From positions 1 to 62,355 of IMG/VR virus record IMGVR_UViG_3300009499_000010: a stretch of DNA of 62,355 nucleotides; one strand, given 5' to 3'. The notes beneath the pieces are model-generated. The model saw only the letters and a program-made list of their open reading frames with translations. It was not told the DNA's origin and searched no databases. A program made the position numbers and the translations under genes. Origin of the DNA: a virus (Duplodnaviria; Caudoviricetes). This document shows positions 1 to 62,355 of this stretch, piece after piece. How positions within the stretch are numbered: position 1 is the first letter of the stretch; each line of letters opens with the position of its first letter.

Positions 1-123
1 TGAAAAGTGACTGAAAAAGTGACAGATTTGAAAAGTGACATAAAAAGTGACAGATTTGAAAAGTGACTGAAAAAGTGACAGATTTGAAAAGTGACATAAA
101 AAGTGACAGATTTGAAAAGTGAC
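1..123. repeat. Tandem array of 9 AAAAGTGAC cores in alternating 12/16-bp units (28-bp period, 56-bp higher-order period); iteron-like
   Basis: Read directly: tgaaaaagtgac / agatttgaaaagtgac / ataaaaagtgac / agatttgaaaagtgac repeated; period not a multiple of 3; may continue beyond the window edge. Confidence 0.9.
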
Positions 124-138
124 GGAAAGGAGTAAAAG

Positions 139-459
139 ATGGAGAAGCAGCGAATTACTGGTTGGTTCTCAGGAGAGATAAAAGGGATGCGCGGCGCGCG
201 CATTGCGCCAGAAAGCAACCAAGACGACATCCGTCTTTGCTCAGAGGAAATGCACCGTGAATGTTCTACCCAAGAGCAATTCTGTCAACTTGAATCAAGA
301 GCGGCTTGGAATGGTGGCAACTGGGATGCGAGAGAATATCTTGGCCTCAAAGGTTCAGGGGAAAATTTGACACCAAAACAAAGAGATAAGATTTGGACTA
401 AGTGTAAGAAGAGATTGGCGCTTTGCCGAAAGGTATTCATCGAGTTTGGGGAGTTGTAG
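139..459 (+). CDS. Hypothetical protein
   Basis: ATG with GAAAGGAG RBS directly after the repeat array. Confidence 0.7.
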   Translation: MEKQRITGWFSGEIKGMRGARIAPESNQDDIRLCSEEMHRECSTQEQFCQLESRAAWNGGNWDAREYLGLKGSGENLTPKQRDKIWTKCKKRLALCRKVFIEFGEL

Positions 460-889
460 TGCTCACAAAGAAGCAAATCTATGAACACGCAGAGAGTGCT
501 GCGTTTGACATTCAAGACCTTCTTGAATCGGAAGGCTTCACTGTAGATGGCGGGAAGATAATGGAAATAGCTGATGGCCTGAACACGTTGATTGAGGGAG
601 TGATTGGGGAAGAGGATTGGAAGAAGGTAGTTGAGCATTCTCAATTTCAAGCAGTCAAGGAAGAACTGGAGAGAAAAGATGACAAAACAAAAACTGAAGA
701 GAATCCAGAAGGCAGCAGGGAAGAGGCTTGACCTTGCCTGTGATGAGTATCATGCGCACAGTGTTACGAGAGGTTGTTACATGGCAAAGGACAAAAAGGA
801 CTTGGTCATCTGCGAGTTGTGCGAATATGCATACAGCCTTCTGGATAAGATGGAGAAAGCCGGAAGAGTTTTGAGAAGAAGGAGTTGAA

Positions 890-1435
890 ATGGGATGTTG
901 TTGGTTGTTTCCAGATTGTGAGGCAGACAGATGCGAGCAAGACCTATGCGAAGATGGCATGTGTGAAGTTGTTAGGAAGAAAGTTAAGGAACTTCAAGCG
1001 CAGAGAGGCTGTGTGTTGCTGCCTTGGGTGTTAAGGTTACCATGGAAGAAACAAACAGTGCTGATGGAGATGCTGCGAGCGCCAGATGCTCCAATCTCTC
1101 TGCGCTTCAAACAAATCATTACCTTCCTGCGGTCAATAATCTTACACAACGCAGACAGGACTACAGGCTTCATGCTTGACGCAGAGTTGCCTGACTTTGC
1201 CGGAATACAAAGAGAGTTTGAGCGCCTTCCTCAACATTGCACGCATCATGTAATTATGACTCTCCAAGTTGTCACATATGACTACCCAGATGAAGAGGTA
1301 AGAAGGAAGGCGTTTGAGTTCTACAAAGATGCTGTCCACGCGCAGCATCTCAACATCGAGACAAAAGAAGAGTACAACATTAGGTTGTCTGATAGAGCAT
1401 ACGACACATACAAACCGAGCAAGACAAAGCTGTGA
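890..1435 (+). CDS. Phage hypothetical protein with His-rich core (LPQHCTHH...HLNIET)
   Basis: AGAAGGAG RBS, coupled to neighbours; function not assignable. Confidence 0.65.
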   Translation: MGCCWLFPDCEADRCEQDLCEDGMCEVVRKKVKELQAQRGCVLLPWVLRLPWKKQTVLMEMLRAPDAPISLRFKQIITFLRSIILHNADRTTGFMLDAELPDFAGIQREFERLPQHCTHHVIMTLQVVTYDYPDEEVRRKAFEFYKDAVHAQHLNIETKEEYNIRLSDRAYDTYKPSKTKL

Positions 1436-1632
1436 CTACCAAGATAACAATTGTGGAGTGTCCAGTGCCGCCAAAGATTCCAAAGACAGAAGAGCAACGC
1501 AAGGAGTTTGGCTGGTGGGCTATCTCCGCACTTCAAAGCTATAAGTATGGCTGGGACGAAAAGACAGCACGAGAAGTCTATGAAGCAGGGTGGAATGCTC
1601 GGAAGGGATTTGAAGAAGAAAGGAGAGGAGAA

Positions 1633-2025
1633 ATGGAAGAAAACAAAGCCTTTCAATTGATTCATGTTGCTAAGGAAGCAGCGCAGAAAGCGAGATGCTA
1701 CATCAGCAACTTCAGAGTTGGAGTAGCGCTCTTGGCAAAGAGTGGCGTGATATACTTGGGCTGTAATATAGAGTTTGACAACTTCTCCAACACAATACAC
1801 GCAGAAGAGACAGCGATTGCCGCAGCGGTCATGGCTGGAGAGACAGAGTTTGAAGCAATTGCTGTTGCTACCTTTGATAAGCAACTCTGGTATCCTTGCG
1901 GGATGTGCAGGCAATCGCTGTATGAGATTTGCGGCCCAGACCTAACTGTCATTGCGTGCAACGAAGAAGAGTTTGAACAAAAGACGATGGCAGAGCTTCT
2001 GCCTGTGCCATTCAAGAGGAGATAA
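1633..2025 (+). CDS. cdd: Cytidine deaminase (homotetrameric Cdd type)
   Basis: SNFRVGVAL, GCNIE, HAE and PCGMCRQ zinc-deaminase motifs; RBS AGGAG before ATG 1633; in frame with an upstream extension from GTG 1432. Confidence 0.88.
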   Translation: MEENKAFQLIHVAKEAAQKARCYISNFRVGVALLAKSGVIYLGCNIEFDNFSNTIHAEETAIAAAVMAGETEFEAIAVATFDKQLWYPCGMCRQSLYEICGPDLTVIACNEEEFEQKTMAELLPVPFKRR

Positions 2026-2046
2026 GTTTTAAGAAAGGAGAAGGCG

Positions 2047-2388
2047 ATGAGGGCATTCATTATTATGTTTGGCTTCTTTCTTCTATTTGCGTGTGAGAAT
2101 GAGGCGCTGTCTCCTGCAACTCAGCGCATTCATCAGAACAGCCAGGAACTGAAGCAGAGGCTGGACAAAGCTGAGAATAGAATCAAGAATTTGGAAGAGC
2201 AACAAGCAGCAATCTGTGCTCGCTGCAACGGAACTGGGAAGATAATCTGTGGGTATTGTGAAGGCAAGGGTATGACTGGTTATGAGTATGTCAACGGAAG
2301 ATGGATTGAGGATTTCATACCATGCCCAAGATGCCAAAGAAGAGGTTGGTTGTATTGTCCTGATTGTGAAGACAGCGGAAAGAAATAA
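2047..2388 (+). CDS. Predicted lipoprotein with DnaJ-type CxxCxGxG zinc finger
   Basis: Hydrophobic signal ending LFAC, coiled coil, then CARCNGTG, CGYCEGKG, CPRCQRRG, CPDCEDSG. Confidence 0.7.
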   Translation: MRAFIIMFGFFLLFACENEALSPATQRIHQNSQELKQRLDKAENRIKNLEEQQAAICARCNGTGKIICGYCEGKGMTGYEYVNGRWIEDFIPCPRCQRRGWLYCPDCEDSGKK

Positions 2389-2390
2389 TC

Positions 2391-3209
2391 ATGAGGAAGT
2401 TTCTGCCAGGCGGGAAATCAGCAAGGCAACTCGTGTTTGACAGTTTGGGTGGGTTGTGGGATAACACTCCAATTACAAAATGGCAACAGACTTCTATTAT
2501 CATCGGTGACTTCTATGAAGAGGCAAGCAAGAATCTCCTAACTCTCGGAGAGAACAAAATCAAGCGTTATGACACATCAGGAGAGCTTTGTCCTGACTTG
2601 GTTGAAGACAACCATCACGAGTTCTATGTGGAGAGCAAGGCGCACGGCCCAGCAGGTAGCAGGTTTGTAATCTACACCAAGCAACTTATCGCATACAGGG
2701 CATTTCTCAACACATACTTCCCAGAGAAACCAGAGAGCCAGTCATTTGACCCTGCATTGTTATACATCTTCTGGATTCATCGAGTGCCCAAGGTCAGCGA
2801 TTGCGCTGATAGAGACTCGCTGAGGAAGGCGCTTGCTGAGGCAGGAACTGATTGTTTTGTCTTGGACTTCGATACGATGAGATATGTGAAGTATGTTGCA
2901 CTCCGAAGCAGCACAACTGCATGGGCGCGCGAACAATCCCCTTATTATCAACTCGGAGACCAAAAGCTGCTGCTGTTGAAGAAAGGGAATTACACTGCGT
3001 TCATTGCGCAATGGAGATTGGATAGAAGGCCGGAAGAGTTTGACTTTTGTAGGACAGCTGTGATGGGACTCCCTGTGTACAAATTCCCGATGACTTGTAG
3101 CGTGTCGTGCTCCCTGAGAAATAAGATAGCAGCCCAACCCAGCATCAGGAGCTTCCTTGAAGCCATAAAAGAAGTCAGAGTTGAGCAAGCAAAGCCTGAA
3201 CGGGGTTGA
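2391..3209 (+). CDS. Putative PD-(D/E)xK restriction-endonuclease-fold protein
   Basis: E...PDL...YVESK motif order. Confidence 0.5.
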   Translation: MRKFLPGGKSARQLVFDSLGGLWDNTPITKWQQTSIIIGDFYEEASKNLLTLGENKIKRYDTSGELCPDLVEDNHHEFYVESKAHGPAGSRFVIYTKQLIAYRAFLNTYFPEKPESQSFDPALLYIFWIHRVPKVSDCADRDSLRKALAEAGTDCFVLDFDTMRYVKYVALRSSTTAWAREQSPYYQLGDQKLLLLKKGNYTAFIAQWRLDRRPEEFDFCRTAVMGLPVYKFPMTCSVSCSLRNKIAAQPSIRSFLEAIKEVRVEQAKPERG

Positions 3210-3849
3210 CGATGATGTCTTTCTCTTTGAGGCGAATAACATGAAATCCAAGAGACTTGTACAGCTGATTCTTGATATGGTCTCTTCTCTTCTGAGAAAC
3301 TCTCCCATGCCAATACTCCCCATCGCATTCGATGACAATGTTGAAGTCAGGAAGGAAGAAGTCAGGGATGACAAGTTGGCCGGAGATTTTGAAGCGCTTT
3401 TGAAAATGGAAACGGATTTGCAGGGCAGACAGAAGCTGGAGAACAGCCCATTCAATCTTTGTCCCTTTCAATGGCAGTTGATAACCTATGCTCCTCAAAC
3501 CGAATACATAAGCAACCCAAGCTTGATTCATTTCATGATACTCTTGCCTGTTCTTTGGTCTTATGCCTCTGCTCCATCGATGAATCCATTGCCTTGCATA
3601 GTCCAGGATTTCTTCTTTGCTCATACCACGCGCAGATGCTCTCCACATCATCTTTCTATACTCTGGGTCAGCCCAGAACCTCTTCCTTGCTCGACTCATT
3701 TTCTTTCTGACAGTTGGGTCAGCACAATGCCTCTTGTTGCTCAGGCTTATCTTTTTGCGAGTCTCTTCGGAGAGTTTCTGACCGCGCTTGCCGCAAGCAA
3801 TCTTCCTCTTAGTCTCAGCATCTCTGGGCTTTCCTTTCGGCCAAGGCAT
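3175..3849 (-). CDS. NUMOD3-containing Vsr/DUF559-like (homing) endonuclease
   Basis: N-terminal NUMOD3-like repeats (AETKRKIA, SEETRKKIS); C-terminal IPDF...IECDGEYWH...RD; AGAAAGGA RBS on the - strand; the only credible minus-strand gene. Confidence 0.8.
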   Translation of the reverse strand: MPWPKGKPRDAETKRKIACGKRGQKLSEETRKKISLSNKRHCADPTVRKKMSRARKRFWADPEYRKMMWRASARGMSKEEILDYARQWIHRWSRGIRPKNRQEYHEMNQAWVAYVFGLRSIGYQLPLKGTKIEWAVLQLLSALQIRFHFQKRFKISGQLVIPDFFLPDFNIVIECDGEYWHGRVSQKRRDHIKNQLYKSLGFHVIRLKEKDIIVNPVQALLAQL

Positions 3850-4098
3850 TTCTGTCCCTTCCTTTCTGCTAAGAGTTTATCCCGAAATCTTGCTGAAAAC
3901 TACTTTGAAATGAATAGAAGTCGAAAAAAGTTTTTGGAGCAATAAGTCAAGGAGAGGATTAGACTTAATTGAGAATGTTGGCATTGAATCTGGAGACTAT
4001 CTTTCGATTTCTGAACTTTCCGCTCGACTTCTGGGGGATTTCAGGGTATTAAGTTATAGCGACAATTGAAGTTAAGAGTGTTTTCAGCAGGTTGAGAA

Positions 4099-4560
4099 AT
4101 GGCCAGGAAAGCAAGAAAAAACGGCAAAATGGAAAGAGCCAAGTGTCAAGGCATCAAACCTGATGGGCTACGGTGTGGCGCTTGGCCACTTCGTGGAGAG
4201 GTATTCTGCATGCTCCACCACCCAGATAGAGACAACTTGATGCTCGCTGGTTCGCTCAAGACTCGGAAGGAGAAGCAGGAGAGAAAGAAAGACCGCAAGG
4301 ATTTTTGGGACTTCCTTGAAGACAACGTCAACTCGCCGGAAGATGTCAAGAAACTTATCCTCACTGCCATAGCAGAAGTAAGGTCAGGAGAGCTTGACAA
4401 CAAATCAGCCAGCAACATCTCTTCGCTTGCAGGCCACTTAGTTAAGGTGATTGAGGCTGGTGACCTTGAGAAGAAGATGAAATATCTTGAGGACAAACTG
4501 AAAGAGAAAGACAAGAAAGAAACCTTACAAGATATGCTCAGGAAAAGACACACAGGATGA
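4099..4560 (+). CDS. Putative terminase small subunit-like protein with C-C-C-H zinc finger
   Basis: CQGIKPDGLRC...FCMLH finger followed by helical region ending in DLEKKMKYLEDKL; functional call is inference. Confidence 0.45.
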   Translation: MARKARKNGKMERAKCQGIKPDGLRCGAWPLRGEVFCMLHHPDRDNLMLAGSLKTRKEKQERKKDRKDFWDFLEDNVNSPEDVKKLILTAIAEVRSGELDNKSASNISSLAGHLVKVIEAGDLEKKMKYLEDKLKEKDKKETLQDMLRKRHTG

Positions 4561-4904
4561 ACCCAAGCAGAACAAGGCGAGAGCAAATCAAAGAGACAGG
4601 CAAAGTCCTACAGCCCAAGAAGGAAGGGCAAGAGACTAAGCCCAATGCGTGTATAGGCTGCGGAAAACCAGGCAAGCCAAGAGTTGACAACGGCTTGCCT
4701 TCAGGGATACACTGTGACGAGTGCTGGAATGAACTGGTCACAGAATGTAGAAAGAGGAGTTGGTGAAGGCATCTTTTGAAGACTTCAGCAAGTTCCAAGA
4801 GGAGAACCAGCAACCGCAAGAGCTTGAGGCTGTTGGCCATGATTCACTCCCAGTAGAAGGGACTTCAAAGGCAATGCCTTCAATGCCAGCTATCCTCTTT
4901 CTGC

Positions 4905-5864
4905 GTGAAGTTGACCAGCGCGTCAGGGAGAGGGAGAGTGGGCACCAAGACCATATTTGACATGGGCAAGAATCTCAGGGTCACTCCTGAGAGATTGCAG
5001 CTATTTGAGAGGATAATAGCAGAGCCTTTCAATCCCAAGCTCCTACATTCCAGCCTTCACCAAGCAAAGCGACACGAAGAAGCGCTCAAGCATCAAATGG
5101 AAGAGGCAGCGCTGATAGGTCTTGAAGTTCCTGGCCATGCTATAGATGCGCTCAAGTATCTACAAGAAATAATCTTCAGGGCTGTCGCACTCGCTCCGAA
5201 AGACTTACACGGTACACCACCAGACCATCCCAACTGCCGCTGCCAAACAACATTCCAAGAAGAGATGCAAGTTGACTATGCTGTCCAGGAGAAATTAGGT
5301 GGTGTGAGCCTTTCAACCTCCACAAGCAAGCAAGAAGCAGAACTGCAAGAGACAAGTTTCATAGAATTGATGAAGAAGCTGGGAAGAGAACAAAGGCAAG
5401 GCGGCTGGTGGTCAAATCCAGCGCCCGCCTCACTGCCAGTTCAAGGGCTTGTTGGCAGAGACCTTGGCAGAGTTTTCAGGCCTACAAGAACAGAACACCC
5501 GCCCATTCGTTTCATCAAGGCAGTTCTCAAAGAGGCAATCAAGTTTATCCGAGAGCATCAGGGCAAGCCTCTCGATGACGAGACAACAAAGAGAGTAATT
5601 GAGGCATTGCAGCTCCAAAAAGACATCAGGGAATTGTATCCAGACTTATATGAAGAAGTCAACAAGGAACTCGATGCTGAAGTCGAAGCAGACAAGAAGG
5701 AACTGAAAGAGAATGAAGAGGCAGCTATTGAGTCAGCAAATAAGGCAGAGAGCGAATTGACCAAGAGAATCAGAGAACAACGGGAAGTCAAAGAGCGCTT
5801 GAAAGCTCTTGGCAAGAAGATAAGAGGGCGCAGCAATGGAAGAAAAGAAGTGCCCGAAGTGTAA
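4905..5864 (+). CDS. Hypothetical protein with HPNCRC motif and shared C-terminal VKERLKALG motif
   Basis: Long ORF; start uncertain (GTG 4905, GTG 4938 or ATG 4962). Confidence 0.65.
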   Translation: MKLTSASGRGRVGTKTIFDMGKNLRVTPERLQLFERIIAEPFNPKLLHSSLHQAKRHEEALKHQMEEAALIGLEVPGHAIDALKYLQEIIFRAVALAPKDLHGTPPDHPNCRCQTTFQEEMQVDYAVQEKLGGVSLSTSTSKQEAELQETSFIELMKKLGREQRQGGWWSNPAPASLPVQGLVGRDLGRVFRPTRTEHPPIRFIKAVLKEAIKFIREHQGKPLDDETTKRVIEALQLQKDIRELYPDLYEEVNKELDAEVEADKKELKENEEAAIESANKAESELTKRIREQREVKERLKALGKKIRGRSNGRKEVPEV

Positions 5865-5980
5865 GAGAATAATGACGTGGGATGACGTCTTAGTTGAATG
5901 GAGATGTACGTGCGGCAATGTAGTGAAACCAGGCGAGAAGAAAAAGAAACACAAGTGTTGATAAAAGGGAAGAGAGCAAG

Positions 5981-6343
5981 TTGAGTTCACCTTGTCTAAC
6001 ATGCGGGAGAAGAGCAGTATACAGGCCAGCTATCTGTTGCGTTTACTCTTGCTACCATATAGAAGGGCAAGAGGAGTTAGTGAAGCAAGGTGAGTTGATT
6101 TCAGGCACAGTCCTTTGCCAGAATATCCTCAACGAGATATACAAAGCCGGATTGAAGTTCAACGAGAAGGAAAGAGAGCATGACTTTGACGAAGAGTTGA
6201 AGCAGATACTCCAAGAGCATCGCCAGCTATTCACAACAAGCACTGACGAGAAGAAGAGAAGGTTCAGGAAGATAGCAAGAGACGCTGGCTGGACTGACTC
6301 GGAGATAGAGAAAGCAATGAAAGTCCTTGAGGAGAAGAGTTGA
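5981..6343 (+). CDS. Hypothetical protein with Cys-rich N-terminus
   Basis: TTG start after purine-rich RBS; overlaps start of next gene. Confidence 0.55.
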   Translation: MSSPCLTCGRRAVYRPAICCVYSCYHIEGQEELVKQGELISGTVLCQNILNEIYKAGLKFNEKEREHDFDEELKQILQEHRQLFTTSTDEKKRRFRKIARDAGWTDSEIEKAMKVLEEKS

Positions 6344-6705
6344 AAGACAACGGCATTTCAGATTTGTCACCAGAGTTGGCTGCGTCTTTGTTTGGCTCTG
6401 AAAAGTCACCCAGCCAGATAAGCATTCCGGCGAGACAAGCCGGTATGTTGAGTGAGATAATAGAGAGCACAGCAAGAGAGTTGAGCGCAGCATCAGGCAT
6501 TACGCTTCAGAGAGCAACGCTGGCGCTCCAGTCTTGTGCCATAGGCATAGAAAAGACAACCGGAGCCATCACAATTGATATAGAGAAGTTTGTAAGCAAC
6601 TGCGAAGAGCTACAAGAAGAGAGACGCGCAACAAAGAGGATAGAGCAGCAGAAGGTTAAGGAAAGATTGAAAGCCTTGGGCCGGAAGATGAGAGGGATAG
6701 AGTAG
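6340..6705 (+). CDS. Hypothetical protein with shared C-terminal motif
   Basis: Coupled start/stop on both sides; ends VKERLKALGRKMRGIE. Confidence 0.65.
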   Translation: MKDNGISDLSPELAASLFGSEKSPSQISIPARQAGMLSEIIESTARELSAASGITLQRATLALQSCAIGIEKTTGAITIDIEKFVSNCEELQEERRATKRIEQQKVKERLKALGRKMRGIE

Positions 6706-7271
6706 TGGGCTTGAACGAAGTATATGAAAGAACAACTGGAAGGGCAGTTGCGAAGTTCTATCAGGATGTCCATTTCCAAGACGGCTCAGTGCTTAGACTC
6801 GGAGCAAATACACAAGAGGAGCTTGAAAGCAAAGCAAAGATAATCAAGGGTTGGATAAAAACATTCGGAGAAGGCACAGCAAAGACGCTCCTCAAATCCT
6901 TGTGGAAAGATATTGACGATAAGATTATTGAAGCACGCCAAATCAAATCAGAAGAGAGGAAGAAGGGCATTGCGCTTGAAGAGGTCGTGGAGTCAGGAAA
7001 GTCTGAGCTGATGAGGGCTGGAGTTTGTATGAACTGCCATGCCTATCTTACAGAAGAAGATTTGAGCAGACCATTTGCTATTCAAAGCTGCCCATACTGT
7101 CGCAGCACAAACATAGAAAAATACGAAGTTGAACTTGACCCAATAGACAGAAGATTCAAGGCAGATGTAGAGAAGGTCGCAGCAGACCGTCTTATAATAA
7201 GGAAGGTCGAACAAGACGCAGTAAAAGACAAGCTCAAGAAGATGGGCAGAAGGATGAGAGGTCATGAGTAG
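6705..7271 (+). CDS. Zinc-ribbon protein with shared C-terminal motif
   Basis: CMNC...CPYC; ends VKDKLKKMGRRMRGHE. Confidence 0.7.
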   Translation: MGLNEVYERTTGRAVAKFYQDVHFQDGSVLRLGANTQEELESKAKIIKGWIKTFGEGTAKTLLKSLWKDIDDKIIEARQIKSEERKKGIALEEVVESGKSELMRAGVCMNCHAYLTEEDLSRPFAIQSCPYCRSTNIEKYEVELDPIDRRFKADVEKVAADRLIIRKVEQDAVKDKLKKMGRRMRGHE

Positions 7272-7482
7272 CCTTGCTATTATAAATAGGATATGCATGG
7301 TGTGCGGTTTTGTATATCCGAGAGCGCTGAAGGAAGTCGAAAGTCATCTGCAGCATTGTCTCAATTGCGGCAGCGAAGATTATGAGCGCATAGACTCAGG
7401 CGAGAAATTTTTGCTGCTTGGAGTGGGCGATAAGAAAGAACTTGTCAATGTCAAGGAAGAGTTAAGAAAGCAGAGAGTATGA
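7264..7482 (+). CDS. Small zinc-ribbon protein
   Basis: CMVCG...CLNCGS; overlaps previous stop. Confidence 0.6.
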   Translation: MSSLAIINRICMVCGFVYPRALKEVESHLQHCLNCGSEDYERIDSGEKFLLLGVGDKKELVNVKEELRKQRV

Positions 7483-8714
7483 GTGACAGAACAGAACAAC
7501 AAGCAAGGGAAAGATAAGGGCAAGGCAAGACATAAAAGCGGCGCTGGGAGCAAATGCCATAAGGCAAGAAGTGCCGGGCACACATCACGCAGAGGCTATT
7601 AAGAGAGGCAAAGTCTAATGGGTGACAGAATAATAGAACACCAGTTGAGAAAACTTGCCGCTGGTGGCGAAGATGTAAATTCACTTGTTGCAGGCAAAAC
7701 ACAAATAGAAATAAAAGGACTTGACTTGATAAGGGCAAGCGAAGTTGACAAGAAGGCAAGAATCTTCTCAGAAGAGGCATTACAGAAAGCAGCAGAGAAG
7801 TTCAGCAAGGTAAGAAAGAACAGCAAGGAAGAAATTGAACAAGCAGAGAGAGAAGAGACAACACAAGAGAGAAACAAAGAGCCAGAAAGATAAGTAAGGA
7901 TAGAAGAGAGATAGGGGTAATGTTGACCAAGGGCATTGTAAGGGTAAGTAAGGTAAGTCAAGGCAAGGGACTTAATGTGGGTGATATTGGTTTGGTTGTA
8001 AAAACCAGTTTCTATGCAAGAGCACTTGCCCTATCAAAAAGCTGCTTGGTGTTACTTGCTTGCTTGTTTGCGCTCCTCTCAACTGGCCAAACCAACTTGA
8101 GAGAGGGAGAAAACCAACCTGCCAGAATAACCAGCGAGCGCCAACTTGTTTTACTCCCCCAACAACTTACACATACGCCAAAGTTGACACCACGTAGAGC
8201 CAAACCTAAGACCAATTTGACGTATTCTCCCACACTAAGAGAAAGAGCTACAGTAATTGAAAGCAAGACAGAGAGCATAGTAAGGAAGAAGAGGCTAACA
8301 CAGACAAACATAACAAGAATACTCCCTCAGCTGACTCGGAGCGCGTGTGCGTCTTTGGCGTTGTTTGGCGTTGTTTGGGGGAGTGCGTTGTTTCATTCAC
8401 ATGCGGCTGCGCGTAGTGTAAAGATAGGTCACGAAAATCCCCAGGGCAACTTTCACAACCAATCAGTTGCCGAGAAATTCAAGGAAAAAATATCTCCAAC
8501 TAACAGCTGGCGAGACGCACACATGCAATCGACTCATAAAAGTAAGCATAGTAGAACGAGCCATATAAGTGGCGCAAGGTATTGGGCCTTGGACATGCCA
8601 CTAAGGCAAGGAATTAAAAAGTGGGGCTGCGACAACTTGGATACTTATTTGAGTCTGTCCAGCCTCACTCCCTTTGGGGAAGATAGGCAAAGGTGCGTGT
8701 CCGCACTTGACACA

Positions 8715-8791
8715 GGGGATGTATTGGTTAGGCCGCGCATAAACCCGCATGCGGGAATGTGCTCCTGCGGGTTCGATTCCCGCCATCTCCA
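8715..8791 (+). ncRNA. tmRNA-like (tRNA-like domain only) RNA with alanine identity
   Basis: Acceptor stem GGGGATG/CATCTCC with G3-U70 and discriminator A; 13-nt stemless D region TATTGGTTAGGCC; T arm GCGGG-TTCGATT-CCCGC; no canonical anticodon loop; CCA not encoded. Confidence 0.75.
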
Positions 8792-8802
8792 GATAATAAG
8801 GC

Positions 8803-9261
8803 AAAGGCAGGTAGGCAGACAGATAGACAGGCAGATAGTTGAGGAGGTAGATATGATTGCCAAGTTGCATGACGAGATTAGTAGGAGTTGGTTGTTGTTT
8901 GACAACGTTAAGAGCGTCAAGAGGTTTGTTGGCAGATACAAACTTGACATGGAGCAGCGTCACAGAAAGGAAGAAGGGGAAGCTGAGAATGCTCCTGGGC
9001 TGTTAGTCGAGGAACTGCCGTATCAGAATCCAAAGCCAAATGATTGGAACCCACACCACATCTATCTTGATAAATTGATTCTTGTCCTGATAGAAAAAAA
9101 AGATTGGGACAGGAGCTTCAAAGTTGTCAGTCTGCTCATTGACAACGCAGATGGCACAGAAACCTGCAAGGTGCTTGGGTTCTCAACAGGATACTTGCTC
9201 AATGGAGATGGGAAGACAATTGAAACTCTGTAGGAGTTGAGGCAGTTGCCTACCTGCCTTT
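8803..9261. repeat. Perfect 15-bp inverted repeat flanking one gene (8803-8817 / 9247-9261)
   Basis: AAAGGCAGGTAGGCA and its exact reverse complement TGCCTACCTGCCTTT. Confidence 0.9.
8853..9233 (+). CDS. Hypothetical protein ending in YLLNGDGKTIETL
   Basis: GAGGAGGT RBS before ATG 8853; this is the credible part of the 7920..9233 ORF. Confidence 0.75.
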   Translation: MIAKLHDEISRSWLLFDNVKSVKRFVGRYKLDMEQRHRKEEGEAENAPGLLVEELPYQNPKPNDWNPHHIYLDKLILVLIEKKDWDRSFKVVSLLIDNADGTETCKVLGFSTGYLLNGDGKTIETL

Positions 9262-9280
9262 CAACTTGGAGAGGTAAAAG

Positions 9281-9682
9281 ATGGACAACGCTTTGAGAAG
9301 AATGATAGTTGCCGACCAAGTAAGAGAGTCATTGGCAGCTTTGGAACACGAGCAATGGGCGCATTGGATGCGTTATATGCTCGCCAACTTGACTCCTGAG
9401 AACATAGAGAAATGGAAAGAGCAAGCAGAGATTCCATATAATGCTTTGTCCGAGAAAGAAAAAGACAGCGACAGGGAATGGGCAGACAGAGCACTTGCGA
9501 CTATGCATAAGCTGAGTGAAGGCAAACTCAACATAGTGATAGAGATAGAAGGCGAGAAAGCAACAATCAAGCCTATTAGCTTGAGAGACGCAATGGACAT
9601 CGAGAAGGCGCAAGTAATAGAATTGGAATTTGCGAAAGAGCTGACGCCAACTTTCAAGCGTCAGCCTGACATAATCAGATAG
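9281..9682 (+). CDS. RyR-domain-like phage protein
   Basis: LAALEHEQW...PYNALSEKEKDSDR matches the RyR repeat signature. Confidence 0.65.
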   Translation: MDNALRRMIVADQVRESLAALEHEQWAHWMRYMLANLTPENIEKWKEQAEIPYNALSEKEKDSDREWADRALATMHKLSEGKLNIVIEIEGEKATIKPISLRDAMDIEKAQVIELEFAKELTPTFKRQPDIIR

Positions 9683-9699
9683 GATAGAAAGGAGTTGAG

Positions 9700-10134
9700 A
9701 TGGGCAGATTTTTCTTAGCTGACACACCGGGCCTTCATAAGAAGGAGTTGAAGAGGTCAGAGAGCACTGGAGCTGGCTATGGGAATCTGACTGCGCCTTT
9801 GTTCAGGGCTGAGGATGACATGGTGATGGATGCAATCAGGCTCATCTCCAGCGTAACAACAGCTGGCCATGACACCAACAACTTCACAATCAAAATCATC
9901 AACAAGGGCAACGATGGTTCTGGAACTGATGTAGTTGCGCAAGCTATTACTGATGTTGCTTCTGGTGGACTGAAACAGTTCCAGCCTTTCTCGTTGACGG
10001 TTGACGCAGCCAAGGCTCAGTTGTTAGAGGGCGATGTGCTGGGAGTGGATGTCACAGAACTCAACGCAGGGATGGAGTTCCCAAGATTGGTTTATGAGTT
10101 TGACTTCAAGTATGAGAAGCCAGCGGCAAGTTAA
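9700..10134 (+). CDS. Orphan paralog of the putative capsid decoration protein at 24125
   Basis: Colinear similarity: PGLHKK, PLFxAxDD, AGxDxNNFTxK, GxGTxxVA, GDVL/GEVL, YxKPA. Confidence 0.8.
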   Translation: MGRFFLADTPGLHKKELKRSESTGAGYGNLTAPLFRAEDDMVMDAIRLISSVTTAGHDTNNFTIKIINKGNDGSGTDVVAQAITDVASGGLKQFQPFSLTVDAAKAQLLEGDVLGVDVTELNAGMEFPRLVYEFDFKYEKPAAS

Positions 10135-10404
10135 GAGGTTTGAATGGCCGCTTGGGGAATTGAGGAAGTTGGCAAGGACTGCTACAAGGTGATAAGATTT
10201 CCTTATAGGTGGCAGATGACCGAGTGGATTGCGAAGAAGCCAGGCAAGAGGAGACAGTCAGGAACTTCGGCACTTGACATTCATCTCAAGTGTAAGGCGA
10301 GGACAACGAGAGCGATAACTGTCAACGACACAAGAAGGATAAGAAGTTGAATGTCGGATAAGGGATTGACGATGCGCGTTGCTTCTTCTTGGTTGGTGGG
10401 TTTG

Positions 10405-10496
10405 TCGCTCACCTTCTGCCGGATTGGAGTCTGGGTGGGCGCTGAAGAAGGGCAGGACTGCTTTGGATTGACTGCCCAGCTCCAATCCTTGAGCGA
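10405..10496 (+). ncRNA. Long intergenic hairpin, candidate structured RNA
   Basis: TCGCTCA/TGAGCGA, GGATTGGAG/CTCCAATCC and CTGGGTGG/CTGCCCAG nested helices. Confidence 0.5.
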
Positions 10497-10502
10497 GTAA
10501 GA

Positions 10503-10778
10503 ATGGACAGGGCTCTGGCTATGGATAAGAGAGGTCGAATTCAAGAGAGCAAAGGGCAGAGGATTAAATGTCCTTACTGCGGAAGATGGCGCACCTATAA
10601 GGTCTATTGGACTGACGAGTATGGCAAGTTTGTCCACTGTCTTCACTGTACAGAGAAGATAAGAGAGGATTGGGAACTCAGCTTGTCTAACTCCGAGTTG
10701 AAGCGCGGAGAGTTCTGGTTGTACTTTGCACTTGCGATTATTCTTGCTGTCTTATTGTACTTGGTGCTTGGGCTATGA
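10503..10778 (+). CDS. Zinc-ribbon protein with C-terminal membrane anchor
   Basis: CPYC...CLHC plus hydrophobic tail; ATGA overlap with terminase. Confidence 0.65.
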   Translation: MDRALAMDKRGRIQESKGQRIKCPYCGRWRTYKVYWTDEYGKFVHCLHCTEKIREDWELSLSNSELKRGEFWLYFALAIILAVLLYLVLGL

Positions 10779-12571
10779 GCAAAGCAAAGACTCAATTTGA
10801 GAAACTTGCTGGAAGGGCAATGGAACTTCTGACTCCAGATGAGAAGGAAGAGTATGCCCGTATATTTGGCGAAGAGACTGTGACAACTCTTGTTGAGAAG
10901 ATGAGCTATACAGAGAGACGGCTGGACAGTTCTATTCGTGATAGATTGAGCAAGCCTATTAAGAATAGATTACAACTGCGTGACCTTCTTTGGGCCATGG
11001 CTGACTACACAGGATTGCCAAGAATCCCTACAGCGCCTGTTTGTGATAATCACTGTGCTCCTTTTGATTCGGTGAGCGCTGCCTTCTTCGGACACAGCCC
11101 CAACTACTTGAAGCATGCCAATCGCCACGGATATAAGACTATGGGCGATGCCTTCCTGATGTTTGTAGAATCTGTGATGTCAGGCGGTTGCAAGTCAAAG
11201 ATACTCGGAGGTTCTGGAACTCAGTCAAAGAATGTGTATGAATACATTCAGCTGCTTGATGATATTCCAGCTTGCCATGAATTGCTTCAGAACGTCTTTG
11301 TTCAGAAAGCACAATTCAGGAATCGCAGCGAAGTTTCAATGCTGACTCAATCAATGAAGTCTGTGCGTGGGCCACATCCACAGAAGTTAAGGCTTGACGA
11401 GATAGAGGAGTTTGACCCACAAGTATTCCGAGCAGCGCTGGCGACGACAAGGAGTTACGGCGGCGTGCCATCCTCCATAGGCATGGGAAGCACACACCAC
11501 AGGCGTTCAGGCATCATGGCTGAACTTCTGAAAGACCACACAAAGAGAGGCATTGCGCTGTTTCAGTGGTGTATCTTTGAAGTAATGGAACAGTGTAAGC
11601 AGAAGTCTTGTAAGATTTGCAAAGCAGTCAAGAAGAAGGATTATGAGGGCAATGAAGTTTCCTTCTATGACTTCTGTCAAGGGAAGGCCAAGAGGAGCAG
11701 AGGATATTATTCTTTGGCAGAGGTCTTGGAGAAATTCACGCTGCTCCCTCTTGAGGATTTCAAAGCAGAATGGCTTTGCCAGGCAGTGTCCCTGTCCGGC
11801 TATGTCTTCCCAAAGTTTGAAGCTGAAGAGGAAATGCTTCACGTATCCAGGCGAGCAGCATATGACCCAACCCTTCCAACAACAAGAACTTGGGACTTTG
11901 GCTGGAGTGGGGCAACTGTAATACTCTGGCTTCAAGTTGACGGGGATAGACAGAAGAGAGTAATTGACGAGCAATGGTTTGTCATGACACCTTTCCCAGA
12001 AATATGCAAGCAGATAAAAGCAAAGCTATATCAGTCAAGCACAGGAAGAGTTCTTGATTATGGCGACCCAGCAGTGAAGGGCGGCAAGGACAAAATTATT
12101 GGCATCGATGATTTAACATATCTGCGCTCGCAAGGATTTGATATCATCTCAAAGGCGTCAGGCATCCCGCAGGGCATCAGGCTTATCAATGAAGCACTTG
12201 AGCCAATTAACAACGCTTCGCAATTGATAGTCAATCCAATTTGCGAGCATTTGATTGAGTATCTGAAGGATGCGAAGTATCCAGTTGACGCACAAGGTCA
12301 GCCTGTTTCAGAGATTCCGATAAAAGACGGGAAGGAACACCCAGGTGATGCTTTACGCTATTGGTTTATTCACAATGAGGCACCTGTCGTTGCGCCAGCT
12401 TATGGTGGAAGGAATCCAGGTGACAAAATTGTTTTGAAGGAAGGTAAAAAGATTCTCGTACCAGCTGGAGGCGTAGCAAAGGAAGGGAAGCAACTTGTTG
12501 TTGCTGGCTCTGCTTCATTTGGATTCTTTCGCAACCAAATGCGCAGAAGATTTCTTGGATTGAGGGGTTAA
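10775..12571 (+). CDS. terL: Terminase large subunit
   Basis: Walker A-like ANRHGYKT, Walker B LRLDE, GST coupling motif, nuclease WDFG and HPGDALRY; upstream of portal. Confidence 0.9.
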   Translation: MSKAKTQFEKLAGRAMELLTPDEKEEYARIFGEETVTTLVEKMSYTERRLDSSIRDRLSKPIKNRLQLRDLLWAMADYTGLPRIPTAPVCDNHCAPFDSVSAAFFGHSPNYLKHANRHGYKTMGDAFLMFVESVMSGGCKSKILGGSGTQSKNVYEYIQLLDDIPACHELLQNVFVQKAQFRNRSEVSMLTQSMKSVRGPHPQKLRLDEIEEFDPQVFRAALATTRSYGGVPSSIGMGSTHHRRSGIMAELLKDHTKRGIALFQWCIFEVMEQCKQKSCKICKAVKKKDYEGNEVSFYDFCQGKAKRSRGYYSLAEVLEKFTLLPLEDFKAEWLCQAVSLSGYVFPKFEAEEEMLHVSRRAAYDPTLPTTRTWDFGWSGATVILWLQVDGDRQKRVIDEQWFVMTPFPEICKQIKAKLYQSSTGRVLDYGDPAVKGGKDKIIGIDDLTYLRSQGFDIISKASGIPQGIRLINEALEPINNASQLIVNPICEHLIEYLKDAKYPVDAQGQPVSEIPIKDGKEHPGDALRYWFIHNEAPVVAPAYGGRNPGDKIVLKEGKKILVPAGGVAKEGKQLVVAGSASFGFFRNQMRRRFLGLRG

Positions 12572-12572
12572 C

Positions 12573-14009
12573 ATGGGCAAGAAATTTGATTGGCTCTTGA
12601 GAAAGGCTGGGCTTCAGAGATTTCAAGAGCAAGTTCCAGCTCTGAGCTATGTTGACCCAGATGACTATTTGTATAGGCAATTGGGAGTGTCCAAGCAAGA
12701 CCTTACTCCATTTGTATGGGAGCGACACGAGAAGATAGCATATTACTTGTATCTCGTCAATCCTCTCTGCAATCGTATCATCGAGTTGACGAAAGACTAC
12801 ACAGTGAGCGCCGGAATTGAGTTCCAAGCCACGGATAGAAAAATCCAGAAATTGCTCCAGGATTTCTGGGATGACGAGATTAACAACATGGAGATGCGAC
12901 AGTTCCTAATGGCGCTGGAGATTGCATTGACAGGAGAGCAAGTCATCGTTCCAACTGTCAACAAATACAACGGCGCTGTAACCATCGAGATTCTTAACAA
13001 TCTTCAAGTAGCAAAGGTTTTGCAGAATCCAAAAAATCAGAACATTCCAGAGTATGTTGTCCTCAGACCTCTTCATGGCTTGACCATGGAAAATATGGAA
13101 GCGAAGAAACTCAAGATAGTTGGCAAAGACAGGAACCCAATGAATGACTCCTTTGGGCGTCTTGTTGGTGAGGTTTTCTTCTTTGCTGTCAACAAGGTCA
13201 CAAATGCAACTCGCGGCCACTCGGATGTTCTTTCTGTAATAGACTGGATAGAAGGTTACGATGAATTTCTCTACTCGGAAATGGAAAGAGCGCAAGCAAT
13301 GAAGGCGCATATCTGGGATGTGGAAATTGAAGGAGCAGACAAGCAAGCAATTGATGACTTCCTTCAGAAAGTTCCGCCACCAAGGCCAGGTTCAATTAGA
13401 GCGCACAACGAGAAGATAAAATGGGCTCCCCTAACACCAGACCTGAAAGCAGCTGACGCAACAGCGCAAGCAAGGCTTATTAGAACGCACATACTTGCTG
13501 GTGCCGGATTCCCTGAGACTTGGTTCTCGGAAGGCGGTAAGACAAACAGAGCGACAGCCGGAGAAATGGCATCGCCAACTCTCAGAAGTCTTGCGACAAG
13601 ACAAAAGTTTTTCAAGCATATGGTGAGGAGAATCTTCCAATTTGTAATTGACCAAGCGAAGATTCACAAAGCTATTCCAGAAGATGTAGATGAAACTTTC
13701 GTCATAGATATTCCTATGGTTGAGAGAGACACCAAAGATAAGGCTCAAGTGCTTGTAAGCATGACCAATGCTATGATGATTGCGCGAGAGAATGCTTGGA
13801 TTTCTGACGAAGAAGCAAAGGTGGTCTTCCAGCACTTCATGGGGCAGATGGGGATTGAGATTCAGAGATTGCGACAGCAATCAGGCAAGCCCAACGCTGA
13901 TGAAGTTCTTGACCCAGAGCGTATGAAGAAGCCAGATATGACAGAGGATTACATCTGGGCAATGGATAGATTCAAGGCGATGGTGAAAGCAGGGAAAGAG
14001 AGCGCATAG
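12573..14009 (+). CDS. Portal protein
   Basis: Size and position after terL; RGHSD, GFPETW..G..NRATA motifs typical of portals. Confidence 0.85.
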   Translation: MGKKFDWLLRKAGLQRFQEQVPALSYVDPDDYLYRQLGVSKQDLTPFVWERHEKIAYYLYLVNPLCNRIIELTKDYTVSAGIEFQATDRKIQKLLQDFWDDEINNMEMRQFLMALEIALTGEQVIVPTVNKYNGAVTIEILNNLQVAKVLQNPKNQNIPEYVVLRPLHGLTMENMEAKKLKIVGKDRNPMNDSFGRLVGEVFFFAVNKVTNATRGHSDVLSVIDWIEGYDEFLYSEMERAQAMKAHIWDVEIEGADKQAIDDFLQKVPPPRPGSIRAHNEKIKWAPLTPDLKAADATAQARLIRTHILAGAGFPETWFSEGGKTNRATAGEMASPTLRSLATRQKFFKHMVRRIFQFVIDQAKIHKAIPEDVDETFVIDIPMVERDTKDKAQVLVSMTNAMMIARENAWISDEEAKVVFQHFMGQMGIEIQRLRQQSGKPNADEVLDPERMKKPDMTEDYIWAMDRFKAMVKAGKESA

Positions 14010-15761
14010 TTGCCAGTAACACTCAAACAAAGGAAGGATTATCAAAAGAAGTTGGGCCAGCTTTACAAGGAAGTTGACACAACAACAGAAGGTGGCCTCA
14101 AGACGGCGCTCAACTTTCTCAAGCAGATGGGCAGGAAGGTCACAGCAGAAATGGCTGTTGCTAAGAATTACAGAGCTGAGCATTTGAAGGCGCTGCGAAA
14201 AGAATTGAAATCGCACGTGAGTGAGTTTGAAGAGAGACTTCTTGACGTGACTGGTAAGGCACAGAAGAAAACATATCGGCTCGGAGCGAAGTCAGCAACG
14301 ACGCTTCCGAAAGTCTTTGGGGTCAAGATAGACCTTCCAGGAGTTGATGAGACAGCGCTGCGAGTTGCGCAGTCATTCACAGCAGACTTAGTCACAGGCG
14401 TTACAGATAAGATGAGAAGCAGAATCAATAGAGAGGTTTCGCAAGTTGCCCTTGGAATAAAAAAGCCTGACGAGGCAATTGCAGATTTGGGCAAGATAAT
14501 AACTCCAGTAAGAACTCGTGTTGGTTTGGTTGGCTCAGCATACAGGGCAGAGATGGTAATGCGGACAGAGACCAACCGTGCTTTTTCAATCGGAGCAAAC
14601 GAAAGAGCGAAACAAGTTGAGACGAAATCTCCGGGGCTGAAGAAGTGGTGGTTGACTGCGGCAGACGAAAGAGTGCGACCAACACATGTGGATGCCGGAG
14701 TTAGGTATGACGAAACAAATGCCATTCCAATCAAGCAGAACTTCCATGTGGGTCGTGGAAGGTTGAAGATGCCCTCTGACCCAGCAGGGCCACCAGAGGA
14801 AGTTATCAACTGCCGCTGCCGCGCAATCTACACGCATCCAGATTGGGAGGAAGCGGCAGCCGCAAAAGTTGACAAGAAAGTCGAGAAGATGCCGCCATCT
14901 GTTGTTGCAAAACAGGCTCAAGCTATCGGGCAGGAGCTTGGCAGGCTCTCGCCAAGTGATTTGGCAACACTTTCTGTGCCGGAAGGTTTGGAAGTTCTCA
15001 AAAAACTTCGCAAAGAAGTCCCAAGCTTGAAGGTCAGCGAAGCAACAAGGAAGAGGGCACAAGAGCTTTTGCGGATTTGGACTGTTGGCGAAAGTCGTGA
15101 TGAAGTCAGCGAGCTAAAGAAACAGATGGTCAAGTCTGCCTTAGAAGGTGGCGGCAAAGACTTGGATGCGTTGGCTCTGATTTACGCGCAAACTCAAGCG
15201 GCACATCGGGGAAGGAAACAACCATTCAGATTGAGTCGTGGAGTGGCCTTAACTGATGAAGATTTTGGGAAACTGGAAGTTGGTTCAAAGATAGACACCA
15301 GAGAAGTGGGTTCTTGGACTCGCAGTACGCCAAAAGCTGAAGATTTTGCTGAAGTGAATGTGATTCTTGACGAGAAAAACAAAGTTGTGTTTCTTACTGA
15401 TGTCGATAAAGCAGATGTTTTTGCCGACCATTCGAGCAACAAAGCATTTGACGCGCACAAAGATGAACAAGAGTTTCTGGTCATTGGGCCAAAGAGGAGA
15501 GAAGTTGAAGCGATGGTTAAGGTAGGAGATGTAACTTTTGTGACCCTCAAAAAAGTTAAAACTTTGACAGAGGCAGCAGCAATATTGTTCTTAGACTTCT
15601 CCTCTCCACAAAGAATAATTCCAAAAGACTTAGAATCTGCTATAGCTCTTTGGAGCCTTTTGAAGAAGAGAGGCGAGCTTGCAACAAATAAGGGCTTGAG
15701 GCGCGTTTTGAAGCATCAGATTTCAATGCTTACAAAGAAGGAGTTTCAAGAGGAAGTTTGA
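14010..15761 (+). CDS. MuF (gpF/SPP1 gp7-like) minor head protein fused to an ADP-ribosyltransferase domain
   Basis: RAEMVMRTE, KKWW, DERVRPTH, INCRC MuF motifs; C-terminal RG...SWT...EQE (R-S-E) triad; TTG start. Confidence 0.85.
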   Translation: MPVTLKQRKDYQKKLGQLYKEVDTTTEGGLKTALNFLKQMGRKVTAEMAVAKNYRAEHLKALRKELKSHVSEFEERLLDVTGKAQKKTYRLGAKSATTLPKVFGVKIDLPGVDETALRVAQSFTADLVTGVTDKMRSRINREVSQVALGIKKPDEAIADLGKIITPVRTRVGLVGSAYRAEMVMRTETNRAFSIGANERAKQVETKSPGLKKWWLTAADERVRPTHVDAGVRYDETNAIPIKQNFHVGRGRLKMPSDPAGPPEEVINCRCRAIYTHPDWEEAAAAKVDKKVEKMPPSVVAKQAQAIGQELGRLSPSDLATLSVPEGLEVLKKLRKEVPSLKVSEATRKRAQELLRIWTVGESRDEVSELKKQMVKSALEGGGKDLDALALIYAQTQAAHRGRKQPFRLSRGVALTDEDFGKLEVGSKIDTREVGSWTRSTPKAEDFAEVNVILDEKNKVVFLTDVDKADVFADHSSNKAFDAHKDEQEFLVIGPKRREVEAMVKVGDVTFVTLKKVKTLTEAAAILFLDFSSPQRIIPKDLESAIALWSLLKKRGELATNKGLRRVLKHQISMLTKKEFQEEV

Positions 15762-15796
15762 ATCTTTTGTTGTTGCTTATTGAAAGGAGTTGGAGG

Positions 15797-16153
15797 ATGG
15801 CAAAGAAGAAGGAGAAGAAGGCAGCGGTAATGAAGAGAAAGCCGCACAAGAAGAAGAAAGTTGAAGAGGAAGAGGAAGAGGAGAAAGCGCCGGAAGAAGC
15901 GGTGCCGGAAGAGGAGCCAAAGGCAGAAGAGAAAGTTGAGAAAGCGCCTGCCCATTCTCCTACAGAACCAGAGAAGGAAGCAGCTGCCGCATCAAAGCCA
16001 GAGATAGTTCCGTGCGAGTCAATGGAAGAAGCACTGGAGCTTTTTGAAGGCCAAGACGTGAAGGCAACTGCGGAGCGTGAGGATGGCTTTGTTATAGTCT
16101 ATGGCTCATCGCTCAAGAAGGTCGTTGTGCCGAGAGTCAAAGAAGAAGGATAG
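15797..16153 (+). CDS. Small charged protein in head module
   Basis: GGAGG RBS before ATG 15797; basic N-terminus then Glu/Pro-rich linker. Confidence 0.7.
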   Translation: MAKKKEKKAAVMKRKPHKKKKVEEEEEEEKAPEEAVPEEEPKAEEKVEKAPAHSPTEPEKEAAAASKPEIVPCESMEEALELFEGQDVKATAEREDGFVIVYGSSLKKVVVPRVKEEG

Positions 16154-16172
16154 AAACTGAACTGAGGGTAGT

Positions 16173-19100
16173 ATGGAGCTTGCGAAAGTCAGCCCACAGT
16201 CTCTCCGAAAGGAGAGTAATTCAGCGCTGCTGAATATGCACTACCACACCCACATGCTCTATGAATGGTGGAAGAAGGGCAGAGACATTCCAATTGAGGA
16301 CGTGAAGAAAGCTCACGACCTTATAGTTGACGAGTTCGTCAAGAGAGAGATGGAGAAAGAAGGAGAACACAGGTCACCGATGGCGCTTCAAGAGCAAGAC
16401 TTGGCAAAAGTCTATCCTTCTGGCGAGAAGAAGGGCAAGAAGATTACACTCAAGAGCTTGCCGAAGTTTGGCGACTTCTATCTTGGGGACAGATTCATCT
16501 CGTTGGTTGGCTCATTGCCCAATAATGGAGAGACTGAGAATGACATTGACTTCTTGATAGCTTGGCCGGAAGATGCTCCAGACGAAATCACAAGACCTAT
16601 TAAGTTCAGACTTTGGCGGCAGTTTCAAGACCCAAAGCTGCAAGCACGATGCTCCTTCCATCTCGACAGCTTTCATGGCCCATTTACAAATTCAGTCCCG
16701 CTATATCGGCTCAAGTGTGAGAGGATAAACCATGACATGGATGTCATCCTTGCTGCTCTGAAACGAGAGCCAACAGCAATGGCCCAAGCAGGGCAATCGA
16801 AGAAGGCAGACAAGATTGAGCCAAGGCGGTTTTTCTATCCGCAAAAGGCAATCAAAGCGCTTGCCATACGCAAGAAGCTGAAAGGGCCATGGGACTATTC
16901 GGAAGCAGTCAAGGAAGCAGCTGCGATGCTTCCCGTTGTCGCAGAGAAGAAGTATGACGGGATGCGTATTATATTAAATAAGGATAACGGCTGGGTCAGG
17001 ATTATGACTGACGGTGGTACAGACGTCACGTCAAGGCTGCCTATGCTCGTTGCGCAGCTGAAGAAGATTCCGCATAAGTCATTTGTACTCGATGCAGAAC
17101 TGGAATGGTGGGAAGATGGAGTCCATCAACCAAGGGAAGAAGTTGCCGCAGCGCTGATGTCGAAAGAGGAGCTTGACGAGAGTTGGCTCATTGCTAATGT
17201 CTTTGAGCTTCTGTATCTTGATGGAAAAGACTTGCACAACTTGCCGTGGGGGGAGCGCCACGAGCAGCTCAAGAAGTTCCCAATCAAGAGAGAGCAACTT
17301 GAGTTCAAGGCAGACGATGAAATGTTGAACAGAGTTCCTTCCCTTATTGCCGAGAAGGAAGCAGACTTGGCAAAGCATATCAAGACTGTCTCGGAGGCAA
17401 AGGCATCAGAGGGAGCGATAATCAAGAGCGCAACAGCGCCTTATCCTCTGACTGGCGCAACAAAGCATATGGTCAAGGCGAAGAAATATGCGACTGTCTT
17501 TGGGAAGGTTATCAAACGCAACCCAACAAAGGTCGCAACTGTCTTCAACTATGACTACGCAATCAGGATTCCAGAAGCAAAAGTTGACCCAGCATCAGTC
17601 ATTGAGATTGGCGGGAAGAAGTATTCACGAACTGGGACTTCATACTCAACGACAGAGAAACTCAACCCAGGCGATGTCTTTGCTCTTTCCTTCCATACAG
17701 TCAACAAGTATACAGACCCAGAGACAGGGAAGGTCAGTGTTCATTTCTATGAGCCTGTGTATGATGGGAAGGTAGCAAGAACAGAGCCAAATACGCTCGC
17801 AGAGGTCGAAACAATTGCAAAGGATGCTGGGCTCATCGGATATAAGGAAGGCAAGCAGACCTTCCGAGAGAATGCTGAGACAATCTTCCTCAAGTTTCTC
17901 GGCACAAAAGGCGAAATTGAAGAAGAGTCACCAGGACACAAGAGACACACAGCTGTTCAAGTTGTTCATCTCGACCATGGCGGGCTGATTGACTTTGGAG
18001 AGACTTGGAAAGGGAAGTTGGACACTGTTCGGACAGCTGCGGAAGGAAGCATCAGGTGGATAGCGCTAACTCATGCTCACCCTGACCATGTTGGCGGGCT
18101 TGAAGGCGAAGAGATTGACATCCCAGTCTACATGACCGCTGAGACAGACAAGCTCCTTCCCAAAGACAAATATCCTATGAAGAATAGGATAATTGTGAAG
18201 GAAGGCAAGAAGGTCGAAGTTGCGCCTGGTTGGGATTTGACAGCTATCTCAGTTGAGCATTCTTCCAAAGCGCCAACTGTTGGCTTCAAGCTCGCAATTC
18301 CAAACAAGGAAGATAAGAGCTATACAATTGGCTACTTCCCAGATGTGGCAGACCTTGACGAAAGAGACTTGAGGGGCATCGACCTTTACATTGGCGATGG
18401 GGCATCGCCCACAAGGCCAATCCTGCGTGGTCAATCGCCGGAAGGCGAAGATGTTGGACATGCTTCGATGAAGCAGCAACTCAAATGGTGCCAAGACATG
18501 GGTGTCCATTCGGCTGCTTTCATACATCAAGGGAAGCAATCAGTTGAGACGGATGACCAGAAGATAATTGATTTGCTCCAACAGGCCTTCCCAAACAAGG
18601 AGATTCTGCTGCCTGATGATGGTGAAGTTCTGGCACTTCCTGAGCACGCGGTGAAGGATGGAGTTTATCTTGTGCCGCCACATGGCGAGTTATTTTGGAA
18701 TGGCGAGAAGGATTTGCTCATCAAAGCAAAAGAGTTCCACATCCTGTCGCAGCATCCGCACTTTCTTGCGTCTGACTTAGTGTATGGAATCATCAAGTTC
18801 AAACCGCCAGAGAAGATTACACTTGCTGAGTTTGCCAAGCTCCGAAACAGGCACCAAATCTCTGAGGCAGAAAGAAAGAAGTGGTGGCCGGACAAAGATG
18901 AACTATATGCGTATGAGATTGAGTCTTTCTTCCCGTGGCACACTCCGAAAAAATACCAATACATCAAAGGGGCACAAACCATCATCAAGAATCTGCAATT
19001 GGTTGAGACGGCGAAGAGAAACATTATGTTTGCCTCAACTGAGGAGTTGAAAGAGGTTGCATACATCCACTCGCGCAAGAAGTTTGCCGGAAGCATTGTC

Positions 19101-21410
19101 AACAAATTCCCGCAAGGCACAAAGGTTGTATTCGACCCAATGTGCGGCACAGCGTCTGTCTTAGTTGAGGCTGCAAGAAGAGGAATGGCAGTTGTTGGAA
19201 ACGACTTCAATCCATATGCCTATTTCTTTGCCAAAGGAATTTTTGAAGGCATTGGCCTTGACTCGGAAGATATGAAGGCGTTGCTTTTCCCGCCAGAGAG
19301 GGAAGGATGGTTCACGCTTCATTACAAAGGACAGCACCCGCAGAATAAAGTCTTGAGAGCGTTTGTGGACAGTGCTGTTCTCAATATCCAAGAGGCATTC
19401 AAAGGTAAGGAGAAGAAACACAACGCAGCAATGGCAGCTGTTGTCTCCTTCCTTGGGAGATTCTTCAGAGGCACGCACACAGGCATTGCTTCCAATTGGT
19501 ATTATCAGGATGTAGATAAGAGCAGAGCAATGCTGAGAAGCTCCATTCTTGAAGTGAATAACCTTATTCAGCAAATTGGCGGGAAGGGAACTATAACAAA
19601 TTTGGATGCATTCTCGATGGAAATTCCTGAGGCAGATGTTATTCTGCTTGACCCACCGATGCTGAAGAAAGGAATCTACAGGCCCGCACTCTCCGAGTAC
19701 AAGACGCGCAATTCAATCCTTATCCAAGACACATTCCGATACAACAAGAACTCAGCGAGAGATTTGGAGAGTTTGCTTGATAAGTTGGCGAAGAAGTGTA
19801 AGACTCTTGTTGTTGTCCCGGAAGATGAAAGTGAACTGGATTGGGAGAGCTTGCTTGCGAAGCGTAAGAAGAATGTCAAGAAATTCCAGATGTCCTACTT
19901 CAAGAAGATTCGCACACCAGGCGCAATCTCCTCTGTGAGCAAATCAAGGATTCAAAAGATGTTCTTGGCTGAGCAGGGTGACCCATATCTGCTCGTGCCG
20001 GATGAAGACAAGGCTCTCAAATATATGGTGCATCATCACTGGCGTGGAAAGGGCTGCCATGCCGATGTGAGATTTGATAGCAAGTTGAAAGGCATGCTCA
20101 TTGGTTGGACTCTTGACGACCTAATGCCTGGTATAGTTGCTGAGCCAGTCCTAACAGCCAAGGATGCTGTTCAAAAGGAAGCCAGCCCTGATAAGTATTT
20201 CAAGATAAACTGGAAGACAGGAATCTGGAAGAAGAGATTGAAAAAAGGCCAAACAACTCCTGTCAATGTTACAATAATGACGCAGAAGAAAGCGCCTGAG
20301 CCGATTGAGTGGATGACGTTTGAAGGAGTTGTCGAGCCAGGTCAGGTAGGAGCCACTAAGAATTTCCCAGGTGTATTTATTATAATAGATAAGGGCAAGA
20401 TTGAATACGGAGCGCAGAAACCATGGTCGCATGAATACTTCTTCAACGGGAAGGCGCTTGACTACAAGGTTGTGATGCGTCAACTGAAGGCAGATTTTGG
20501 TGAGGCGCTGAAAAAGGATAAGGCGCTCCAGCGGCATCTCATTCTTCATCCAGATTTGTTTGATGAAGAAGGTCTTGAAGAAAGCATCGGGGCAATGGAT
20601 AGGGAGCTGTTGGAATCTTTGCCTGATGAGCTGTTCAAAGATTGTTTTGTTGTTGAATCAAAGATGTTTATTGACAACTGCGAAGAGCAGCAAATCATCC
20701 CGCCATCAGAAGAGAAGGTATCAGGCGTCAAGTGGTTTACCATCAAGCCAATAGACCAGACGCCATATGTGCTCTCGGATGAAGCAGTGAAGAAAAAATG
20801 GATGCCGCCTTTGGGTAAGTCTGCTCTTCCGAAAGTCACGCGTGATGCTGTTCCAACGACGCTGAAGTATTGGAACGCAAAGAAACCAACAGAAGCGATG
20901 ATGATGCGTGATGAGTTGGTTGAGCTGCTGAAGAAAGATGAGATTGATTTGCCGAAGTATGACGAGCAGTTGAAGGAAGCGCAGCAAGGCAGGTACGTTC
21001 TCAACTACCATTGGTTTGCGAAAATAGGGCAGAAGAAGAGAGCAGGAGCCAGCGAGTTTCATTTTGACCTATTCCTGCTTGACGGGAAGAAGGAACACTT
21101 TGAGCTTGACCTTGACCCGCTGGAGCATGATACAGTCTCAGCTCATTCCCCAGATAAGGACATGGCACACGATGAGAAGTTGACTGGATTCATCAAGCCA
21201 GGAACCATACCAGGCAATCCTACAAAAGAAACTGGCTCATGGATTGAACCATGGGCAAGCGGCAAAATGCTTGTGCTCGACAGTAAACCTGATTTCAAAA
21301 AGATAAGATTCAGCGGAAAGTTAGAAGGCGTCTGGGTATTCAAAAGAGAGAGCCCAGAAGCGGATTTTTGGCAGGTAGAGAAGAGCCAAGCAGCTCCAGT
21401 CACGACGTAA
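16173..21410 (+). CDS. 1745-aa multi-enzyme protein: NTase, ATP-dependent DNA ligase, MBL-fold hydrolase, ASCH-like, adenine MTase-like, LigD-type 3'-phosphoesterase (x2)
   Basis: GS...DID; EKKYDG, LDAE, FELLYLDG, EGAIIK; THAHPDH; YLVPPHG; DPMCG...DPPM; HHHWRGKGCHADVRF...WMTFEG...IDKG; second YHWF...HFDL. Confidence 0.85.
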   Translation: MELAKVSPQSLRKESNSALLNMHYHTHMLYEWWKKGRDIPIEDVKKAHDLIVDEFVKREMEKEGEHRSPMALQEQDLAKVYPSGEKKGKKITLKSLPKFGDFYLGDRFISLVGSLPNNGETENDIDFLIAWPEDAPDEITRPIKFRLWRQFQDPKLQARCSFHLDSFHGPFTNSVPLYRLKCERINHDMDVILAALKREPTAMAQAGQSKKADKIEPRRFFYPQKAIKALAIRKKLKGPWDYSEAVKEAAAMLPVVAEKKYDGMRIILNKDNGWVRIMTDGGTDVTSRLPMLVAQLKKIPHKSFVLDAELEWWEDGVHQPREEVAAALMSKEELDESWLIANVFELLYLDGKDLHNLPWGERHEQLKKFPIKREQLEFKADDEMLNRVPSLIAEKEADLAKHIKTVSEAKASEGAIIKSATAPYPLTGATKHMVKAKKYATVFGKVIKRNPTKVATVFNYDYAIRIPEAKVDPASVIEIGGKKYSRTGTSYSTTEKLNPGDVFALSFHTVNKYTDPETGKVSVHFYEPVYDGKVARTEPNTLAEVETIAKDAGLIGYKEGKQTFRENAETIFLKFLGTKGEIEEESPGHKRHTAVQVVHLDHGGLIDFGETWKGKLDTVRTAAEGSIRWIALTHAHPDHVGGLEGEEIDIPVYMTAETDKLLPKDKYPMKNRIIVKEGKKVEVAPGWDLTAISVEHSSKAPTVGFKLAIPNKEDKSYTIGYFPDVADLDERDLRGIDLYIGDGASPTRPILRGQSPEGEDVGHASMKQQLKWCQDMGVHSAAFIHQGKQSVETDDQKIIDLLQQAFPNKEILLPDDGEVLALPEHAVKDGVYLVPPHGELFWNGEKDLLIKAKEFHILSQHPHFLASDLVYGIIKFKPPEKITLAEFAKLRNRHQISEAERKKWWPDKDELYAYEIESFFPWHTPKKYQYIKGAQTIIKNLQLVETAKRNIMFASTEELKEVAYIHSRKKFAGSIVNKFPQGTKVVFDPMCGTASVLVEAARRGMAVVGNDFNPYAYFFAKGIFEGIGLDSEDMKALLFPPEREGWFTLHYKGQHPQNKVLRAFVDSAVLNIQEAFKGKEKKHNAAMAAVVSFLGRFFRGTHTGIASNWYYQDVDKSRAMLRSSILEVNNLIQQIGGKGTITNLDAFSMEIPEADVILLDPPMLKKGIYRPALSEYKTRNSILIQDTFRYNKNSARDLESLLDKLAKKCKTLVVVPEDESELDWESLLAKRKKNVKKFQMSYFKKIRTPGAISSVSKSRIQKMFLAEQGDPYLLVPDEDKALKYMVHHHWRGKGCHADVRFDSKLKGMLIGWTLDDLMPGIVAEPVLTAKDAVQKEASPDKYFKINWKTGIWKKRLKKGQTTPVNVTIMTQKKAPEPIEWMTFEGVVEPGQVGATKNFPGVFIIIDKGKIEYGAQKPWSHEYFFNGKALDYKVVMRQLKADFGEALKKDKALQRHLILHPDLFDEEGLEESIGAMDRELLESLPDELFKDCFVVESKMFIDNCEEQQIIPPSEEKVSGVKWFTIKPIDQTPYVLSDEAVKKKWMPPLGKSALPKVTRDAVPTTLKYWNAKKPTEAMMMRDELVELLKKDEIDLPKYDEQLKEAQQGRYVLNYHWFAKIGQKKRAGASEFHFDLFLLDGKKEHFELDLDPLEHDTVSAHSPDKDMAHDEKLTGFIKPGTIPGNPTKETGSWIEPWASGKMLVLDSKPDFKKIRFSGKLEGVWVFKRESPEADFWQVEKSQAAPVTT

Positions 21411-21425
21411 AAAAGAAAGGAGAAT

Positions 21426-24026
21426 GTGGTGAAGTTTACTGAACTGTTGACAGAGGCATCTGTCCTATTGATTGAGAAAGGGGGTGAGCAGGGAAGAGTA
21501 TGGGATGTTGTTCTGATTGATGTTGGTCTTTCTTTGAACAACAAGTTCTATCCGAAAGAGGTGTTGTCTGGGGCAAAGGACTTATTTGAGGGAAGTCAGT
21601 GTTTTGCCTATGAATTCAAGGCAGGAGCGCACGACAAGAATTACAACCACCTGCCTTGGAGAGTCAGACAAGTCATGCCAGATGGCCTTGCGCGCAATTT
21701 GGTTGGCGACTTCCGCAACGTTAGGTTTGGGGAATACACCTCACCAGAGGGAGACAAACGTCATGGGCTCCTTGCGGAGTTCCATTGCATTGAGGATTGG
21801 CTTCGACAGAAACTTGTCAATGCTTACAACAGCGGGAATCCGAGTATGCTTGGATTTTCAATTGATGCTGAAGGAATTGTTACAGACTATCCGCACAAAG
21901 GCCGGATAGTCAAGAAGGTAGTAAGCATTGAGAAAGTTCACGAAGTGACCGCTGTTACCAGCCCTGCGGCTGGTGGGAAGATTTTGCGTTTGGTTGCTTC
22001 AATAGAAGGAGCAGAAGTTATGGAAGAGCTGAAGAAAAAGCTCAAGGAGTTGTTCAGCAAGAACTTCCTGGAAGGGAAGTTGCTTGAGGGCATTGGAGAG
22101 CTGACCGAAGAGAAGATGGTTGAGCTTGTTGACAAGGCAGTCGAGAAGGCCGAAGAAGACAAGGAGCTGGTTGAGCAGTCCAAGCTACCTATCATTCTCC
22201 GTGCCCTGCGTGATGCGCTGAAAGGTGGCGACACCAAGAAGGCCATGACGATGGTTGACGACCTTATCAGCAACCTTGCCAAGTATCCTTATCCAGCGCC
22301 AGCAAAGGCTGCGGACATGATGGATAAGAAAAAGAAGTATCCTTATCCCAGCCCGGTGAAAGCCGGAGAAGGCAATGACGACAACAAGGGTAAGGTTGAC
22401 CCTGAGGCAGTCAAGAAGATGCAGGAGCAGCTGAAGAAGCTGGAAGAAGAAGAGGCAGAGAAGGCCAGAGTTGCCGATATCAAAAAGCTCATCTCGGAAG
22501 CTAAGTTGAGCAATGCCCAAAAGGCAGAACTTGAGACGGCTTGCGAGAAGGTTTCTGTTGAGGAAACCAAGAAGCTGGTTGAGAAGGCGCTCAAGGGCAA
22601 AGACCTTGCCGAAGATGAGACAGTGAAGGGCCTGAAAGAATCTGTCGCCAAGCTGCAAGAAGATGCCAAGAAAGACAGAGATGAGCTTCAGAAGATTCGC
22701 AAGGAAGAGCAGAAGGCGAAAGTCAAACTGCTCATCACCGAATCCAAGCTGCCCAAGCCTTTCCAGGAAAAGCTCGCAGAGCAGTTGGCTGAATCAAATG
22801 TTGAGGTAGCCACGAAACTCATCGAGTCTGAAAGAAAAGCTCTTGCTGCGATTGAGCAGTCAGTGGGCAGCGGCATAGCCGTTGCCAGGGCTGAGCTTCA
22901 GGAAAGCGAGAGAGACAAGTTCCAGCTGTCGATGGACGCAATGCTCGGCGTGCCTGTTGAGGGCAACGTTGCTCCGTTCAGAGGGATACAGCACGCATTC
23001 GCTGTAATCACTGGAAGGAGAGACTTTGAGGTCAGAGATGTGCTGGCTGAGGCTGTGATGTTTGTTCCTTCCTATATGAAGGAAGGGCAAGGCAGGAGCA
23101 GAGTGCTTGAGTCCCTCAAGACTTCAGACTTTGCGGAAATCCTTGGCGACTCAATCCACCGCAGAATGGTGCGGGAATACAAACTTGATGACCTGAATAC
23201 CTGGCGACAGCTCGTGTCAGAAATCAGCAACATCAAGGACTTCCGTGTCAATCCGCGCATGAGGATGGGTGGCTATGGAACGCTGCCGGAAGTTCCTGAG
23301 CAGGGAACTTACCAACCGCTGACTTCACCTACTGACGAGCAGGCAACCTTCCAAATCAAGAAACGTGGCGGTTTGGAAGACTTGACGATGGAGATGATTG
23401 CGAATGACGACATCGGCGCTCTGAAGAAGATTCCCATAAAACTCGGAAGAGCTGCTGTTCTGACTCTCTATCGCACCATCTTCGACATCCTCAGACTCAA
23501 CCCCACCATCTATGACACCAAGACACTGTTCCACGCTGACCACGCGAACACAGACACCAAGGTGCTGAGTTCTGATAACCTGATGCTTGTCAGGAAGGCC
23601 ATGCAGAAGCAGCAGCCTTACGGGCAGTCTGACGAGTTCTTGGGCATGATGAATGTTCCAGCACGTCTGGTTATTCCGCCAGACCTTGAGGATGTTGCAT
23701 TCCAGCTGCTGAAGTCAGCTGTGGAGGTTATCTCCAACAAGGATGCAACAGTTCCGAACATTCACTCAACATATCTCAAGGGCTACATCGTAGTGCCTTA
23801 CTGGACTGATGCAACAGACTGGGTTGCGGTAGCTGACCCCGCCATGATTAACACAATTGAGGTTGGGTTCTATCAAGGCAAGCAAGACCCAGAGCTGTTC
23901 GTTCAAGACCAGCCGAATGTAGGGTCAGTTTTCACAGCTGACAAAATAACCTACAAGATAAGGCACATCTGGGGCTTTGCTGTCCTGGATTACAGAGGAT
24001 TCTACAAGAACGTGGCGGCTGGATAG
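21426..24026 (+). CDS. Prohead protease - scaffold - major capsid protein (Mu gpT-like) fusion
   Basis: N-terminal SLNNKFYP, NH, GFSI, VTSPAAGG protease motifs; charged coiled-coil middle; capsid motifs IANDD.GAL, TLFHADHAN, LVIPPDLE, YKIRHIWG...LDYRG. Confidence 0.9.
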   Translation: MVKFTELLTEASVLLIEKGGEQGRVWDVVLIDVGLSLNNKFYPKEVLSGAKDLFEGSQCFAYEFKAGAHDKNYNHLPWRVRQVMPDGLARNLVGDFRNVRFGEYTSPEGDKRHGLLAEFHCIEDWLRQKLVNAYNSGNPSMLGFSIDAEGIVTDYPHKGRIVKKVVSIEKVHEVTAVTSPAAGGKILRLVASIEGAEVMEELKKKLKELFSKNFLEGKLLEGIGELTEEKMVELVDKAVEKAEEDKELVEQSKLPIILRALRDALKGGDTKKAMTMVDDLISNLAKYPYPAPAKAADMMDKKKKYPYPSPVKAGEGNDDNKGKVDPEAVKKMQEQLKKLEEEEAEKARVADIKKLISEAKLSNAQKAELETACEKVSVEETKKLVEKALKGKDLAEDETVKGLKESVAKLQEDAKKDRDELQKIRKEEQKAKVKLLITESKLPKPFQEKLAEQLAESNVEVATKLIESERKALAAIEQSVGSGIAVARAELQESERDKFQLSMDAMLGVPVEGNVAPFRGIQHAFAVITGRRDFEVRDVLAEAVMFVPSYMKEGQGRSRVLESLKTSDFAEILGDSIHRRMVREYKLDDLNTWRQLVSEISNIKDFRVNPRMRMGGYGTLPEVPEQGTYQPLTSPTDEQATFQIKKRGGLEDLTMEMIANDDIGALKKIPIKLGRAAVLTLYRTIFDILRLNPTIYDTKTLFHADHANTDTKVLSSDNLMLVRKAMQKQQPYGQSDEFLGMMNVPARLVIPPDLEDVAFQLLKSAVEVISNKDATVPNIHSTYLKGYIVVPYWTDATDWVAVADPAMINTIEVGFYQGKQDPELFVQDQPNVGSVFTADKITYKIRHIWGFAVLDYRGFYKNVAAG

Positions 24027-24036
24027 GAGAGTCAGC

Positions 24037-24067
24037 AGGGGAGAGAGGGCAGATGCCTTCTCTCCTT
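24037..24067 (+). terminator. Stem-loop after capsid gene (terminator or mRNA stabiliser)
   Basis: GGAGAGAGGGCA-GA-TGCCTTCTCTCC imperfect stem; U tract weak. Confidence 0.5.
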
Positions 24068-24124
24068 CCGACTGTTCTTGTGTGGTGGTTTTGGTCTTTG
24101 AAGTCTTTGGTAGGAGTAAGTTAG

Positions 24125-24556
24125 ATGGGGAAAGAAGCATTGTATGATATTCCTGGCCTTCACAAGAAGGTGGTCAGGATACCGGAGACAGCGGCTGGCA
24201 CAGACAAGCAGTATCCGCTGTTCAAGGCAGGTGATGACATTGAGGTAAAAGAAGTCAATCTCATCCCTGATGCAGCTCTGGCTGGGGTGGACGACAACAA
24301 CTTCACCGCAAAGGTGATGAATGTCGGCGCTCTCGGTGTTGGGACAACCGAAGTTGCTACAGGGCCTGAGCAGTTAGCTGCTGCTGACTGGGTGGCCCTG
24401 AAGCCCGTTGCTCTGACAGTCAGCGCTACTCTGGCCAATCGCCAGGTGGCAGCTGGAGAAGTCCTGGTATACAAAAGTGACCAGAAGGGCACAGGACTTA
24501 TTGACCCGGTCAAGGCTGTCGAGGTCTTGTACCAGTACAAGAAACCAGCTATATAG
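24125..24556 (+). CDS. Putative capsid decoration/cement protein
   Basis: Beta-rich 143 aa directly after capsid gene; paralog at 9700. Confidence 0.65.
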   Translation: MGKEALYDIPGLHKKVVRIPETAAGTDKQYPLFKAGDDIEVKEVNLIPDAALAGVDDNNFTAKVMNVGALGVGTTEVATGPEQLAAADWVALKPVALTVSATLANRQVAAGEVLVYKSDQKGTGLIDPVKAVEVLYQYKKPAI

Positions 24557-24565
24557 AAGGAGACA

Positions 24566-24615
24566 AAGGAGAGCTTCATTGCTCTCCTTCAAGGACTCTT
24601 GCTGAGAGTCTTTGA
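24566..24615 (+). promoter_or_regulatory. Two adjacent hairpins between head genes
   Basis: AAGGAGAGC/GCTCTCCTT and TCAAGGACTCT/AGAGTCTTTGA. Confidence 0.5.
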
Positions 24616-24662
24616 CAAGAGAGCAAAGAGTATAAGTTTGGTTAAAAGGGGAAGGAAAGGAG

Positions 24663-25025
24663 TTGGATGTGGGGCAGCAAACCAAGAGTGTGAGTACAGT
24701 TCTCCCTGTCGCATCAAGGGCAGTAGGTGCAGGAGTTAGCAATCCAATCCTCATAGGCGCCATCGACAAGGATGCGTCTCAAGTCTTTGTCGAGATTACT
24801 GACAAAGGAGCAGCAGGCACATTGGATGTGAAACTTCAGGATGCATGGATAGACGATGCGAACAAGTATTCAAACACAGGTGATGAATCTTTGGCCTTGG
24901 CAGCAGCTGCCATCACACATGTCCCGCCAAACGCTGTGCGCGGGAAGTATATGAGAATTGCATACGAAGTGAAGGTCAACGCAGTTGTGTTTGGCATCCA
25001 TCTTGTGAAAGCTGAACTGCATTAG
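24663..25025 (+). CDS. Small beta-rich virion protein
   Basis: GTLDVKLQD...KYMRIAYEV pattern seen in head-associated proteins; start uncertain. Confidence 0.6.
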   Translation: MDVGQQTKSVSTVLPVASRAVGAGVSNPILIGAIDKDASQVFVEITDKGAAGTLDVKLQDAWIDDANKYSNTGDESLALAAAAITHVPPNAVRGKYMRIAYEVKVNAVVFGIHLVKAELH

Positions 25026-25056
25026 TTGTCGGGCATCTAACTGAAAGAAGGAAGTC

Positions 25057-26043
25057 ATGGCAACTTTGGAAGAAATTAAAGAGAAGATAGCAACGCTCAT
25101 CAAGGATTCTGACCAGAAACTTGAGCCAGATGACATCGAGAATTGCATCGCTCAAGCAGCAGAGCACTTCAACAAGGAGATTCCAAGAAAGGCAGTTCAG
25201 AAAGTTACACCAACTGATTCCAGTGCAATCTTCCAACTGCCAGATGATTGGGATGAGGATTTCTCGGAGTTGCGTGCCATAGAATTTCCAACAGACCAAG
25301 CCCCACGTACATTCCTTCTCGCGCATGATGATTATGAGATTGCGGAGAATGAGATGTCGGTTTTGGAGTCTGGCGATGTAGACAATAAGCTGGACAACTG
25401 GAACTTGAGCGGTATCGTCTTTGGTTTCAATACAGATGCAAGCCGGAAGCTGTATGTGACTCTTACAGATTCAGCCGGAACTCGGAAAGTTGAAATCTTC
25501 AGCGACTCGGCAAAAGCAGATGAAAACAAAGTTGCGGAAGGGACAAAAATTGGCGACGGGACTTTGACGCTCATAGAGAAAAGAAATTCAGGGCTCTCTG
25601 GAACAGTTGACGTCGCCTATTCAAACGGTGAAGAGGTTGTCTTGACTGCATATGATAGAGTGCTCCAATTCCAGTCTGCCCCAGGAGCCAACAACGCATT
25701 CAGGATTCTCTACACCAAGAGAGTGAAAGGTGTCAGCAGCTTTGAACTTGCGAAGATTCCAGGCCGATTGGTTGAGCCGTTTGTTCAACTCTGTGCTCAT
25801 TACTGCGCCAAGGCTCTTGCCTTCTATTATGCGAATACATCAACACCATCCCTTGAAGGCGACATAGTTGACTACAGAACAAAGTCAGAGGAGTATAGAG
25901 AATTGGCAGACACAACTCTCGCAAACTGGGAGAAGGTTGCGCTTGAAGCTGGTAGAAGAGAGTTGGCTTATGGCGAGAAGGATTTGGATATAGACTTTGC
26001 TTGGGGAGAAGAGAAATTGTTTCATCTGAGGCGGCATAGATAA
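25057..26043 (+). CDS. Head-tail adaptor-like protein with one inserted ~95-aa repeat domain
   Basis: Helical N- and C-termini typical of connectors; insert at 25366-25650. Confidence 0.7.
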   Translation: MATLEEIKEKIATLIKDSDQKLEPDDIENCIAQAAEHFNKEIPRKAVQKVTPTDSSAIFQLPDDWDEDFSELRAIEFPTDQAPRTFLLAHDDYEIAENEMSVLESGDVDNKLDNWNLSGIVFGFNTDASRKLYVTLTDSAGTRKVEIFSDSAKADENKVAEGTKIGDGTLTLIEKRNSGLSGTVDVAYSNGEEVVLTAYDRVLQFQSAPGANNAFRILYTKRVKGVSSFELAKIPGRLVEPFVQLCAHYCAKALAFYYANTSTPSLEGDIVDYRTKSEEYRELADTTLANWEKVALEAGRRELAYGEKDLDIDFAWGEEKLFHLRRHR

Positions 26044-26044
26044 C

Positions 26045-26548
26045 ATGGCATTCAAACTTGACATTAAGGTAACTTCCAAAGGTCAGATAGCAAAGGGCAC
26101 AGCTCCAGGGAAATTTCTCAGGGCAATTGCCGATGCGCTTAATGAAGGCGGATTGTATATTGAGCAAGAGGTTGCGAAAGGCACGCCTGTCAACCGTGGA
26201 CATCTTCGTGGTTCCATTTCGCATAGTGTAAAAGGTGCTGGCACTTCTTGGGCTTATGGTCGTGTATTCTCTCCTCTCGAATATGCTAAGCCAGTCGAAG
26301 AGGGTCAGACGCCACATTGGCCACCGCTCAACCCAATAGTTCGATGGGCAAAAAGAAAGCTGAAATTGAAAAAGAAACAGAGATACATAGTGGCCACCAA
26401 AATAGCCCTGAAGATTTTTCAGGTCGGGACTTTGCCTGTGCATATGTTCAAGAAAGTTGCAAAGGCAAGCAAGACAGCAAGAGTTCTACGGAGAATTTTT
26501 GAGAAGCACACAAAGAAGTTTGTGAGTAAAATGAAACCAAAGTCATGA
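26045..26548 (+). CDS. HK97 gp10-like neck/tail completion protein
   Basis: TPVNRGHLRGSI...EYAKPVEEG..PHWPP. Confidence 0.8.
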   Translation: MAFKLDIKVTSKGQIAKGTAPGKFLRAIADALNEGGLYIEQEVAKGTPVNRGHLRGSISHSVKGAGTSWAYGRVFSPLEYAKPVEEGQTPHWPPLNPIVRWAKRKLKLKKKQRYIVATKIALKIFQVGTLPVHMFKKVAKASKTARVLRRIFEKHTKKFVSKMKPKS

Positions 26549-26555
26549 GGTCGAT

Positions 26556-27035
26556 ATGTCCGAATGGGTTGAAGGTAAACTTGAAGAAATCCAGGCAGTG
26601 CTTGGGGCAATCACAGAGTTAGACCATGTGTACAAGCGCAGCCGTTGGAGCAATGACCCAGCTGTTGTGAAGAAATTGTTTGCTGAGATTTTATCTGGGA
26701 AGAGACAGAGAATCAACACATGGATGATAGGAAGAGAAGGGGTGGTGGAGAATGGCCCATTGGCGCAGGTCAGATACATCGCAGTTCATACGTTTTTAAT
26801 AAAAGGATACTTGAGCTTCAATGACGAGAAAGATACAGAGACAGAGTTGAACGTCATGATAGACTTGATAAGGACTGCTCTGCGTGGCAACCAAACCATC
26901 TGGAATGTTTGCTCTGAAATTGTACAAGAGACTCCGCAAGTTAGGCTTGTAGGCTATGCTTTCTTTGGAGAGATATTCTGCAATTATTGCGAAATTGCGC
27001 TTGAGGTTGAAGAACATAACTTTGTAACTTATTAG
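26556..27035 (+). CDS. Putative tail terminator
   Basis: Size and position between gp10-like and tube genes. Confidence 0.55.
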   Translation: MSEWVEGKLEEIQAVLGAITELDHVYKRSRWSNDPAVVKKLFAEILSGKRQRINTWMIGREGVVENGPLAQVRYIAVHTFLIKGYLSFNDEKDTETELNVMIDLIRTALRGNQTIWNVCSEIVQETPQVRLVGYAFFGEIFCNYCEIALEVEEHNFVTY

Positions 27036-27051
27036 TGGAAGGAGTGGAAGA

Positions 27052-28629
27052 ATGGCAAAGCAGATGACAGCAATTCGATGTGGCAAAGAGTTCAGGCTTG
27101 CCATAGCTGTCCAGTCGAAAGAAGGAGTGGCAGCTCAGTCAGCCAACGTCTTGGAAACATTGTGGGCAACCAATGGCGGCTGGACAAGAGGTCGAACAAT
27201 TGAAGACATCGCCGGAAGTTATGGGACAATCGCAAAGCCGAAGCAAGGCAGAATCCCAATGGCCTTTGACCCACAAGTTACAGCAACAATCCTTCCCACT
27301 CGGAGAAGTCTGCCAGCGCTCCTTGCCACTCTCTACGGAGCAAGCGTCAGTAGGCAAGTGCAAGGGCAGATAGTTGAGACAGGCGATGTAGATGATGAGC
27401 TGGATAACTGGATTCTCAACGGAGCCATCCCAAAACACAACACAGACGTAAACAATAAACTCTACGTTGACCTGACAAATCCAAGCGGCACGACTTACAA
27501 GGTAGAGATATACAAGGACTCTGGCAAATTGAGCCTTGTAGCTTCAGGACAGAGAGATGCCGATGGGGCACTTAGCTTCACACAGGAAAACAATTCAGGA
27601 CTCTCCGGCAGCGTAGTAGTTGCTTGGACAGACGGCGAGAGCGTGGTGCTGGAAGTCAAACAGCTTGCATATGAACACTTAGCAAATACTTTCGACAAGT
27701 TTCTTACTATCTGGTGGGAAGATGGAAAGAAGACAAGACGGCTGGTTGATTGTGTCATAACAGAGATGAGCTTTGAGTCAATTGAGAAGAGTTCGCTGCG
27801 TGCCACCGTCTCAATCTATGGCAAAGAGTTGACTGACGACCTTGACCCTCTGCTCTTCACCGTCCCAACTCAATACGATGTCTATTGCCACAAGAGATTT
27901 GGCTTGACAGACATGCCTGGCTCGCAGATAGTAACAGAATCTGGCGATGTAGATGATGAGCTGGATAACTGGATATTTGCTGGCGTGGTCATGTATCAGA
28001 ACACAGACTCGCAGAGAAAGTTATATGCGGATTTGACTGATGCAGCTGGCACTCGTAAAGTTGAAGTGTACAAAGACTCTGCAAAGGCCGCAGCAGACAA
28101 AGTGGCTGAAGGGACAAAAGTTAGTGATGGAACTTTGGCACTTGTGGCAGTAAATGATTCTGGCCTGAGCGGTTCAGTTGATGTAACATACTCAGACGGA
28201 GAATCAGTCGTGTTGACTGTTGAGGACAATGTCGAGATGTCTGTGAGAAGTTTCATGTTTTCGATGACACACGAGTATGAAGGATTTCACGGCAACAGCA
28301 ACTATCCGCTCAAGCACGTCAAAGAAGCATTCTTGGCAGTGAAAGGGAATCTCAAAAGCAAGTACACTGACGAGATGGATGACTTTTTCAGACGCGCAGA
28401 CCAAGACCCAGTCGATGTCAAGGAACTTGAGGCCAAGTACAGTCTTGGAGATGAGTTTTTTGAAGTTGAGTTTCACGCAGTTGACTTTGAAGGGGAACCG
28501 CCAGCATTCACAGATGGGAAGTTTGATGATTTCGACAGCGACTTTGAAGCACTCGGAGAATCTACTGATGCTGGTGGAGTCATTGAACCGCTTGTCATGT
28601 GGTTGGACTTAGCTGATATGACTCCGTAA
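27052..28629 (+). CDS. Major tail tube protein with two inserted ~95-aa repeat domains
   Basis: Position before chaperones and tape measure; inserts at 27376-27657 and 27937-28221. Confidence 0.75.
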   Translation: MAKQMTAIRCGKEFRLAIAVQSKEGVAAQSANVLETLWATNGGWTRGRTIEDIAGSYGTIAKPKQGRIPMAFDPQVTATILPTRRSLPALLATLYGASVSRQVQGQIVETGDVDDELDNWILNGAIPKHNTDVNNKLYVDLTNPSGTTYKVEIYKDSGKLSLVASGQRDADGALSFTQENNSGLSGSVVVAWTDGESVVLEVKQLAYEHLANTFDKFLTIWWEDGKKTRRLVDCVITEMSFESIEKSSLRATVSIYGKELTDDLDPLLFTVPTQYDVYCHKRFGLTDMPGSQIVTESGDVDDELDNWIFAGVVMYQNTDSQRKLYADLTDAAGTRKVEVYKDSAKAAADKVAEGTKVSDGTLALVAVNDSGLSGSVDVTYSDGESVVLTVEDNVEMSVRSFMFSMTHEYEGFHGNSNYPLKHVKEAFLAVKGNLKSKYTDEMDDFFRRADQDPVDVKELEAKYSLGDEFFEVEFHAVDFEGEPPAFTDGKFDDFDSDFEALGESTDAGGVIEPLVMWLDLADMTP

Positions 28630-28651
28630 TGAGTCAAGGCAGAAGGGAGTA

Positions 28652-29110
28652 GTGATGATGGAAAACAATGTGTTCAAGTTTGAGGTTCCGGGCCAGGAAG
28701 TTACTCTGGTGCTGGAAAAATGCAAGGAAGGGGAGTTGACAGACTTTTCAATGCGCTATGCTGCGAAAGCAAAAGCCTTTGAAAGCCTGAAAGCAAAGGC
28801 AGCTCTGTTGGAATCAATGCCAGCTGAGAAGATTCCAGTTGATTATGGAGAGCGTCTGGAGCAATATACCCTTCAGCAAATGCGGCTGGCTCTTGAACTA
28901 CACAAGCTGATAACCAACACCATGAGAGGGAAGATTGTTAAGACTCTTGGTGGAGAGGAAGGGCTGGATGCGAGCACGCAGGAAGGTTGGGTCAAAGTTT
29001 TTAATGCCAAGGAAGGCCAGGGCATGCAGAATCTGACTTTGCTGGCGGCAGGATTCATCTCTGCACACTCGCCGGAAGAGATGATATTAAAAAACTCAGT
29101 GAGGGCATAG
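28652..29110 (+). CDS. Tail assembly chaperone (gpG-like)
   Basis: Between tube and tape measure; ends with slippery A AAA AAC. Confidence 0.75.
   Translation: MMMENNVFKFEVPGQEVTLVLEKCKEGELTDFSMRYAAKAKAFESLKAKAALLESMPAEKIPVDYGERLEQYTLQQMRLALELHKLITNTMRGKIVKTLGGEEGLDASTQEGWVKVFNAKEGQGMQNLTLLAAGFISAHSPEEMILKNSVRA
29089..29095 (+). promoter_or_regulatory. -1 programmed frameshift heptamer A AAA AAC
   Basis: The -1 frame from CTC 29095 is open for 13 codons into ATG 29134. Confidence 0.8.
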
Positions 29111-29133
29111 AAGTCCTGATTAATGGAACAACT

Positions 29134-29475
29134 ATGCCCGTTGAAAACTGCGAAGAATGCAGAAAATGGTTGATTGATGAAGAGACAGGTCATAAACTTA
29201 GAGAGCGCAAGCGTGGAGAGGAACCCCCGTGTGAGAATTGTGCAAGAGCATTTGACTGGGAGCCAGAGGCATTACTTGGCCTCAAGCTCGCAAACCAATG
29301 TCTTGACTTACAGACTCTTTCACTCAGGCAACTCCCAGACACCGGTGGCATACGTGACCAGAATCCGAGATTGCTTATGCTGATAGAGGTTGTGCGGCAT
29401 CATCTTGGGGAGAAGAAGAAAAAGGAAGAAGATAAAGTTGAGAAGCAGATTCAAGACTTGGCAAAGAAGAGGTAG
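29134..29475 (+). CDS. Tail chaperone extension (gpT-like), probably made by frameshift
   Basis: In the -1 frame of the upstream gene; no clear RBS; LPxxGGxxDQ motif. Confidence 0.7.
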   Translation: MPVENCEECRKWLIDEETGHKLRERKRGEEPPCENCARAFDWEPEALLGLKLANQCLDLQTLSLRQLPDTGGIRDQNPRLLMLIEVVRHHLGEKKKKEEDKVEKQIQDLAKKR

Positions 29476-29477
29476 CA

Positions 29478-30854
29478 ATGGCTGAAGAAGTTTCCATTCA
29501 TTTTAAGGCAACAGGGGTTGGGGCAACCTCAGGCGCTTTTTTGGCTATCAAAGATGAATTGACAGGACTCGCCAAGGCACCAATCAAAGCTACAAAAGAA
29601 TCCGCAAAAGCTACATCTTCTCTTGCTTCCCAATGGGGCAATCTTGGAAACGTTATTACAGGCGTCAACGCAGCAATGAGTCTTTTCGACAGAACTATTG
29701 GGAGAGTGATAAGGGGTCTTTGGGGTTTGGCAGCTGCTGGTGGCGCAGAGATTGGAGTGGCGCAAGCGTTCAGAGGTTTAACTGAAGCAGCCGGAGAGAG
29801 CGCAGATGTAATGCTTACAAAGGTAAGAGCTGCTTTGGATGGGACAGTTGATGACCTTACGATTATGCGGAATATCAACTTTGCTCTCCAACTCGGATTG
29901 CCAGGCACCGGAGAGGAGATGGCAGAGCTTGCCGATTCAGCGCAGAGACTCGGAAGGGCAGTTGGTCGTGGCCCTGTCATGGCCCTTCAGGATTTGGTCA
30001 TTGGCATTGGCCGCCAATCAAGAATGATTCTTGACAACCTTGGCTTGTTGGTTGACACAGAAAAGGCATATGAAACATATGCGAAGACACTGGGCAAGAC
30101 AGTTGAGGATTTGACTGATGCAGAAAAGAAGCAAGGATTTTACAATGCTACGATGGAATCAGCTCGTGAGAAGGTTAAGAAGATTGGCGAAGAGCAGTTG
30201 ACTGCCACAGACCATTTGTCGAGAGTTACAGCAGCTTGGGCAAACTTCAAGAGCGCAATTGCCAAAATGATTGCAACATCTCCGGCGCTCACTGCCTTCA
30301 CAGACACTATCATCGGGAAGTTACAAGAAATTGCGCAATGGGCAGAGACAAACCAAGAAGCTGTCACTGGTTTCATATCAGATGCAATAAATTTCCTGAA
30401 GGATTTAACAGATGTGTTATTGGCTGCGGTTATTCCGGCATTGAAGGTTCTGATGGCTGTTGCCAAGGTTGCTATGACAGTAATTACTCCTCTCCTGAAG
30501 GCAGCTGCTTGGATTGTCGAGTCCATCGGTGCTCCAGGAGTTGGTGCGGTGCTTGGAGGAGTAATTGGTGGGCTCACAGGCGGGCCCATTGGCGCAGCAC
30601 TTGGAGCTGGTGCTGGTCTTGCTGCTGGATTGGCTGGTGGTGGAGCTGCACCAATCGAAGCAGTAGTCAATGTTGAGCCAGTTATTAATGTGGCAGTTCA
30701 ACAGACCGGGATTGCAACCAAGGAAGCAGTTGACAAAGCATTTGATGATGCCAAAGAAGCCACATTTGCAAGGCTATCTGAAATAGATACTGTGCTTGAA
30801 AGTAACGCAGCCAAGCTTGACCAGGAAATTAAGAATAGGCTTTACAGACGATAG
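29478..30854 (+). CDS. Tape measure protein (short, 458 aa)
   Basis: Ala/Gly-rich helical; GIGRQSRMILDNLG tape-measure motif; glycine-zipper segment. Confidence 0.85.
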   Translation: MAEEVSIHFKATGVGATSGAFLAIKDELTGLAKAPIKATKESAKATSSLASQWGNLGNVITGVNAAMSLFDRTIGRVIRGLWGLAAAGGAEIGVAQAFRGLTEAAGESADVMLTKVRAALDGTVDDLTIMRNINFALQLGLPGTGEEMAELADSAQRLGRAVGRGPVMALQDLVIGIGRQSRMILDNLGLLVDTEKAYETYAKTLGKTVEDLTDAEKKQGFYNATMESAREKVKKIGEEQLTATDHLSRVTAAWANFKSAIAKMIATSPALTAFTDTIIGKLQEIAQWAETNQEAVTGFISDAINFLKDLTDVLLAAVIPALKVLMAVAKVAMTVITPLLKAAAWIVESIGAPGVGAVLGGVIGGLTGGPIGAALGAGAGLAAGLAGGGAAPIEAVVNVEPVINVAVQQTGIATKEAVDKAFDDAKEATFARLSEIDTVLESNAAKLDQEIKNRLYRR

Positions 30855-30863
30855 GAGGCAGTA

Positions 30864-32333
30864 ATGGCGATTGATTACACGACCATCTTTGAGAGGTTGG
30901 GCTGGTTTCTTGGCACAAGAAGGCGAGTGAACTATTTGGCTGAGGTTATGGCCTTGTATGCAAGCAAGGTGTGGACAATCCTCAGTGGCGCAGAGATGTC
31001 CAATTGGGCTTTCACTGGGGTCAAGCGTGGAGCGAACACTGACGTTGACGGGAAGCTCTATGCGGAGCTGGTTGATTTGGGGGCACCTGGTGGGCCTTAT
31101 CAAGTTGAGGTGTTCAAGGACGCTGCCAAAGCTCCGGGTGACCTTGTGGCCAGTGGCCAGATAGTTGCGACCAGCGGCACAATCGGCCTCACTGAGAAAA
31201 ACAATTCCGGGCTAACAGGCTCTGTAGATATTGTATGGACAATTGACGACACAACCTGCGAGCTGATTCTTGACATTGCCTGGCCACGTCAAACAGATAG
31301 CTGGCTCAAAGATAATTCAGACAAAGACAGGGCAGATGCGCAGAGCGACCTTGACACAGGAACACAAAACATCCTTGAGGGCATTTCGGCAACTTTGAGC
31401 GGAATCAACAGCAGCATGCTCAGCAATATGGATTCTAACTTCTGGCTGGTTTTGGTTGCTATCCTAATAGATAGCGGCGAAGCAGGCGTTTGGACTCCTA
31501 CAGAAACAGTCCAGGCTGGTGGTGAAGTTGTTGTATCTAAGTCAGGTGTGTTGCAAGATTTGATTGATTTCATGATAGATGACGTTGAAAGCGTTCAAGA
31601 GAACGCAGTGACTTTCCCTGCTCTATCAGGAGTAGCATCGCCAGTAGGAAGTTTTGCCCAAACGAGCAGAGTTGCTTATCCGTATGTGCGCAACGAAAAA
31701 ATAAAATTGCGTTGCGTCAAGACCATAACAGGCACTTTGGAAGAGTTTGAGTTGACTGGCGGTCTAACTGGCGCAGCACCTAACAGGTTGCGTCTTGGAG
31801 CTACTTTCAGAAGTTTGGATTTGGGGGTTGAGCTACTTCTGGAGCGAGATTTGACCACCACAAGTACAGCTCTTACGAATATTGTCTTGACTGGCGAAAG
31901 CAGTGCCAACATCAGCAGTGAAGGCAAGTTGTACACCAGGCTTACCAACCCAACAGGCACAACTCTTCTCTTAGAGGTATTCACGCACAGCAGTCGCACG
32001 GAAGAGTTCAAAGTTGCTGAGGGGCAGAGGGATGGCAACGGAGTAATAGTTGCTACTGCTTATGGCGCCTTTGGAGGGAGCCTGCGAATCCAAGCTGATG
32101 TAGCCTATGTAGGTGACGAAGATGCGGAGATGAATCTTCAGATTTCGCAGCTCAATGATGTTTGGGAAAGTACCCTCACCAACGATGAAGCGGGAATCTT
32201 CCAAACGATGATAGGCCGAATATACTCAGGTGCGGCATTCCCAGATGACGCTGTCCCAACTATTGATGAAAGGACAGCGCGAATTGTAATTGATGAGATA
32301 ATTAAGAGAGACGGCTGGGAGGGCCAGGAGTAG
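30864..32333 (+). CDS. Tail-tip protein with two copies of the ~95-aa repeat domain
   Basis: NTDVDGKLY...NNSGLTGSVD (about 30993-31240) and degenerate GKLYTRLTNPTGT...KVAEGQRDG (about 31872-32108). Confidence 0.7.
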   Translation: MAIDYTTIFERLGWFLGTRRRVNYLAEVMALYASKVWTILSGAEMSNWAFTGVKRGANTDVDGKLYAELVDLGAPGGPYQVEVFKDAAKAPGDLVASGQIVATSGTIGLTEKNNSGLTGSVDIVWTIDDTTCELILDIAWPRQTDSWLKDNSDKDRADAQSDLDTGTQNILEGISATLSGINSSMLSNMDSNFWLVLVAILIDSGEAGVWTPTETVQAGGEVVVSKSGVLQDLIDFMIDDVESVQENAVTFPALSGVASPVGSFAQTSRVAYPYVRNEKIKLRCVKTITGTLEEFELTGGLTGAAPNRLRLGATFRSLDLGVELLLERDLTTTSTALTNIVLTGESSANISSEGKLYTRLTNPTGTTLLLEVFTHSSRTEEFKVAEGQRDGNGVIVATAYGAFGGSLRIQADVAYVGDEDAEMNLQISQLNDVWESTLTNDEAGIFQTMIGRIYSGAAFPDDAVPTIDERTARIVIDEIIKRDGWEGQE

Positions 32334-32337
32334 AGTA

Positions 32338-33510
32338 ATGGATAAGATTCGCATAAGTAAAGCGGGGCAAATATTTGAGTTTGGCGTCCTGCCAGGAAGG
32401 CCAAATCCATTAACCAACCCGCAAAGAGAGTATGTCTATGATGGCGCTGGCAAGATTATGCGAGTTGTCGAGCGTATAAGCCTTGATTGCTGGTTTGTTG
32501 CAGAGCCAACAGAGATTTGGAACGAGTTTGATGCAATTAAGGAACACTTAGAATATGGGTTGATGGATTTTTACTACATCCGAGACACAACCACTGTGTT
32601 GGAGTTGAAACGTTCTGACCATGTTGCTTCTCCAAGGTTTGAGAACATAATCCCAACTGGCACGCCTGGGACTCTGGCCAACCATATTCATTTCAGGATA
32701 GATGTTGTTGCAGAGCGTGGAACAGTCAAAGGCGAGGGATATGGCGCGCCAGTAATTGATGTTAATAGAGCAACGGATTTGATTCAAGAAGATGGCCCAG
32801 GTGGCACAAGAGAAGAGAAAGTTGCGACAGTCAGAGGCCACAAAGAAGCAGCGCTCACAATAATTGACGCCTATATACTTGCACCAGAAGAGACCACTGA
32901 GGATGAGCTACAGAGTATCAAGTACACACACGAGCCAGACCAAAACCGCTGGACTGGTAGGGCTGTGTATGGGAAGAAGACAACTAACCAACCAGGCGGT
33001 GGCTCAGTCGAGACTTGGACAGAAACAATTAGCGTATCAGGTGGTGGACAGGTGCTTAACTTCTTTCCACGCACAGCTGGGTTACTTCCTCTTGAGATGT
33101 ATGGCAAGATACGACCTTTTGTGATAGTTGTAACTGGTGAGATGGAAGGCCCACTTATCCAAGGCCTGAAAATTCCTTCCAGGCCTGGTATGGGAGCGAC
33201 AGCTTTAAGCGGGCCAAGGTCGAAAACACGCAACTCATCTACAAGCAAGGAAAAATTGCGCAAACTTGGGAAGAGTGGAGCAACAGAATTTGACATCGCT
33301 GTTTCCCGCACGCATCCAGATGGCAGCCCACGCACATTCCGATTGCGATACAAGGAAATTTACAAAAGAGCTTTGTACGAGGAGCAGATAATCCCAACCA
33401 TCGGAGCAGATTATTTGCTTGCGACGATACTGGACATTGCGAAGGGCACTCCAGTCTTTCCGTCATCCTTAGTTGGGCCAAAGGGAAGATTCCTCAACCC
33501 ATGGAGATAA
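32338..33510 (+). CDS. Putative tail-tip (distal tail-like) protein
   Basis: Position; beta-rich; no diagnostic motif. Confidence 0.5.
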   Translation: MDKIRISKAGQIFEFGVLPGRPNPLTNPQREYVYDGAGKIMRVVERISLDCWFVAEPTEIWNEFDAIKEHLEYGLMDFYYIRDTTTVLELKRSDHVASPRFENIIPTGTPGTLANHIHFRIDVVAERGTVKGEGYGAPVIDVNRATDLIQEDGPGGTREEKVATVRGHKEAALTIIDAYILAPEETTEDELQSIKYTHEPDQNRWTGRAVYGKKTTNQPGGGSVETWTETISVSGGGQVLNFFPRTAGLLPLEMYGKIRPFVIVVTGEMEGPLIQGLKIPSRPGMGATALSGPRSKTRNSSTSKEKLRKLGKSGATEFDIAVSRTHPDGSPRTFRLRYKEIYKRALYEEQIIPTIGADYLLATILDIAKGTPVFPSSLVGPKGRFLNPWR

Positions 33511-33514
33511 GATA

Positions 33515-36133
33515 ATGCCGCCAGGGCAAACAGAAACACCTGACAAAGTGAAGGAATACTATCTGAAGGGAGAAGGCCCACCCACTGAGATAGATGCTGT
33601 TCCAAAGCGCACCAACATTGCAATTCTCTTTCAAGGCTTCACTTGCGCATCTGCCAGATTCTCCAAGAGCCTTGGTGTAAGGCCGGACAGAGGAGAAGTG
33701 ACCTTGGCAAAGGAAGAAGTTGGTGCCGTTGCCTTCGCAGCAGAAGCAATTGAGAAAGCTGAGAGGCCACTATCTGGAACTTTACAAGGACAGTTTTCAA
33801 CGACAGCAAGGTTAGTTGGCGAGGCTGCTGTGAAGGGAGTTGGGTTTGGCCTTCCTGGCTATCTGCATTTGCGCAGCCCTTATGGTTCGTTCAGTTATGG
33901 GCCTTTGTTTGTTGACCTTCAAGGAATCAAAGAAATTCAAGAATCTGAAAAACGAGAAGGTCTGGAAATTGGCCAGCCGATGGCGAAGGAGAAAGCACAA
34001 GCGAGCCTTGAGCCACCATCAGAGCAATCCAGTATGCGAGTTGATATAGTTGACGAGCGAATTTGGTGGCAGTATCGTGGCGTTGTAAATGGACGATTCA
34101 ATATCACTCGGAACGTAGAAGGTCAAGGCTTGCTGTTATTTGGCATCAAATATGAACGTCGCACGATTCGCATCGAGAGGGGCAGGCCTTACAGCTTGAT
34201 TGAGTTGATTCAATATTGCGTAGCCAACTTGCCGCCACGGGAGTATATAGAAGAAGGAGAGAGTGGGAAGGCAAAGCGATTGTATGAAGCCCCTGGATTT
34301 TTTGACCCGGAAGCTGGTGGTGATGGAGTATTATTGCCGCCACGCAAGGTGATTTATTGGCCAAAAAAACTGGAGCAGGAGTTCCCAATAGATGTGGTAT
34401 GGGATGGAGAGAATGCAGCTGACTCTCTGGCCAAGCTCCTTGGTGATTACAACCTGTATCTTAGCTTGCGCTATGATGGCGATGTAGATATTTTTTACCA
34501 AGACCAAGAAGGCGCATACGACCCAGCATTTGAGTTATGGAATCTCAGAGGTGACCGTAAAGTTGGGCAATCATTCAATTTCAAACCACCAGCTGCGATG
34601 GTAGTTGGCAATCCGATTGTGCGTGAGACAACAATACGAGATTGGGTGCCAGTTATTCAATGGGGGAAGGAGCCAAGCGGCAAATTCAGAGAAGGCCAGA
34701 TTGTGCCGTTGAGAGTTGCTTTGCGTGAATGGGCTTATCTGGAAGGTAAGCTGCGCATGCAGATTCTGAACAACTTCGACGGGAAAGATGGCAAGATGTT
34801 TGACGACATGTTGCCGAGTTCCTACAAAGAGGAGCGCAAGAAGATTCTCAAGACCTGTGCATTCAAATGGTTCCAAGCAGCTGGCTGGAAAAATTATGTC
34901 CCAATTAGGAAAACACGCGTGGTGCTGGATGCTAAGACAAATGAACTGTACGATGTTCCTCTGCGGGTATATGGCACTTGGCACGAAGCTAAGAAGGAGA
35001 AAGACAAATTCAAAGGTTTGTTCAGGAATGTGCTGTATGAGGATGCTGGCGACCTTCTTGCTGGGATAGATGAAAAACATTTGATTTTGAAGTTCAAACA
35101 GCCGATGGGCATAGTTGCGACGAACCCAAATGCTCTTGAGGATGAGGATTTGATTGAGCGGGCCAAAGCTGCTGGGAAGAGTATGAGTGCGGCGATGGCA
35201 GAATGGAATAGGTTGTTGGAATACGATGTGACTTTGCAAGACGCCAAACTTGCCACTCAAGAGATTGCTGCACCGCCAGAGGATGAACCCATAACACTTT
35301 CGCCAGAAGTAAACAAATTGATTGACGAAGAGTTGCAGGGAATTTGGGAAGAGAAACTGAGCAATGAAGACCGCATCGCTCGCAACGATGATTTGACGAG
35401 GTTTATCAAAAGAGCAAAGTCAGAGGAAGTTATAAACCAGTTGGCAAGGATACTTGCTATTCAGAAAGCACGCACAAAAGTTGGGCCAGCACTTGCAGCT
35501 TTGCGTAAGCACAAGGAAGGTCTAATTGATGACACAAGTATCACCGCTTTGCATCAATGTAGATTCTACCCGCCTTTGCTTGAGCTTTCTTTCATGTACG
35601 ATGTAAAAGATGACCGCACACATAATCTTGTTTCTGCGTTGGTAGATGGCCTGCTTGGCGAATGGGGCGGTGAGCCAGTTGGCAAATTTCTCGCAGGCCA
35701 AAGAGTTGACCATCCTGGCTTTGAGCCTTGGGAGATAGTTCAGGCCAGCAACCGCTACACTTTCTATGTTGGGGAAGGTTGCCCTGAAGTTGTTCAATCT
35801 GATATCACTTTCTATGATGCACGAGCATGGAACAATCTGGAAAGTTGCAATGCCAAAGCAGCAGAGATGATTCAAAGACGATATGATGCTTTGGGTTTCC
35901 GGGCCATGGAAGACAGAGTGTTTGGGGGCTTTCATCCTGTGCCAACAAGCGGGTTGATAACTCACATCGCATGGGATAGTCAGGGAGAACTTGCGACAAC
36001 ACAGGTGAAGTATGGAGACTTTGTAGAAGGATTTGGCAACAGGCCTGGCATAGACTGGAAGGAGTTTAAGCGTGGGCCAGTGACACGAGCTGGTGCAGGC
36101 TTCATAAGAGTAAGAACAGAAATAGAAGGATAA
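33515..36133 (+). CDS. Putative baseplate hub / tail-tip protein
   Basis: Large ORF after tape measure; WDGENAADSLAKLL...DGDVDI resembles hub proteins; ATG 33515 preferred. Confidence 0.55.
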   Translation: MPPGQTETPDKVKEYYLKGEGPPTEIDAVPKRTNIAILFQGFTCASARFSKSLGVRPDRGEVTLAKEEVGAVAFAAEAIEKAERPLSGTLQGQFSTTARLVGEAAVKGVGFGLPGYLHLRSPYGSFSYGPLFVDLQGIKEIQESEKREGLEIGQPMAKEKAQASLEPPSEQSSMRVDIVDERIWWQYRGVVNGRFNITRNVEGQGLLLFGIKYERRTIRIERGRPYSLIELIQYCVANLPPREYIEEGESGKAKRLYEAPGFFDPEAGGDGVLLPPRKVIYWPKKLEQEFPIDVVWDGENAADSLAKLLGDYNLYLSLRYDGDVDIFYQDQEGAYDPAFELWNLRGDRKVGQSFNFKPPAAMVVGNPIVRETTIRDWVPVIQWGKEPSGKFREGQIVPLRVALREWAYLEGKLRMQILNNFDGKDGKMFDDMLPSSYKEERKKILKTCAFKWFQAAGWKNYVPIRKTRVVLDAKTNELYDVPLRVYGTWHEAKKEKDKFKGLFRNVLYEDAGDLLAGIDEKHLILKFKQPMGIVATNPNALEDEDLIERAKAAGKSMSAAMAEWNRLLEYDVTLQDAKLATQEIAAPPEDEPITLSPEVNKLIDEELQGIWEEKLSNEDRIARNDDLTRFIKRAKSEEVINQLARILAIQKARTKVGPALAALRKHKEGLIDDTSITALHQCRFYPPLLELSFMYDVKDDRTHNLVSALVDGLLGEWGGEPVGKFLAGQRVDHPGFEPWEIVQASNRYTFYVGEGCPEVVQSDITFYDARAWNNLESCNAKAAEMIQRRYDALGFRAMEDRVFGGFHPVPTSGLITHIAWDSQGELATTQVKYGDFVEGFGNRPGIDWKEFKRGPVTRAGAGFIRVRTEIEG

Positions 36134-36134
36134 C

Positions 36135-38033
36135 ATGGGCGAAACAGGGCAAGGCGAAAGTAGAGCGCAAGAACAAGCGTACATTAGCTCTGGTGTGGCA
36201 ATCATCAGAGATGATAGCTATGACGCTGACAACCCAGACCAGCTTGGAGTTGAGGACACTGAGAAAGGGTCGCAGAGTCTGCGAGTGACATTTGTTGACA
36301 AGTATGTTGATGAAGATGGCTTGACCAGACCCAAGCTGTTGTTCCAGGACAAAAGAGAGGGAATGGCCCTCATATTTGAGCCGCGCAATTATATTCCGAG
36401 AGTCCACAACAAACCGCGCAACCAGATGGCTCCAGAGGACATCAAGAAAAGAAGAGAAGCCAGAGCCAAAGCTGCTGAGAAGGCAACCAAGAAAGGGAAG
36501 AAGGAGAAGAAAGAGGGAGAAGATACACGCCAGTATCATCCAGATGACAGGGTTGCGGCAATCCGGCTAATCATAGATGACAAGCATACATTTGAGACAG
36601 ACTTCAGTCGCAGTACCAGAGTGCTCCGAGAATGTGATTTTTACATGGGCGACCTTCATGATATCTGGCGAGTGCGGGCTATCCCTGCTGGTTCAGAAGT
36701 CGAAGAGGATGGATTTACATCAGCAAAAATTGAAAAACGCGGCATGTCAACAACTGCTATTGGCGGCGCAAAAACTCTGAAGGAGAAATTTGCTGAGCAG
36801 AAAGCTAAGAAGGATAGAGGGCCACGCACAGTTCTTGACGGCGGGCCTGATGCTGATGATGCAGTCATGCGGCTAATGTGGTCAATCAATTCAAAGAAAG
36901 GCGGAGAAGGCGGTTGGATGACAACGGCAGCTGAGAGAGGGATGGGCAGAGCTGACGTGAAGAGAGACCACGATTCAATAGCACCGCCTTTGCACATTGC
37001 GCAGATAGGAGACATTGTCATCCTCACTCCAGATGATGTCTCTTTGGTGACAAGAGACGGCGATGGCTACACAATCGCCAACATAAGACATGATGCGCAT
37101 CACCACAAAACAGCGAGTTTGGATGGAAGGATTCATTTTGAAGGTCTGCCATTCCGTTGGACTGAACCTTTGTACAATGTGCAATGGATAAAATCAAAGA
37201 TTGTCAACGAGCCTCTTTTCAAAAACCAAGAGACTCTGCTGGGCAAAGAGTCAGGTCAATGGATGGTTGAAACTCCCTTCCCATTCAACGCCATAGATAC
37301 ATGGCCAGGAGAATGTACTTCCAAGTCTTTGTGGACTCCAGTGAAGAAAGTACCCAACCCGAATTATGATGGAACTTCAGTTGGGAAAAACCCTATGCCA
37401 GAAGTTGGGCAACGACCTTTCCCTGATGTTGTGGAATATGGCGGCAGGGGCACCTGTGGCCGCATACCGCCAAAGGATACACTGGAATTCCCACAAATCC
37501 CAAAATTGGTAAATAGAGATAACTTCTACAACCCTGCAGCAGCTTCCTCTATGTCGCTTGGTTACACGGCAGGGTCATTTGGTGTTGCTCCTATTATGGA
37601 TTTTGAATACTTTGTACACAATGAATTGCTGGCAGACAAGGCTGCTGTGTTCCGTGCATTCTATCGGATAACAGACCAGGACGAAGTTGTGCCGCAATAT
37701 TGTGATTTTTCTGGTGGCCCAGGGCCTGTGGTGGGTAGCGCCATAGTTGGATACATTGACATAAAACTTTCAGTTCCTGCTTCAGTTGATTTGAGCAAGA
37801 AGCATAGAGCTTCTGTGCCTCTATTGGGGTACACTGTATTAGCAGCTGGTTCTGTGCCTACAACGCATGGGAAGGTATTTGCGAATATGGAAGTTGTGCT
37901 GGAACGAATTTACAGCGTTGAAGATACTTGGGAAGACAGCATCTACGTGGCGCCGCAGCTGAGACAAATGTCGGTGCCTGAAATGGCTGGAGTCACCGGA
38001 GTCTCGTTGACCCCTGCTGCGATTATAACATAG
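36135..38033 (+). CDS. Putative tail protein
   Basis: 632-aa ORF in tail cluster; no recognised family. Confidence 0.55.
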   Translation: MGETGQGESRAQEQAYISSGVAIIRDDSYDADNPDQLGVEDTEKGSQSLRVTFVDKYVDEDGLTRPKLLFQDKREGMALIFEPRNYIPRVHNKPRNQMAPEDIKKRREARAKAAEKATKKGKKEKKEGEDTRQYHPDDRVAAIRLIIDDKHTFETDFSRSTRVLRECDFYMGDLHDIWRVRAIPAGSEVEEDGFTSAKIEKRGMSTTAIGGAKTLKEKFAEQKAKKDRGPRTVLDGGPDADDAVMRLMWSINSKKGGEGGWMTTAAERGMGRADVKRDHDSIAPPLHIAQIGDIVILTPDDVSLVTRDGDGYTIANIRHDAHHHKTASLDGRIHFEGLPFRWTEPLYNVQWIKSKIVNEPLFKNQETLLGKESGQWMVETPFPFNAIDTWPGECTSKSLWTPVKKVPNPNYDGTSVGKNPMPEVGQRPFPDVVEYGGRGTCGRIPPKDTLEFPQIPKLVNRDNFYNPAAASSMSLGYTAGSFGVAPIMDFEYFVHNELLADKAAVFRAFYRITDQDEVVPQYCDFSGGPGPVVGSAIVGYIDIKLSVPASVDLSKKHRASVPLLGYTVLAAGSVPTTHGKVFANMEVVLERIYSVEDTWEDSIYVAPQLRQMSVPEMAGVTGVSLTPAAIIT

Positions 38034-38043
38034 GAAAGCTAAG

Positions 38044-39090
38044 ATGTCACTGAGCATAGGGTTTCCAAGAGCTTATGAAGAACATAATGTGTTCGGGCAA
38101 CACGTTAAGGAAATGGCCAAAGCGAGAATCCAGCCATGTTTGACTCTTGCCCGCCATCCAAGTTTTCATGCACCAAAGATTAGAAGGATACCAAATACAA
38201 CAATCTTTGGCCAAATCTTTGAGGGAAGTCCTGCACAGACAGAAGGATTCTCAGGTCAGGCTTCAGTGGTCGAAGCTCCTCTGCTTCAGGAAAGGCTTAT
38301 ACTTAAAATCAAATATGCGTTCCAAGACGGGCCTGGAGGAAATCCTGATGGGAGTAAGTCGGCATTCTTCCAGATGAATTTCAGGCCAGCTTCAGTTGAA
38401 GAAGATTTTGTGAGCAGAGCAATTGGCAGTGCACTTGGGATTACTCCTCAATACGAGTTTACAAGCATAGGCGCTTTGTTAACACAGCCAACTTCATTAG
38501 TAGCAGTCCCACCAGCGTTTGTTCATAAGGAAAACTTTCAGTTGATGATTCCACAAGCAATTCTTATTGCTAATGACTTTGTTGCCATAAAGGATTTCTT
38601 CCGAGATATCAATCATCCTGAAGATTCAGGAGACAGCGTATACATAGTTGATTTGGACTGGGAAGTAATAGAAACAGATTTGGGGGATGAAGACATGTAC
38701 ATGTTTGAGGGGTTGGTAGAGGATGTCGTGGTTGGCATAGGCGCTACAGTAGACACAATAGTTCCAATCGACGTTCCATCTCCTGACGTATTTTCCGCAA
38801 AGGGGATTCTGAAGCACATTGAAGTCACAGCTTCTACGCCACCAGGCACTTCCACAAACTTCACTGTGGAGGTCTATACAAAATTTGACTACTCGGCAGC
38901 CAGCAGGATTTTCAGGCAGACAGGAATCAGCTCTGTTGCTGACCCATACGGTTTGAAGGAGTTAGCTGCTGATATTATCTTCAAGAACACAGACTCCCCT
39001 GTCAGCAAACGGCTATATGTTAGGATAATAGAGGTTTCAGGGATTGCCACGACATTTGACATAATTCTGAAAGGCCCGGAACTGAAATAA
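38044..39090 (+). CDS. Tail/virion protein, paralog A
   Basis: Colinear with 39817..40941 (IKYAF, SIGALLT, GTSTNFTVE, LYV.I, TTFD..L.G.ELK). Confidence 0.7.
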   Translation: MSLSIGFPRAYEEHNVFGQHVKEMAKARIQPCLTLARHPSFHAPKIRRIPNTTIFGQIFEGSPAQTEGFSGQASVVEAPLLQERLILKIKYAFQDGPGGNPDGSKSAFFQMNFRPASVEEDFVSRAIGSALGITPQYEFTSIGALLTQPTSLVAVPPAFVHKENFQLMIPQAILIANDFVAIKDFFRDINHPEDSGDSVYIVDLDWEVIETDLGDEDMYMFEGLVEDVVVGIGATVDTIVPIDVPSPDVFSAKGILKHIEVTASTPPGTSTNFTVEVYTKFDYSAASRIFRQTGISSVADPYGLKELAADIIFKNTDSPVSKRLYVRIIEVSGIATTFDIILKGPELK

Positions 39091-39091
39091 G

Positions 39092-39820
39092 ATGACTATT
39101 GCTGAAGGGAAAATTGAACTCATTGAGCTGCTCAAGAATTTGGTCTATGGCTTGAGGATTGAGTGGGTTAGTCTTTCGCAAATTCGTATTTTGCCCGGTC
39201 AATGTATCAGTGCTGATGGCCAAGAGCTAATAGTCTCACTTTCTAACATTGCCCTTGACATAACAGCTTCCGGTGCTGGTGGGTTGGACACAGGAGTTGA
39301 AGCGCCAAGCAGTTGGTATTATGTTTGGCTCATTAAGAACATTGCCACAAACGATGTTTCGGCTGTTCTGTCAGCAAGTTCTACATCCCCAACTCTTCCA
39401 GCAGGATACACAAAGAGACGTAGAATTGGGGCGGTCAGGAATGACGCAAGCAGCAATTTCTTGAATTTCCTGCAATTTGGTATTGGGGTCGATAGAGAGT
39501 ACCAGTACAGGGAGCAAGTCAACACTACTCTGCGAGTTCTTTCTGGAGGCACAGCGGCAACTTGGACAGATATAGATTGTAGTGCGTTCGTGCCATCAAC
39601 AAGTGTGTGGCCTTATCTCTCTGCCCAAAATGACAAAACAGCAGCGGGAACTGCTGGCGAGTTAAGAACAAAAGGCTCGACAGTAATTCAAAGGCGAGTA
39701 ACAACAAGTGATGGTAGAATTTTCTATTTGGAAACCGATGCCGCACAGACAATCCAGTATCAAAGAATCAGCGCGGCAACTATCAATATAAGTGTCTTGG
39801 GATTTCGGGAAGAGTTATGA
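39092..39820 (+). CDS. Tail fibre-associated protein
   Basis: GGLDTG....WYYVWLI...PTLPAGYT..RRIG pattern common in phage fibre domains. Confidence 0.7.
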   Translation: MTIAEGKIELIELLKNLVYGLRIEWVSLSQIRILPGQCISADGQELIVSLSNIALDITASGAGGLDTGVEAPSSWYYVWLIKNIATNDVSAVLSASSTSPTLPAGYTKRRRIGAVRNDASSNFLNFLQFGIGVDREYQYREQVNTTLRVLSGGTAATWTDIDCSAFVPSTSVWPYLSAQNDKTAAGTAGELRTKGSTVIQRRVTTSDGRIFYLETDAAQTIQYQRISAATINISVLGFREEL

Positions 39821-40941
39821 TAAGCCGGAAAGTAGTAATAGAAGCAACAACAGGCAAAGTGCTGAGACATGGTTACTCGGATTTTGCTAATGACCATACG
39901 CTTGAATCTGGTACGGAGCAGATTATTGAATCAGAGTTTGTTTTTGCTCCAGACATTGACATTTGGAATTGGTATTGGACAGGTTCGACTTTCATTCCAC
40001 GGGGCAAACATATTTATGTAGAGGAAGCAAAGCCTTTCTTTGCCTTGTATACACATAGAATATATACCACACCAAAAGTCAAGAAAATCTTAAATACAAA
40101 TCTTCGGGCCAGGGAGTTCAAAGAAGACAGGTCAGAGGGCTTTGAAGCTGAAATACTCTTGCTTAATGAAGTTGGGTACGAAAGAGAAGTTGCTGTAATT
40201 ATCAAATATGCATTTGAGCATAGTATGTCGGCCAAAGCTGCGTTCATGCGAATGAATTATCGCATTCTACCTGTTGGGCAAGAATTTGCGAATAACCCGC
40301 CTGCCATAAGAAGCATTGGCGCTCTACTCACAGACATAGCAAGAGCGCCTGCAGACCCGGAGGCTTTCACTCAACTTGAAAATTCTGAAATTACAATTCC
40401 AGGTATTTTGTTGCAGGCTGGAGACATTATTTTGGTAGAGGATTTTTACAGGGAGTTTACACATCAAGAGGATACAGATGATGACCTTTGGGCTATTAAC
40501 TTTGAGGCAGTAACACGTACGCAAACTTTGGAGGATGATAACGTGTACTTATGTGAAGGTGAAAAGAGTTCTGGCGTGATTGCTCAAGGCAATTCCGAAA
40601 CAGTAGCAGTAGATGTTGATGTCGCTGCCCCTGGTGTATTCTCCAAGAAGGGAGAACTTGAGGCAATCAAAGTATTAGCGACTGGAGGCGGAGCAGGCAC
40701 TTCCACAAACTTCACTGTGGAGATTTTTGAGAAAGCGGACTTGACAAAAATGATATATCGCAAGACTGCAAATGACTCCACAGCAGCACCGTGGTATGGC
40801 TTGCATGAATGTTGCGTGGGCATCCCATTCAAGAATCAAGATAGCCCGAAGCTTGCGAAACTATATGTCAAAATTACAAATGTGGCTGACTCCGGCTCTA
40901 CTACTTTTGATGTTTGTTTGAGAGGCAAGGAATTAAAGTAA
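39817..40941 (+). CDS. Tail/virion protein, paralog B
   Basis: See 38044; extra N-terminal small domain. Confidence 0.7.
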   Translation: MISRKVVIEATTGKVLRHGYSDFANDHTLESGTEQIIESEFVFAPDIDIWNWYWTGSTFIPRGKHIYVEEAKPFFALYTHRIYTTPKVKKILNTNLRAREFKEDRSEGFEAEILLLNEVGYEREVAVIIKYAFEHSMSAKAAFMRMNYRILPVGQEFANNPPAIRSIGALLTDIARAPADPEAFTQLENSEITIPGILLQAGDIILVEDFYREFTHQEDTDDDLWAINFEAVTRTQTLEDDNVYLCEGEKSSGVIAQGNSETVAVDVDVAAPGVFSKKGELEAIKVLATGGGAGTSTNFTVEIFEKADLTKMIYRKTANDSTAAPWYGLHECCVGIPFKNQDSPKLAKLYVKITNVADSGSTTFDVCLRGKELK

Positions 40942-40956
40942 CAAGGAGAAGATGAG

Positions 40957-41940
40957 ATGGCAATCAGTCCATGCCCACTAATGGGATACGAAGTAGTTGC
41001 CGCAGCTCAACAGTCTGGCGATGACATGGGGGCGCAAATCAACGCAGGGATTCAATATTTGAAGAATGATATGGGCAGCGGTCGTGTCATAATCCCACCA
41101 GGCATTCATACTATCAAAACTGAAGTATTATACGAGGACAACATCTGGCTCAGAGGGTATGGCAGAGGAGCTACAGTCTTGAAGCTTGACGAAGGATACA
41201 CGCCTGACAACTTGATAAGCGGGGCAAGCAAAAGTAACTTGAAGATAAGTGAATTGACTTTGGATGCAAACAGTCAAGAAAAGCATTTGCTCCGATTCAA
41301 TGCTTGCCAAGAGATAATTGGCGAAAGTCTTGGCTTCAAGAATGCCGCAGGAGCAGCGAAGGGCATTTATCTTGATGGTGCTTCCAAGGCAATTGAGTTC
41401 AGAGGTTTGAACTTTGGAAGTATGCCGATTTGCATTTATCTTTCTTCCGCCAGCTTTGCTTTGTTTGAAGGATTATATCCTGATAGCTTGTGCGGGAAAC
41501 TTGCTTATCTTGTAGGTGCGGAAGTGACTGACTGCGAGTTGAGAACAATGTTCGCAGAAGGCTTGACAACAGACATACATTTGAAATACGGGGTCAAAAG
41601 AATACTGATTGCTGTATTGAAATCTAATCAAGCCGGAGAGCGTTCAATCTACATCGAAAATGACGCAGCCGCTTGTGAGGATGTCGAAATAGTTGACTGC
41701 GAAATTCAAGACGCTTCCTATTCTGCTGCTAATGCCTTTGCGGCTATTCATATTGAAGCGAACCATTCTCGTATTCGTATTATCAACACAATGACAATCA
41801 ACGCCAACGCAAAACAAAAGTATGGTGTGCTGATAGATGCCGGAGCTTCCGAGTGCGAGATAAGGGGAGGCAAACACGAGGGTGTAACAGGCGCGTGGTT
41901 GAACAATGGGACAGGAACATTGATAGATAGCAGGAGGTAA
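40957..41940 (+). CDS. Right-handed beta-helix (pectate-lyase-like) tailspike-type protein
   Basis: GDDMGAQINAGI...VIIPPG...LRGYGRGATVLKL...LTLDAN. Confidence 0.75.
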   Translation: MAISPCPLMGYEVVAAAQQSGDDMGAQINAGIQYLKNDMGSGRVIIPPGIHTIKTEVLYEDNIWLRGYGRGATVLKLDEGYTPDNLISGASKSNLKISELTLDANSQEKHLLRFNACQEIIGESLGFKNAAGAAKGIYLDGASKAIEFRGLNFGSMPICIYLSSASFALFEGLYPDSLCGKLAYLVGAEVTDCELRTMFAEGLTTDIHLKYGVKRILIAVLKSNQAGERSIYIENDAAACEDVEIVDCEIQDASYSAANAFAAIHIEANHSRIRIINTMTINANAKQKYGVLIDAGASECEIRGGKHEGVTGAWLNNGTGTLIDSRR

Positions 41941-41944
41941 GGCA

Positions 41945-42217
41945 ATGGAATCTATTGGTACTGATGTGGTCAGAATCTTGCGAGAGGAAGTTGACAAAGA
42001 AGTAACAGCAACGCAGTTTTCAATCCTTGAGGTTCGGTTCCGTCCACACTCAAATAAAGTTGAGGCTGAAGTAGCTTTGTATGACGCTGAAGGGAATCCT
42101 GTCAGTGGCGCTGTGTGGCTTGTGCTGGCTTCAACACCAGCTGAATTTGAAGCAATTCGCCAAACAAAATTTGAGGACGTTCGTAAGCTTGTGAAAGGAA
42201 AGGTACAGGAGCTATGA
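41945..42217 (+). CDS. Small protein following spike 1 (possible chaperone)
   Basis: AGGAGG RBS; position. Confidence 0.55.
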   Translation: MESIGTDVVRILREEVDKEVTATQFSILEVRFRPHSNKVEAEVALYDAEGNPVSGAVWLVLASTPAEFEAIRQTKFEDVRKLVKGKVQEL

Positions 42218-43215
42218 CAGTAGACATAAGAACAGGATTTCAGCCGCCAGTTGATGGTGAAGTGATTGGCGCAAGTCAATTGCGTTATGATGCCTTTCTT
42301 CGCTGGGTCAAGGAACTGAAAGGACTTGGAGGAGCAGAAGGCAAGGCAGTAGTTTTTGCTGACCAATATGAAGGTGTGGATATGGTGGCAAAGATAATTG
42401 CTGCTATTACTTCTGTGTACGAAGTGTATGGTGGTGGAGTTGTAGTCGTCATTCCAGGGATACACATCAGCCCCACCATATTAGCGCCTGTGCAAGCTGC
42501 TCCAAAGGTTACAGTGATGGGACTCGGATATTATTTGGGGCAATATGGCATGCCTCCCACTATCCTTCAGCAGTCTACAAGCACTTATATTGTAAATCTT
42601 TTGACTAAAGGTAGCATTGCCTTTTGTGGTCTTGGTTTCCAGTATTCACATCCACAGTCCGGTATTGTAATGCGTGGGTATAACAGCGGCGCTGTTTATC
42701 TACATCAATGTTACCTCTACGGGGGCTACAATGGGCCGGAAGTTTTGAAAGTCGAGCAGAATGCAAACGGTTGGGATATCAGAGATACTTTCATTGGCAG
42801 GTATAACAACGGTGTGAACGGACACGCTGTTGTTTTTGACAATGCGTATGATTGTCATTTGAAGCGTGTACGTGGAACCGTCAACGGGCATGGAGTCAAG
42901 ATAACAGGCACTGGAAGTGCTGGCGTATATAACAAAGATTTTAGTTTTGAAGAGTGTATGTTCGGCCCAGCTATGTATCAAGCTAATCAACGTGATGCCT
43001 ATTACATTGATGCAGTGAATGTTGGACGAATTGAATGGGACAAGTGTAAGCAGTTATCTGCTCATGCCAACTATGGGGCTAACGCCCGCTATGCAATCAA
43101 TGTAGTCTCAACACCTGTAGATACGCTGAAAATCTTTCATGGAAAATTCTATGGGCAGACAGCAGCATTCAATGACAAGAGCAAGTTTGTGATGGATGTG
43201 GTAGGGATAGAGTAG
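42214..43215 (+). CDS. Second beta-helix tailspike-type protein
   Basis: GVDMVAKIIAAI...GGVVVVIPG...VMGLG; Asn/Gly-rich beta repeats. Confidence 0.65.
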   Translation: MTVDIRTGFQPPVDGEVIGASQLRYDAFLRWVKELKGLGGAEGKAVVFADQYEGVDMVAKIIAAITSVYEVYGGGVVVVIPGIHISPTILAPVQAAPKVTVMGLGYYLGQYGMPPTILQQSTSTYIVNLLTKGSIAFCGLGFQYSHPQSGIVMRGYNSGAVYLHQCYLYGGYNGPEVLKVEQNANGWDIRDTFIGRYNNGVNGHAVVFDNAYDCHLKRVRGTVNGHGVKITGTGSAGVYNKDFSFEECMFGPAMYQANQRDAYYIDAVNVGRIEWDKCKQLSAHANYGANARYAINVVSTPVDTLKIFHGKFYGQTAAFNDKSKFVMDVVGIE

Positions 43216-43228
43216 GAAAGGAGAGGTT

Positions 43229-43456
43229 ATGATACTTGAAACAGAGGTATCCGAGACGCAGCAGATTAGCGCGGTCACTGTGCGAGTACTGGAGCCCAAG
43301 AAAGATGTCGTGGTTGAGATATTTTACCAAGACGGGAAAGACATGACGCCTTTCTTTGTAATGAAAGACGGAGTACCTGAGCCAAACTTGATTGCAGTCA
43401 AGCAGGCTACAAAGGCGATTCTTACTGCTGTGGGAATAGTAGCAACGGAGAAGTAG
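43229..43456 (+). CDS. Small protein following spike 2 (possible chaperone)
   Basis: GAAAGGAG RBS; position mirrors 41945. Confidence 0.55.
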   Translation: MILETEVSETQQISAVTVRVLEPKKDVVVEIFYQDGKDMTPFFVMKDGVPEPNLIAVKQATKAILTAVGIVATEK

Positions 43457-43457
43457 C

Positions 43458-43967
43458 ATGGCAAAAATTGAAACTCGCGGGTTGGATGTATTGCAGCTTC
43501 TTGACGAGGCTGCTGACCCGGTTGTTGCTGGAGAACTTCAGCGGAATGGTGCTGACCTAAAGTTTCACGATGGTGTAGCGCCGAGGACATTGTTGCATAA
43601 CGGCGATGCTACTAAGTATGTGGTGCGAGATGCAACCTCATGGGACAGAACACTTCTTAACGGCGATTTTATCACCGATGGCTCAACGTATGTGGATGGC
43701 CTCGATTTGAGTGATATCCTTCCTGAGGGTACAATAGCTGTTGACTTATTTATCGCAGTTAGTGATGAAAACGCGGATAGTGATTTAACACTTCGACGTA
43801 GTGCCACTTACTTTATGAATCGCATAAAACAAAAGGTGATAGTTGGTGGTCAAGAAAACTATCAAGTTCAGAGGATAGCTGTTGACCCAAATAGGAAATT
43901 AGACTATAGCGCAACAAGCCAAGAGTGGACTGCAATAGCTTTGGTAGTGGTTGGATGGGTGATTTAA
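43458..43967 (+). CDS. Tail fibre-associated protein
   Basis: LDLSDILPEG...VVVGW resembles C-terminal domain of 39092. Confidence 0.55.
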   Translation: MAKIETRGLDVLQLLDEAADPVVAGELQRNGADLKFHDGVAPRTLLHNGDATKYVVRDATSWDRTLLNGDFITDGSTYVDGLDLSDILPEGTIAVDLFIAVSDENADSDLTLRRSATYFMNRIKQKVIVGGQENYQVQRIAVDPNRKLDYSATSQEWTAIALVVVGWVI

Positions 43968-43998
43968 CTGAACGCACAACAGACAAAAGGAAATAGAT

Positions 43999-45144
43999 TT
44001 GACGATATTCATAGCAGATAAGTTCAACGAGACTCCGGCTGATATTGACAACAACAAGAAAGTTGTTGGGGGAGTGCTTCAGCTTTGGCAGGACTTCTTT
44101 GGGAATGCACTCGACAGCCATTGGGTGAAAGGGAATCATCCGTATTGGACTAATCCAGTAGGCACAAACATCATAGAAGTTGGTGGCAACCTTCATTGTG
44201 AAACTTATTCCGCAGCAATGGTAGGCAGGGCTGTTTATTCTCCTGCTGTTTTCAATGACTTGACCTGTGTGGTTGATTGGTTTAGTTTTGCATGGGGGAA
44301 TGCCGACCACGATGCGAGCATATTCATATTCAAAGACAGCAACAATTATGTTTGGTTGCGGCGTTTTGCTAATCCTTATTGGGCCAGTCTCCACTTGATA
44401 GTATGTAACAAATGTGTTGCTGGGGTGCTAAGTGAAATAGCTCGTATAAACTTTTTCCCTGCTGCTCCAAGAGAAGGAAAATTCAAGATTGTTCGAAATG
44501 CGGGCGTCTTTGAGTTTTGGTATGATGTTGGCGCTGGCTGGGTGTTGTTAGCTACTTCTTCCGCTGCCATCGGTGCTAACTGCCAACTGCTTCTGGCTAT
44601 TGCTGGAAGCGGATACCCTGCAAACAACTGGACTGAGATTGACTACGCATCGTGTGAGCTTTTCGATTCAAATTACTTTTGGGATGACCTGCCTTGGATT
44701 TATGTTATCGCTTCAGAAGGAGTAGAGCATGCGTTTGATGCTGGTCTTGGAGAGACGTGGAAACTTTCGGGAGCATCTTGCGTATCTGGGCCACTAAGCT
44801 CTTCTGTCCTGTTTGAATTTGGGGTTTCAGATTCAGGACAATTTCTTGATGTTGATTGGAAAGATGTTGTCTTCAAACCGATAGCAGAGATTGCGGCGAA
44901 TGCGGCAGCCGGATTGTATGACGACCACAGATACATACATGCCAAGGCTGAGTATGTTTCGGATGGAACAGTCCAATCCTTCCTCACCAGCTTGAGTATT
45001 CAAACAGGAGCACCACCACCAATCGGAATCCCACAACAAGTAGAAATAGTTATCAAACCCGAAAGGAAAAATATTGAGCTTCCAGTCAGAGAAAAACTTG
45101 TTGAGGTTTGGAAGTCAAGTAAGAGAATTGAAATCCCATTGTAG
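43999..45144 (+). CDS. Putative lectin-like beta-sandwich virion protein
   Basis: Trp/Tyr-rich; FKIVRNAGVFEFWY...W pattern. Confidence 0.5.
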   Translation: MTIFIADKFNETPADIDNNKKVVGGVLQLWQDFFGNALDSHWVKGNHPYWTNPVGTNIIEVGGNLHCETYSAAMVGRAVYSPAVFNDLTCVVDWFSFAWGNADHDASIFIFKDSNNYVWLRRFANPYWASLHLIVCNKCVAGVLSEIARINFFPAAPREGKFKIVRNAGVFEFWYDVGAGWVLLATSSAAIGANCQLLLAIAGSGYPANNWTEIDYASCELFDSNYFWDDLPWIYVIASEGVEHAFDAGLGETWKLSGASCVSGPLSSSVLFEFGVSDSGQFLDVDWKDVVFKPIAEIAANAAAGLYDDHRYIHAKAEYVSDGTVQSFLTSLSIQTGAPPPIGIPQQVEIVIKPERKNIELPVREKLVEVWKSSKRIEIPL

Positions 45145-45156
45145 GAGATAAGTCAA

Positions 45157-45522
45157 ATGGATGCCGAACAAGCGCCACAAGGGTTAGTATTCAAGGCTGG
45201 CGAAGCTGACACTGTGACATTCTTCTATCACGAGGGGAATGATTCTAAGACTCCTATTAACATCAGTTTGGCCACGCTCAATTTTCAAGTCAGAAAGAAA
45301 AAGACATTAGAGGTTGTGCTTGAAAAGGTAGATGTAGACTTTGACAAATCTCAAGGGGATGTTGGCTTGGCGACTGTAATCATCGAAAAAGACGATACCA
45401 AGGGGATACCTGCTGGTCATTATGTCGCAGAAATCAGAGCAATCTTTGATGCTGATAACTCTATTGACAAATCCATTGATGTTGATTTTGTAGTAATTGC
45501 CCCAGTGCACAAAGACACGTAG
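45157..45522 (+). CDS. BppU-N-like baseplate protein
   Basis: PINIS.AT..FQVR...DT..IPAG.Y..EI pattern. Confidence 0.55.
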   Translation: MDAEQAPQGLVFKAGEADTVTFFYHEGNDSKTPINISLATLNFQVRKKKTLEVVLEKVDVDFDKSQGDVGLATVIIEKDDTKGIPAGHYVAEIRAIFDADNSIDKSIDVDFVVIAPVHKDT

Positions 45523-45537
45523 TAGAGAGGGAACGCC

Positions 45538-45882
45538 ATGGAATCCTTATTCAGTAACTCGGTGGTTCAGGGAAGCGTTGCCATCATTGCGGTGATACTT
45601 ATACTTGACAGAGTTGTCCTGTTAGTCAAGTATGCACGGAATGGCATCAACGAAAGAGTCACAGCCAAGAACCCAACCAGAGAAATCTTTGTCAGCCAGC
45701 CGATGCGGGAAGCCCTTCAAGAGATGTTCAAGACGCAACGTGCTATGCAGAAATCAATTGAGGACTCAAACAAAATCCACAAGGAAGGTATGGGAGCGAT
45801 GACAAACTCCCTGAAGGAATTGGTCAAGGAGACAAGAGGTATGACCAAAGAGATAAGCGAGATAAAAGGCAAGGTTGGTTAG
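45538..45882 (+). CDS. Single-TM coiled-coil protein (holin-like)
   Basis: N-terminal hydrophobic helix; position after tail genes. Confidence 0.5.
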   Translation: MESLFSNSVVQGSVAIIAVILILDRVVLLVKYARNGINERVTAKNPTREIFVSQPMREALQEMFKTQRAMQKSIEDSNKIHKEGMGAMTNSLKELVKETRGMTKEISEIKGKVG

Positions 45883-45897
45883 GAAGGGAGGCAGAAG

Positions 45898-46653
45898 ATG
45901 AAGTGGCGAATTGTGTTTGTGGTGAGTTTGTTTTTCCTGATTGGGAGTTGTGCGCATCAGGAAATTGCCAATGTGGCAAATCAAGGGAAGTATGAGACGC
46001 AGCACATCAAGGATTGGGGGAAGGAGACAGTTGAGACGGTGAGTGAAGCCATGAAAGAAATGGATACACTCGATGAAGAGATAGGAGAGCTTGCTCAACT
46101 TGAGGATGCGGATGCGATACGGGAGAAGTCAAGAACAATTGAGGAACAAATAAATAGAATTGGGCAAGGCTTGTACTCAATAGATTATACTGTTCCAGTT
46201 GAAAGAGCAGACAGGGCTGAGCAATGCTTCGATGCGATTCTTGACTTTACAGGAAAGCAACCGGAGCATGCTGATGACGACACGCTTGCGTTACATATCT
46301 TCCGGCTTGGCGAAGCAAAATTGCGTTTGGAAAAATTCAAAGTTGCCATAGCAAAAATGACTGCAATGGTTGCGCCAATTATTCCAGGAGTAGGTTGGCT
46401 TGACGATATTATCAAACTCGTGCTTGGAGGCACAACACTCTATTCCGGCGTGAGAGGATTACAACATAAATTTACAAGCAAGAAGAAAACAAAACAACAA
46501 GGCTGGATGGTTAAGGTTATGAACAAACTGAAGGAAAAGCACCCTGAAGCCTATGAAGATATGAAGAAGGAATTTGATTCAACTATTCCTGACAAAGAAA
46601 AGGTAGCATACGATGCGATGGTAACGTATCACAAAGTCAATGGTGTCGCATAG
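45898..46653 (+). CDS. Lipoprotein with second hydrophobic segment (spanin-like candidate)
   Basis: Lipobox IGSC after signal peptide; coiled coil; hydrophobic stretch near C-terminus. Confidence 0.55.
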   Translation: MKWRIVFVVSLFFLIGSCAHQEIANVANQGKYETQHIKDWGKETVETVSEAMKEMDTLDEEIGELAQLEDADAIREKSRTIEEQINRIGQGLYSIDYTVPVERADRAEQCFDAILDFTGKQPEHADDDTLALHIFRLGEAKLRLEKFKVAIAKMTAMVAPIIPGVGWLDDIIKLVLGGTTLYSGVRGLQHKFTSKKKTKQQGWMVKVMNKLKEKHPEAYEDMKKEFDSTIPDKEKVAYDAMVTYHKVNGVA

Positions 46654-46666
46654 AAAGGAGTTGGAC

Positions 46667-46852
46667 ATGAAGTTTTGGGACAAGGCTAAGACGTGGTTCA
46701 GCAAAAAACTTGCTGTCACAGTTGCTGTTGGATTGATTGTGATTGTAGTATCCGGCAACGAAGTATTCACAATCTGCCTGACCGCACTTGGCGGTTGGTT
46801 TGTCTATTGTCAGCACAAAGTTGACATAGCAAAAGTCAACAAGGAGAAATAG
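46667..46852 (+). CDS. Small two-TM holin-like protein
   Basis: GAAAGGAG RBS; SKKLAV..., two hydrophobic segments, charged tail. Confidence 0.6.
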   Translation: MKFWDKAKTWFSKKLAVTVAVGLIVIVVSGNEVFTICLTALGGWFVYCQHKVDIAKVNKEK

Positions 46853-46893
46853 CTACAGCCTCTCCTCTTCTTCCATTTCCCGCCCAACGGGAT

Positions 46894-46925
46894 GGGGCAG
46901 GGTTTCAGCGCCGGAATCCTGCCCT
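46894..46925 (+). terminator. GC-rich hairpin at end of late operon
   Basis: GGGGCAGGGTTTC-AGCGCC-GGAATCCTGCCCT; U tract short. Confidence 0.5.
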
Positions 46926-46975
46926 TGGTCTATTCCCCAGCCCAAGGAGCGATGCATGGGCTTAGACACAGGATA

Positions 46976-47009
46976 CTGGCCAAATTTCCAGTGTTTCGCG
47001 CCTGATTAG
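46976..47009. repeat. Left arm of long-range 34-bp perfect inverted repeat
   Basis: CTGGCCAAATTTCCAGTGTTTCGCGCCTGATTAG; exact reverse complement at 60300-60333. Confidence 0.92.
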
Positions 47010-47141
47010 ATTCCCTTGGAATAGGTCGAAATCTCCCAGGAGAACAGGAAGGAGAGAGTCCAGAGGAAATCCAGAGGGTGGAAGCACTCTTATAAGATAG
47101 GATTAGAGGGCGTATTCTACTCGCCACTCGGAGAGAAGAGA

Positions 47142-48539
47142 GTGAAACTTACCATAGATAATTCGACCTGTCTGCTCCAGGCTTCAGTGAAATATGAAAT
47201 CGAAGTCTTGGCTGAGTTAGATGAAGAGTTTGCAATTGAAATTCCAAACCATTGGTTTTCTCCGAGATTCCGCAAAGGCGATTGGGATGGAAAGTATCAC
47301 GCTGTGCGAATAAGAGGCACAGCTGGAAGATTCGAGACAGGATTTCTCGGAGAGGTCTTGGACTTCCTGAAAGAGAGGAAAGTCAAACTCAGCATTGCCG
47401 AGAAGAGAGTCACCCCAGACACAGAGAAGATGCTAAGCAAAATCCAACCAAAGATGCTCAAGCCTGTAAGAAAGTTCAGGAAGCTGCGCAAATATCAACT
47501 CAAGGCGACAAGGCGGGTTGTTAAGAATCAAAGAGGCATCCTTGCTCTCGCAACCAACACAGGAAAGACGGCAATTGCTGCTGCTGCTTTGAAAGCCATC
47601 GACCTTCCGGCACTCCACTTAGCTCCCAACAAAGATGTACTCTTCCAAACTCAAAAAGACTTTCATGAATTTCTCGGAGAGCCAATTGGGAGTGCAGTTG
47701 AAGGAAAACTTGTGGAAGAGAAGATAGTTGTAGGACTTCCGCAGACAGCAACGAAGTTTAAGAAATATCTCAAGAAAGTTGGCGCAATAATCGTTGACGA
47801 GTGCCAGCACATGCGGGCAAACCTCTGGTACAATATCGTGAAGGCTTGTAAGAATGCGCCCTTCAGAATTGGCTTGTCAGGAACTCCTTATGGAGATGAC
47901 ATCGCAGAGAGAAAACTAACAGGAGCGACAGGCCCAATTATCTATACTATCTCCAACAAGTTCATGATTAAGAAGGGATACTCAGCTGAGCCAATTATTC
48001 TCTTCCTGAAAATAGAGCAGCCTGAGATTGAATATCTATCATATGAGAAGGCTTACAAGCAAGGCATAGTCCAGAGCATCGCACGCAACCAAAGGATAGT
48101 TGAGATGTGCGTTGCGGCAGAAGAGAAGCAAAAGTTGATTCTTGTCTTTGAGATGGAACATGGGAAGCGTTTGCTCAAGCTTCTCTCCAATCAAGATATT
48201 GCTGCGCAGTTCATTCATGGCTCTGAGACTATGGAGACAAGAACAAAAGCCAAGCAAAGATTCAAAGCTGGGAAGCTCAAGACGCTGATAGCCAGCACCA
48301 TATTCGATGAGGGTGTGGATATTCCAAACATCGAAATCCTAATCATCGCATCGGGCTGGAAAACTCCGATGCGCTTTCTCCAGCGAGTGGGAAGAGCGAT
48401 GCGACAGAAGGAAGGCAAGGCAAACATCGTCATTGTAGCTGACTTTCTTGACTTGTCAAATTTTTATTTGCTCACGCATAGTTATGAACGTTACCAAACC
48501 GCAAAAGCTGAGGGCTTTCGGATTGAAGTGGAGAAGTAA
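47142..48539 (+). CDS. Superfamily 2 DExH helicase (UvsW/XPB-like)
   Basis: ATNTGKT, DECQH, LSGTP, EGVDIP, QRVGRAMR. Confidence 0.9.
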   Translation: MKLTIDNSTCLLQASVKYEIEVLAELDEEFAIEIPNHWFSPRFRKGDWDGKYHAVRIRGTAGRFETGFLGEVLDFLKERKVKLSIAEKRVTPDTEKMLSKIQPKMLKPVRKFRKLRKYQLKATRRVVKNQRGILALATNTGKTAIAAAALKAIDLPALHLAPNKDVLFQTQKDFHEFLGEPIGSAVEGKLVEEKIVVGLPQTATKFKKYLKKVGAIIVDECQHMRANLWYNIVKACKNAPFRIGLSGTPYGDDIAERKLTGATGPIIYTISNKFMIKKGYSAEPIILFLKIEQPEIEYLSYEKAYKQGIVQSIARNQRIVEMCVAAEEKQKLILVFEMEHGKRLLKLLSNQDIAAQFIHGSETMETRTKAKQRFKAGKLKTLIASTIFDEGVDIPNIEILIIASGWKTPMRFLQRVGRAMRQKEGKANIVIVADFLDLSNFYLLTHSYERYQTAKAEGFRIEVEK

Positions 48540-48541
48540 TT

Positions 48542-48766
48542 ATGTCTGCGATAATTTGTATCTGTAGTAAGTGCGGTGAAAGATATGTGACTGGAAGCCC
48601 TGTTGAGAAGAAGACAGGCAGGCATCGAGAGATTGAACTTGTCTATTGCCCATTCTGCAATGAAGAGTTTCACCACGCTGTGAAACGAGTATTGAAATAT
48701 AGAGGGTATGACGAAGCTGTGAAGCTGTACAAGGGGAGAAGGAAGGCAGGAGCGCTTGTGATTTGA
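48542..48766 (+). CDS. Zinc-ribbon protein
   Basis: CSKCG...CPFC. Confidence 0.6.
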   Translation: MSAIICICSKCGERYVTGSPVEKKTGRHREIELVYCPFCNEEFHHAVKRVLKYRGYDEAVKLYKGRRKAGALVI

Positions 48767-48777
48767 AAGGAGAGGAA

Positions 48778-49242
48778 ATGGCAAAGAAGAAAGTAAAATG
48801 TGAAGATTGCAAACATTGGCCTTGCAAAGAAGCTGGAGCATTTAACAAGCCCTGTCGAATATGCAAGTATCATTCTAAGTTTGAAGAGTATGTCATGATG
48901 AGACGTGGTCAACCAAAGGAGAAATACTCGTTTGGTCTGCTTGAATTGTTGCGAAGACAGAACATGGCAACAGTTGAGATTCCAAAAGACGAAATGTTCA
49001 TGCTTGTTGTCAAGTTTGCCCAGCACAACAGAGCGCTTGTGGAGAAGATAGCAAAGGCGGTGCGCAAAGAAGAGCAAAGGCTTGAACATGTAACGATGTT
49101 AGAAAGAAAGCACAAGAAAGGATTTGCGTTCACCAGAATTCAATGTAGCTTCCCTTTCAGCTGTTGCAAATTCCCTTGTGATACTTTGTTCTGTGACGCA
49201 GACTCGTTGGCATCAGATGGCTCACCTTACAGAAGAAGTTGA
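48778..49242 (+). CDS. Cys-rich hypothetical protein
   Basis: GAAAGGAGAG RBS before ATG 48778. Confidence 0.6.
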   Translation: MAKKKVKCEDCKHWPCKEAGAFNKPCRICKYHSKFEEYVMMRRGQPKEKYSFGLLELLRRQNMATVEIPKDEMFMLVVKFAQHNRALVEKIAKAVRKEEQRLEHVTMLERKHKKGFAFTRIQCSFPFSCCKFPCDTLFCDADSLASDGSPYRRS

Positions 49243-49255
49243 TTGGAGGTATGCG

Positions 49256-49453
49256 ATGAAGATTGAGCTGATTGACTTTCGCTGTGGTTGTGAGGAGATT
49301 GGTGGCGAATTCACATTGGGAATCGAAATCACTCCAGATGGAAGTTTCAAAGTGCGTCAACTTATTTGCGCAGAATGTGGAAATGACTTTGAAGTTGACG
49401 ACATCGGAATAATAAAAGGAGTTGGAAGTAATAAGGAAGAAAGCGATGATTGA
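49256..49453 (+). CDS. Small zinc-ribbon protein
   Basis: GGAGG RBS; CGC...CAECG. Confidence 0.55.
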   Translation: MKIELIDFRCGCEEIGGEFTLGIEITPDGSFKVRQLICAECGNDFEVDDIGIIKGVGSNKEESDD

Positions 49454-49724
49454 GTTTTGGGATTATCTAACTGCCATCAACGGAATTTTGATGGGCATCT
49501 TTCCTCTTCTCCATGTTTTGCGGATGTTCAAGGGAAGAAGCTCAAAAGGGCAATCAGCTGCGGCTGTGTTGATTACTGGCGTGCTGTGCGGGATAATTTG
49601 GCTTGTGTATGGATTCCTGAACGGTTTGTGGGTTATAATCTTGACGAGTGCGACTGCTATTATTGTGCAATCATCTATCCTTATTATTATATTGAAATTC
49701 AGGAGAGGGAATGACGAGAATTGA
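49446..49724 (+). CDS. SemiSWEET / PQ-loop-like three-TM protein
   Basis: Three hydrophobic helices; K.RSSKG.S and WLVYG motifs; canonical PQ not intact. Confidence 0.7.
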   Translation: MIEFWDYLTAINGILMGIFPLLHVLRMFKGRSSKGQSAAAVLITGVLCGIIWLVYGFLNGLWVIILTSATAIIVQSSILIIILKFRRGNDEN

Positions 49725-50334
49725 TGATGTGCGCGTGCTTGGGTTAGCAGCTATATATCAACAAGTTATACTTGACGAATTCGGTCAATGGAAGGATGTT
49801 CTTGGCAGAAATCCAAACAGGGTAAGACAGGCAAAATACTACAAGACCTTTCAAAGACTCTTCCACATTCTCCGAAAGAATAAAATCAGGCCAGAGATAT
49901 ATTTCAGAGCATTGTCCAAATGGATTAAAAGGTCAAAGAGATTCCCGTCACTTTGGCCGAGTCTGTTGACTGGAGCAACGATGCTTGAGATTGCAAAATC
50001 ATATCTGCGCAAGCAGCATCTTGCTCACAACAGGGATAGGAAGGCCGCAGGAAAAGCAATGCGGCGCTCCAGACTCTCGGAGATTCTATCTGCGGTCAGA
50101 CAATCCTGCAAAGTTGCCGAGAAGGTTCACAAGGCATATGGCTTGACAGCAACGCAGATATTAAACTCGTTAAGTCTCTCGCCATACTTTCTTATGACAG
50201 AAGAGGAGTATTTGAAACAACTGAGAAATCCAACTGAAGAAGAGAAACAAGCTGCCAAGGAATTATCAAAGAGAGACGATTTGCTGGTTGGGATAATTAA
50301 AGCCAAGAAGCAATTTGATTATGGGCAGATTTGA
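49711..50334 (+). CDS. Basic hypothetical protein in replication module
   Basis: AGGAG RBS; no recognised motif. Confidence 0.6.
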   Translation: MTRIDDVRVLGLAAIYQQVILDEFGQWKDVLGRNPNRVRQAKYYKTFQRLFHILRKNKIRPEIYFRALSKWIKRSKRFPSLWPSLLTGATMLEIAKSYLRKQHLAHNRDRKAAGKAMRRSRLSEILSAVRQSCKVAEKVHKAYGLTATQILNSLSLSPYFLMTEEEYLKQLRNPTEEEKQAAKELSKRDDLLVGIIKAKKQFDYGQI

Positions 50335-50350
50335 GATTTGATTTGACCAG

Positions 50351-51412
50351 ATGCCCCACGCTTGCCAGCGAGTCAGGCTCCAGCAAGCTATCAAACTGAA
50401 GAAGGAAGGACAGGAAGAATTGAGTCCAGGCAAACGGATAGTTAGAAAGGCACGAAAGAGATTCAGCGCCGAAAAATTGAGAGGATTGCAAGCCTTGCCG
50501 CTGAGATTGAAAATTGGCATAACACTTGAACGCATCGCTGAATTCTATGAGTACTATAAGGGAGCTGTGTATGTTGCCCTCTCTGGTGGTAAGGACAGTA
50601 CTGTTCTGCTTGTACTTGTGCGGCTTTTGTATCCAGAAGTTGTTGCAGTCTTTCAGGATACTGGGTTGGAATTTCCAGAGATTAGGGCATTTGTTAAAAC
50701 ATTCGATAATGTTGTCTGGCGAAAACCTGAGCAGTCCTTTCTGCATGTGCTCGCCATTTTTGGCTATCCGGTGATTAGCAAGAATGTTGCGAGAGCTATG
50801 GAAGTGCTCCAGAATCCTCATCCCGGCAATGCAGCCACAAGGCATCTCTGGCTGACTGGCTACAATCGTGCAGGGCAATTCAGTTCTTTCTACAAGCTTG
50901 CAAATAAATGGAGATTTTTGGTTGATGCTCCGTTCAAAATTTCTGGCAAATGCTGTGAGATTATGAAAAAGAAACCCGCTGAAAAGTTTGCAAAAGAATC
51001 TGGACTTCATCCTTTCATTGGCACAATGGCGGCTGACTCTCGATGGCGGAAGAGGCTTTACTTGGAGACTGGTTGTAATGCTTTCGATGTTGCTCGGCCT
51101 TATTCAACGCCTTTGGGATTTTGGACTGAGCAGGACATCTTGAGATTCTTGTTTGAATTTGAGATTCCATTTGCTCCAGTGTATGGAAGGATTGTGGAAA
51201 ATTCAGATGGTCAGTTACAAACAACAGGAGAGAGAAGGACAGGTTGCATGTTCTGTATGTTTGGAGTTCATCTGGAGAAGGGAGAGAACAGATTTCAACG
51301 AATGGCCCACACGCACCCCAAGTTGTATAAGTATTGTATCAATAAGTTGGGCTGTGGTAGAGTTTTGGATTTTATAGACGTCAGCTACAGAACGCCAAAA
51401 ACAGCTTTGTGA
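50351..51412 (+). CDS. PAPS-reductase family (PP-loop) protein
   Basis: SGGKDS, DTGLEFPE, CC..MKK.P, RTGCMFC. Confidence 0.88.
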   Translation: MPHACQRVRLQQAIKLKKEGQEELSPGKRIVRKARKRFSAEKLRGLQALPLRLKIGITLERIAEFYEYYKGAVYVALSGGKDSTVLLVLVRLLYPEVVAVFQDTGLEFPEIRAFVKTFDNVVWRKPEQSFLHVLAIFGYPVISKNVARAMEVLQNPHPGNAATRHLWLTGYNRAGQFSSFYKLANKWRFLVDAPFKISGKCCEIMKKKPAEKFAKESGLHPFIGTMAADSRWRKRLYLETGCNAFDVARPYSTPLGFWTEQDILRFLFEFEIPFAPVYGRIVENSDGQLQTTGERRTGCMFCMFGVHLEKGENRFQRMAHTHPKLYKYCINKLGCGRVLDFIDVSYRTPKTAL

Positions 51413-51421
51413 GGGACTCTG

Positions 51422-52756
51422 ATGGAGAAATTTCCCTTTGCGCAAGACTTCCAGTTGAAAGCTCTTGTAGTTCTTGCTTCAGATAGAAGTCTGCTTGCAA
51501 CAAAAGGTCATCTGCTCAAGCCGGAGATGTTTGAAAACTTATACCAAGGAAAATTATTTGGATTCATCATGACTTATTTCAGGAAGTACAAGGACTTGCC
51601 ATCCAAGGATATTTTGGTAGAGTTAGCAAAAGCTGTCGCACGCAACGATAGAGAATTAAGAATTTTGAAAATGACAATTGACGCTGTCTACACAGCGCAA
51701 ATCTCAGACGGACAAAAGAAGTTTGTCAAGGATTCTATTATTGAGTTCATCACGCATCAAATGTACAAGATGAAGATTGCCGAATCAGTTGACTTATTGA
51801 AGAAGAAGAAATACAGCGCAATCAATGATGCTATCAGACAGGCAGCCCAGGCAGCAGTTGCCGAAGAAAGCCTTGGGACAAATTATTTCAAAGATGTTGA
51901 CAAAAGAATGTTCGACCTTGTGCATGAAGGCGACATCAGAGTCCCCACTATGATTCATAAGTTAGACGGCATCCTGCGCGGTGGTTTGGGGCCAGGGGAA
52001 CTTGGGATTATACTTGGCGCCAGCGGCATCGGCAAGTCAATAGTCCTAACAAATATTGAATTTGCGGCTATGGTCAATGGCAAGATAGTTTTTGATTACA
52101 GCTTTGAGATGTCTGAGCGAGAGAAAGGAAGGCGGATGGACTCTCGCATTACAGGCATCCCAGCAGAGGAGATTCCAGAAGAAGCAGATACACTTGATAG
52201 AAGGCTGGGTTGGATTAAGAAATTGAGGGGGCAATATTTTGTCAAACAATTTCCAACAGACGGCGCAACGGTACATGACATAAGAGCGCATATTGACCTG
52301 ATGGAACAAGTTTATGAAATCAAGCCGGATGTGATTGGCGTGGACTATGGCATGATAATCAAACCCACAAAGAGTTTTGAGCAGAGGCGATTTGAGATTA
52401 TGGCTGTCCACAAAGAATTGCGTGGCCTTGCAGTGGAGCTTCAAATTCCTGTCTGGAGTCCTGCGCAAACAAGTAAGAAGGCATTGGACAAAGAAGTAGT
52501 AACAAAGGGAGATATAGGAGAGTGTTGGGGCATAATAGAAATAGCTGATGTGGTGATTGCTCTTTGCCAGACTCGTGATGAGGAGAAAGAGGACAAGATG
52601 CGAATCTTCATAGCAAAGAATCGCATCCATGAATCATCTGGGATTATACCAACTGAGCTACAGAAGAGCAGAATGTTATTGCGTGACCTTTCCAATGTTG
52701 GAGAGGAAGATGATGACGATGACGAGGAAGAAGAGGAAGAAGAGGATGAGGAGTAA
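51422..52756 (+). CDS. DnaB-like replicative helicase with acidic tail
   Basis: GASGIGKS, SFEMS, VDY, Q, AD, AKNR motifs. Confidence 0.9.
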   Translation: MEKFPFAQDFQLKALVVLASDRSLLATKGHLLKPEMFENLYQGKLFGFIMTYFRKYKDLPSKDILVELAKAVARNDRELRILKMTIDAVYTAQISDGQKKFVKDSIIEFITHQMYKMKIAESVDLLKKKKYSAINDAIRQAAQAAVAEESLGTNYFKDVDKRMFDLVHEGDIRVPTMIHKLDGILRGGLGPGELGIILGASGIGKSIVLTNIEFAAMVNGKIVFDYSFEMSEREKGRRMDSRITGIPAEEIPEEADTLDRRLGWIKKLRGQYFVKQFPTDGATVHDIRAHIDLMEQVYEIKPDVIGVDYGMIIKPTKSFEQRRFEIMAVHKELRGLAVELQIPVWSPAQTSKKALDKEVVTKGDIGECWGIIEIADVVIALCQTRDEEKEDKMRIFIAKNRIHESSGIIPTELQKSRMLLRDLSNVGEEDDDDDEEEEEEEDEE

Positions 52757-53678
52757 GCCAACACCGCTGTCGCATGACAACCAAAAAAAATTGAGAGAGT
52801 ACATCGAAGACAATTTTGACGTCAAAGGAATCTCCGGCGATGAAGTAACTGTCAGTTGTACGCAATGCGAAGATGGTGACCCAAAGGGTCACCTGAATAT
52901 CAACACAAGATACGGATTTGGCCATTGCTTGAAATGTGACTTTTCTCCTTCCTTCCGAAAGAGGCTCAATGTTCAGGATAAGGTAGTGTCTGTGTCTGAG
53001 TTTGATAAAGCAATTGCGAGCTTGGAAGAGCAGAGCGCAAAGAGTATTGAGAGATTGCGTTGGCCAGAGAGCTTCGAACAGTTGCCGTCCAGCTCAGTAT
53101 TCGGCAAGCTTGCGATGCGCTATCTGTTAAAGAGAAAATTCAATCCAGAAGAGGTAGCAAAGAAATACAATCTTGGAGTTTGTACAAGTGGGCGCTACAT
53201 GGGCAGATTGATTCTCCCTGTGTTTGAGGAAGGCGTGCTTGTCTATTATCAGGCAAGAAGTCTTATGCGCCAAAAACCAAAGTTCCTCAATCCACCAGAG
53301 GAAGAAGAGAAGAGAGGAAAGGCTGAATTCATCTTCAACTTGGACACTGCTGCGGAAGAGGAGATAGTATTTTTGGTGGAAGGATTTTTCGATGCAATGA
53401 GAATAGGTGACGCAGCCGCTGCTCTCTTTGGTAAGACTATCTCGCAATCACAATTGGAGAAACTTATCTTGGCTGGCGTGAAGAAGGTTGCAGTGTTCTT
53501 GGACTCCGATGCGAAGAAAGAAAGCCGGAAGTTGGCCAAGGTCTTGCTCCCTCATTTTGAAACTTTCATTTGTCAACCGCCAGATGGATTCGACCCAGAT
53601 GAATATATCTCAACTCCAAGTAAGAAGAGGGTCAAAATACTCCGAGCAAATCTGAAGAGAATCCTGAACGTTGGTTAG
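52746..53678 (+). CDS. DNA primase (zinc finger + TOPRIM)
   Basis: CTQC...H...CLKC; VEGFFDA; LDSDA; DPDE; ATG 52746 preferred. Confidence 0.88.
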   Translation: MRSKPTPLSHDNQKKLREYIEDNFDVKGISGDEVTVSCTQCEDGDPKGHLNINTRYGFGHCLKCDFSPSFRKRLNVQDKVVSVSEFDKAIASLEEQSAKSIERLRWPESFEQLPSSSVFGKLAMRYLLKRKFNPEEVAKKYNLGVCTSGRYMGRLILPVFEEGVLVYYQARSLMRQKPKFLNPPEEEEKRGKAEFIFNLDTAAEEEIVFLVEGFFDAMRIGDAAAALFGKTISQSQLEKLILAGVKKVAVFLDSDAKKESRKLAKVLLPHFETFICQPPDGFDPDEYISTPSKKRVKILRANLKRILNVG

Positions 53679-54461
53679 TTAAGTTGTCGAATTGTTAAGC
53701 AAGCAAACAAAAATTTCCCACAAAACGCACAATTCTGGTGTTTTGGTAGGCACGCTATTTGCACTGACAAGTCGCACAAGCCTCAACTACTGTGGCTGCT
53801 CGCCAAACGACAGCTGAATATATCTGTCAACTATTCTCAAATAGCCAACTGTTTGGCTGCACTGCAAGGCAACAGCTGTCTGAAGACGCTGAATTAACTC
53901 TGGTGTACAAGATTCCAACTATTGCGTTAGTTATTCAAATCCAAAGCAAACGAGCGGCATCTGCTTAAACTCAGTGGCTATATGAGCAGCTTTGTGAGAG
54001 CAATATGTCTACCTAACACACGCTGTGTGTCGTTCTGAAAACGTCTGGCTGCAGTCACTGAATTTTCTGATACCTTGTAGACTCCAGGAATAACTTGGGG
54101 TGTATACAATGGTCTGGCTGTAGCCCAGCGGCTATAAGGGCACCCATTAGAGTGGCAAAAATGACGAATGAGTGGCATGCCACTCGCATGTATGGGGCAA
54201 ATTGTCAAATTCTGTGTGTAAGAAGCTGTCATAAGTTGTGCACAAGCTATGACTGTTACGTCAACTGTTTGCCTACAGACCCTGATTTTACTGAACAGTT
54301 GATATTTAAGATGATTGTGGTGAGTTGACGAAAAAATCGCCTTTTTTGGGGGTGATTCGGCAACCTTTTATGAGGGCAAAATCACATAAGTTGTTATTGC
54401 CGCACTAACTTAGCGTATGAAAAAAAATTATGTCTTTTTTGCTGGAAAGGTGATTTTGTTG

Positions 54462-54490
54462 TAGACCGTATCCTTATTATGTCGTATAAT
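54462..54490 (+). promoter_or_regulatory. Sigma70-type promoter for early operon
   Basis: TAGACC-17 bp-TATAAT with upstream A/T tracts. Confidence 0.7.
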
Positions 54491-54537
54491 GACTTCAGGC
54501 GAGCGATAGGGCACGCCGAAAGAAAGGAGAGACGGCG

Positions 54538-54708
54538 ATGAAGAAGAGGGCAAAGGAAAAGGAATTGGGGAGGGTGCGAGCAGCCAACAAGCCAAGCTGC
54601 TTCAGGCAGACGAAATTTGCGAAGTCAATCGAAGTCTGCGCAAATTGCCTGCAGCGAGATGATTGCGGAAAGAGAAAGGAGAGAGGGCTGAGTTGGAGTT
54701 GTCGGTAA
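54538..54708 (+). CDS. 56-aa basic Cys-containing protein (not in ORF track)
   Basis: GAAAGGAGAG RBS; MKKRAK...PSCF...CANC....DC. Confidence 0.55.
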   Translation: MKKRAKEKELGRVRAANKPSCFRQTKFAKSIEVCANCLQRDDCGKRKERGLSWSCR

Positions 54709-54818
54709 CCAAGCACGAGCAACAGCAGAAGGGAGAGACGAATGGCGAAGAGGGCAACACAATTAAATAAGGTTCGGAAGGTCGTGGCTGACCTTCCCCA
54801 GAAGAAAGGAGAGGGCAG

Positions 54819-56021
54819 ATGAGGCCAGGGCAAAAGCGTGACCCAGAACCAGGAACCATGAATGCGGTCAAGAACTTCCTGGTGAAAGCTCTGGAGGGTA
54901 ATGAATCATGGACAGCCGATGCGGTCAAAAAGAAGTACAAGCTAACAGCCAAAGAGGTCAAGGCACTGGCTGTTAGGATTGTCTGTGACCAAAAAGGCAT
55001 CATCACAGAGTACATTGCGAAGGTTGTGCCAAAGGGCAGAAGAAGCAGAAGAGGAAGGAAGTCAACAACCTTCTTCAATGGCTTCCAAGTCCAAGACTCC
55101 TCTGGCAAAGGAAAGGATGCCGGAGAGGTTCTTGAAGAGGCACGAGTTGACGTGCCTGAATTTCTGGAAGGCTACATTCCAGAAGAAGTCAGCCTTGAGG
55201 CATATATCCCAAGGAAGATTGGCGAGAAGTATGACCTTGAGATTCTCGCTCAGGCTTTCCGAGAGCGCATGAACGTCTTGCTTGTTGGCGAATCAGGAAC
55301 TGGCAAGAACGCAGTGGTCAAAGCATTCTGCGCAGCGCTTGGTTTGCCGCATAAGCGTATCAACTTGAATGGCGGCAGCACAGTCGAAGACATGATTGGC
55401 AGCCGTGAGCTTGAAGATGGTGAGACAACTTTCCGTGACGGAGTCATAACACAGTTCTGCCGCCATGGTGGTGTTGTCGTGCTTGATGAAGTCAACGCGG
55501 CTGACCCGGAGCAGTTGTTTGTGCTCCATGGTCTGACTGATGATTCACGAGCGCTAACCCTGACGCAGAAAGGAGAAGGTGGCGAAGTATTGAAGGCATC
55601 TGATAACTTCATGGTTGTCGGCACCATGAATCCTCTGACCTATGAAGGCACGCGGCGCTTGAACGCTGCTTTTCTTGATAGGTTTGCCATCGTCATGTTC
55701 TATGACTGGGACAGGGATATTGAAGCGCAACTCATTGGCGATAAGAAATTGCTTGAGTTTGCCGAGAAGGTGCGCGAGTTGTACCGCACCAGGGAAATAA
55801 CCACCCCAGTCACTACAAGGACTCTTCTTCACTTCCTCAAAACAGAGAAGTTGTTTGGCCGCAAGACGTCTGTGGAATTGATGCAAAGCAGATTCCCAGC
55901 TGAGGAAGCAGCGGCAGTCAAAAACTTCCTGACCTTGCTTTATGATGAACCAACGATGGTCAAGGCCGCGCAGGGAAGTAAAGTTGATGTTGATGTTGAT
56001 GAAGAAGATGATGATTGGTAA
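54819..56021 (+). CDS. MoxR/CbbQ-NirQ-type AAA+ ATPase
   Basis: GESGTGKN, VVLDEVN, GTMNP, LNAAFLDRF. Confidence 0.9.
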   Translation: MRPGQKRDPEPGTMNAVKNFLVKALEGNESWTADAVKKKYKLTAKEVKALAVRIVCDQKGIITEYIAKVVPKGRRSRRGRKSTTFFNGFQVQDSSGKGKDAGEVLEEARVDVPEFLEGYIPEEVSLEAYIPRKIGEKYDLEILAQAFRERMNVLLVGESGTGKNAVVKAFCAALGLPHKRINLNGGSTVEDMIGSRELEDGETTFRDGVITQFCRHGGVVVLDEVNAADPEQLFVLHGLTDDSRALTLTQKGEGGEVLKASDNFMVVGTMNPLTYEGTRRLNAAFLDRFAIVMFYDWDRDIEAQLIGDKKLLEFAEKVRELYRTREITTPVTTRTLLHFLKTEKLFGRKTSVELMQSRFPAEEAAAVKNFLTLLYDEPTMVKAAQGSKVDVDVDEEDDDW

Positions 56022-56038
56022 GGAAGGAAGGTGCTGGA

Positions 56039-58411
56039 ATGTTTCAGCCAGATTTGAGAACAGTAAAAACCTTTGAAGCCGTCTTGGAGAAAACTGGGAA
56101 ACTCGTGACGGCTGATTCAAGTTTGAGGATGCGCATTAATCCTTCTGGGGTAAACTGCCTGGTATGCTATCAGAATAAGTACATTGAGCTTGGTTCACGA
56201 CTTCTCTGCTGTAGGGCAACGTCAACTGGCGAGTTCCTTGTGCTGGCGAAAGGTGCGCTGTACCACGAAGTCGCTCATTGGTTATTCTCTCCGCATGATT
56301 GTGCCGGATGGCATGCGGGATTTGACATGATTGAGATATTAGTCTCTCGTTGTCTTGAGGACTGCCGGATTGAGACGTGGTTTGCTATGGCATACAAGAA
56401 GAGCATTGATTATTTCTACCTCCTGAATATGGCCTATATCTTCCCTGGTTTTGCGGAAGCAAAGGACTTTGCCGGAGAGGCAGAAATGTTCATGCTGACG
56501 TATGGCAGGAAGTTCCTGCCCAAGCAGCTCATCAAACAGTCGTTGAAGTTTTCTTGGGTCACAAAAGAGATGCGCAAGCTTGTGGATGAGTACGTCAAAT
56601 CTGATTATCAAACGGATGGACAACGCATGCGCGGCAATATCAAGAAACTCGCTGCTCTGCTCAAAGCTGAACGCACAAAGAAGGAGATTCAGAAAGGCAA
56701 TCAGCAGCCGCTCAATGGAATCAAGAACAAAGGCGCTGACGAAGGCCAAAGCGGGGAGGGCGCAGCCAAGGCAGCACAGAAGAAAGCCATGGGCGGCAAG
56801 CAAAGGTCTGAAGTCAAGCAAGTACTGAACGATGGCATCGAAGAGCAGAACAAAGAAGTTGACAAGGAACTTGAGAAGGAGAAGAAAGAAGAAGAGAAGA
56901 AGGGCAAGAAGGAGAAGGGCAAGAAAGAGAAAGGCCAGAAAGACTCGGAAGAAGAAGAGACAGAAGAAGAGGAAAGCGAGTCAGGCAGTTCTGGCAACAG
57001 CGAGTATGACGATGATGATGAAGAAGAGTCTGATGAAGAGACAGAAGAGTCTGATGAAGAGACAGAAGAGTCTGATGAAGAGACAGAAGAGTCTGATGAA
57101 GAGACAGAAGAGGAAGAAGAGACAGAAGAGGAAGAAGAGGGCAATGAAGAAGGCGATTGGTCAGAAGGTGGCTGGGGAGAAAGCGATGAAGAGGAAAAGG
57201 AAAGCAACGGCTGTGGTGATGAAGAAGGCAATGAGGGAGAGGGCGCTGGGTCAGGAGAAGGAGAAGGGTCAGGAGAAGGAGAAGGGTCAGGAGAAGGAGA
57301 AGGGTCAGGAGAAGGCAAAGAAGGAACTGAAAGCGCTGGAGCGCAGAGTGGCGATGGAAAATCCTCAGACGGTCTCACGGCTGACAAAGATTCTTTGAGC
57401 GCTCAAAGAAAGTCAACTGGCGTTGGCGGTGGCGGTCAAATAGACCTTTCGGATTTGACAGAAGAGATAGCCAACCGTGCCGAAGATGAGACCCTCAACG
57501 AGTTCAAGAATCAGCAGAAGAGTCACGCCAGGCAAGAGAAAGGAGAGGGCAACCTAAGTTCTTATGCTGGCGTGAAGGGAAGGCTGAAGGATGGAGAGGT
57601 CACAAGCAAGGCACTCCGGCTGACGCAATTCCTGAAAGGTATGGATTCGCTGGAGGTCAGGGAGATAAAAGGCAAGCGCAGAGGCAGCATTGATATTGCC
57701 AGACTTCATAAAGTTCATCATTCGACAAAAATCTTCAAGAAGTCGATGAGAACTTATGGCAATGTCGTGAACATCGGGATACTTATTGATGTCTCAGGTT
57801 CGATGGGGCATTTGATTCCTGACGTTGTTGACGCAGCGAAGATTCTGTACAAGGCTGGAGCGATGTGTAAGCACAAGATAACCATCCGAGCATTTGGAGA
57901 AGGTCAGCAGGTCGTGTTCCAAGGATTCTTCAGCAACAAGCGCTGGACAGACCAGAAAGGAGTTACAGTTGGCGGCGGCAACACGATAATTTATGAAGCG
58001 CTGAGGGACTTTGCCGCTGACTTTGCGGATGTCAAGGGCAAGAAGATTCTCTTCATAATCTCTGACGGTCAAATCGCAACTTACTTCCATGACTTCGACA
58101 GGAGAGGCAGATACGGTCGTGGCAAGTCAGACTTGGACTACAATGAAGAGCACGAGATTTGGAAAGCATGCATGGCTGGCGTGGTCAAGGATTTGAAAGC
58201 TGCTGTGGTTGACGTTCAGTACCTCTGTGTTGACGACTATGATGCGCAAAGACGTGATGCGCTTTCTCCGCTCAGCCCAAACGCGGACTCAGGGAAATTA
58301 GGAGCTTGGCTGCCCGCAACGCAGCCTCTTGACTCTTCAGAAGCAAGACAGAATCCGAATTGGTTCAGCGATGTAGTCAAAGAGGCATTGAAGGTCGCAC
58401 GGTTCAGTTAG
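56039..58411 (+). CDS. CobT-like partner: HExxH metallopeptidase-like domain, acidic linker, vWA domain
   Basis: HEVAH...LEDCRIE; MIDAS DVSGS, GGNT, ISDG. Confidence 0.85.
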   Translation: MFQPDLRTVKTFEAVLEKTGKLVTADSSLRMRINPSGVNCLVCYQNKYIELGSRLLCCRATSTGEFLVLAKGALYHEVAHWLFSPHDCAGWHAGFDMIEILVSRCLEDCRIETWFAMAYKKSIDYFYLLNMAYIFPGFAEAKDFAGEAEMFMLTYGRKFLPKQLIKQSLKFSWVTKEMRKLVDEYVKSDYQTDGQRMRGNIKKLAALLKAERTKKEIQKGNQQPLNGIKNKGADEGQSGEGAAKAAQKKAMGGKQRSEVKQVLNDGIEEQNKEVDKELEKEKKEEEKKGKKEKGKKEKGQKDSEEEETEEEESESGSSGNSEYDDDDEEESDEETEESDEETEESDEETEESDEETEEEEETEEEEEGNEEGDWSEGGWGESDEEEKESNGCGDEEGNEGEGAGSGEGEGSGEGEGSGEGEGSGEGKEGTESAGAQSGDGKSSDGLTADKDSLSAQRKSTGVGGGGQIDLSDLTEEIANRAEDETLNEFKNQQKSHARQEKGEGNLSSYAGVKGRLKDGEVTSKALRLTQFLKGMDSLEVREIKGKRRGSIDIARLHKVHHSTKIFKKSMRTYGNVVNIGILIDVSGSMGHLIPDVVDAAKILYKAGAMCKHKITIRAFGEGQQVVFQGFFSNKRWTDQKGVTVGGGNTIIYEALRDFAADFADVKGKKILFIISDGQIATYFHDFDRRGRYGRGKSDLDYNEEHEIWKACMAGVVKDLKAAVVDVQYLCVDDYDAQRRDALSPLSPNADSGKLGAWLPATQPLDSSEARQNPNWFSDVVKEALKVARFS
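57023..57315 (+). repeat. In-frame tandem repeats: 21 bp x4 (EESDEET) and 18 bp x3.8 (GSGEGE)
   Basis: gaagagtctgatgaagagaca at 57023-57106; gggtcaggagaaggagaa at 57248-57315. Confidence 0.9.
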
Positions 58412-58424
58412 AAGGAGTTGTCAA

Positions 58425-58865
58425 ATGATTATTGGTTTCACAGGCACGAGCAATGGCATGACGCAGCAGCAAAAACGCTCCGTCAAAAAGCTGCTACGTG
58501 AATTGAAGCCAAGCGAGTTCCACCATGGGGATTGTGTTGGTGCGGATGAACAAGCGCATAAGTTTGTGCTCAGGTTTGGAAGTATTAAGACGATTGTTCA
58601 TCCGCCACTCAACGAAAAGGCGAGAGCTTTTGTTCACAAGAAGTATGGCGCAAGTGAAGTCCTTGAACCAAAGGAATATCTGGAGCGCAACAAGGACATT
58701 GTGACTGCTTGTGACACACTCGTTGCCACACCCAAGGGCAGCCAACCCAGAAAGGAGATAAGGTCAGGAACTTGGGCAACTATCCGAGAGGGCGTGAAGC
58801 AGGGCAAGAAAATAAGAATTGTTCTGCCAGATGGAGATGTAGTTGACGAGATTTGGCTTGAGTAG
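58425..58865 (+). CDS. SLOG-superfamily (DprA/YspA-like) protein
   Basis: GFTG, HGDCVGAD, RNKDIV, SGTWAT. Confidence 0.75.
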   Translation: MIIGFTGTSNGMTQQQKRSVKKLLRELKPSEFHHGDCVGADEQAHKFVLRFGSIKTIVHPPLNEKARAFVHKKYGASEVLEPKEYLERNKDIVTACDTLVATPKGSQPRKEIRSGTWATIREGVKQGKKIRIVLPDGDVVDEIWLE

Positions 58866-58884
58866 AAAGAAGGGAGAGACGGCA

Positions 58885-59082
58885 ATGGCTAAGAAGGAGA
58901 GGCCAGTTTGTGTTCTGGTTGGACAGGACGGGAATGTTTTCAATGTTATCGGGAGAGTCTCAGCGACGCTCAAAAGGGCTGGATTGCAGAAAGAAGCTGA
59001 AGAGTTTCAGAAGCAAGCCTTTGAGCAGGAATCATATGATGCCGTTTTGAAGCTGTGTTCCGAGTATGTTTCAGTTCAATAG
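58885..59082 (+). CDS. Small phage protein (LVGQDGNVFNVIG...SYD)
   Basis: RBS motif before ATG 58885. Confidence 0.7.
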   Translation: MAKKERPVCVLVGQDGNVFNVIGRVSATLKRAGLQKEAEEFQKQAFEQESYDAVLKLCSEYVSVQ

Positions 59083-59109
59083 AATCTTGAGCCAGAAGGG
59101 AGAGACGGA

Positions 59110-59757
59110 ATGGCTGAGTTGAAAGAGGATTCAAAGAAGGCAATAAAAGAGTTGGCTGACATACTCGCAAAATTCGGAGAGAATTGGGCAGAGTATCCAG
59201 AGATGGAAGAGAATGAGGTGTTCATTACGCAGCTTGGCGAATGGGTTGCTGCTCATTCGTTGCTGGGGCATCTTGTTGTGCTTGGGGCGTTTGGCCATGA
59301 ACCGGAGAAAGGAGAGGGCAATGACGTGGGAAGAGAAAGCGAGAAGGCAGAAGAGACTGAGCGAGAAGGAGAAGGAGCATCATCAGCCGCAGGAGAGAAG
59401 GCAAAGCCGGAAGGAGAAGAAGGAGCAGGAGAAGTTCAACCTGCTGCTGAGGGAGAAGGTGATGAACCAACTGCTGAGCAGTTGAGTGAAGCGCAAGCGC
59501 TCGTGGCAAAGCTCAACGAAATCTATGTCGCAGCTGACAATCTCCACGACAAGATTTCCGAATTGAGCGAGTATGCCAAAGACGAAATTCCTGAATGGCT
59601 TGAGGAGCACGATAGTCCATGCGGCACAAATTCAATGAGATTCTATATTGAAGACCAACTCTCAGAAGCAGAAGGTGCTTCAGATGATTTGATGGATGGC
59701 TGTAAGAATCTATCCAACGAAGTTGGAGAATTCCTTGAGGATTATGAAGGCGAGTAA
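59110..59757 (+). CDS. Highly acidic protein
   Basis: RBS motif; Glu/Asp-rich throughout. Confidence 0.7.
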   Translation: MAELKEDSKKAIKELADILAKFGENWAEYPEMEENEVFITQLGEWVAAHSLLGHLVVLGAFGHEPEKGEGNDVGRESEKAEETEREGEGASSAAGEKAKPEGEEGAGEVQPAAEGEGDEPTAEQLSEAQALVAKLNEIYVAADNLHDKISELSEYAKDEIPEWLEEHDSPCGTNSMRFYIEDQLSEAEGASDDLMDGCKNLSNEVGEFLEDYEGE

Positions 59758-59772
59758 GAAAGGAGAGGGCAG

Positions 59773-60180
59773 ATGATAGGTCAGGCATGGACTCCTGATA
59801 GGGAGAGAGGCTACAATCTCAGATGTACGAATTGCGGAAGGCCCACAGCAAAGAAAACAAAGACGTGTAAAGAAGCAGGGCTTTGCAAGCATTGCGTTCA
59901 GGAAATTCTGCTCAAGGGCAGGTTTACTCTCTACACAGATTTCAAGACAGGAGAGACAATAAAAGGCTCACCGAATTTTGGCATTATATCGGAAGATGGC
60001 GTGAAGAGAAAGCCAAGAAGAAGGATAGCCATCAGAAAGTCAAGAGCAAGAGAGAGGGAAGTTATAAGGACTCCAAGGGTCAGAAGAAAGCCAAGAGTGC
60101 GAAGAGCAAAAGAGGTCGATGCGGCTTTCAAGGAGAAGGCTGGCGTGGTCGAAGAAACACTGAAAGAGTTAGGCCAGTAA
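59773..60180 (+). CDS. Zinc-finger protein with Arg-rich tail
   Basis: CTNCG...CKHC; RBS motif. Confidence 0.7.
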   Translation: MIGQAWTPDRERGYNLRCTNCGRPTAKKTKTCKEAGLCKHCVQEILLKGRFTLYTDFKTGETIKGSPNFGIISEDGVKRKPRRRIAIRKSRAREREVIRTPRVRRKPRVRRAKEVDAAFKEKAGVVEETLKELGQ

Positions 60181-60299
60181 GTTGGTTAAGGAGTGGTGAG
60201 AATTGGCGAGAAGGCCAGACAATTCGACAGCTGGGGTAAGAACACAGTTGAGGGAGAAAAGCCGGGAAGAAGGCCCGGAGAGCCCATTTCAGCCTTGGG

Positions 60300-60333
60300 C
60301 TAATCAGGCGCGAAACACTGGAAATTTGGCCAG
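60300..60333. repeat. Right arm of long-range 34-bp inverted repeat
   Basis: Reverse complement of 46976-47009. Confidence 0.92.
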
Positions 60334-60749
60334 AATCTTGGTTCTAAGGCCATCATTCAGGTGGGGGCTGTATAGGAACACCTATTGGCGAATCAGCTGT
60401 GCAGGAGCCCACGAAAAAATACCAATCATGCGGGTGGTAATTAGCTGATGAAAGGAGAGGGAGTGAAGGAGAGGGAAGAAATTGAGGCTGGGGTCAAAAG
60501 AGGGAAGCTCATCAACGGCGAGTTGACATGGGAGAGTTGGGAAGGCTACCCCAACGGAATTGGCGAGAAGGTCTATGCGCGTTGCGTTGAACTGAACGTC
60601 TTTGCTGGGCCGTGCTCTTCTGAGGCAGTTGCGATTCATTCTCTTGCCCTGGCAACTTTGGGTAGACTTGAGCAGTTGGGATTCCAAAACTCAATTCAAT
60701 ATTTCCGTGCTGTGCATTTGACCCAAATGGCAAAGAGAGGGTAAAAGCG

Positions 60750-61283
60750 ATGCTATTTGAACACGATGAAATTAACTCGATGGCCAAGTGGTTTGTCTCA
60801 ACTGTAGGAGCATGTGACCAATGGCAGGATTTTGCGCAAGAAGCGCACTTGTTGCTCTTGAAAAAGAGGGAGCTAATCAACTCAATCGTAGGAAGTCGAA
60901 AGGGCTATGCTGCTCAGATGATATGGAACCATTGGAAGAAGTTGAGACCAAGAATTGCTTACATCGGGTCAGAGATAGCTTTCTACAAAGAGGAGTCTCA
61001 CGAGATGTCAGACTTATTCTATGAGCTGGCAATCCAACATCTCCAAGTTATGCTCTCGATGCGAGCAAGACTTGTTCTCCGAGAGCTTATCAACCCATCA
61101 GGTCAGTTGCTGATATTGCTGCGACATGCCGAGTTGAGAAAGAAAAGAGTCAAGCACAGACCGATTGTGCCGTTGTTATCTGCGGTGAGCCAGGCAGTTG
61201 GTTTCAAAATTTCCGAATTTGTAAAAGAGATACAAGACAAAGTTAGTGATGTTGCCTGTCAGGTTAGTTTTGTGTCTCAGTAG
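60750..61283 (+). CDS. Sigma70/ECF region-2-like protein
   Basis: DFAQEA.L.L and YA...IWN resemble sigma region 2; region 4 divergent. Confidence 0.45.
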   Translation: MLFEHDEINSMAKWFVSTVGACDQWQDFAQEAHLLLLKKRELINSIVGSRKGYAAQMIWNHWKKLRPRIAYIGSEIAFYKEESHEMSDLFYELAIQHLQVMLSMRARLVLRELINPSGQLLILLRHAELRKKRVKHRPIVPLLSAVSQAVGFKISEFVKEIQDKVSDVACQVSFVSQ

Positions 61284-61289
61284 AGACGA

Positions 61290-61309
61290 CATATACTTAT
61301 AAGTATATG
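61290..61309. promoter_or_regulatory. Perfect 20-bp palindrome in AT-rich intergenic region
   Basis: CATATACTTATAAGTATATG. Confidence 0.7.
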
Positions 61310-61416
61310 GAGTATATTAATGAGTAAGAGTATTAAGAAGTTAAGTTAGAAGGAAGAAAAAGACTGATAAGATGTTTAAGTAGTGAGGGCAAACAGTTGT
61401 CGAAAGGAGAGGGGAG

Positions 61417-61677
61417 ATGGGAGAGAAGATTCCCAAAGATTGGGAAGCTCAGGCATACCGTAAGGATTTTGTGTTCGATTCATCTGAAGCTGCTGCGAAG
61501 TTCTGCTTGGGCGTGTCCGATAGATTCAAGAATATAATTTATGGGAGGGATGTTAGTTGTTCTTCCTGGAAAGTGTGGCAGAAAAAGTATCACGTCCACG
61601 TGAGTGGCGTAAGAACAATACAGGAATGTTTGATAGTTGAGTCTGTTTACAAAGATTTTAACTTACAAAGCTATTGA
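61417..61677 (+). CDS. Hypothetical protein
   Basis: GAAAGGAGAG RBS. Confidence 0.65.
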   Translation: MGEKIPKDWEAQAYRKDFVFDSSEAAAKFCLGVSDRFKNIIYGRDVSCSSWKVWQKKYHVHVSGVRTIQECLIVESVYKDFNLQSY

Positions 61678-61699
61678 CGATTGACGAAAGGAGAGATGG

Positions 61700-62146
61700 A
61701 TGAAACAAAATGCACTCAATAGCGAGTGGGACTGGCTAATACAGTTCAGCGAGAAAGAAGAAGAGGCATTGGTTGTGGTTAAAGGCAGTGAGCCAATGGC
61801 AGGAGACACCATCATTGCCACCGCAGCAAACCAAGCAACAGCTGAAACAATAGCTGAGGAGCACAACATTTCAATCAAGTTACTGCCAGGAGAGATGCCG
61901 GAGTTATTGAAAGAGGAGCTACAAAGCAATTCAACAATTCTGGCAAGTTTGAGATGGGCGCTGAAGATGTTCAATGAGACTCTCAAAACTTCCGAGAACA
62001 GCCCGCTGGCTGCTTTGCGTGATGCCATCGGACTGGAAGCTGTTGTTTGGATTCTCTTTGGTCATGATTCAAAACTTGGCAAGTGGATAGAGGCACAAAA
62101 GTTGATTTTGGCTCGGAAAGCTGGAGCGATGTTTGCGGGCAAGTAG
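61700..62146 (+). CDS. Hypothetical protein
   Basis: GAAAGGAGAG RBS. Confidence 0.65.
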   Translation: MKQNALNSEWDWLIQFSEKEEEALVVVKGSEPMAGDTIIATAANQATAETIAEEHNISIKLLPGEMPELLKEELQSNSTILASLRWALKMFNETLKTSENSPLAALRDAIGLEAVVWILFGHDSKLGKWIEAQKLILARKAGAMFAGK

Positions 62147-62160
62147 AAAGGAGAGGGTAA

Positions 62161-62355
62161 GTGAATAGAGCAGAAGGTTTACAACTCGCTGACGGAGTCA
62201 CACCAGTATGCGCTTGGACTGGCGCCAATGGCGAATATGTTGGCGTGCTTGTCGAAGTCGTTGGAAGGCATGGGCCGTGGCGTGGCAAAATCAAGATTCT
62301 TGGGTGTCTCAAGCCAGCATCTTTTGATTACATCAAGCTTCAGAAAGGGCAGGAA
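62161..62355 (+). CDS. Hypothetical protein, truncated by window end
   Basis: GAAAGGAGAG RBS, GTG start, open to the edge. Confidence 0.6.
   Translation, partial: MNRAEGLQLADGVTPVCAWTGANGEYVGVLVEVVGRHGPWRGKIKILGCLKPASFDYIKLQKGQE

What the first reader, a model, noticed from the sequence alone, without database searches (positions are those of the whole stretch)
8715..8791. 77-nt mini-tmRNA: alanine tRNA-like domain with no message domain
Seen: ends match tmRNA (GGGGATGTATTGGTT... and ...GCGGGTTCGATTCCCGCCATCTCCA), with G3-U70, a 13-nt D region without a proper stem, and a P2-like helix GCGCAT/ATGTGC capped by CCCG-CATG-CGGG in place of the several-hundred-nt tag and pseudoknot region. The two GAC motifs normally at the SmpB-binding elbow read GCC and CCT, and AGG/CCT could pair. 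An alternative fold gives a CGCAT/ATGCG arm with an 8-nt loop lacking U33. Known: message-less tmRNAs exist in jakobid mitochondria; phage tmRNAs are normally full length. Inference: a decoy for SmpB, AlaRS or EF-Tu, an anticodon-less Ala donor, or a decoy against tRNA-targeting defences.
Basis: partly seen in the sequence, partly recalled or inferred. Interest (0 to 1): 0.82.

Follow-up and report, generated by a model that had tools for sequence, protein, structure and literature searches.

The report
Message-less mini-tmRNA in a phage
A 77-base phage RNA gene copies only the alanine-accepting, tRNA-like end of the bacterial ribosome-rescue RNA (tmRNA) and lacks its message; one phage was already known to carry such an RNA, and many uncultured phages do too.

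Summary
Window 8715-8791 (+) has a perfect 7-bp acceptor stem with G3:U70, a canonical T arm, a stemless D region, and a P2-like helix closed by a 4-bp hairpin. There is no room for a tag message.

Its last 25 bases match 120 bacterial stretches exactly (capped scan). ARAGORN of these tmRNA and none tRNA.

A structural pattern scan of viral contigs (capped at 120 loci) found a family of about 63-92-nt elements with the same architecture:
- The Rfam tmRNA model hits 14 of 15 hand-picked members above its cut-off.
- A covariance model built without the window scores the window at 54.7 bits, against 35.4 or less for everything below the family, tRNAs included.
- Covariation is strong: 96.6% of cells paired against 67.7% when shuffled.

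The same model finds the published "TLD-only" tmRNA of mycobacteriophage DS6A at 58.8 bits. Two papers cite work showing that such a molecule inhibits tmRNA in E. coli, perhaps by titrating SmpB. The kind is therefore known, and this is a new, divergent member. It swaps the junction's conserved GAC/GGAC motifs for Watson-Crick G-C pairs.

It has no close homologue, no expression data, and lies in an unexplained 311-codon stop-free frame. Function is inferred, not shown.

The parts
8715..8721 (+). Acceptor stem, 5' strand (element positions 1-7), with G3 of the G3:U70 pair
   Evidence: 7 of 7 pairs with 8784-8790. In the family alignment, pairs 5-7 covary.
8722..8734 (+). Stemless D-loop analogue (13 nt) with the GG at 8726-8727. 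It reads AGGCC where most family members read (U)CGAC.
   Evidence: 44 of 65 family members have GAC here, and the window is among the 21 that lack it.
8735..8740 (+). P2-like helix, 5' strand
   Evidence: MFE. In the family, all 6 P2 pairs show compensatory changes.
8741..8743 (+). AAA internal loop, conserved in the family consensus
   Evidence: The model consensus shows 'uAAAa' at this place.
8744..8755 (+). Closing hairpin (4 bp plus a CAUG loop) that stands where tmRNA carries its pseudoknots and tag message
   Evidence: All 3 modelled hairpin pairs covary in the family. DS6A has a near-identical hairpin.
8756..8762 (+). Single unpaired A, then the P2-like helix 3' strand
8763..8766 (+). 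Junction linker UCCU, where 34 of 65 family members have GGAC
   Evidence: 62 of 65 members have A two bases before the T arm, and the window is one of the 3 without it; only the window has Watson-Crick G-C pairs at these columns.
8767..8783 (+). T arm (5 bp, UUCGAUU loop)
   Evidence: It is part of the 25-mer identical to bacterial tmRNA 3' ends.
8784..8791 (+). Acceptor stem 3' strand with U70, and the discriminator A. CCA is not encoded.
   Evidence: 17 of 64 other family members encode CCA.
7920..8714 (+). Upstream stretch with no recognisable gene but no stop codon in the frame that continues through the element into the next gene. It is unexplained, and whether it belongs to the element is uncertain.
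   Evidence: 0 stops against 28 and 17 in the other frames. 0 of 20000 shuffles are stop-free. The codon score is -0.045 per codon against +0.23 to +0.39 for real genes. There are no relatives or families.
8841..9233 (+). Shine-Dalgarno GAGGAGG (8841-8847) and the downstream 126-aa gene (ATG 8853), probably on the same transcript
   Evidence: codon score +0.278. No promoter-like or terminator-like site on the + strand lies between 8600 and 8850.

Best explanation
Window 8715-8791 is a gene for a message-less ('TLD-only') tmRNA. It belongs to the same family as the one described in mycobacteriophage DS6A.

Likely working, with each step marked as shown or inferred:
1. It is transcribed with its neighbours and cut out by the host's tRNA-processing enzymes: RNase P at 8714/8715, 3' trimming after A8791, then CCA addition. 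Inferred.
2. It folds into the upper half of a tRNA (acceptor stem and T arm) plus a long P2-like arm closed by a hairpin. Shown by covariation in the family.
3. G3:U70 and A73 make it a substrate for alanyl-tRNA synthetase. Inferred from established identity rules.
4. Having no resume codon or tag frame, it cannot complete trans-translation. Instead it competes with the host's tmRNA for SmpB, and possibly for AlaRS, EF-Tu and stalled ribosomes. That damps tagging and degradation of unfinished proteins during infection. Inferred from the cited E. coli experiment on a similar molecule.

This copy is a divergent member. The two non-canonical junction pairs, marked by GAC and GGAC in most members, are replaced by two G-C pairs. 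Its affinity for SmpB is therefore an open question.
For: Identity of the ends:
- The 3' 25-mer is exact in 120 genome stretches (capped). ARAGORN tmRNA and 0 tRNA.
- The tmRNA model scores 35.2 bits across model positions 1-374, higher than the tRNA model's 28.0.

The family:
- A pattern scan of viral contigs gave 120 loci (capped) holding 121 instances. ARAGORN did not of them tRNA, and these make 78 unique sequences.
- RF00023 exceeds its cut-off in 14 of 15 loci picked by eye, at 48-74.5 bits.
- Model R1 was built from 14 members without the window. It gives the window 54.7 bits, E 9e-12, as the only hit in 62 kb.
- Over 79 sources, 65 hits score 41.3 bits or more and everything else 35.4 or less, known tRNAs included.

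Structure, on 65 sequences:
- 96.6% of cells pair against 67.7% in shuffles.
- The covariation score is 0.645 against 0.124 (0 of 500 shuffles reach it) and 0.082 or less for slid partners.
- 15 of 21 pairs show compensatory changes, including all 6 P2 pairs.

Precedent:
- R1 finds the DS6A element at JN698994 28478-28557 with 58.8 bits.
- Passages in PMC4131195 and PMC11915505 state that DS6A has a TLD-only tmRNA. They also state that such a molecule, chargeable or not, strongly inhibits tmRNA in E. coli, perhaps by titrating SmpB. Both cite Mao et al. 2009, which I could not read.

Other points:
- No phage SmpB was found in the window's record or in 4 other records, so a host partner is needed.
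- In three records at least 99% complete, the mini is the only tmRNA-like gene.
- All 22 helix pairs of the window's copy are intact, which argues against decay.
- An independent contig of the probable source run covers 7600-9400 without a difference.
Against: - The element does not reach Rfam's curated cut-off for tmRNA (35.2 against 47) or for tRNA (28 against 29).
- It lacks the conserved junction. It is among the 21 of 65 members without GAC in the D loop and is 1 of only 3 of 65 without the A two bases before the T arm.
- Its G-C pairs at those columns are unique in the family.
- Bacterial tmRNAs with the same 3' end keep GGAC: every pre-T-arm stretch printed, and 8 of the 9 uncalled ones.
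- No second copy of this variant was found: 0 in viral contigs and 0 in metagenome contigs.
- The nearest relative phage (TerL 79% identical) has no such element.
- CCA is not encoded, and no promoter-like or terminator-like site flanks the element on its strand.
- It lies inside a 311-codon stop-free frame.
- The family was collected with a pattern that fixed GGGG, GGTT, most of the T loop and CTCCA. Invariance at those places is therefore no evidence.
- The functional precedent is known to me only through two citing passages.
Confidence: 0.6

Rival explanations
1. Tag-less rescuer. The Ala-charged mini-tmRNA, with host SmpB and EF-Tu, enters stalled ribosomes and accepts the nascent chain. 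The ribosome is then freed by a back-up factor or by peptidyl-RNA drop-off. Phage translation capacity is restored without marking products for proteolysis.
For: - The anatomy is the same as for the best explanation.
- Alanine identity elements are intact.
- Message-less tmRNAs persist in mitochondria and some plastids, where the authors of PMC11915505 suggest they still help with incomplete mRNAs (passage read).
- Some members sit inside late, highly expressed head modules.
Against: - The cited experiment reports inhibition whether or not the molecule can be charged, which points to titration rather than catalysis.
- There is no resume codon or stop, so the ribosome would be stalled again.
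- The SmpB-platform motif is lost in this copy.
Confidence: 0.13
2. Cis-acting punctuation. The tRNA-like fold serves mainly as an RNase P / RNase Z cleavage signal that cuts a polycistronic phage transcript and sets the stability of the flanking messages. The released RNA is then a by-product.
For: - No promoter-like or terminator-like site lies next to the element on its strand.
- In two lineages the mini sits in short gaps inside operons. In one it is 84-201 nt after TerL and 53-58 nt before portal. In the other it is 6-282 nt after the prohead protease and 103-123 nt before the major capsid gene.
- The window's copy lies 61 nt before a gene with a strong ribosome-binding site.
Against: - Any tRNA-like fold would do for cleavage. 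Yet the family keeps tmRNA-specific features such as the stemless D loop, GAC/GGAC in most members, and the AAA plus hairpin.
- Neighbours are diverse overall: at least 10 of the 42 downstream and at least 10 of the 42 upstream ORFs scanned are head-module genes.
- 13 of 64 members lie in tRNA clusters.
Confidence: 0.1
3. Decaying or accidental remnant. The element is a captured piece of a tmRNA gene, or an attachment-site remnant, that no longer does anything in this phage.
For: - The junction motif is lost.
- The nearest relative lacks the element.
- No other copy of the variant exists in the collections scanned.
- It sits in an odd 930-nt stretch without a recognisable gene.
- tmRNA genes are common integration sites (passages in PMC10865867).
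Against: - All helices are intact, and the junction change is a paired swap to G-C rather than random damage.
- An attachment core would hold only the 3' part of the gene, but here the 5' strand and D loop are present too.
- No integrase or resolvase domain is found in the 62 kb, although the record is only 56% complete.
- DS6A integrates at a tRNA-Lys site, not through its TLD (table read in PMC10865867).
Confidence: 0.1
4. Decoy or trigger in defence conflicts. The RNA distracts or engages host systems that recognise tRNA-like or tmRNA-like RNAs, such as anticodon nucleases, RNase R, or restriction systems carrying SmpB-like domains. The ribosome-rescue machinery is not the target.
For: - The SmpB-type junction has been remodelled while the rest is kept, which fits a change of partner.
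- Host defence systems with SmpB-like domains have been predicted (CoCoNuTs; passages read in PMC10542128, and PMC11090510).
Against: - No defence or anti-defence gene was recognised beside the element.
- There is no anticodon loop for anticodon nucleases to cut.
- The link is purely conjectural.
Confidence: 0.05
5. An unusual but decoding tRNA, for example a frameshift suppressor that uses the alternative arm with an 8-nt loop.
For: The tRNA model scores 28.0 bits, one bit under its cut-off. The alternative 5-bp arm can be drawn.
Against: - ARAGORN finds no tRNA.
- The Rfam alignment needs a 2-nt 'anticodon loop'.
- The alternative arm pairs in 38.9% of family cells against 45.7% in shuffles; 500 of 500 shuffles do as well.
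- There is no U33 and no D stem.
- The 3' end matches tmRNAs and no tRNA.
Confidence: 0.02

Closest known systems
TLD-only ('standard, no CDS') tmRNA of mycobacteriophage DS6A (Mao et al. 2009, as cited in PMC4131195 and PMC11915505)
   Same: - Phage-borne and about 80 nt.
- Acceptor stem with G3:U70 and A73, stemless D loop, P2 helix, AAA, a short hairpin of nearly the same sequence, and a T arm.
- Both are found by the same covariance model: DS6A 58.8 bits and the window 54.7 bits.
   Different: - DS6A keeps CGAC in the D loop and an AC before the T arm. The window has AGGCC and UCCU, with G-C pairs at the junction.
- The genomic settings differ. In DS6A the element lies between gp33 and a DNA polymerase III gene. 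In the window it lies upstream of the packaging module.
- No experiment exists for the window's copy.
Full-length and two-piece (permuted) phage tmRNAs, for example in Stenotrophomonas Menderavirus phages and Synechococcus phage S-CRM01
   Same: The tRNA-like ends are the same. The Stenotrophomonas phages share the window's 3' 25-mer exactly.
   Different: They carry a tag reading frame and are permuted, as read directly. R1 scores them under 30 bits. The window has only 22 nt between the P2 strands.
Message-less organellar tmRNAs (jakobid/oomycete mt-tmRNA, Rfam RF02544; about 65-bp plastid forms)
   Same: They have no tag reading frame, and only the tRNA-like part is kept (passage in PMC11915505).
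   Different: They are usually permuted and organellar, and they work with a nucleus-encoded SmpB. RF02544 gives no match to the window at E<=10.
tRNA-Ala
   Same: G3:U70, the A73 discriminator and a canonical T arm. The tRNA model scores 28.0 bits.
   Different: The element has no D stem, no anticodon loop and no ARAGORN call. Its 3' 25-mer is found in tmRNA genes only: 111 tmRNA and 0 tRNA.

Membership tests
TLD-only phage tmRNA (DS6A type) | tRNA-like domain of tmRNA: 7-bp acceptor stem with G3:U70, A73, T arm, and a D loop without a stem | tested here: met
   The 3' 25-mer lies in tmRNA genes only.
TLD-only phage tmRNA (DS6A type) | No mRNA-like domain: the P2 helix is closed directly by a short hairpin | tested here: met
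   Only 22 nt lie between the P2 strands. ARAGORN finds no tag.
TLD-only phage tmRNA (DS6A type) | Scores with a family covariance model above the tRNA background | tested here: met
   R1 was built without the window. The window scores 54.7 bits, DS6A 58.8, family members 41.3-90.8, and everything else in the same loci, tRNAs included, 35.4 or less.
TLD-only phage tmRNA (DS6A type) | Typical but not universal: GAC in the D loop and (G)GAC before the T arm, the junction of non-canonical pairs | tested here: not met
   44 of 65 members have GAC in the D loop and 62 of 65 have A two bases before the T arm. The window has neither. It has G-C pairs there, unique in the family.
TLD-only phage tmRNA (DS6A type) | Binds SmpB and/or inhibits host trans-translation; can be charged with alanine | not testable with these tools
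   Known only from citing passages on a similar molecule.
tmRNA proper (Rfam RF00023) | Curated gathering score of 47 bits | tested here: not met
   35.2 bits over model positions 1-374. No hit at gathering.
tmRNA proper (Rfam RF00023) | Resume codon, tag reading frame with a stop, and pseudoknots | tested here: not met
   There is no room for them. ARAGORN finds no tmRNA.
tRNA (Rfam RF00005 / cloverleaf) | Gathering score of 29 bits, a D stem, and a 7-nt anticodon loop with U33 | tested here: not met
   28.0 bits, with a 2-nt 'loop' in the alignment. ARAGORN finds none. The alternative arm is unsupported in the family.
mt-tmRNA (Rfam RF02544) | A match to the family model | tested here: not met
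   No match at E<=10.
Phage attachment site in a tmRNA gene | Only the 3' part of the gene is present, next to an integrase | tested here: not met
   The 5' acceptor strand and D loop are present. PF00589 and PF00239 give no hit in the 62 kb, although the record is only 56% complete.

The most novel reading that the evidence does not exclude
The window's copy is not just another SmpB sponge. Its SmpB-platform pairs have been swapped for Watson-Crick pairs, and it ends a 311-codon frame that has no stop codon. RNase P cutting at its 5' end would therefore leave a programmed non-stop message. The fate of that message's product, tagged for destruction or spared, would depend on the state of trans-translation, which the released mini-tmRNA itself modulates. 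That would make a self-contained phage switch built on ribosome rescue. Separately, message-less tmRNAs would be a common phage strategy rather than the single known case.
Probability: 0.06. Interest if true: 0.8.

Novelty: new member of a known kind. Interest (0 to 1): 0.55.

Why it matters
Trans-translation is the main ribosome-rescue path of bacteria. In the papers I could read, a phage RNA that carries only the tRNA-like half of tmRNA is documented for one phage, DS6A. The 2025 tmRNA database counts 9 'standard, no CDS' sequences in all and 79 phage tmRNAs.

Here a capped scan of uncultured viral contigs already gives 64 distinct members besides the window, with strong covariation. Interference with ribosome rescue, or hijacking of it, may therefore be a regular part of phage biology.

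These genes escape ARAGORN and often fall near or below Rfam cut-offs, so they go unannotated. DS6A's own copy is unannotated in its GenBank record.

The window's copy adds a natural variant in which the junction's non-canonical pairs are replaced by G-C pairs. That makes it a ready-made test of what SmpB, AlaRS and the ribosome need from the tRNA-like domain.

Tried and rejected
Finders
- ARAGORN found nothing in the window or in L002.
- Rfam found nothing at gathering scores.
- An Rfam evalue scan of 7400-8720 gave only chance-level hits.

Expression
- The look-up of sequencing runs listed one DNA run, a subsurface metagenome that is probably the source, and no RNA holder.
- Read laying showed only that one 26-kb contig of that run covers 7600-9400 without a difference. 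This is the same data as the window's assembly, so it is not independent.

Close relatives
- blastn of 7900-9300 against phage records gave no match.
- The exact-ends pattern gave 0 in viral contigs.
- The 126-aa neighbour protein has no relative in viral contigs.
- TerL has one relative in viral contigs at 79% identity and one distant, 29% identical relative on a 2.7-kb metagenome contig.
- Variant-specific patterns gave 0 in viral contigs and 0 in metagenome contigs.
- The relative G001 has no tRNA, tmRNA or R1 match.
- Its positional counterpart of gene 8853-9233 matches only over 21 C-terminal residues (E 4e-5 for the single comparison). The synteny argument is therefore weak.

Isolated phages
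- blastn with the window's element and two family members found only T-arm/acceptor halves.
- The cases I opened were two-piece tmRNAs or tRNA clusters: Stenotrophomonas Marzo and Bhz51, S-CRM01, GodonK, S-CAM1 and a faecal contig. R1 scored them all under 30 bits.
- I could not scan the isolate collection with the model.

The upstream stretch
- No Pfam or PHROG family was found.
- No relative turned up among 946 candidates in the length band 145-464 aa only.
- There was only a chance-level match to G001's upstream ORF.
- A family-wide test for stop-free frames running into the element was negative. The median is 30 codons against 85 at random places, and only the window exceeds 250 codons.

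Other checks
- Alternative folds were rejected on the family alignment.
- No SmpB was found.
- No integrase or resolvase was found.
- The ACTTGACA motif just before the element occurs 7 times against 2.78 expected, and 1 of 100 shuffles reaches 7. I did not pursue it.

Literature
- Searches found no description of a phage family of message-less tmRNAs beyond DS6A. 'mini-tmRNA' returned 0 papers.
- Mao et al. 2009 is not held, so I know it only through the citing passages.
Table S2 of PMC11915505 may list further CDS-less phage sequences.
Full report
WHAT IS THERE

The window is an IMG/VR virus record of 62,355 bases, linear and estimated 56% complete. It is a tailed phage with all recognisable genes on the + strand: large terminase at 10775-12571, portal at 12573-14009, and a head protease/major head fusion at 21426-24026.

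- A 7-bp acceptor stem with G3:U70, followed by an A discriminator.
- A 5-bp T arm with a UUCGAUU loop.
- A 13-nt D region without a stem.
- A 6-bp helix, an AAA/A internal loop, and a 4-bp hairpin with a CAUG loop.

The minimum-energy fold shows this architecture. Its energy is only modestly better than shuffles (-33.1 against -25.95 +/- 3.16 kcal/mol; 5 of 200 shuffles fold as well). A pattern encoding the anatomy matches once in the window and in 0 of 100 shuffles.

The standard finders miss it:
- ARAGORN finds nothing.
- Rfam finds nothing at gathering scores.
- Below cut-off, the tRNA model gives 28.0 bits against 29 and has to align a 2-nt 'anticodon loop'.
- The tmRNA model gives 35.2 bits against 47 over model positions 1-374.
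- The mitochondrial tmRNA model gives nothing.

tmRNA ENDS, NOT tRNA ENDS

- ARAGORN calls a tmRNA over 111 of them, a tRNA over none, and nothing over 9.
- The 9 also end like tmRNAs. Eight have GGAC and one has AGAC before the T arm, and several are cut by contig or locus ends.
- The best 5' matches, 18 of 26 bases, are tmRNAs of Oscillospiraceae-type genomes. They share the first nine bases and have GGUU at the same distance.
- blastn of the flanks against these loci extends no further than the 25 bases.

The element is therefore not a piece of host DNA with its surroundings.

A FAMILY IN UNCULTURED PHAGES

I wrote a pattern that fixes only these features: GGGG, a GGTT 5-9 bases later, most of the T loop, and NNNCTCCA. 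It allows 25-55 bases in between, so full-length tmRNAs and ordinary tRNA-Ala should be excluded.

Collection
- Of the 121 instances, ARAGORN called 28 ordinary tRNAs (Ala, Tyr and others) and left 93 uncalled.
- The 93 comprise 78 unique sequences, and 83 of the 93 have 7 of 7 acceptor pairs.

Shared features the pattern did not impose
- A stemless D loop, usually ending CGAC.
- A 5-8-bp helix.
- An A-rich internal loop.
- A 3-4-bp hairpin, often CCGCAYGCGG.
- GGAC just before the T arm.

Tests of the family
- Rfam's tmRNA model exceeds its cut-off on 14 of 15 loci that I picked by eye (48-74.5 bits), with about 300 internal model positions skipped. The fifteenth scores 46.9.
- I aligned 14 members with equal D-loop length, without the window. 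RNAalifold gave the expected structure, with 12 of 21 pairs compensated. I built model R1 from that alignment.
- Over the window plus the 78 loci holding the unique sequences, R1 gives 65 hits of 41.3-90.8 bits. After a gap, everything else scores 35.4 or less, including known tRNAs at about 30 bits.
- On the 65-sequence alignment, 96.6% of cells form standard pairs against 67.7% in shuffles.
- The covariation score is 0.645 against 0.124 (0 of 500 shuffles reach it) and 0.082 or less when partners are slid.
- 15 of 21 pairs show changes on both sides, including all six pairs of the P2 helix and all three modelled hairpin pairs.

Caveats
- The alignment is fitted to the model.
- Four acceptor pairs and two T-arm pairs are invariant by construction of the pattern.
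- Many sequences are related.

THE WINDOW'S COPY IS A MEMBER, AND AN OUTLIER

R1 never saw the window. It scores 8715-8791 at 54.7 bits, E about 1e-11, full length, as the only hit in 62 kb.

The copy differs at the junction between the D loop and the P2 helix:
- 44 of 65 members have GAC in the D loop.
- 34 have GGAC, 52 have AC, and 62 have an A two bases before the T arm.
- The window has AGGCC and UCCU, and is one of only three members without that A.

In the model-guided alignment, the G-A and A-G positions of the consensus are occupied in the window by G-C and G-C. Those columns form standard pairs in only 15.6% of family cells, and the window supplies the only G-C at the middle one.

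From memory, not from a call: in tmRNA these positions form non-canonical purine pairs at the elbow that SmpB contacts. All 22 helix pairs of the copy are intact.

WHAT IS ALREADY KNOWN

Full-text searches for phage mini, truncated or message-less tmRNAs found nothing of the sort. They did find two papers of the tmRNA database group.
- PMC4131195 lists 'Mycobacterium phage DS6A (TLD only)'. It states that the sequence is little more than the TLD, and that a similar molecule, chargeable or not, strongly inhibits tmRNA, perhaps by titrating SmpB (passages read).
- PMC11915505 repeats that the DS6A form inhibits endogenous tmRNA when expressed in E. coli. It counts 9 'standard, no CDS' and 79 bacteriophage sequences among 97,179 (passages read).
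- Both cite Mao et al. 2009, which is not held.

I fetched the DS6A record. R1 finds one hit, at 28478-28557, with 58.8 bits. It lies between gp33 and a DNA polymerase III gene and carries no annotation there. Its AAA and hairpin are nearly those of the window.

DS6A integrates at a tRNA-Lys site (table read in PMC10865867), so its TLD is not its attachment site.

The kind is therefore known and has an experimentally suggested mechanism. What I did not find in print is that it forms a large family in uncultured phages.

SURROUNDINGS

In the family
- 13 of 64 members lie within 500 nt of an ARAGORN tRNA.
- 17 of 64 encode CCA, and 56 of 64 have a C after the discriminator.
- Neighbours are diverse.
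- Two lineages carry the gene inside the head module. One places it between the large terminase and portal (5 loci). The other places it between the prohead protease and the major capsid gene (5-6 loci), with gaps of about 50-280 nt.
- No SmpB gene was found in the window's record or in four other records, three of them at least 99% complete.
- In those three records the mini is the only tmRNA-like gene.

In the window
- The element stands alone, with no tRNA in 62 kb.
- It lies 61 nt before a gene with a strong ribosome-binding site.
- It has no promoter-like or terminator-like site beside it on its strand.
- The only near relative phage (TerL 79% identical) has no such element anywhere in its 68 kb.
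- No other copy of this variant exists in the viral or metagenome collections at the stringency of my patterns.
- No integrase or resolvase domain is present.

HOW IT MOST LIKELY WORKS

Shown
- The fold, by family covariation.
- Descent from tmRNA.
- The absence of any message.

Inferred from established tRNA and tmRNA biology
- Excision by RNase P and 3' processing, followed by CCA addition.
- Alanylation through G3:U70 and A73.

Inferred from the cited experiment
- Competition with host tmRNA for SmpB, and perhaps for AlaRS, EF-Tu and stalled ribosomes. That would lower tagging during infection.

I give this 0.6 overall. Identity as a TLD-only tmRNA is about 0.9, but the mechanism for this particular copy is much less certain because of the remodelled junction.

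Rivals
- Productive tag-less rescue: 0.13.
- A cis-acting processing signal: 0.10.
- A dead remnant: 0.10.
- A decoy in defence conflicts: 0.05.
- A decoding tRNA: 0.02.

UNEXPLAINED

The frame that starts at ATG 7920 runs without a stop through the element and into the downstream gene, ending at 9233.
- Over 7920-8852 it has 0 stops, against 28 and 17 in the other two frames.
- None of 20,000 shuffles is stop-free.
- Its codon score is near zero (-0.045 per codon), between real genes (+0.23 to +0.39) and off-frames.
- It has no family and no relative.
- The rest of the family does not show this. The median open run into the element is 30 codons, and only the window exceeds 250.

If RNase P cuts at 8714/8715, any message translated in this frame would lack a stop codon. 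I record this as a low-probability but interesting reading.

VERDICT

The kind is already known from one phage. This is a new and divergent member of what turns out to be a sizeable phage family.

No expression or binding data exist for it. The primary paper on the precedent and all supplementary tables were out of reach.

Noticed in passing
window 7920-8852 (open frame runs to 9233): A 311-codon stretch has no stop in one frame (28 and 17 stops in the others; 0 of 20000 shuffles are stop-free). Its codon usage is weak, and it has no relatives or domains. It runs through the RNA element in frame with the next gene.
   Followed up: partly
IMG/VR loci L125, L135, L192, L233, L237 and L130, L137, L146, L163, L180, L189: In two phage lineages the mini-tmRNA sits inside the head-assembly operon. 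In one it lies between the large terminase and portal. In the other it lies between the prohead protease and the major capsid gene.
   Followed up: partly
L250 (JN698994) 28478-28557: The published TLD-only tmRNA of mycobacteriophage DS6A carries no feature in its GenBank record. It lies between gp33 and the DNA polymerase III gene.
   Followed up: yes
L244 (MZ326868) 636-1010 and L245 (OR797040) 636-1009: Stenotrophomonas Menderavirus phages carry a two-piece (permuted) tmRNA whose annotated span overlaps the neighbouring tRNA-Thr feature and, in L244 only, tRNA-Leu. Its 3' piece shares the window's 25-mer exactly.
   Followed up: partly
window 16173-21410: A 1745-aa ORF between the head-morphogenesis gene and the protease/capsid gene has weak matches to ATP-dependent DNA ligase, a metal-dependent hydrolase and DNA methyltransferase families.
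   Followed up: no
window 8800-8850 and L003 1500-1545: A purine-rich stretch of GGCA/GACA-like repeats precedes the 126-aa gene. A similar stretch precedes its positional counterpart in the related phage (74% identity over 48 nt, E 0.029).
   Followed up: no
window 8705-8712 and six other places: ACTTGACA occurs 7 times against 2.78 expected (1 of 100 shuffles reaches 7). One copy ends two bases before the RNA's first G.
   Followed up: no
L143 3208-3288: The same contig that holds an 80.5-bit member has a second, weaker match to the family model at 34.7 bits.
   Followed up: no
L194 4019-4081: The shortest family member is 63 nt. Its P2 helix is closed directly by a tetraloop with no inner hairpin, yet it still scores 60.8 bits.
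   Followed up: no
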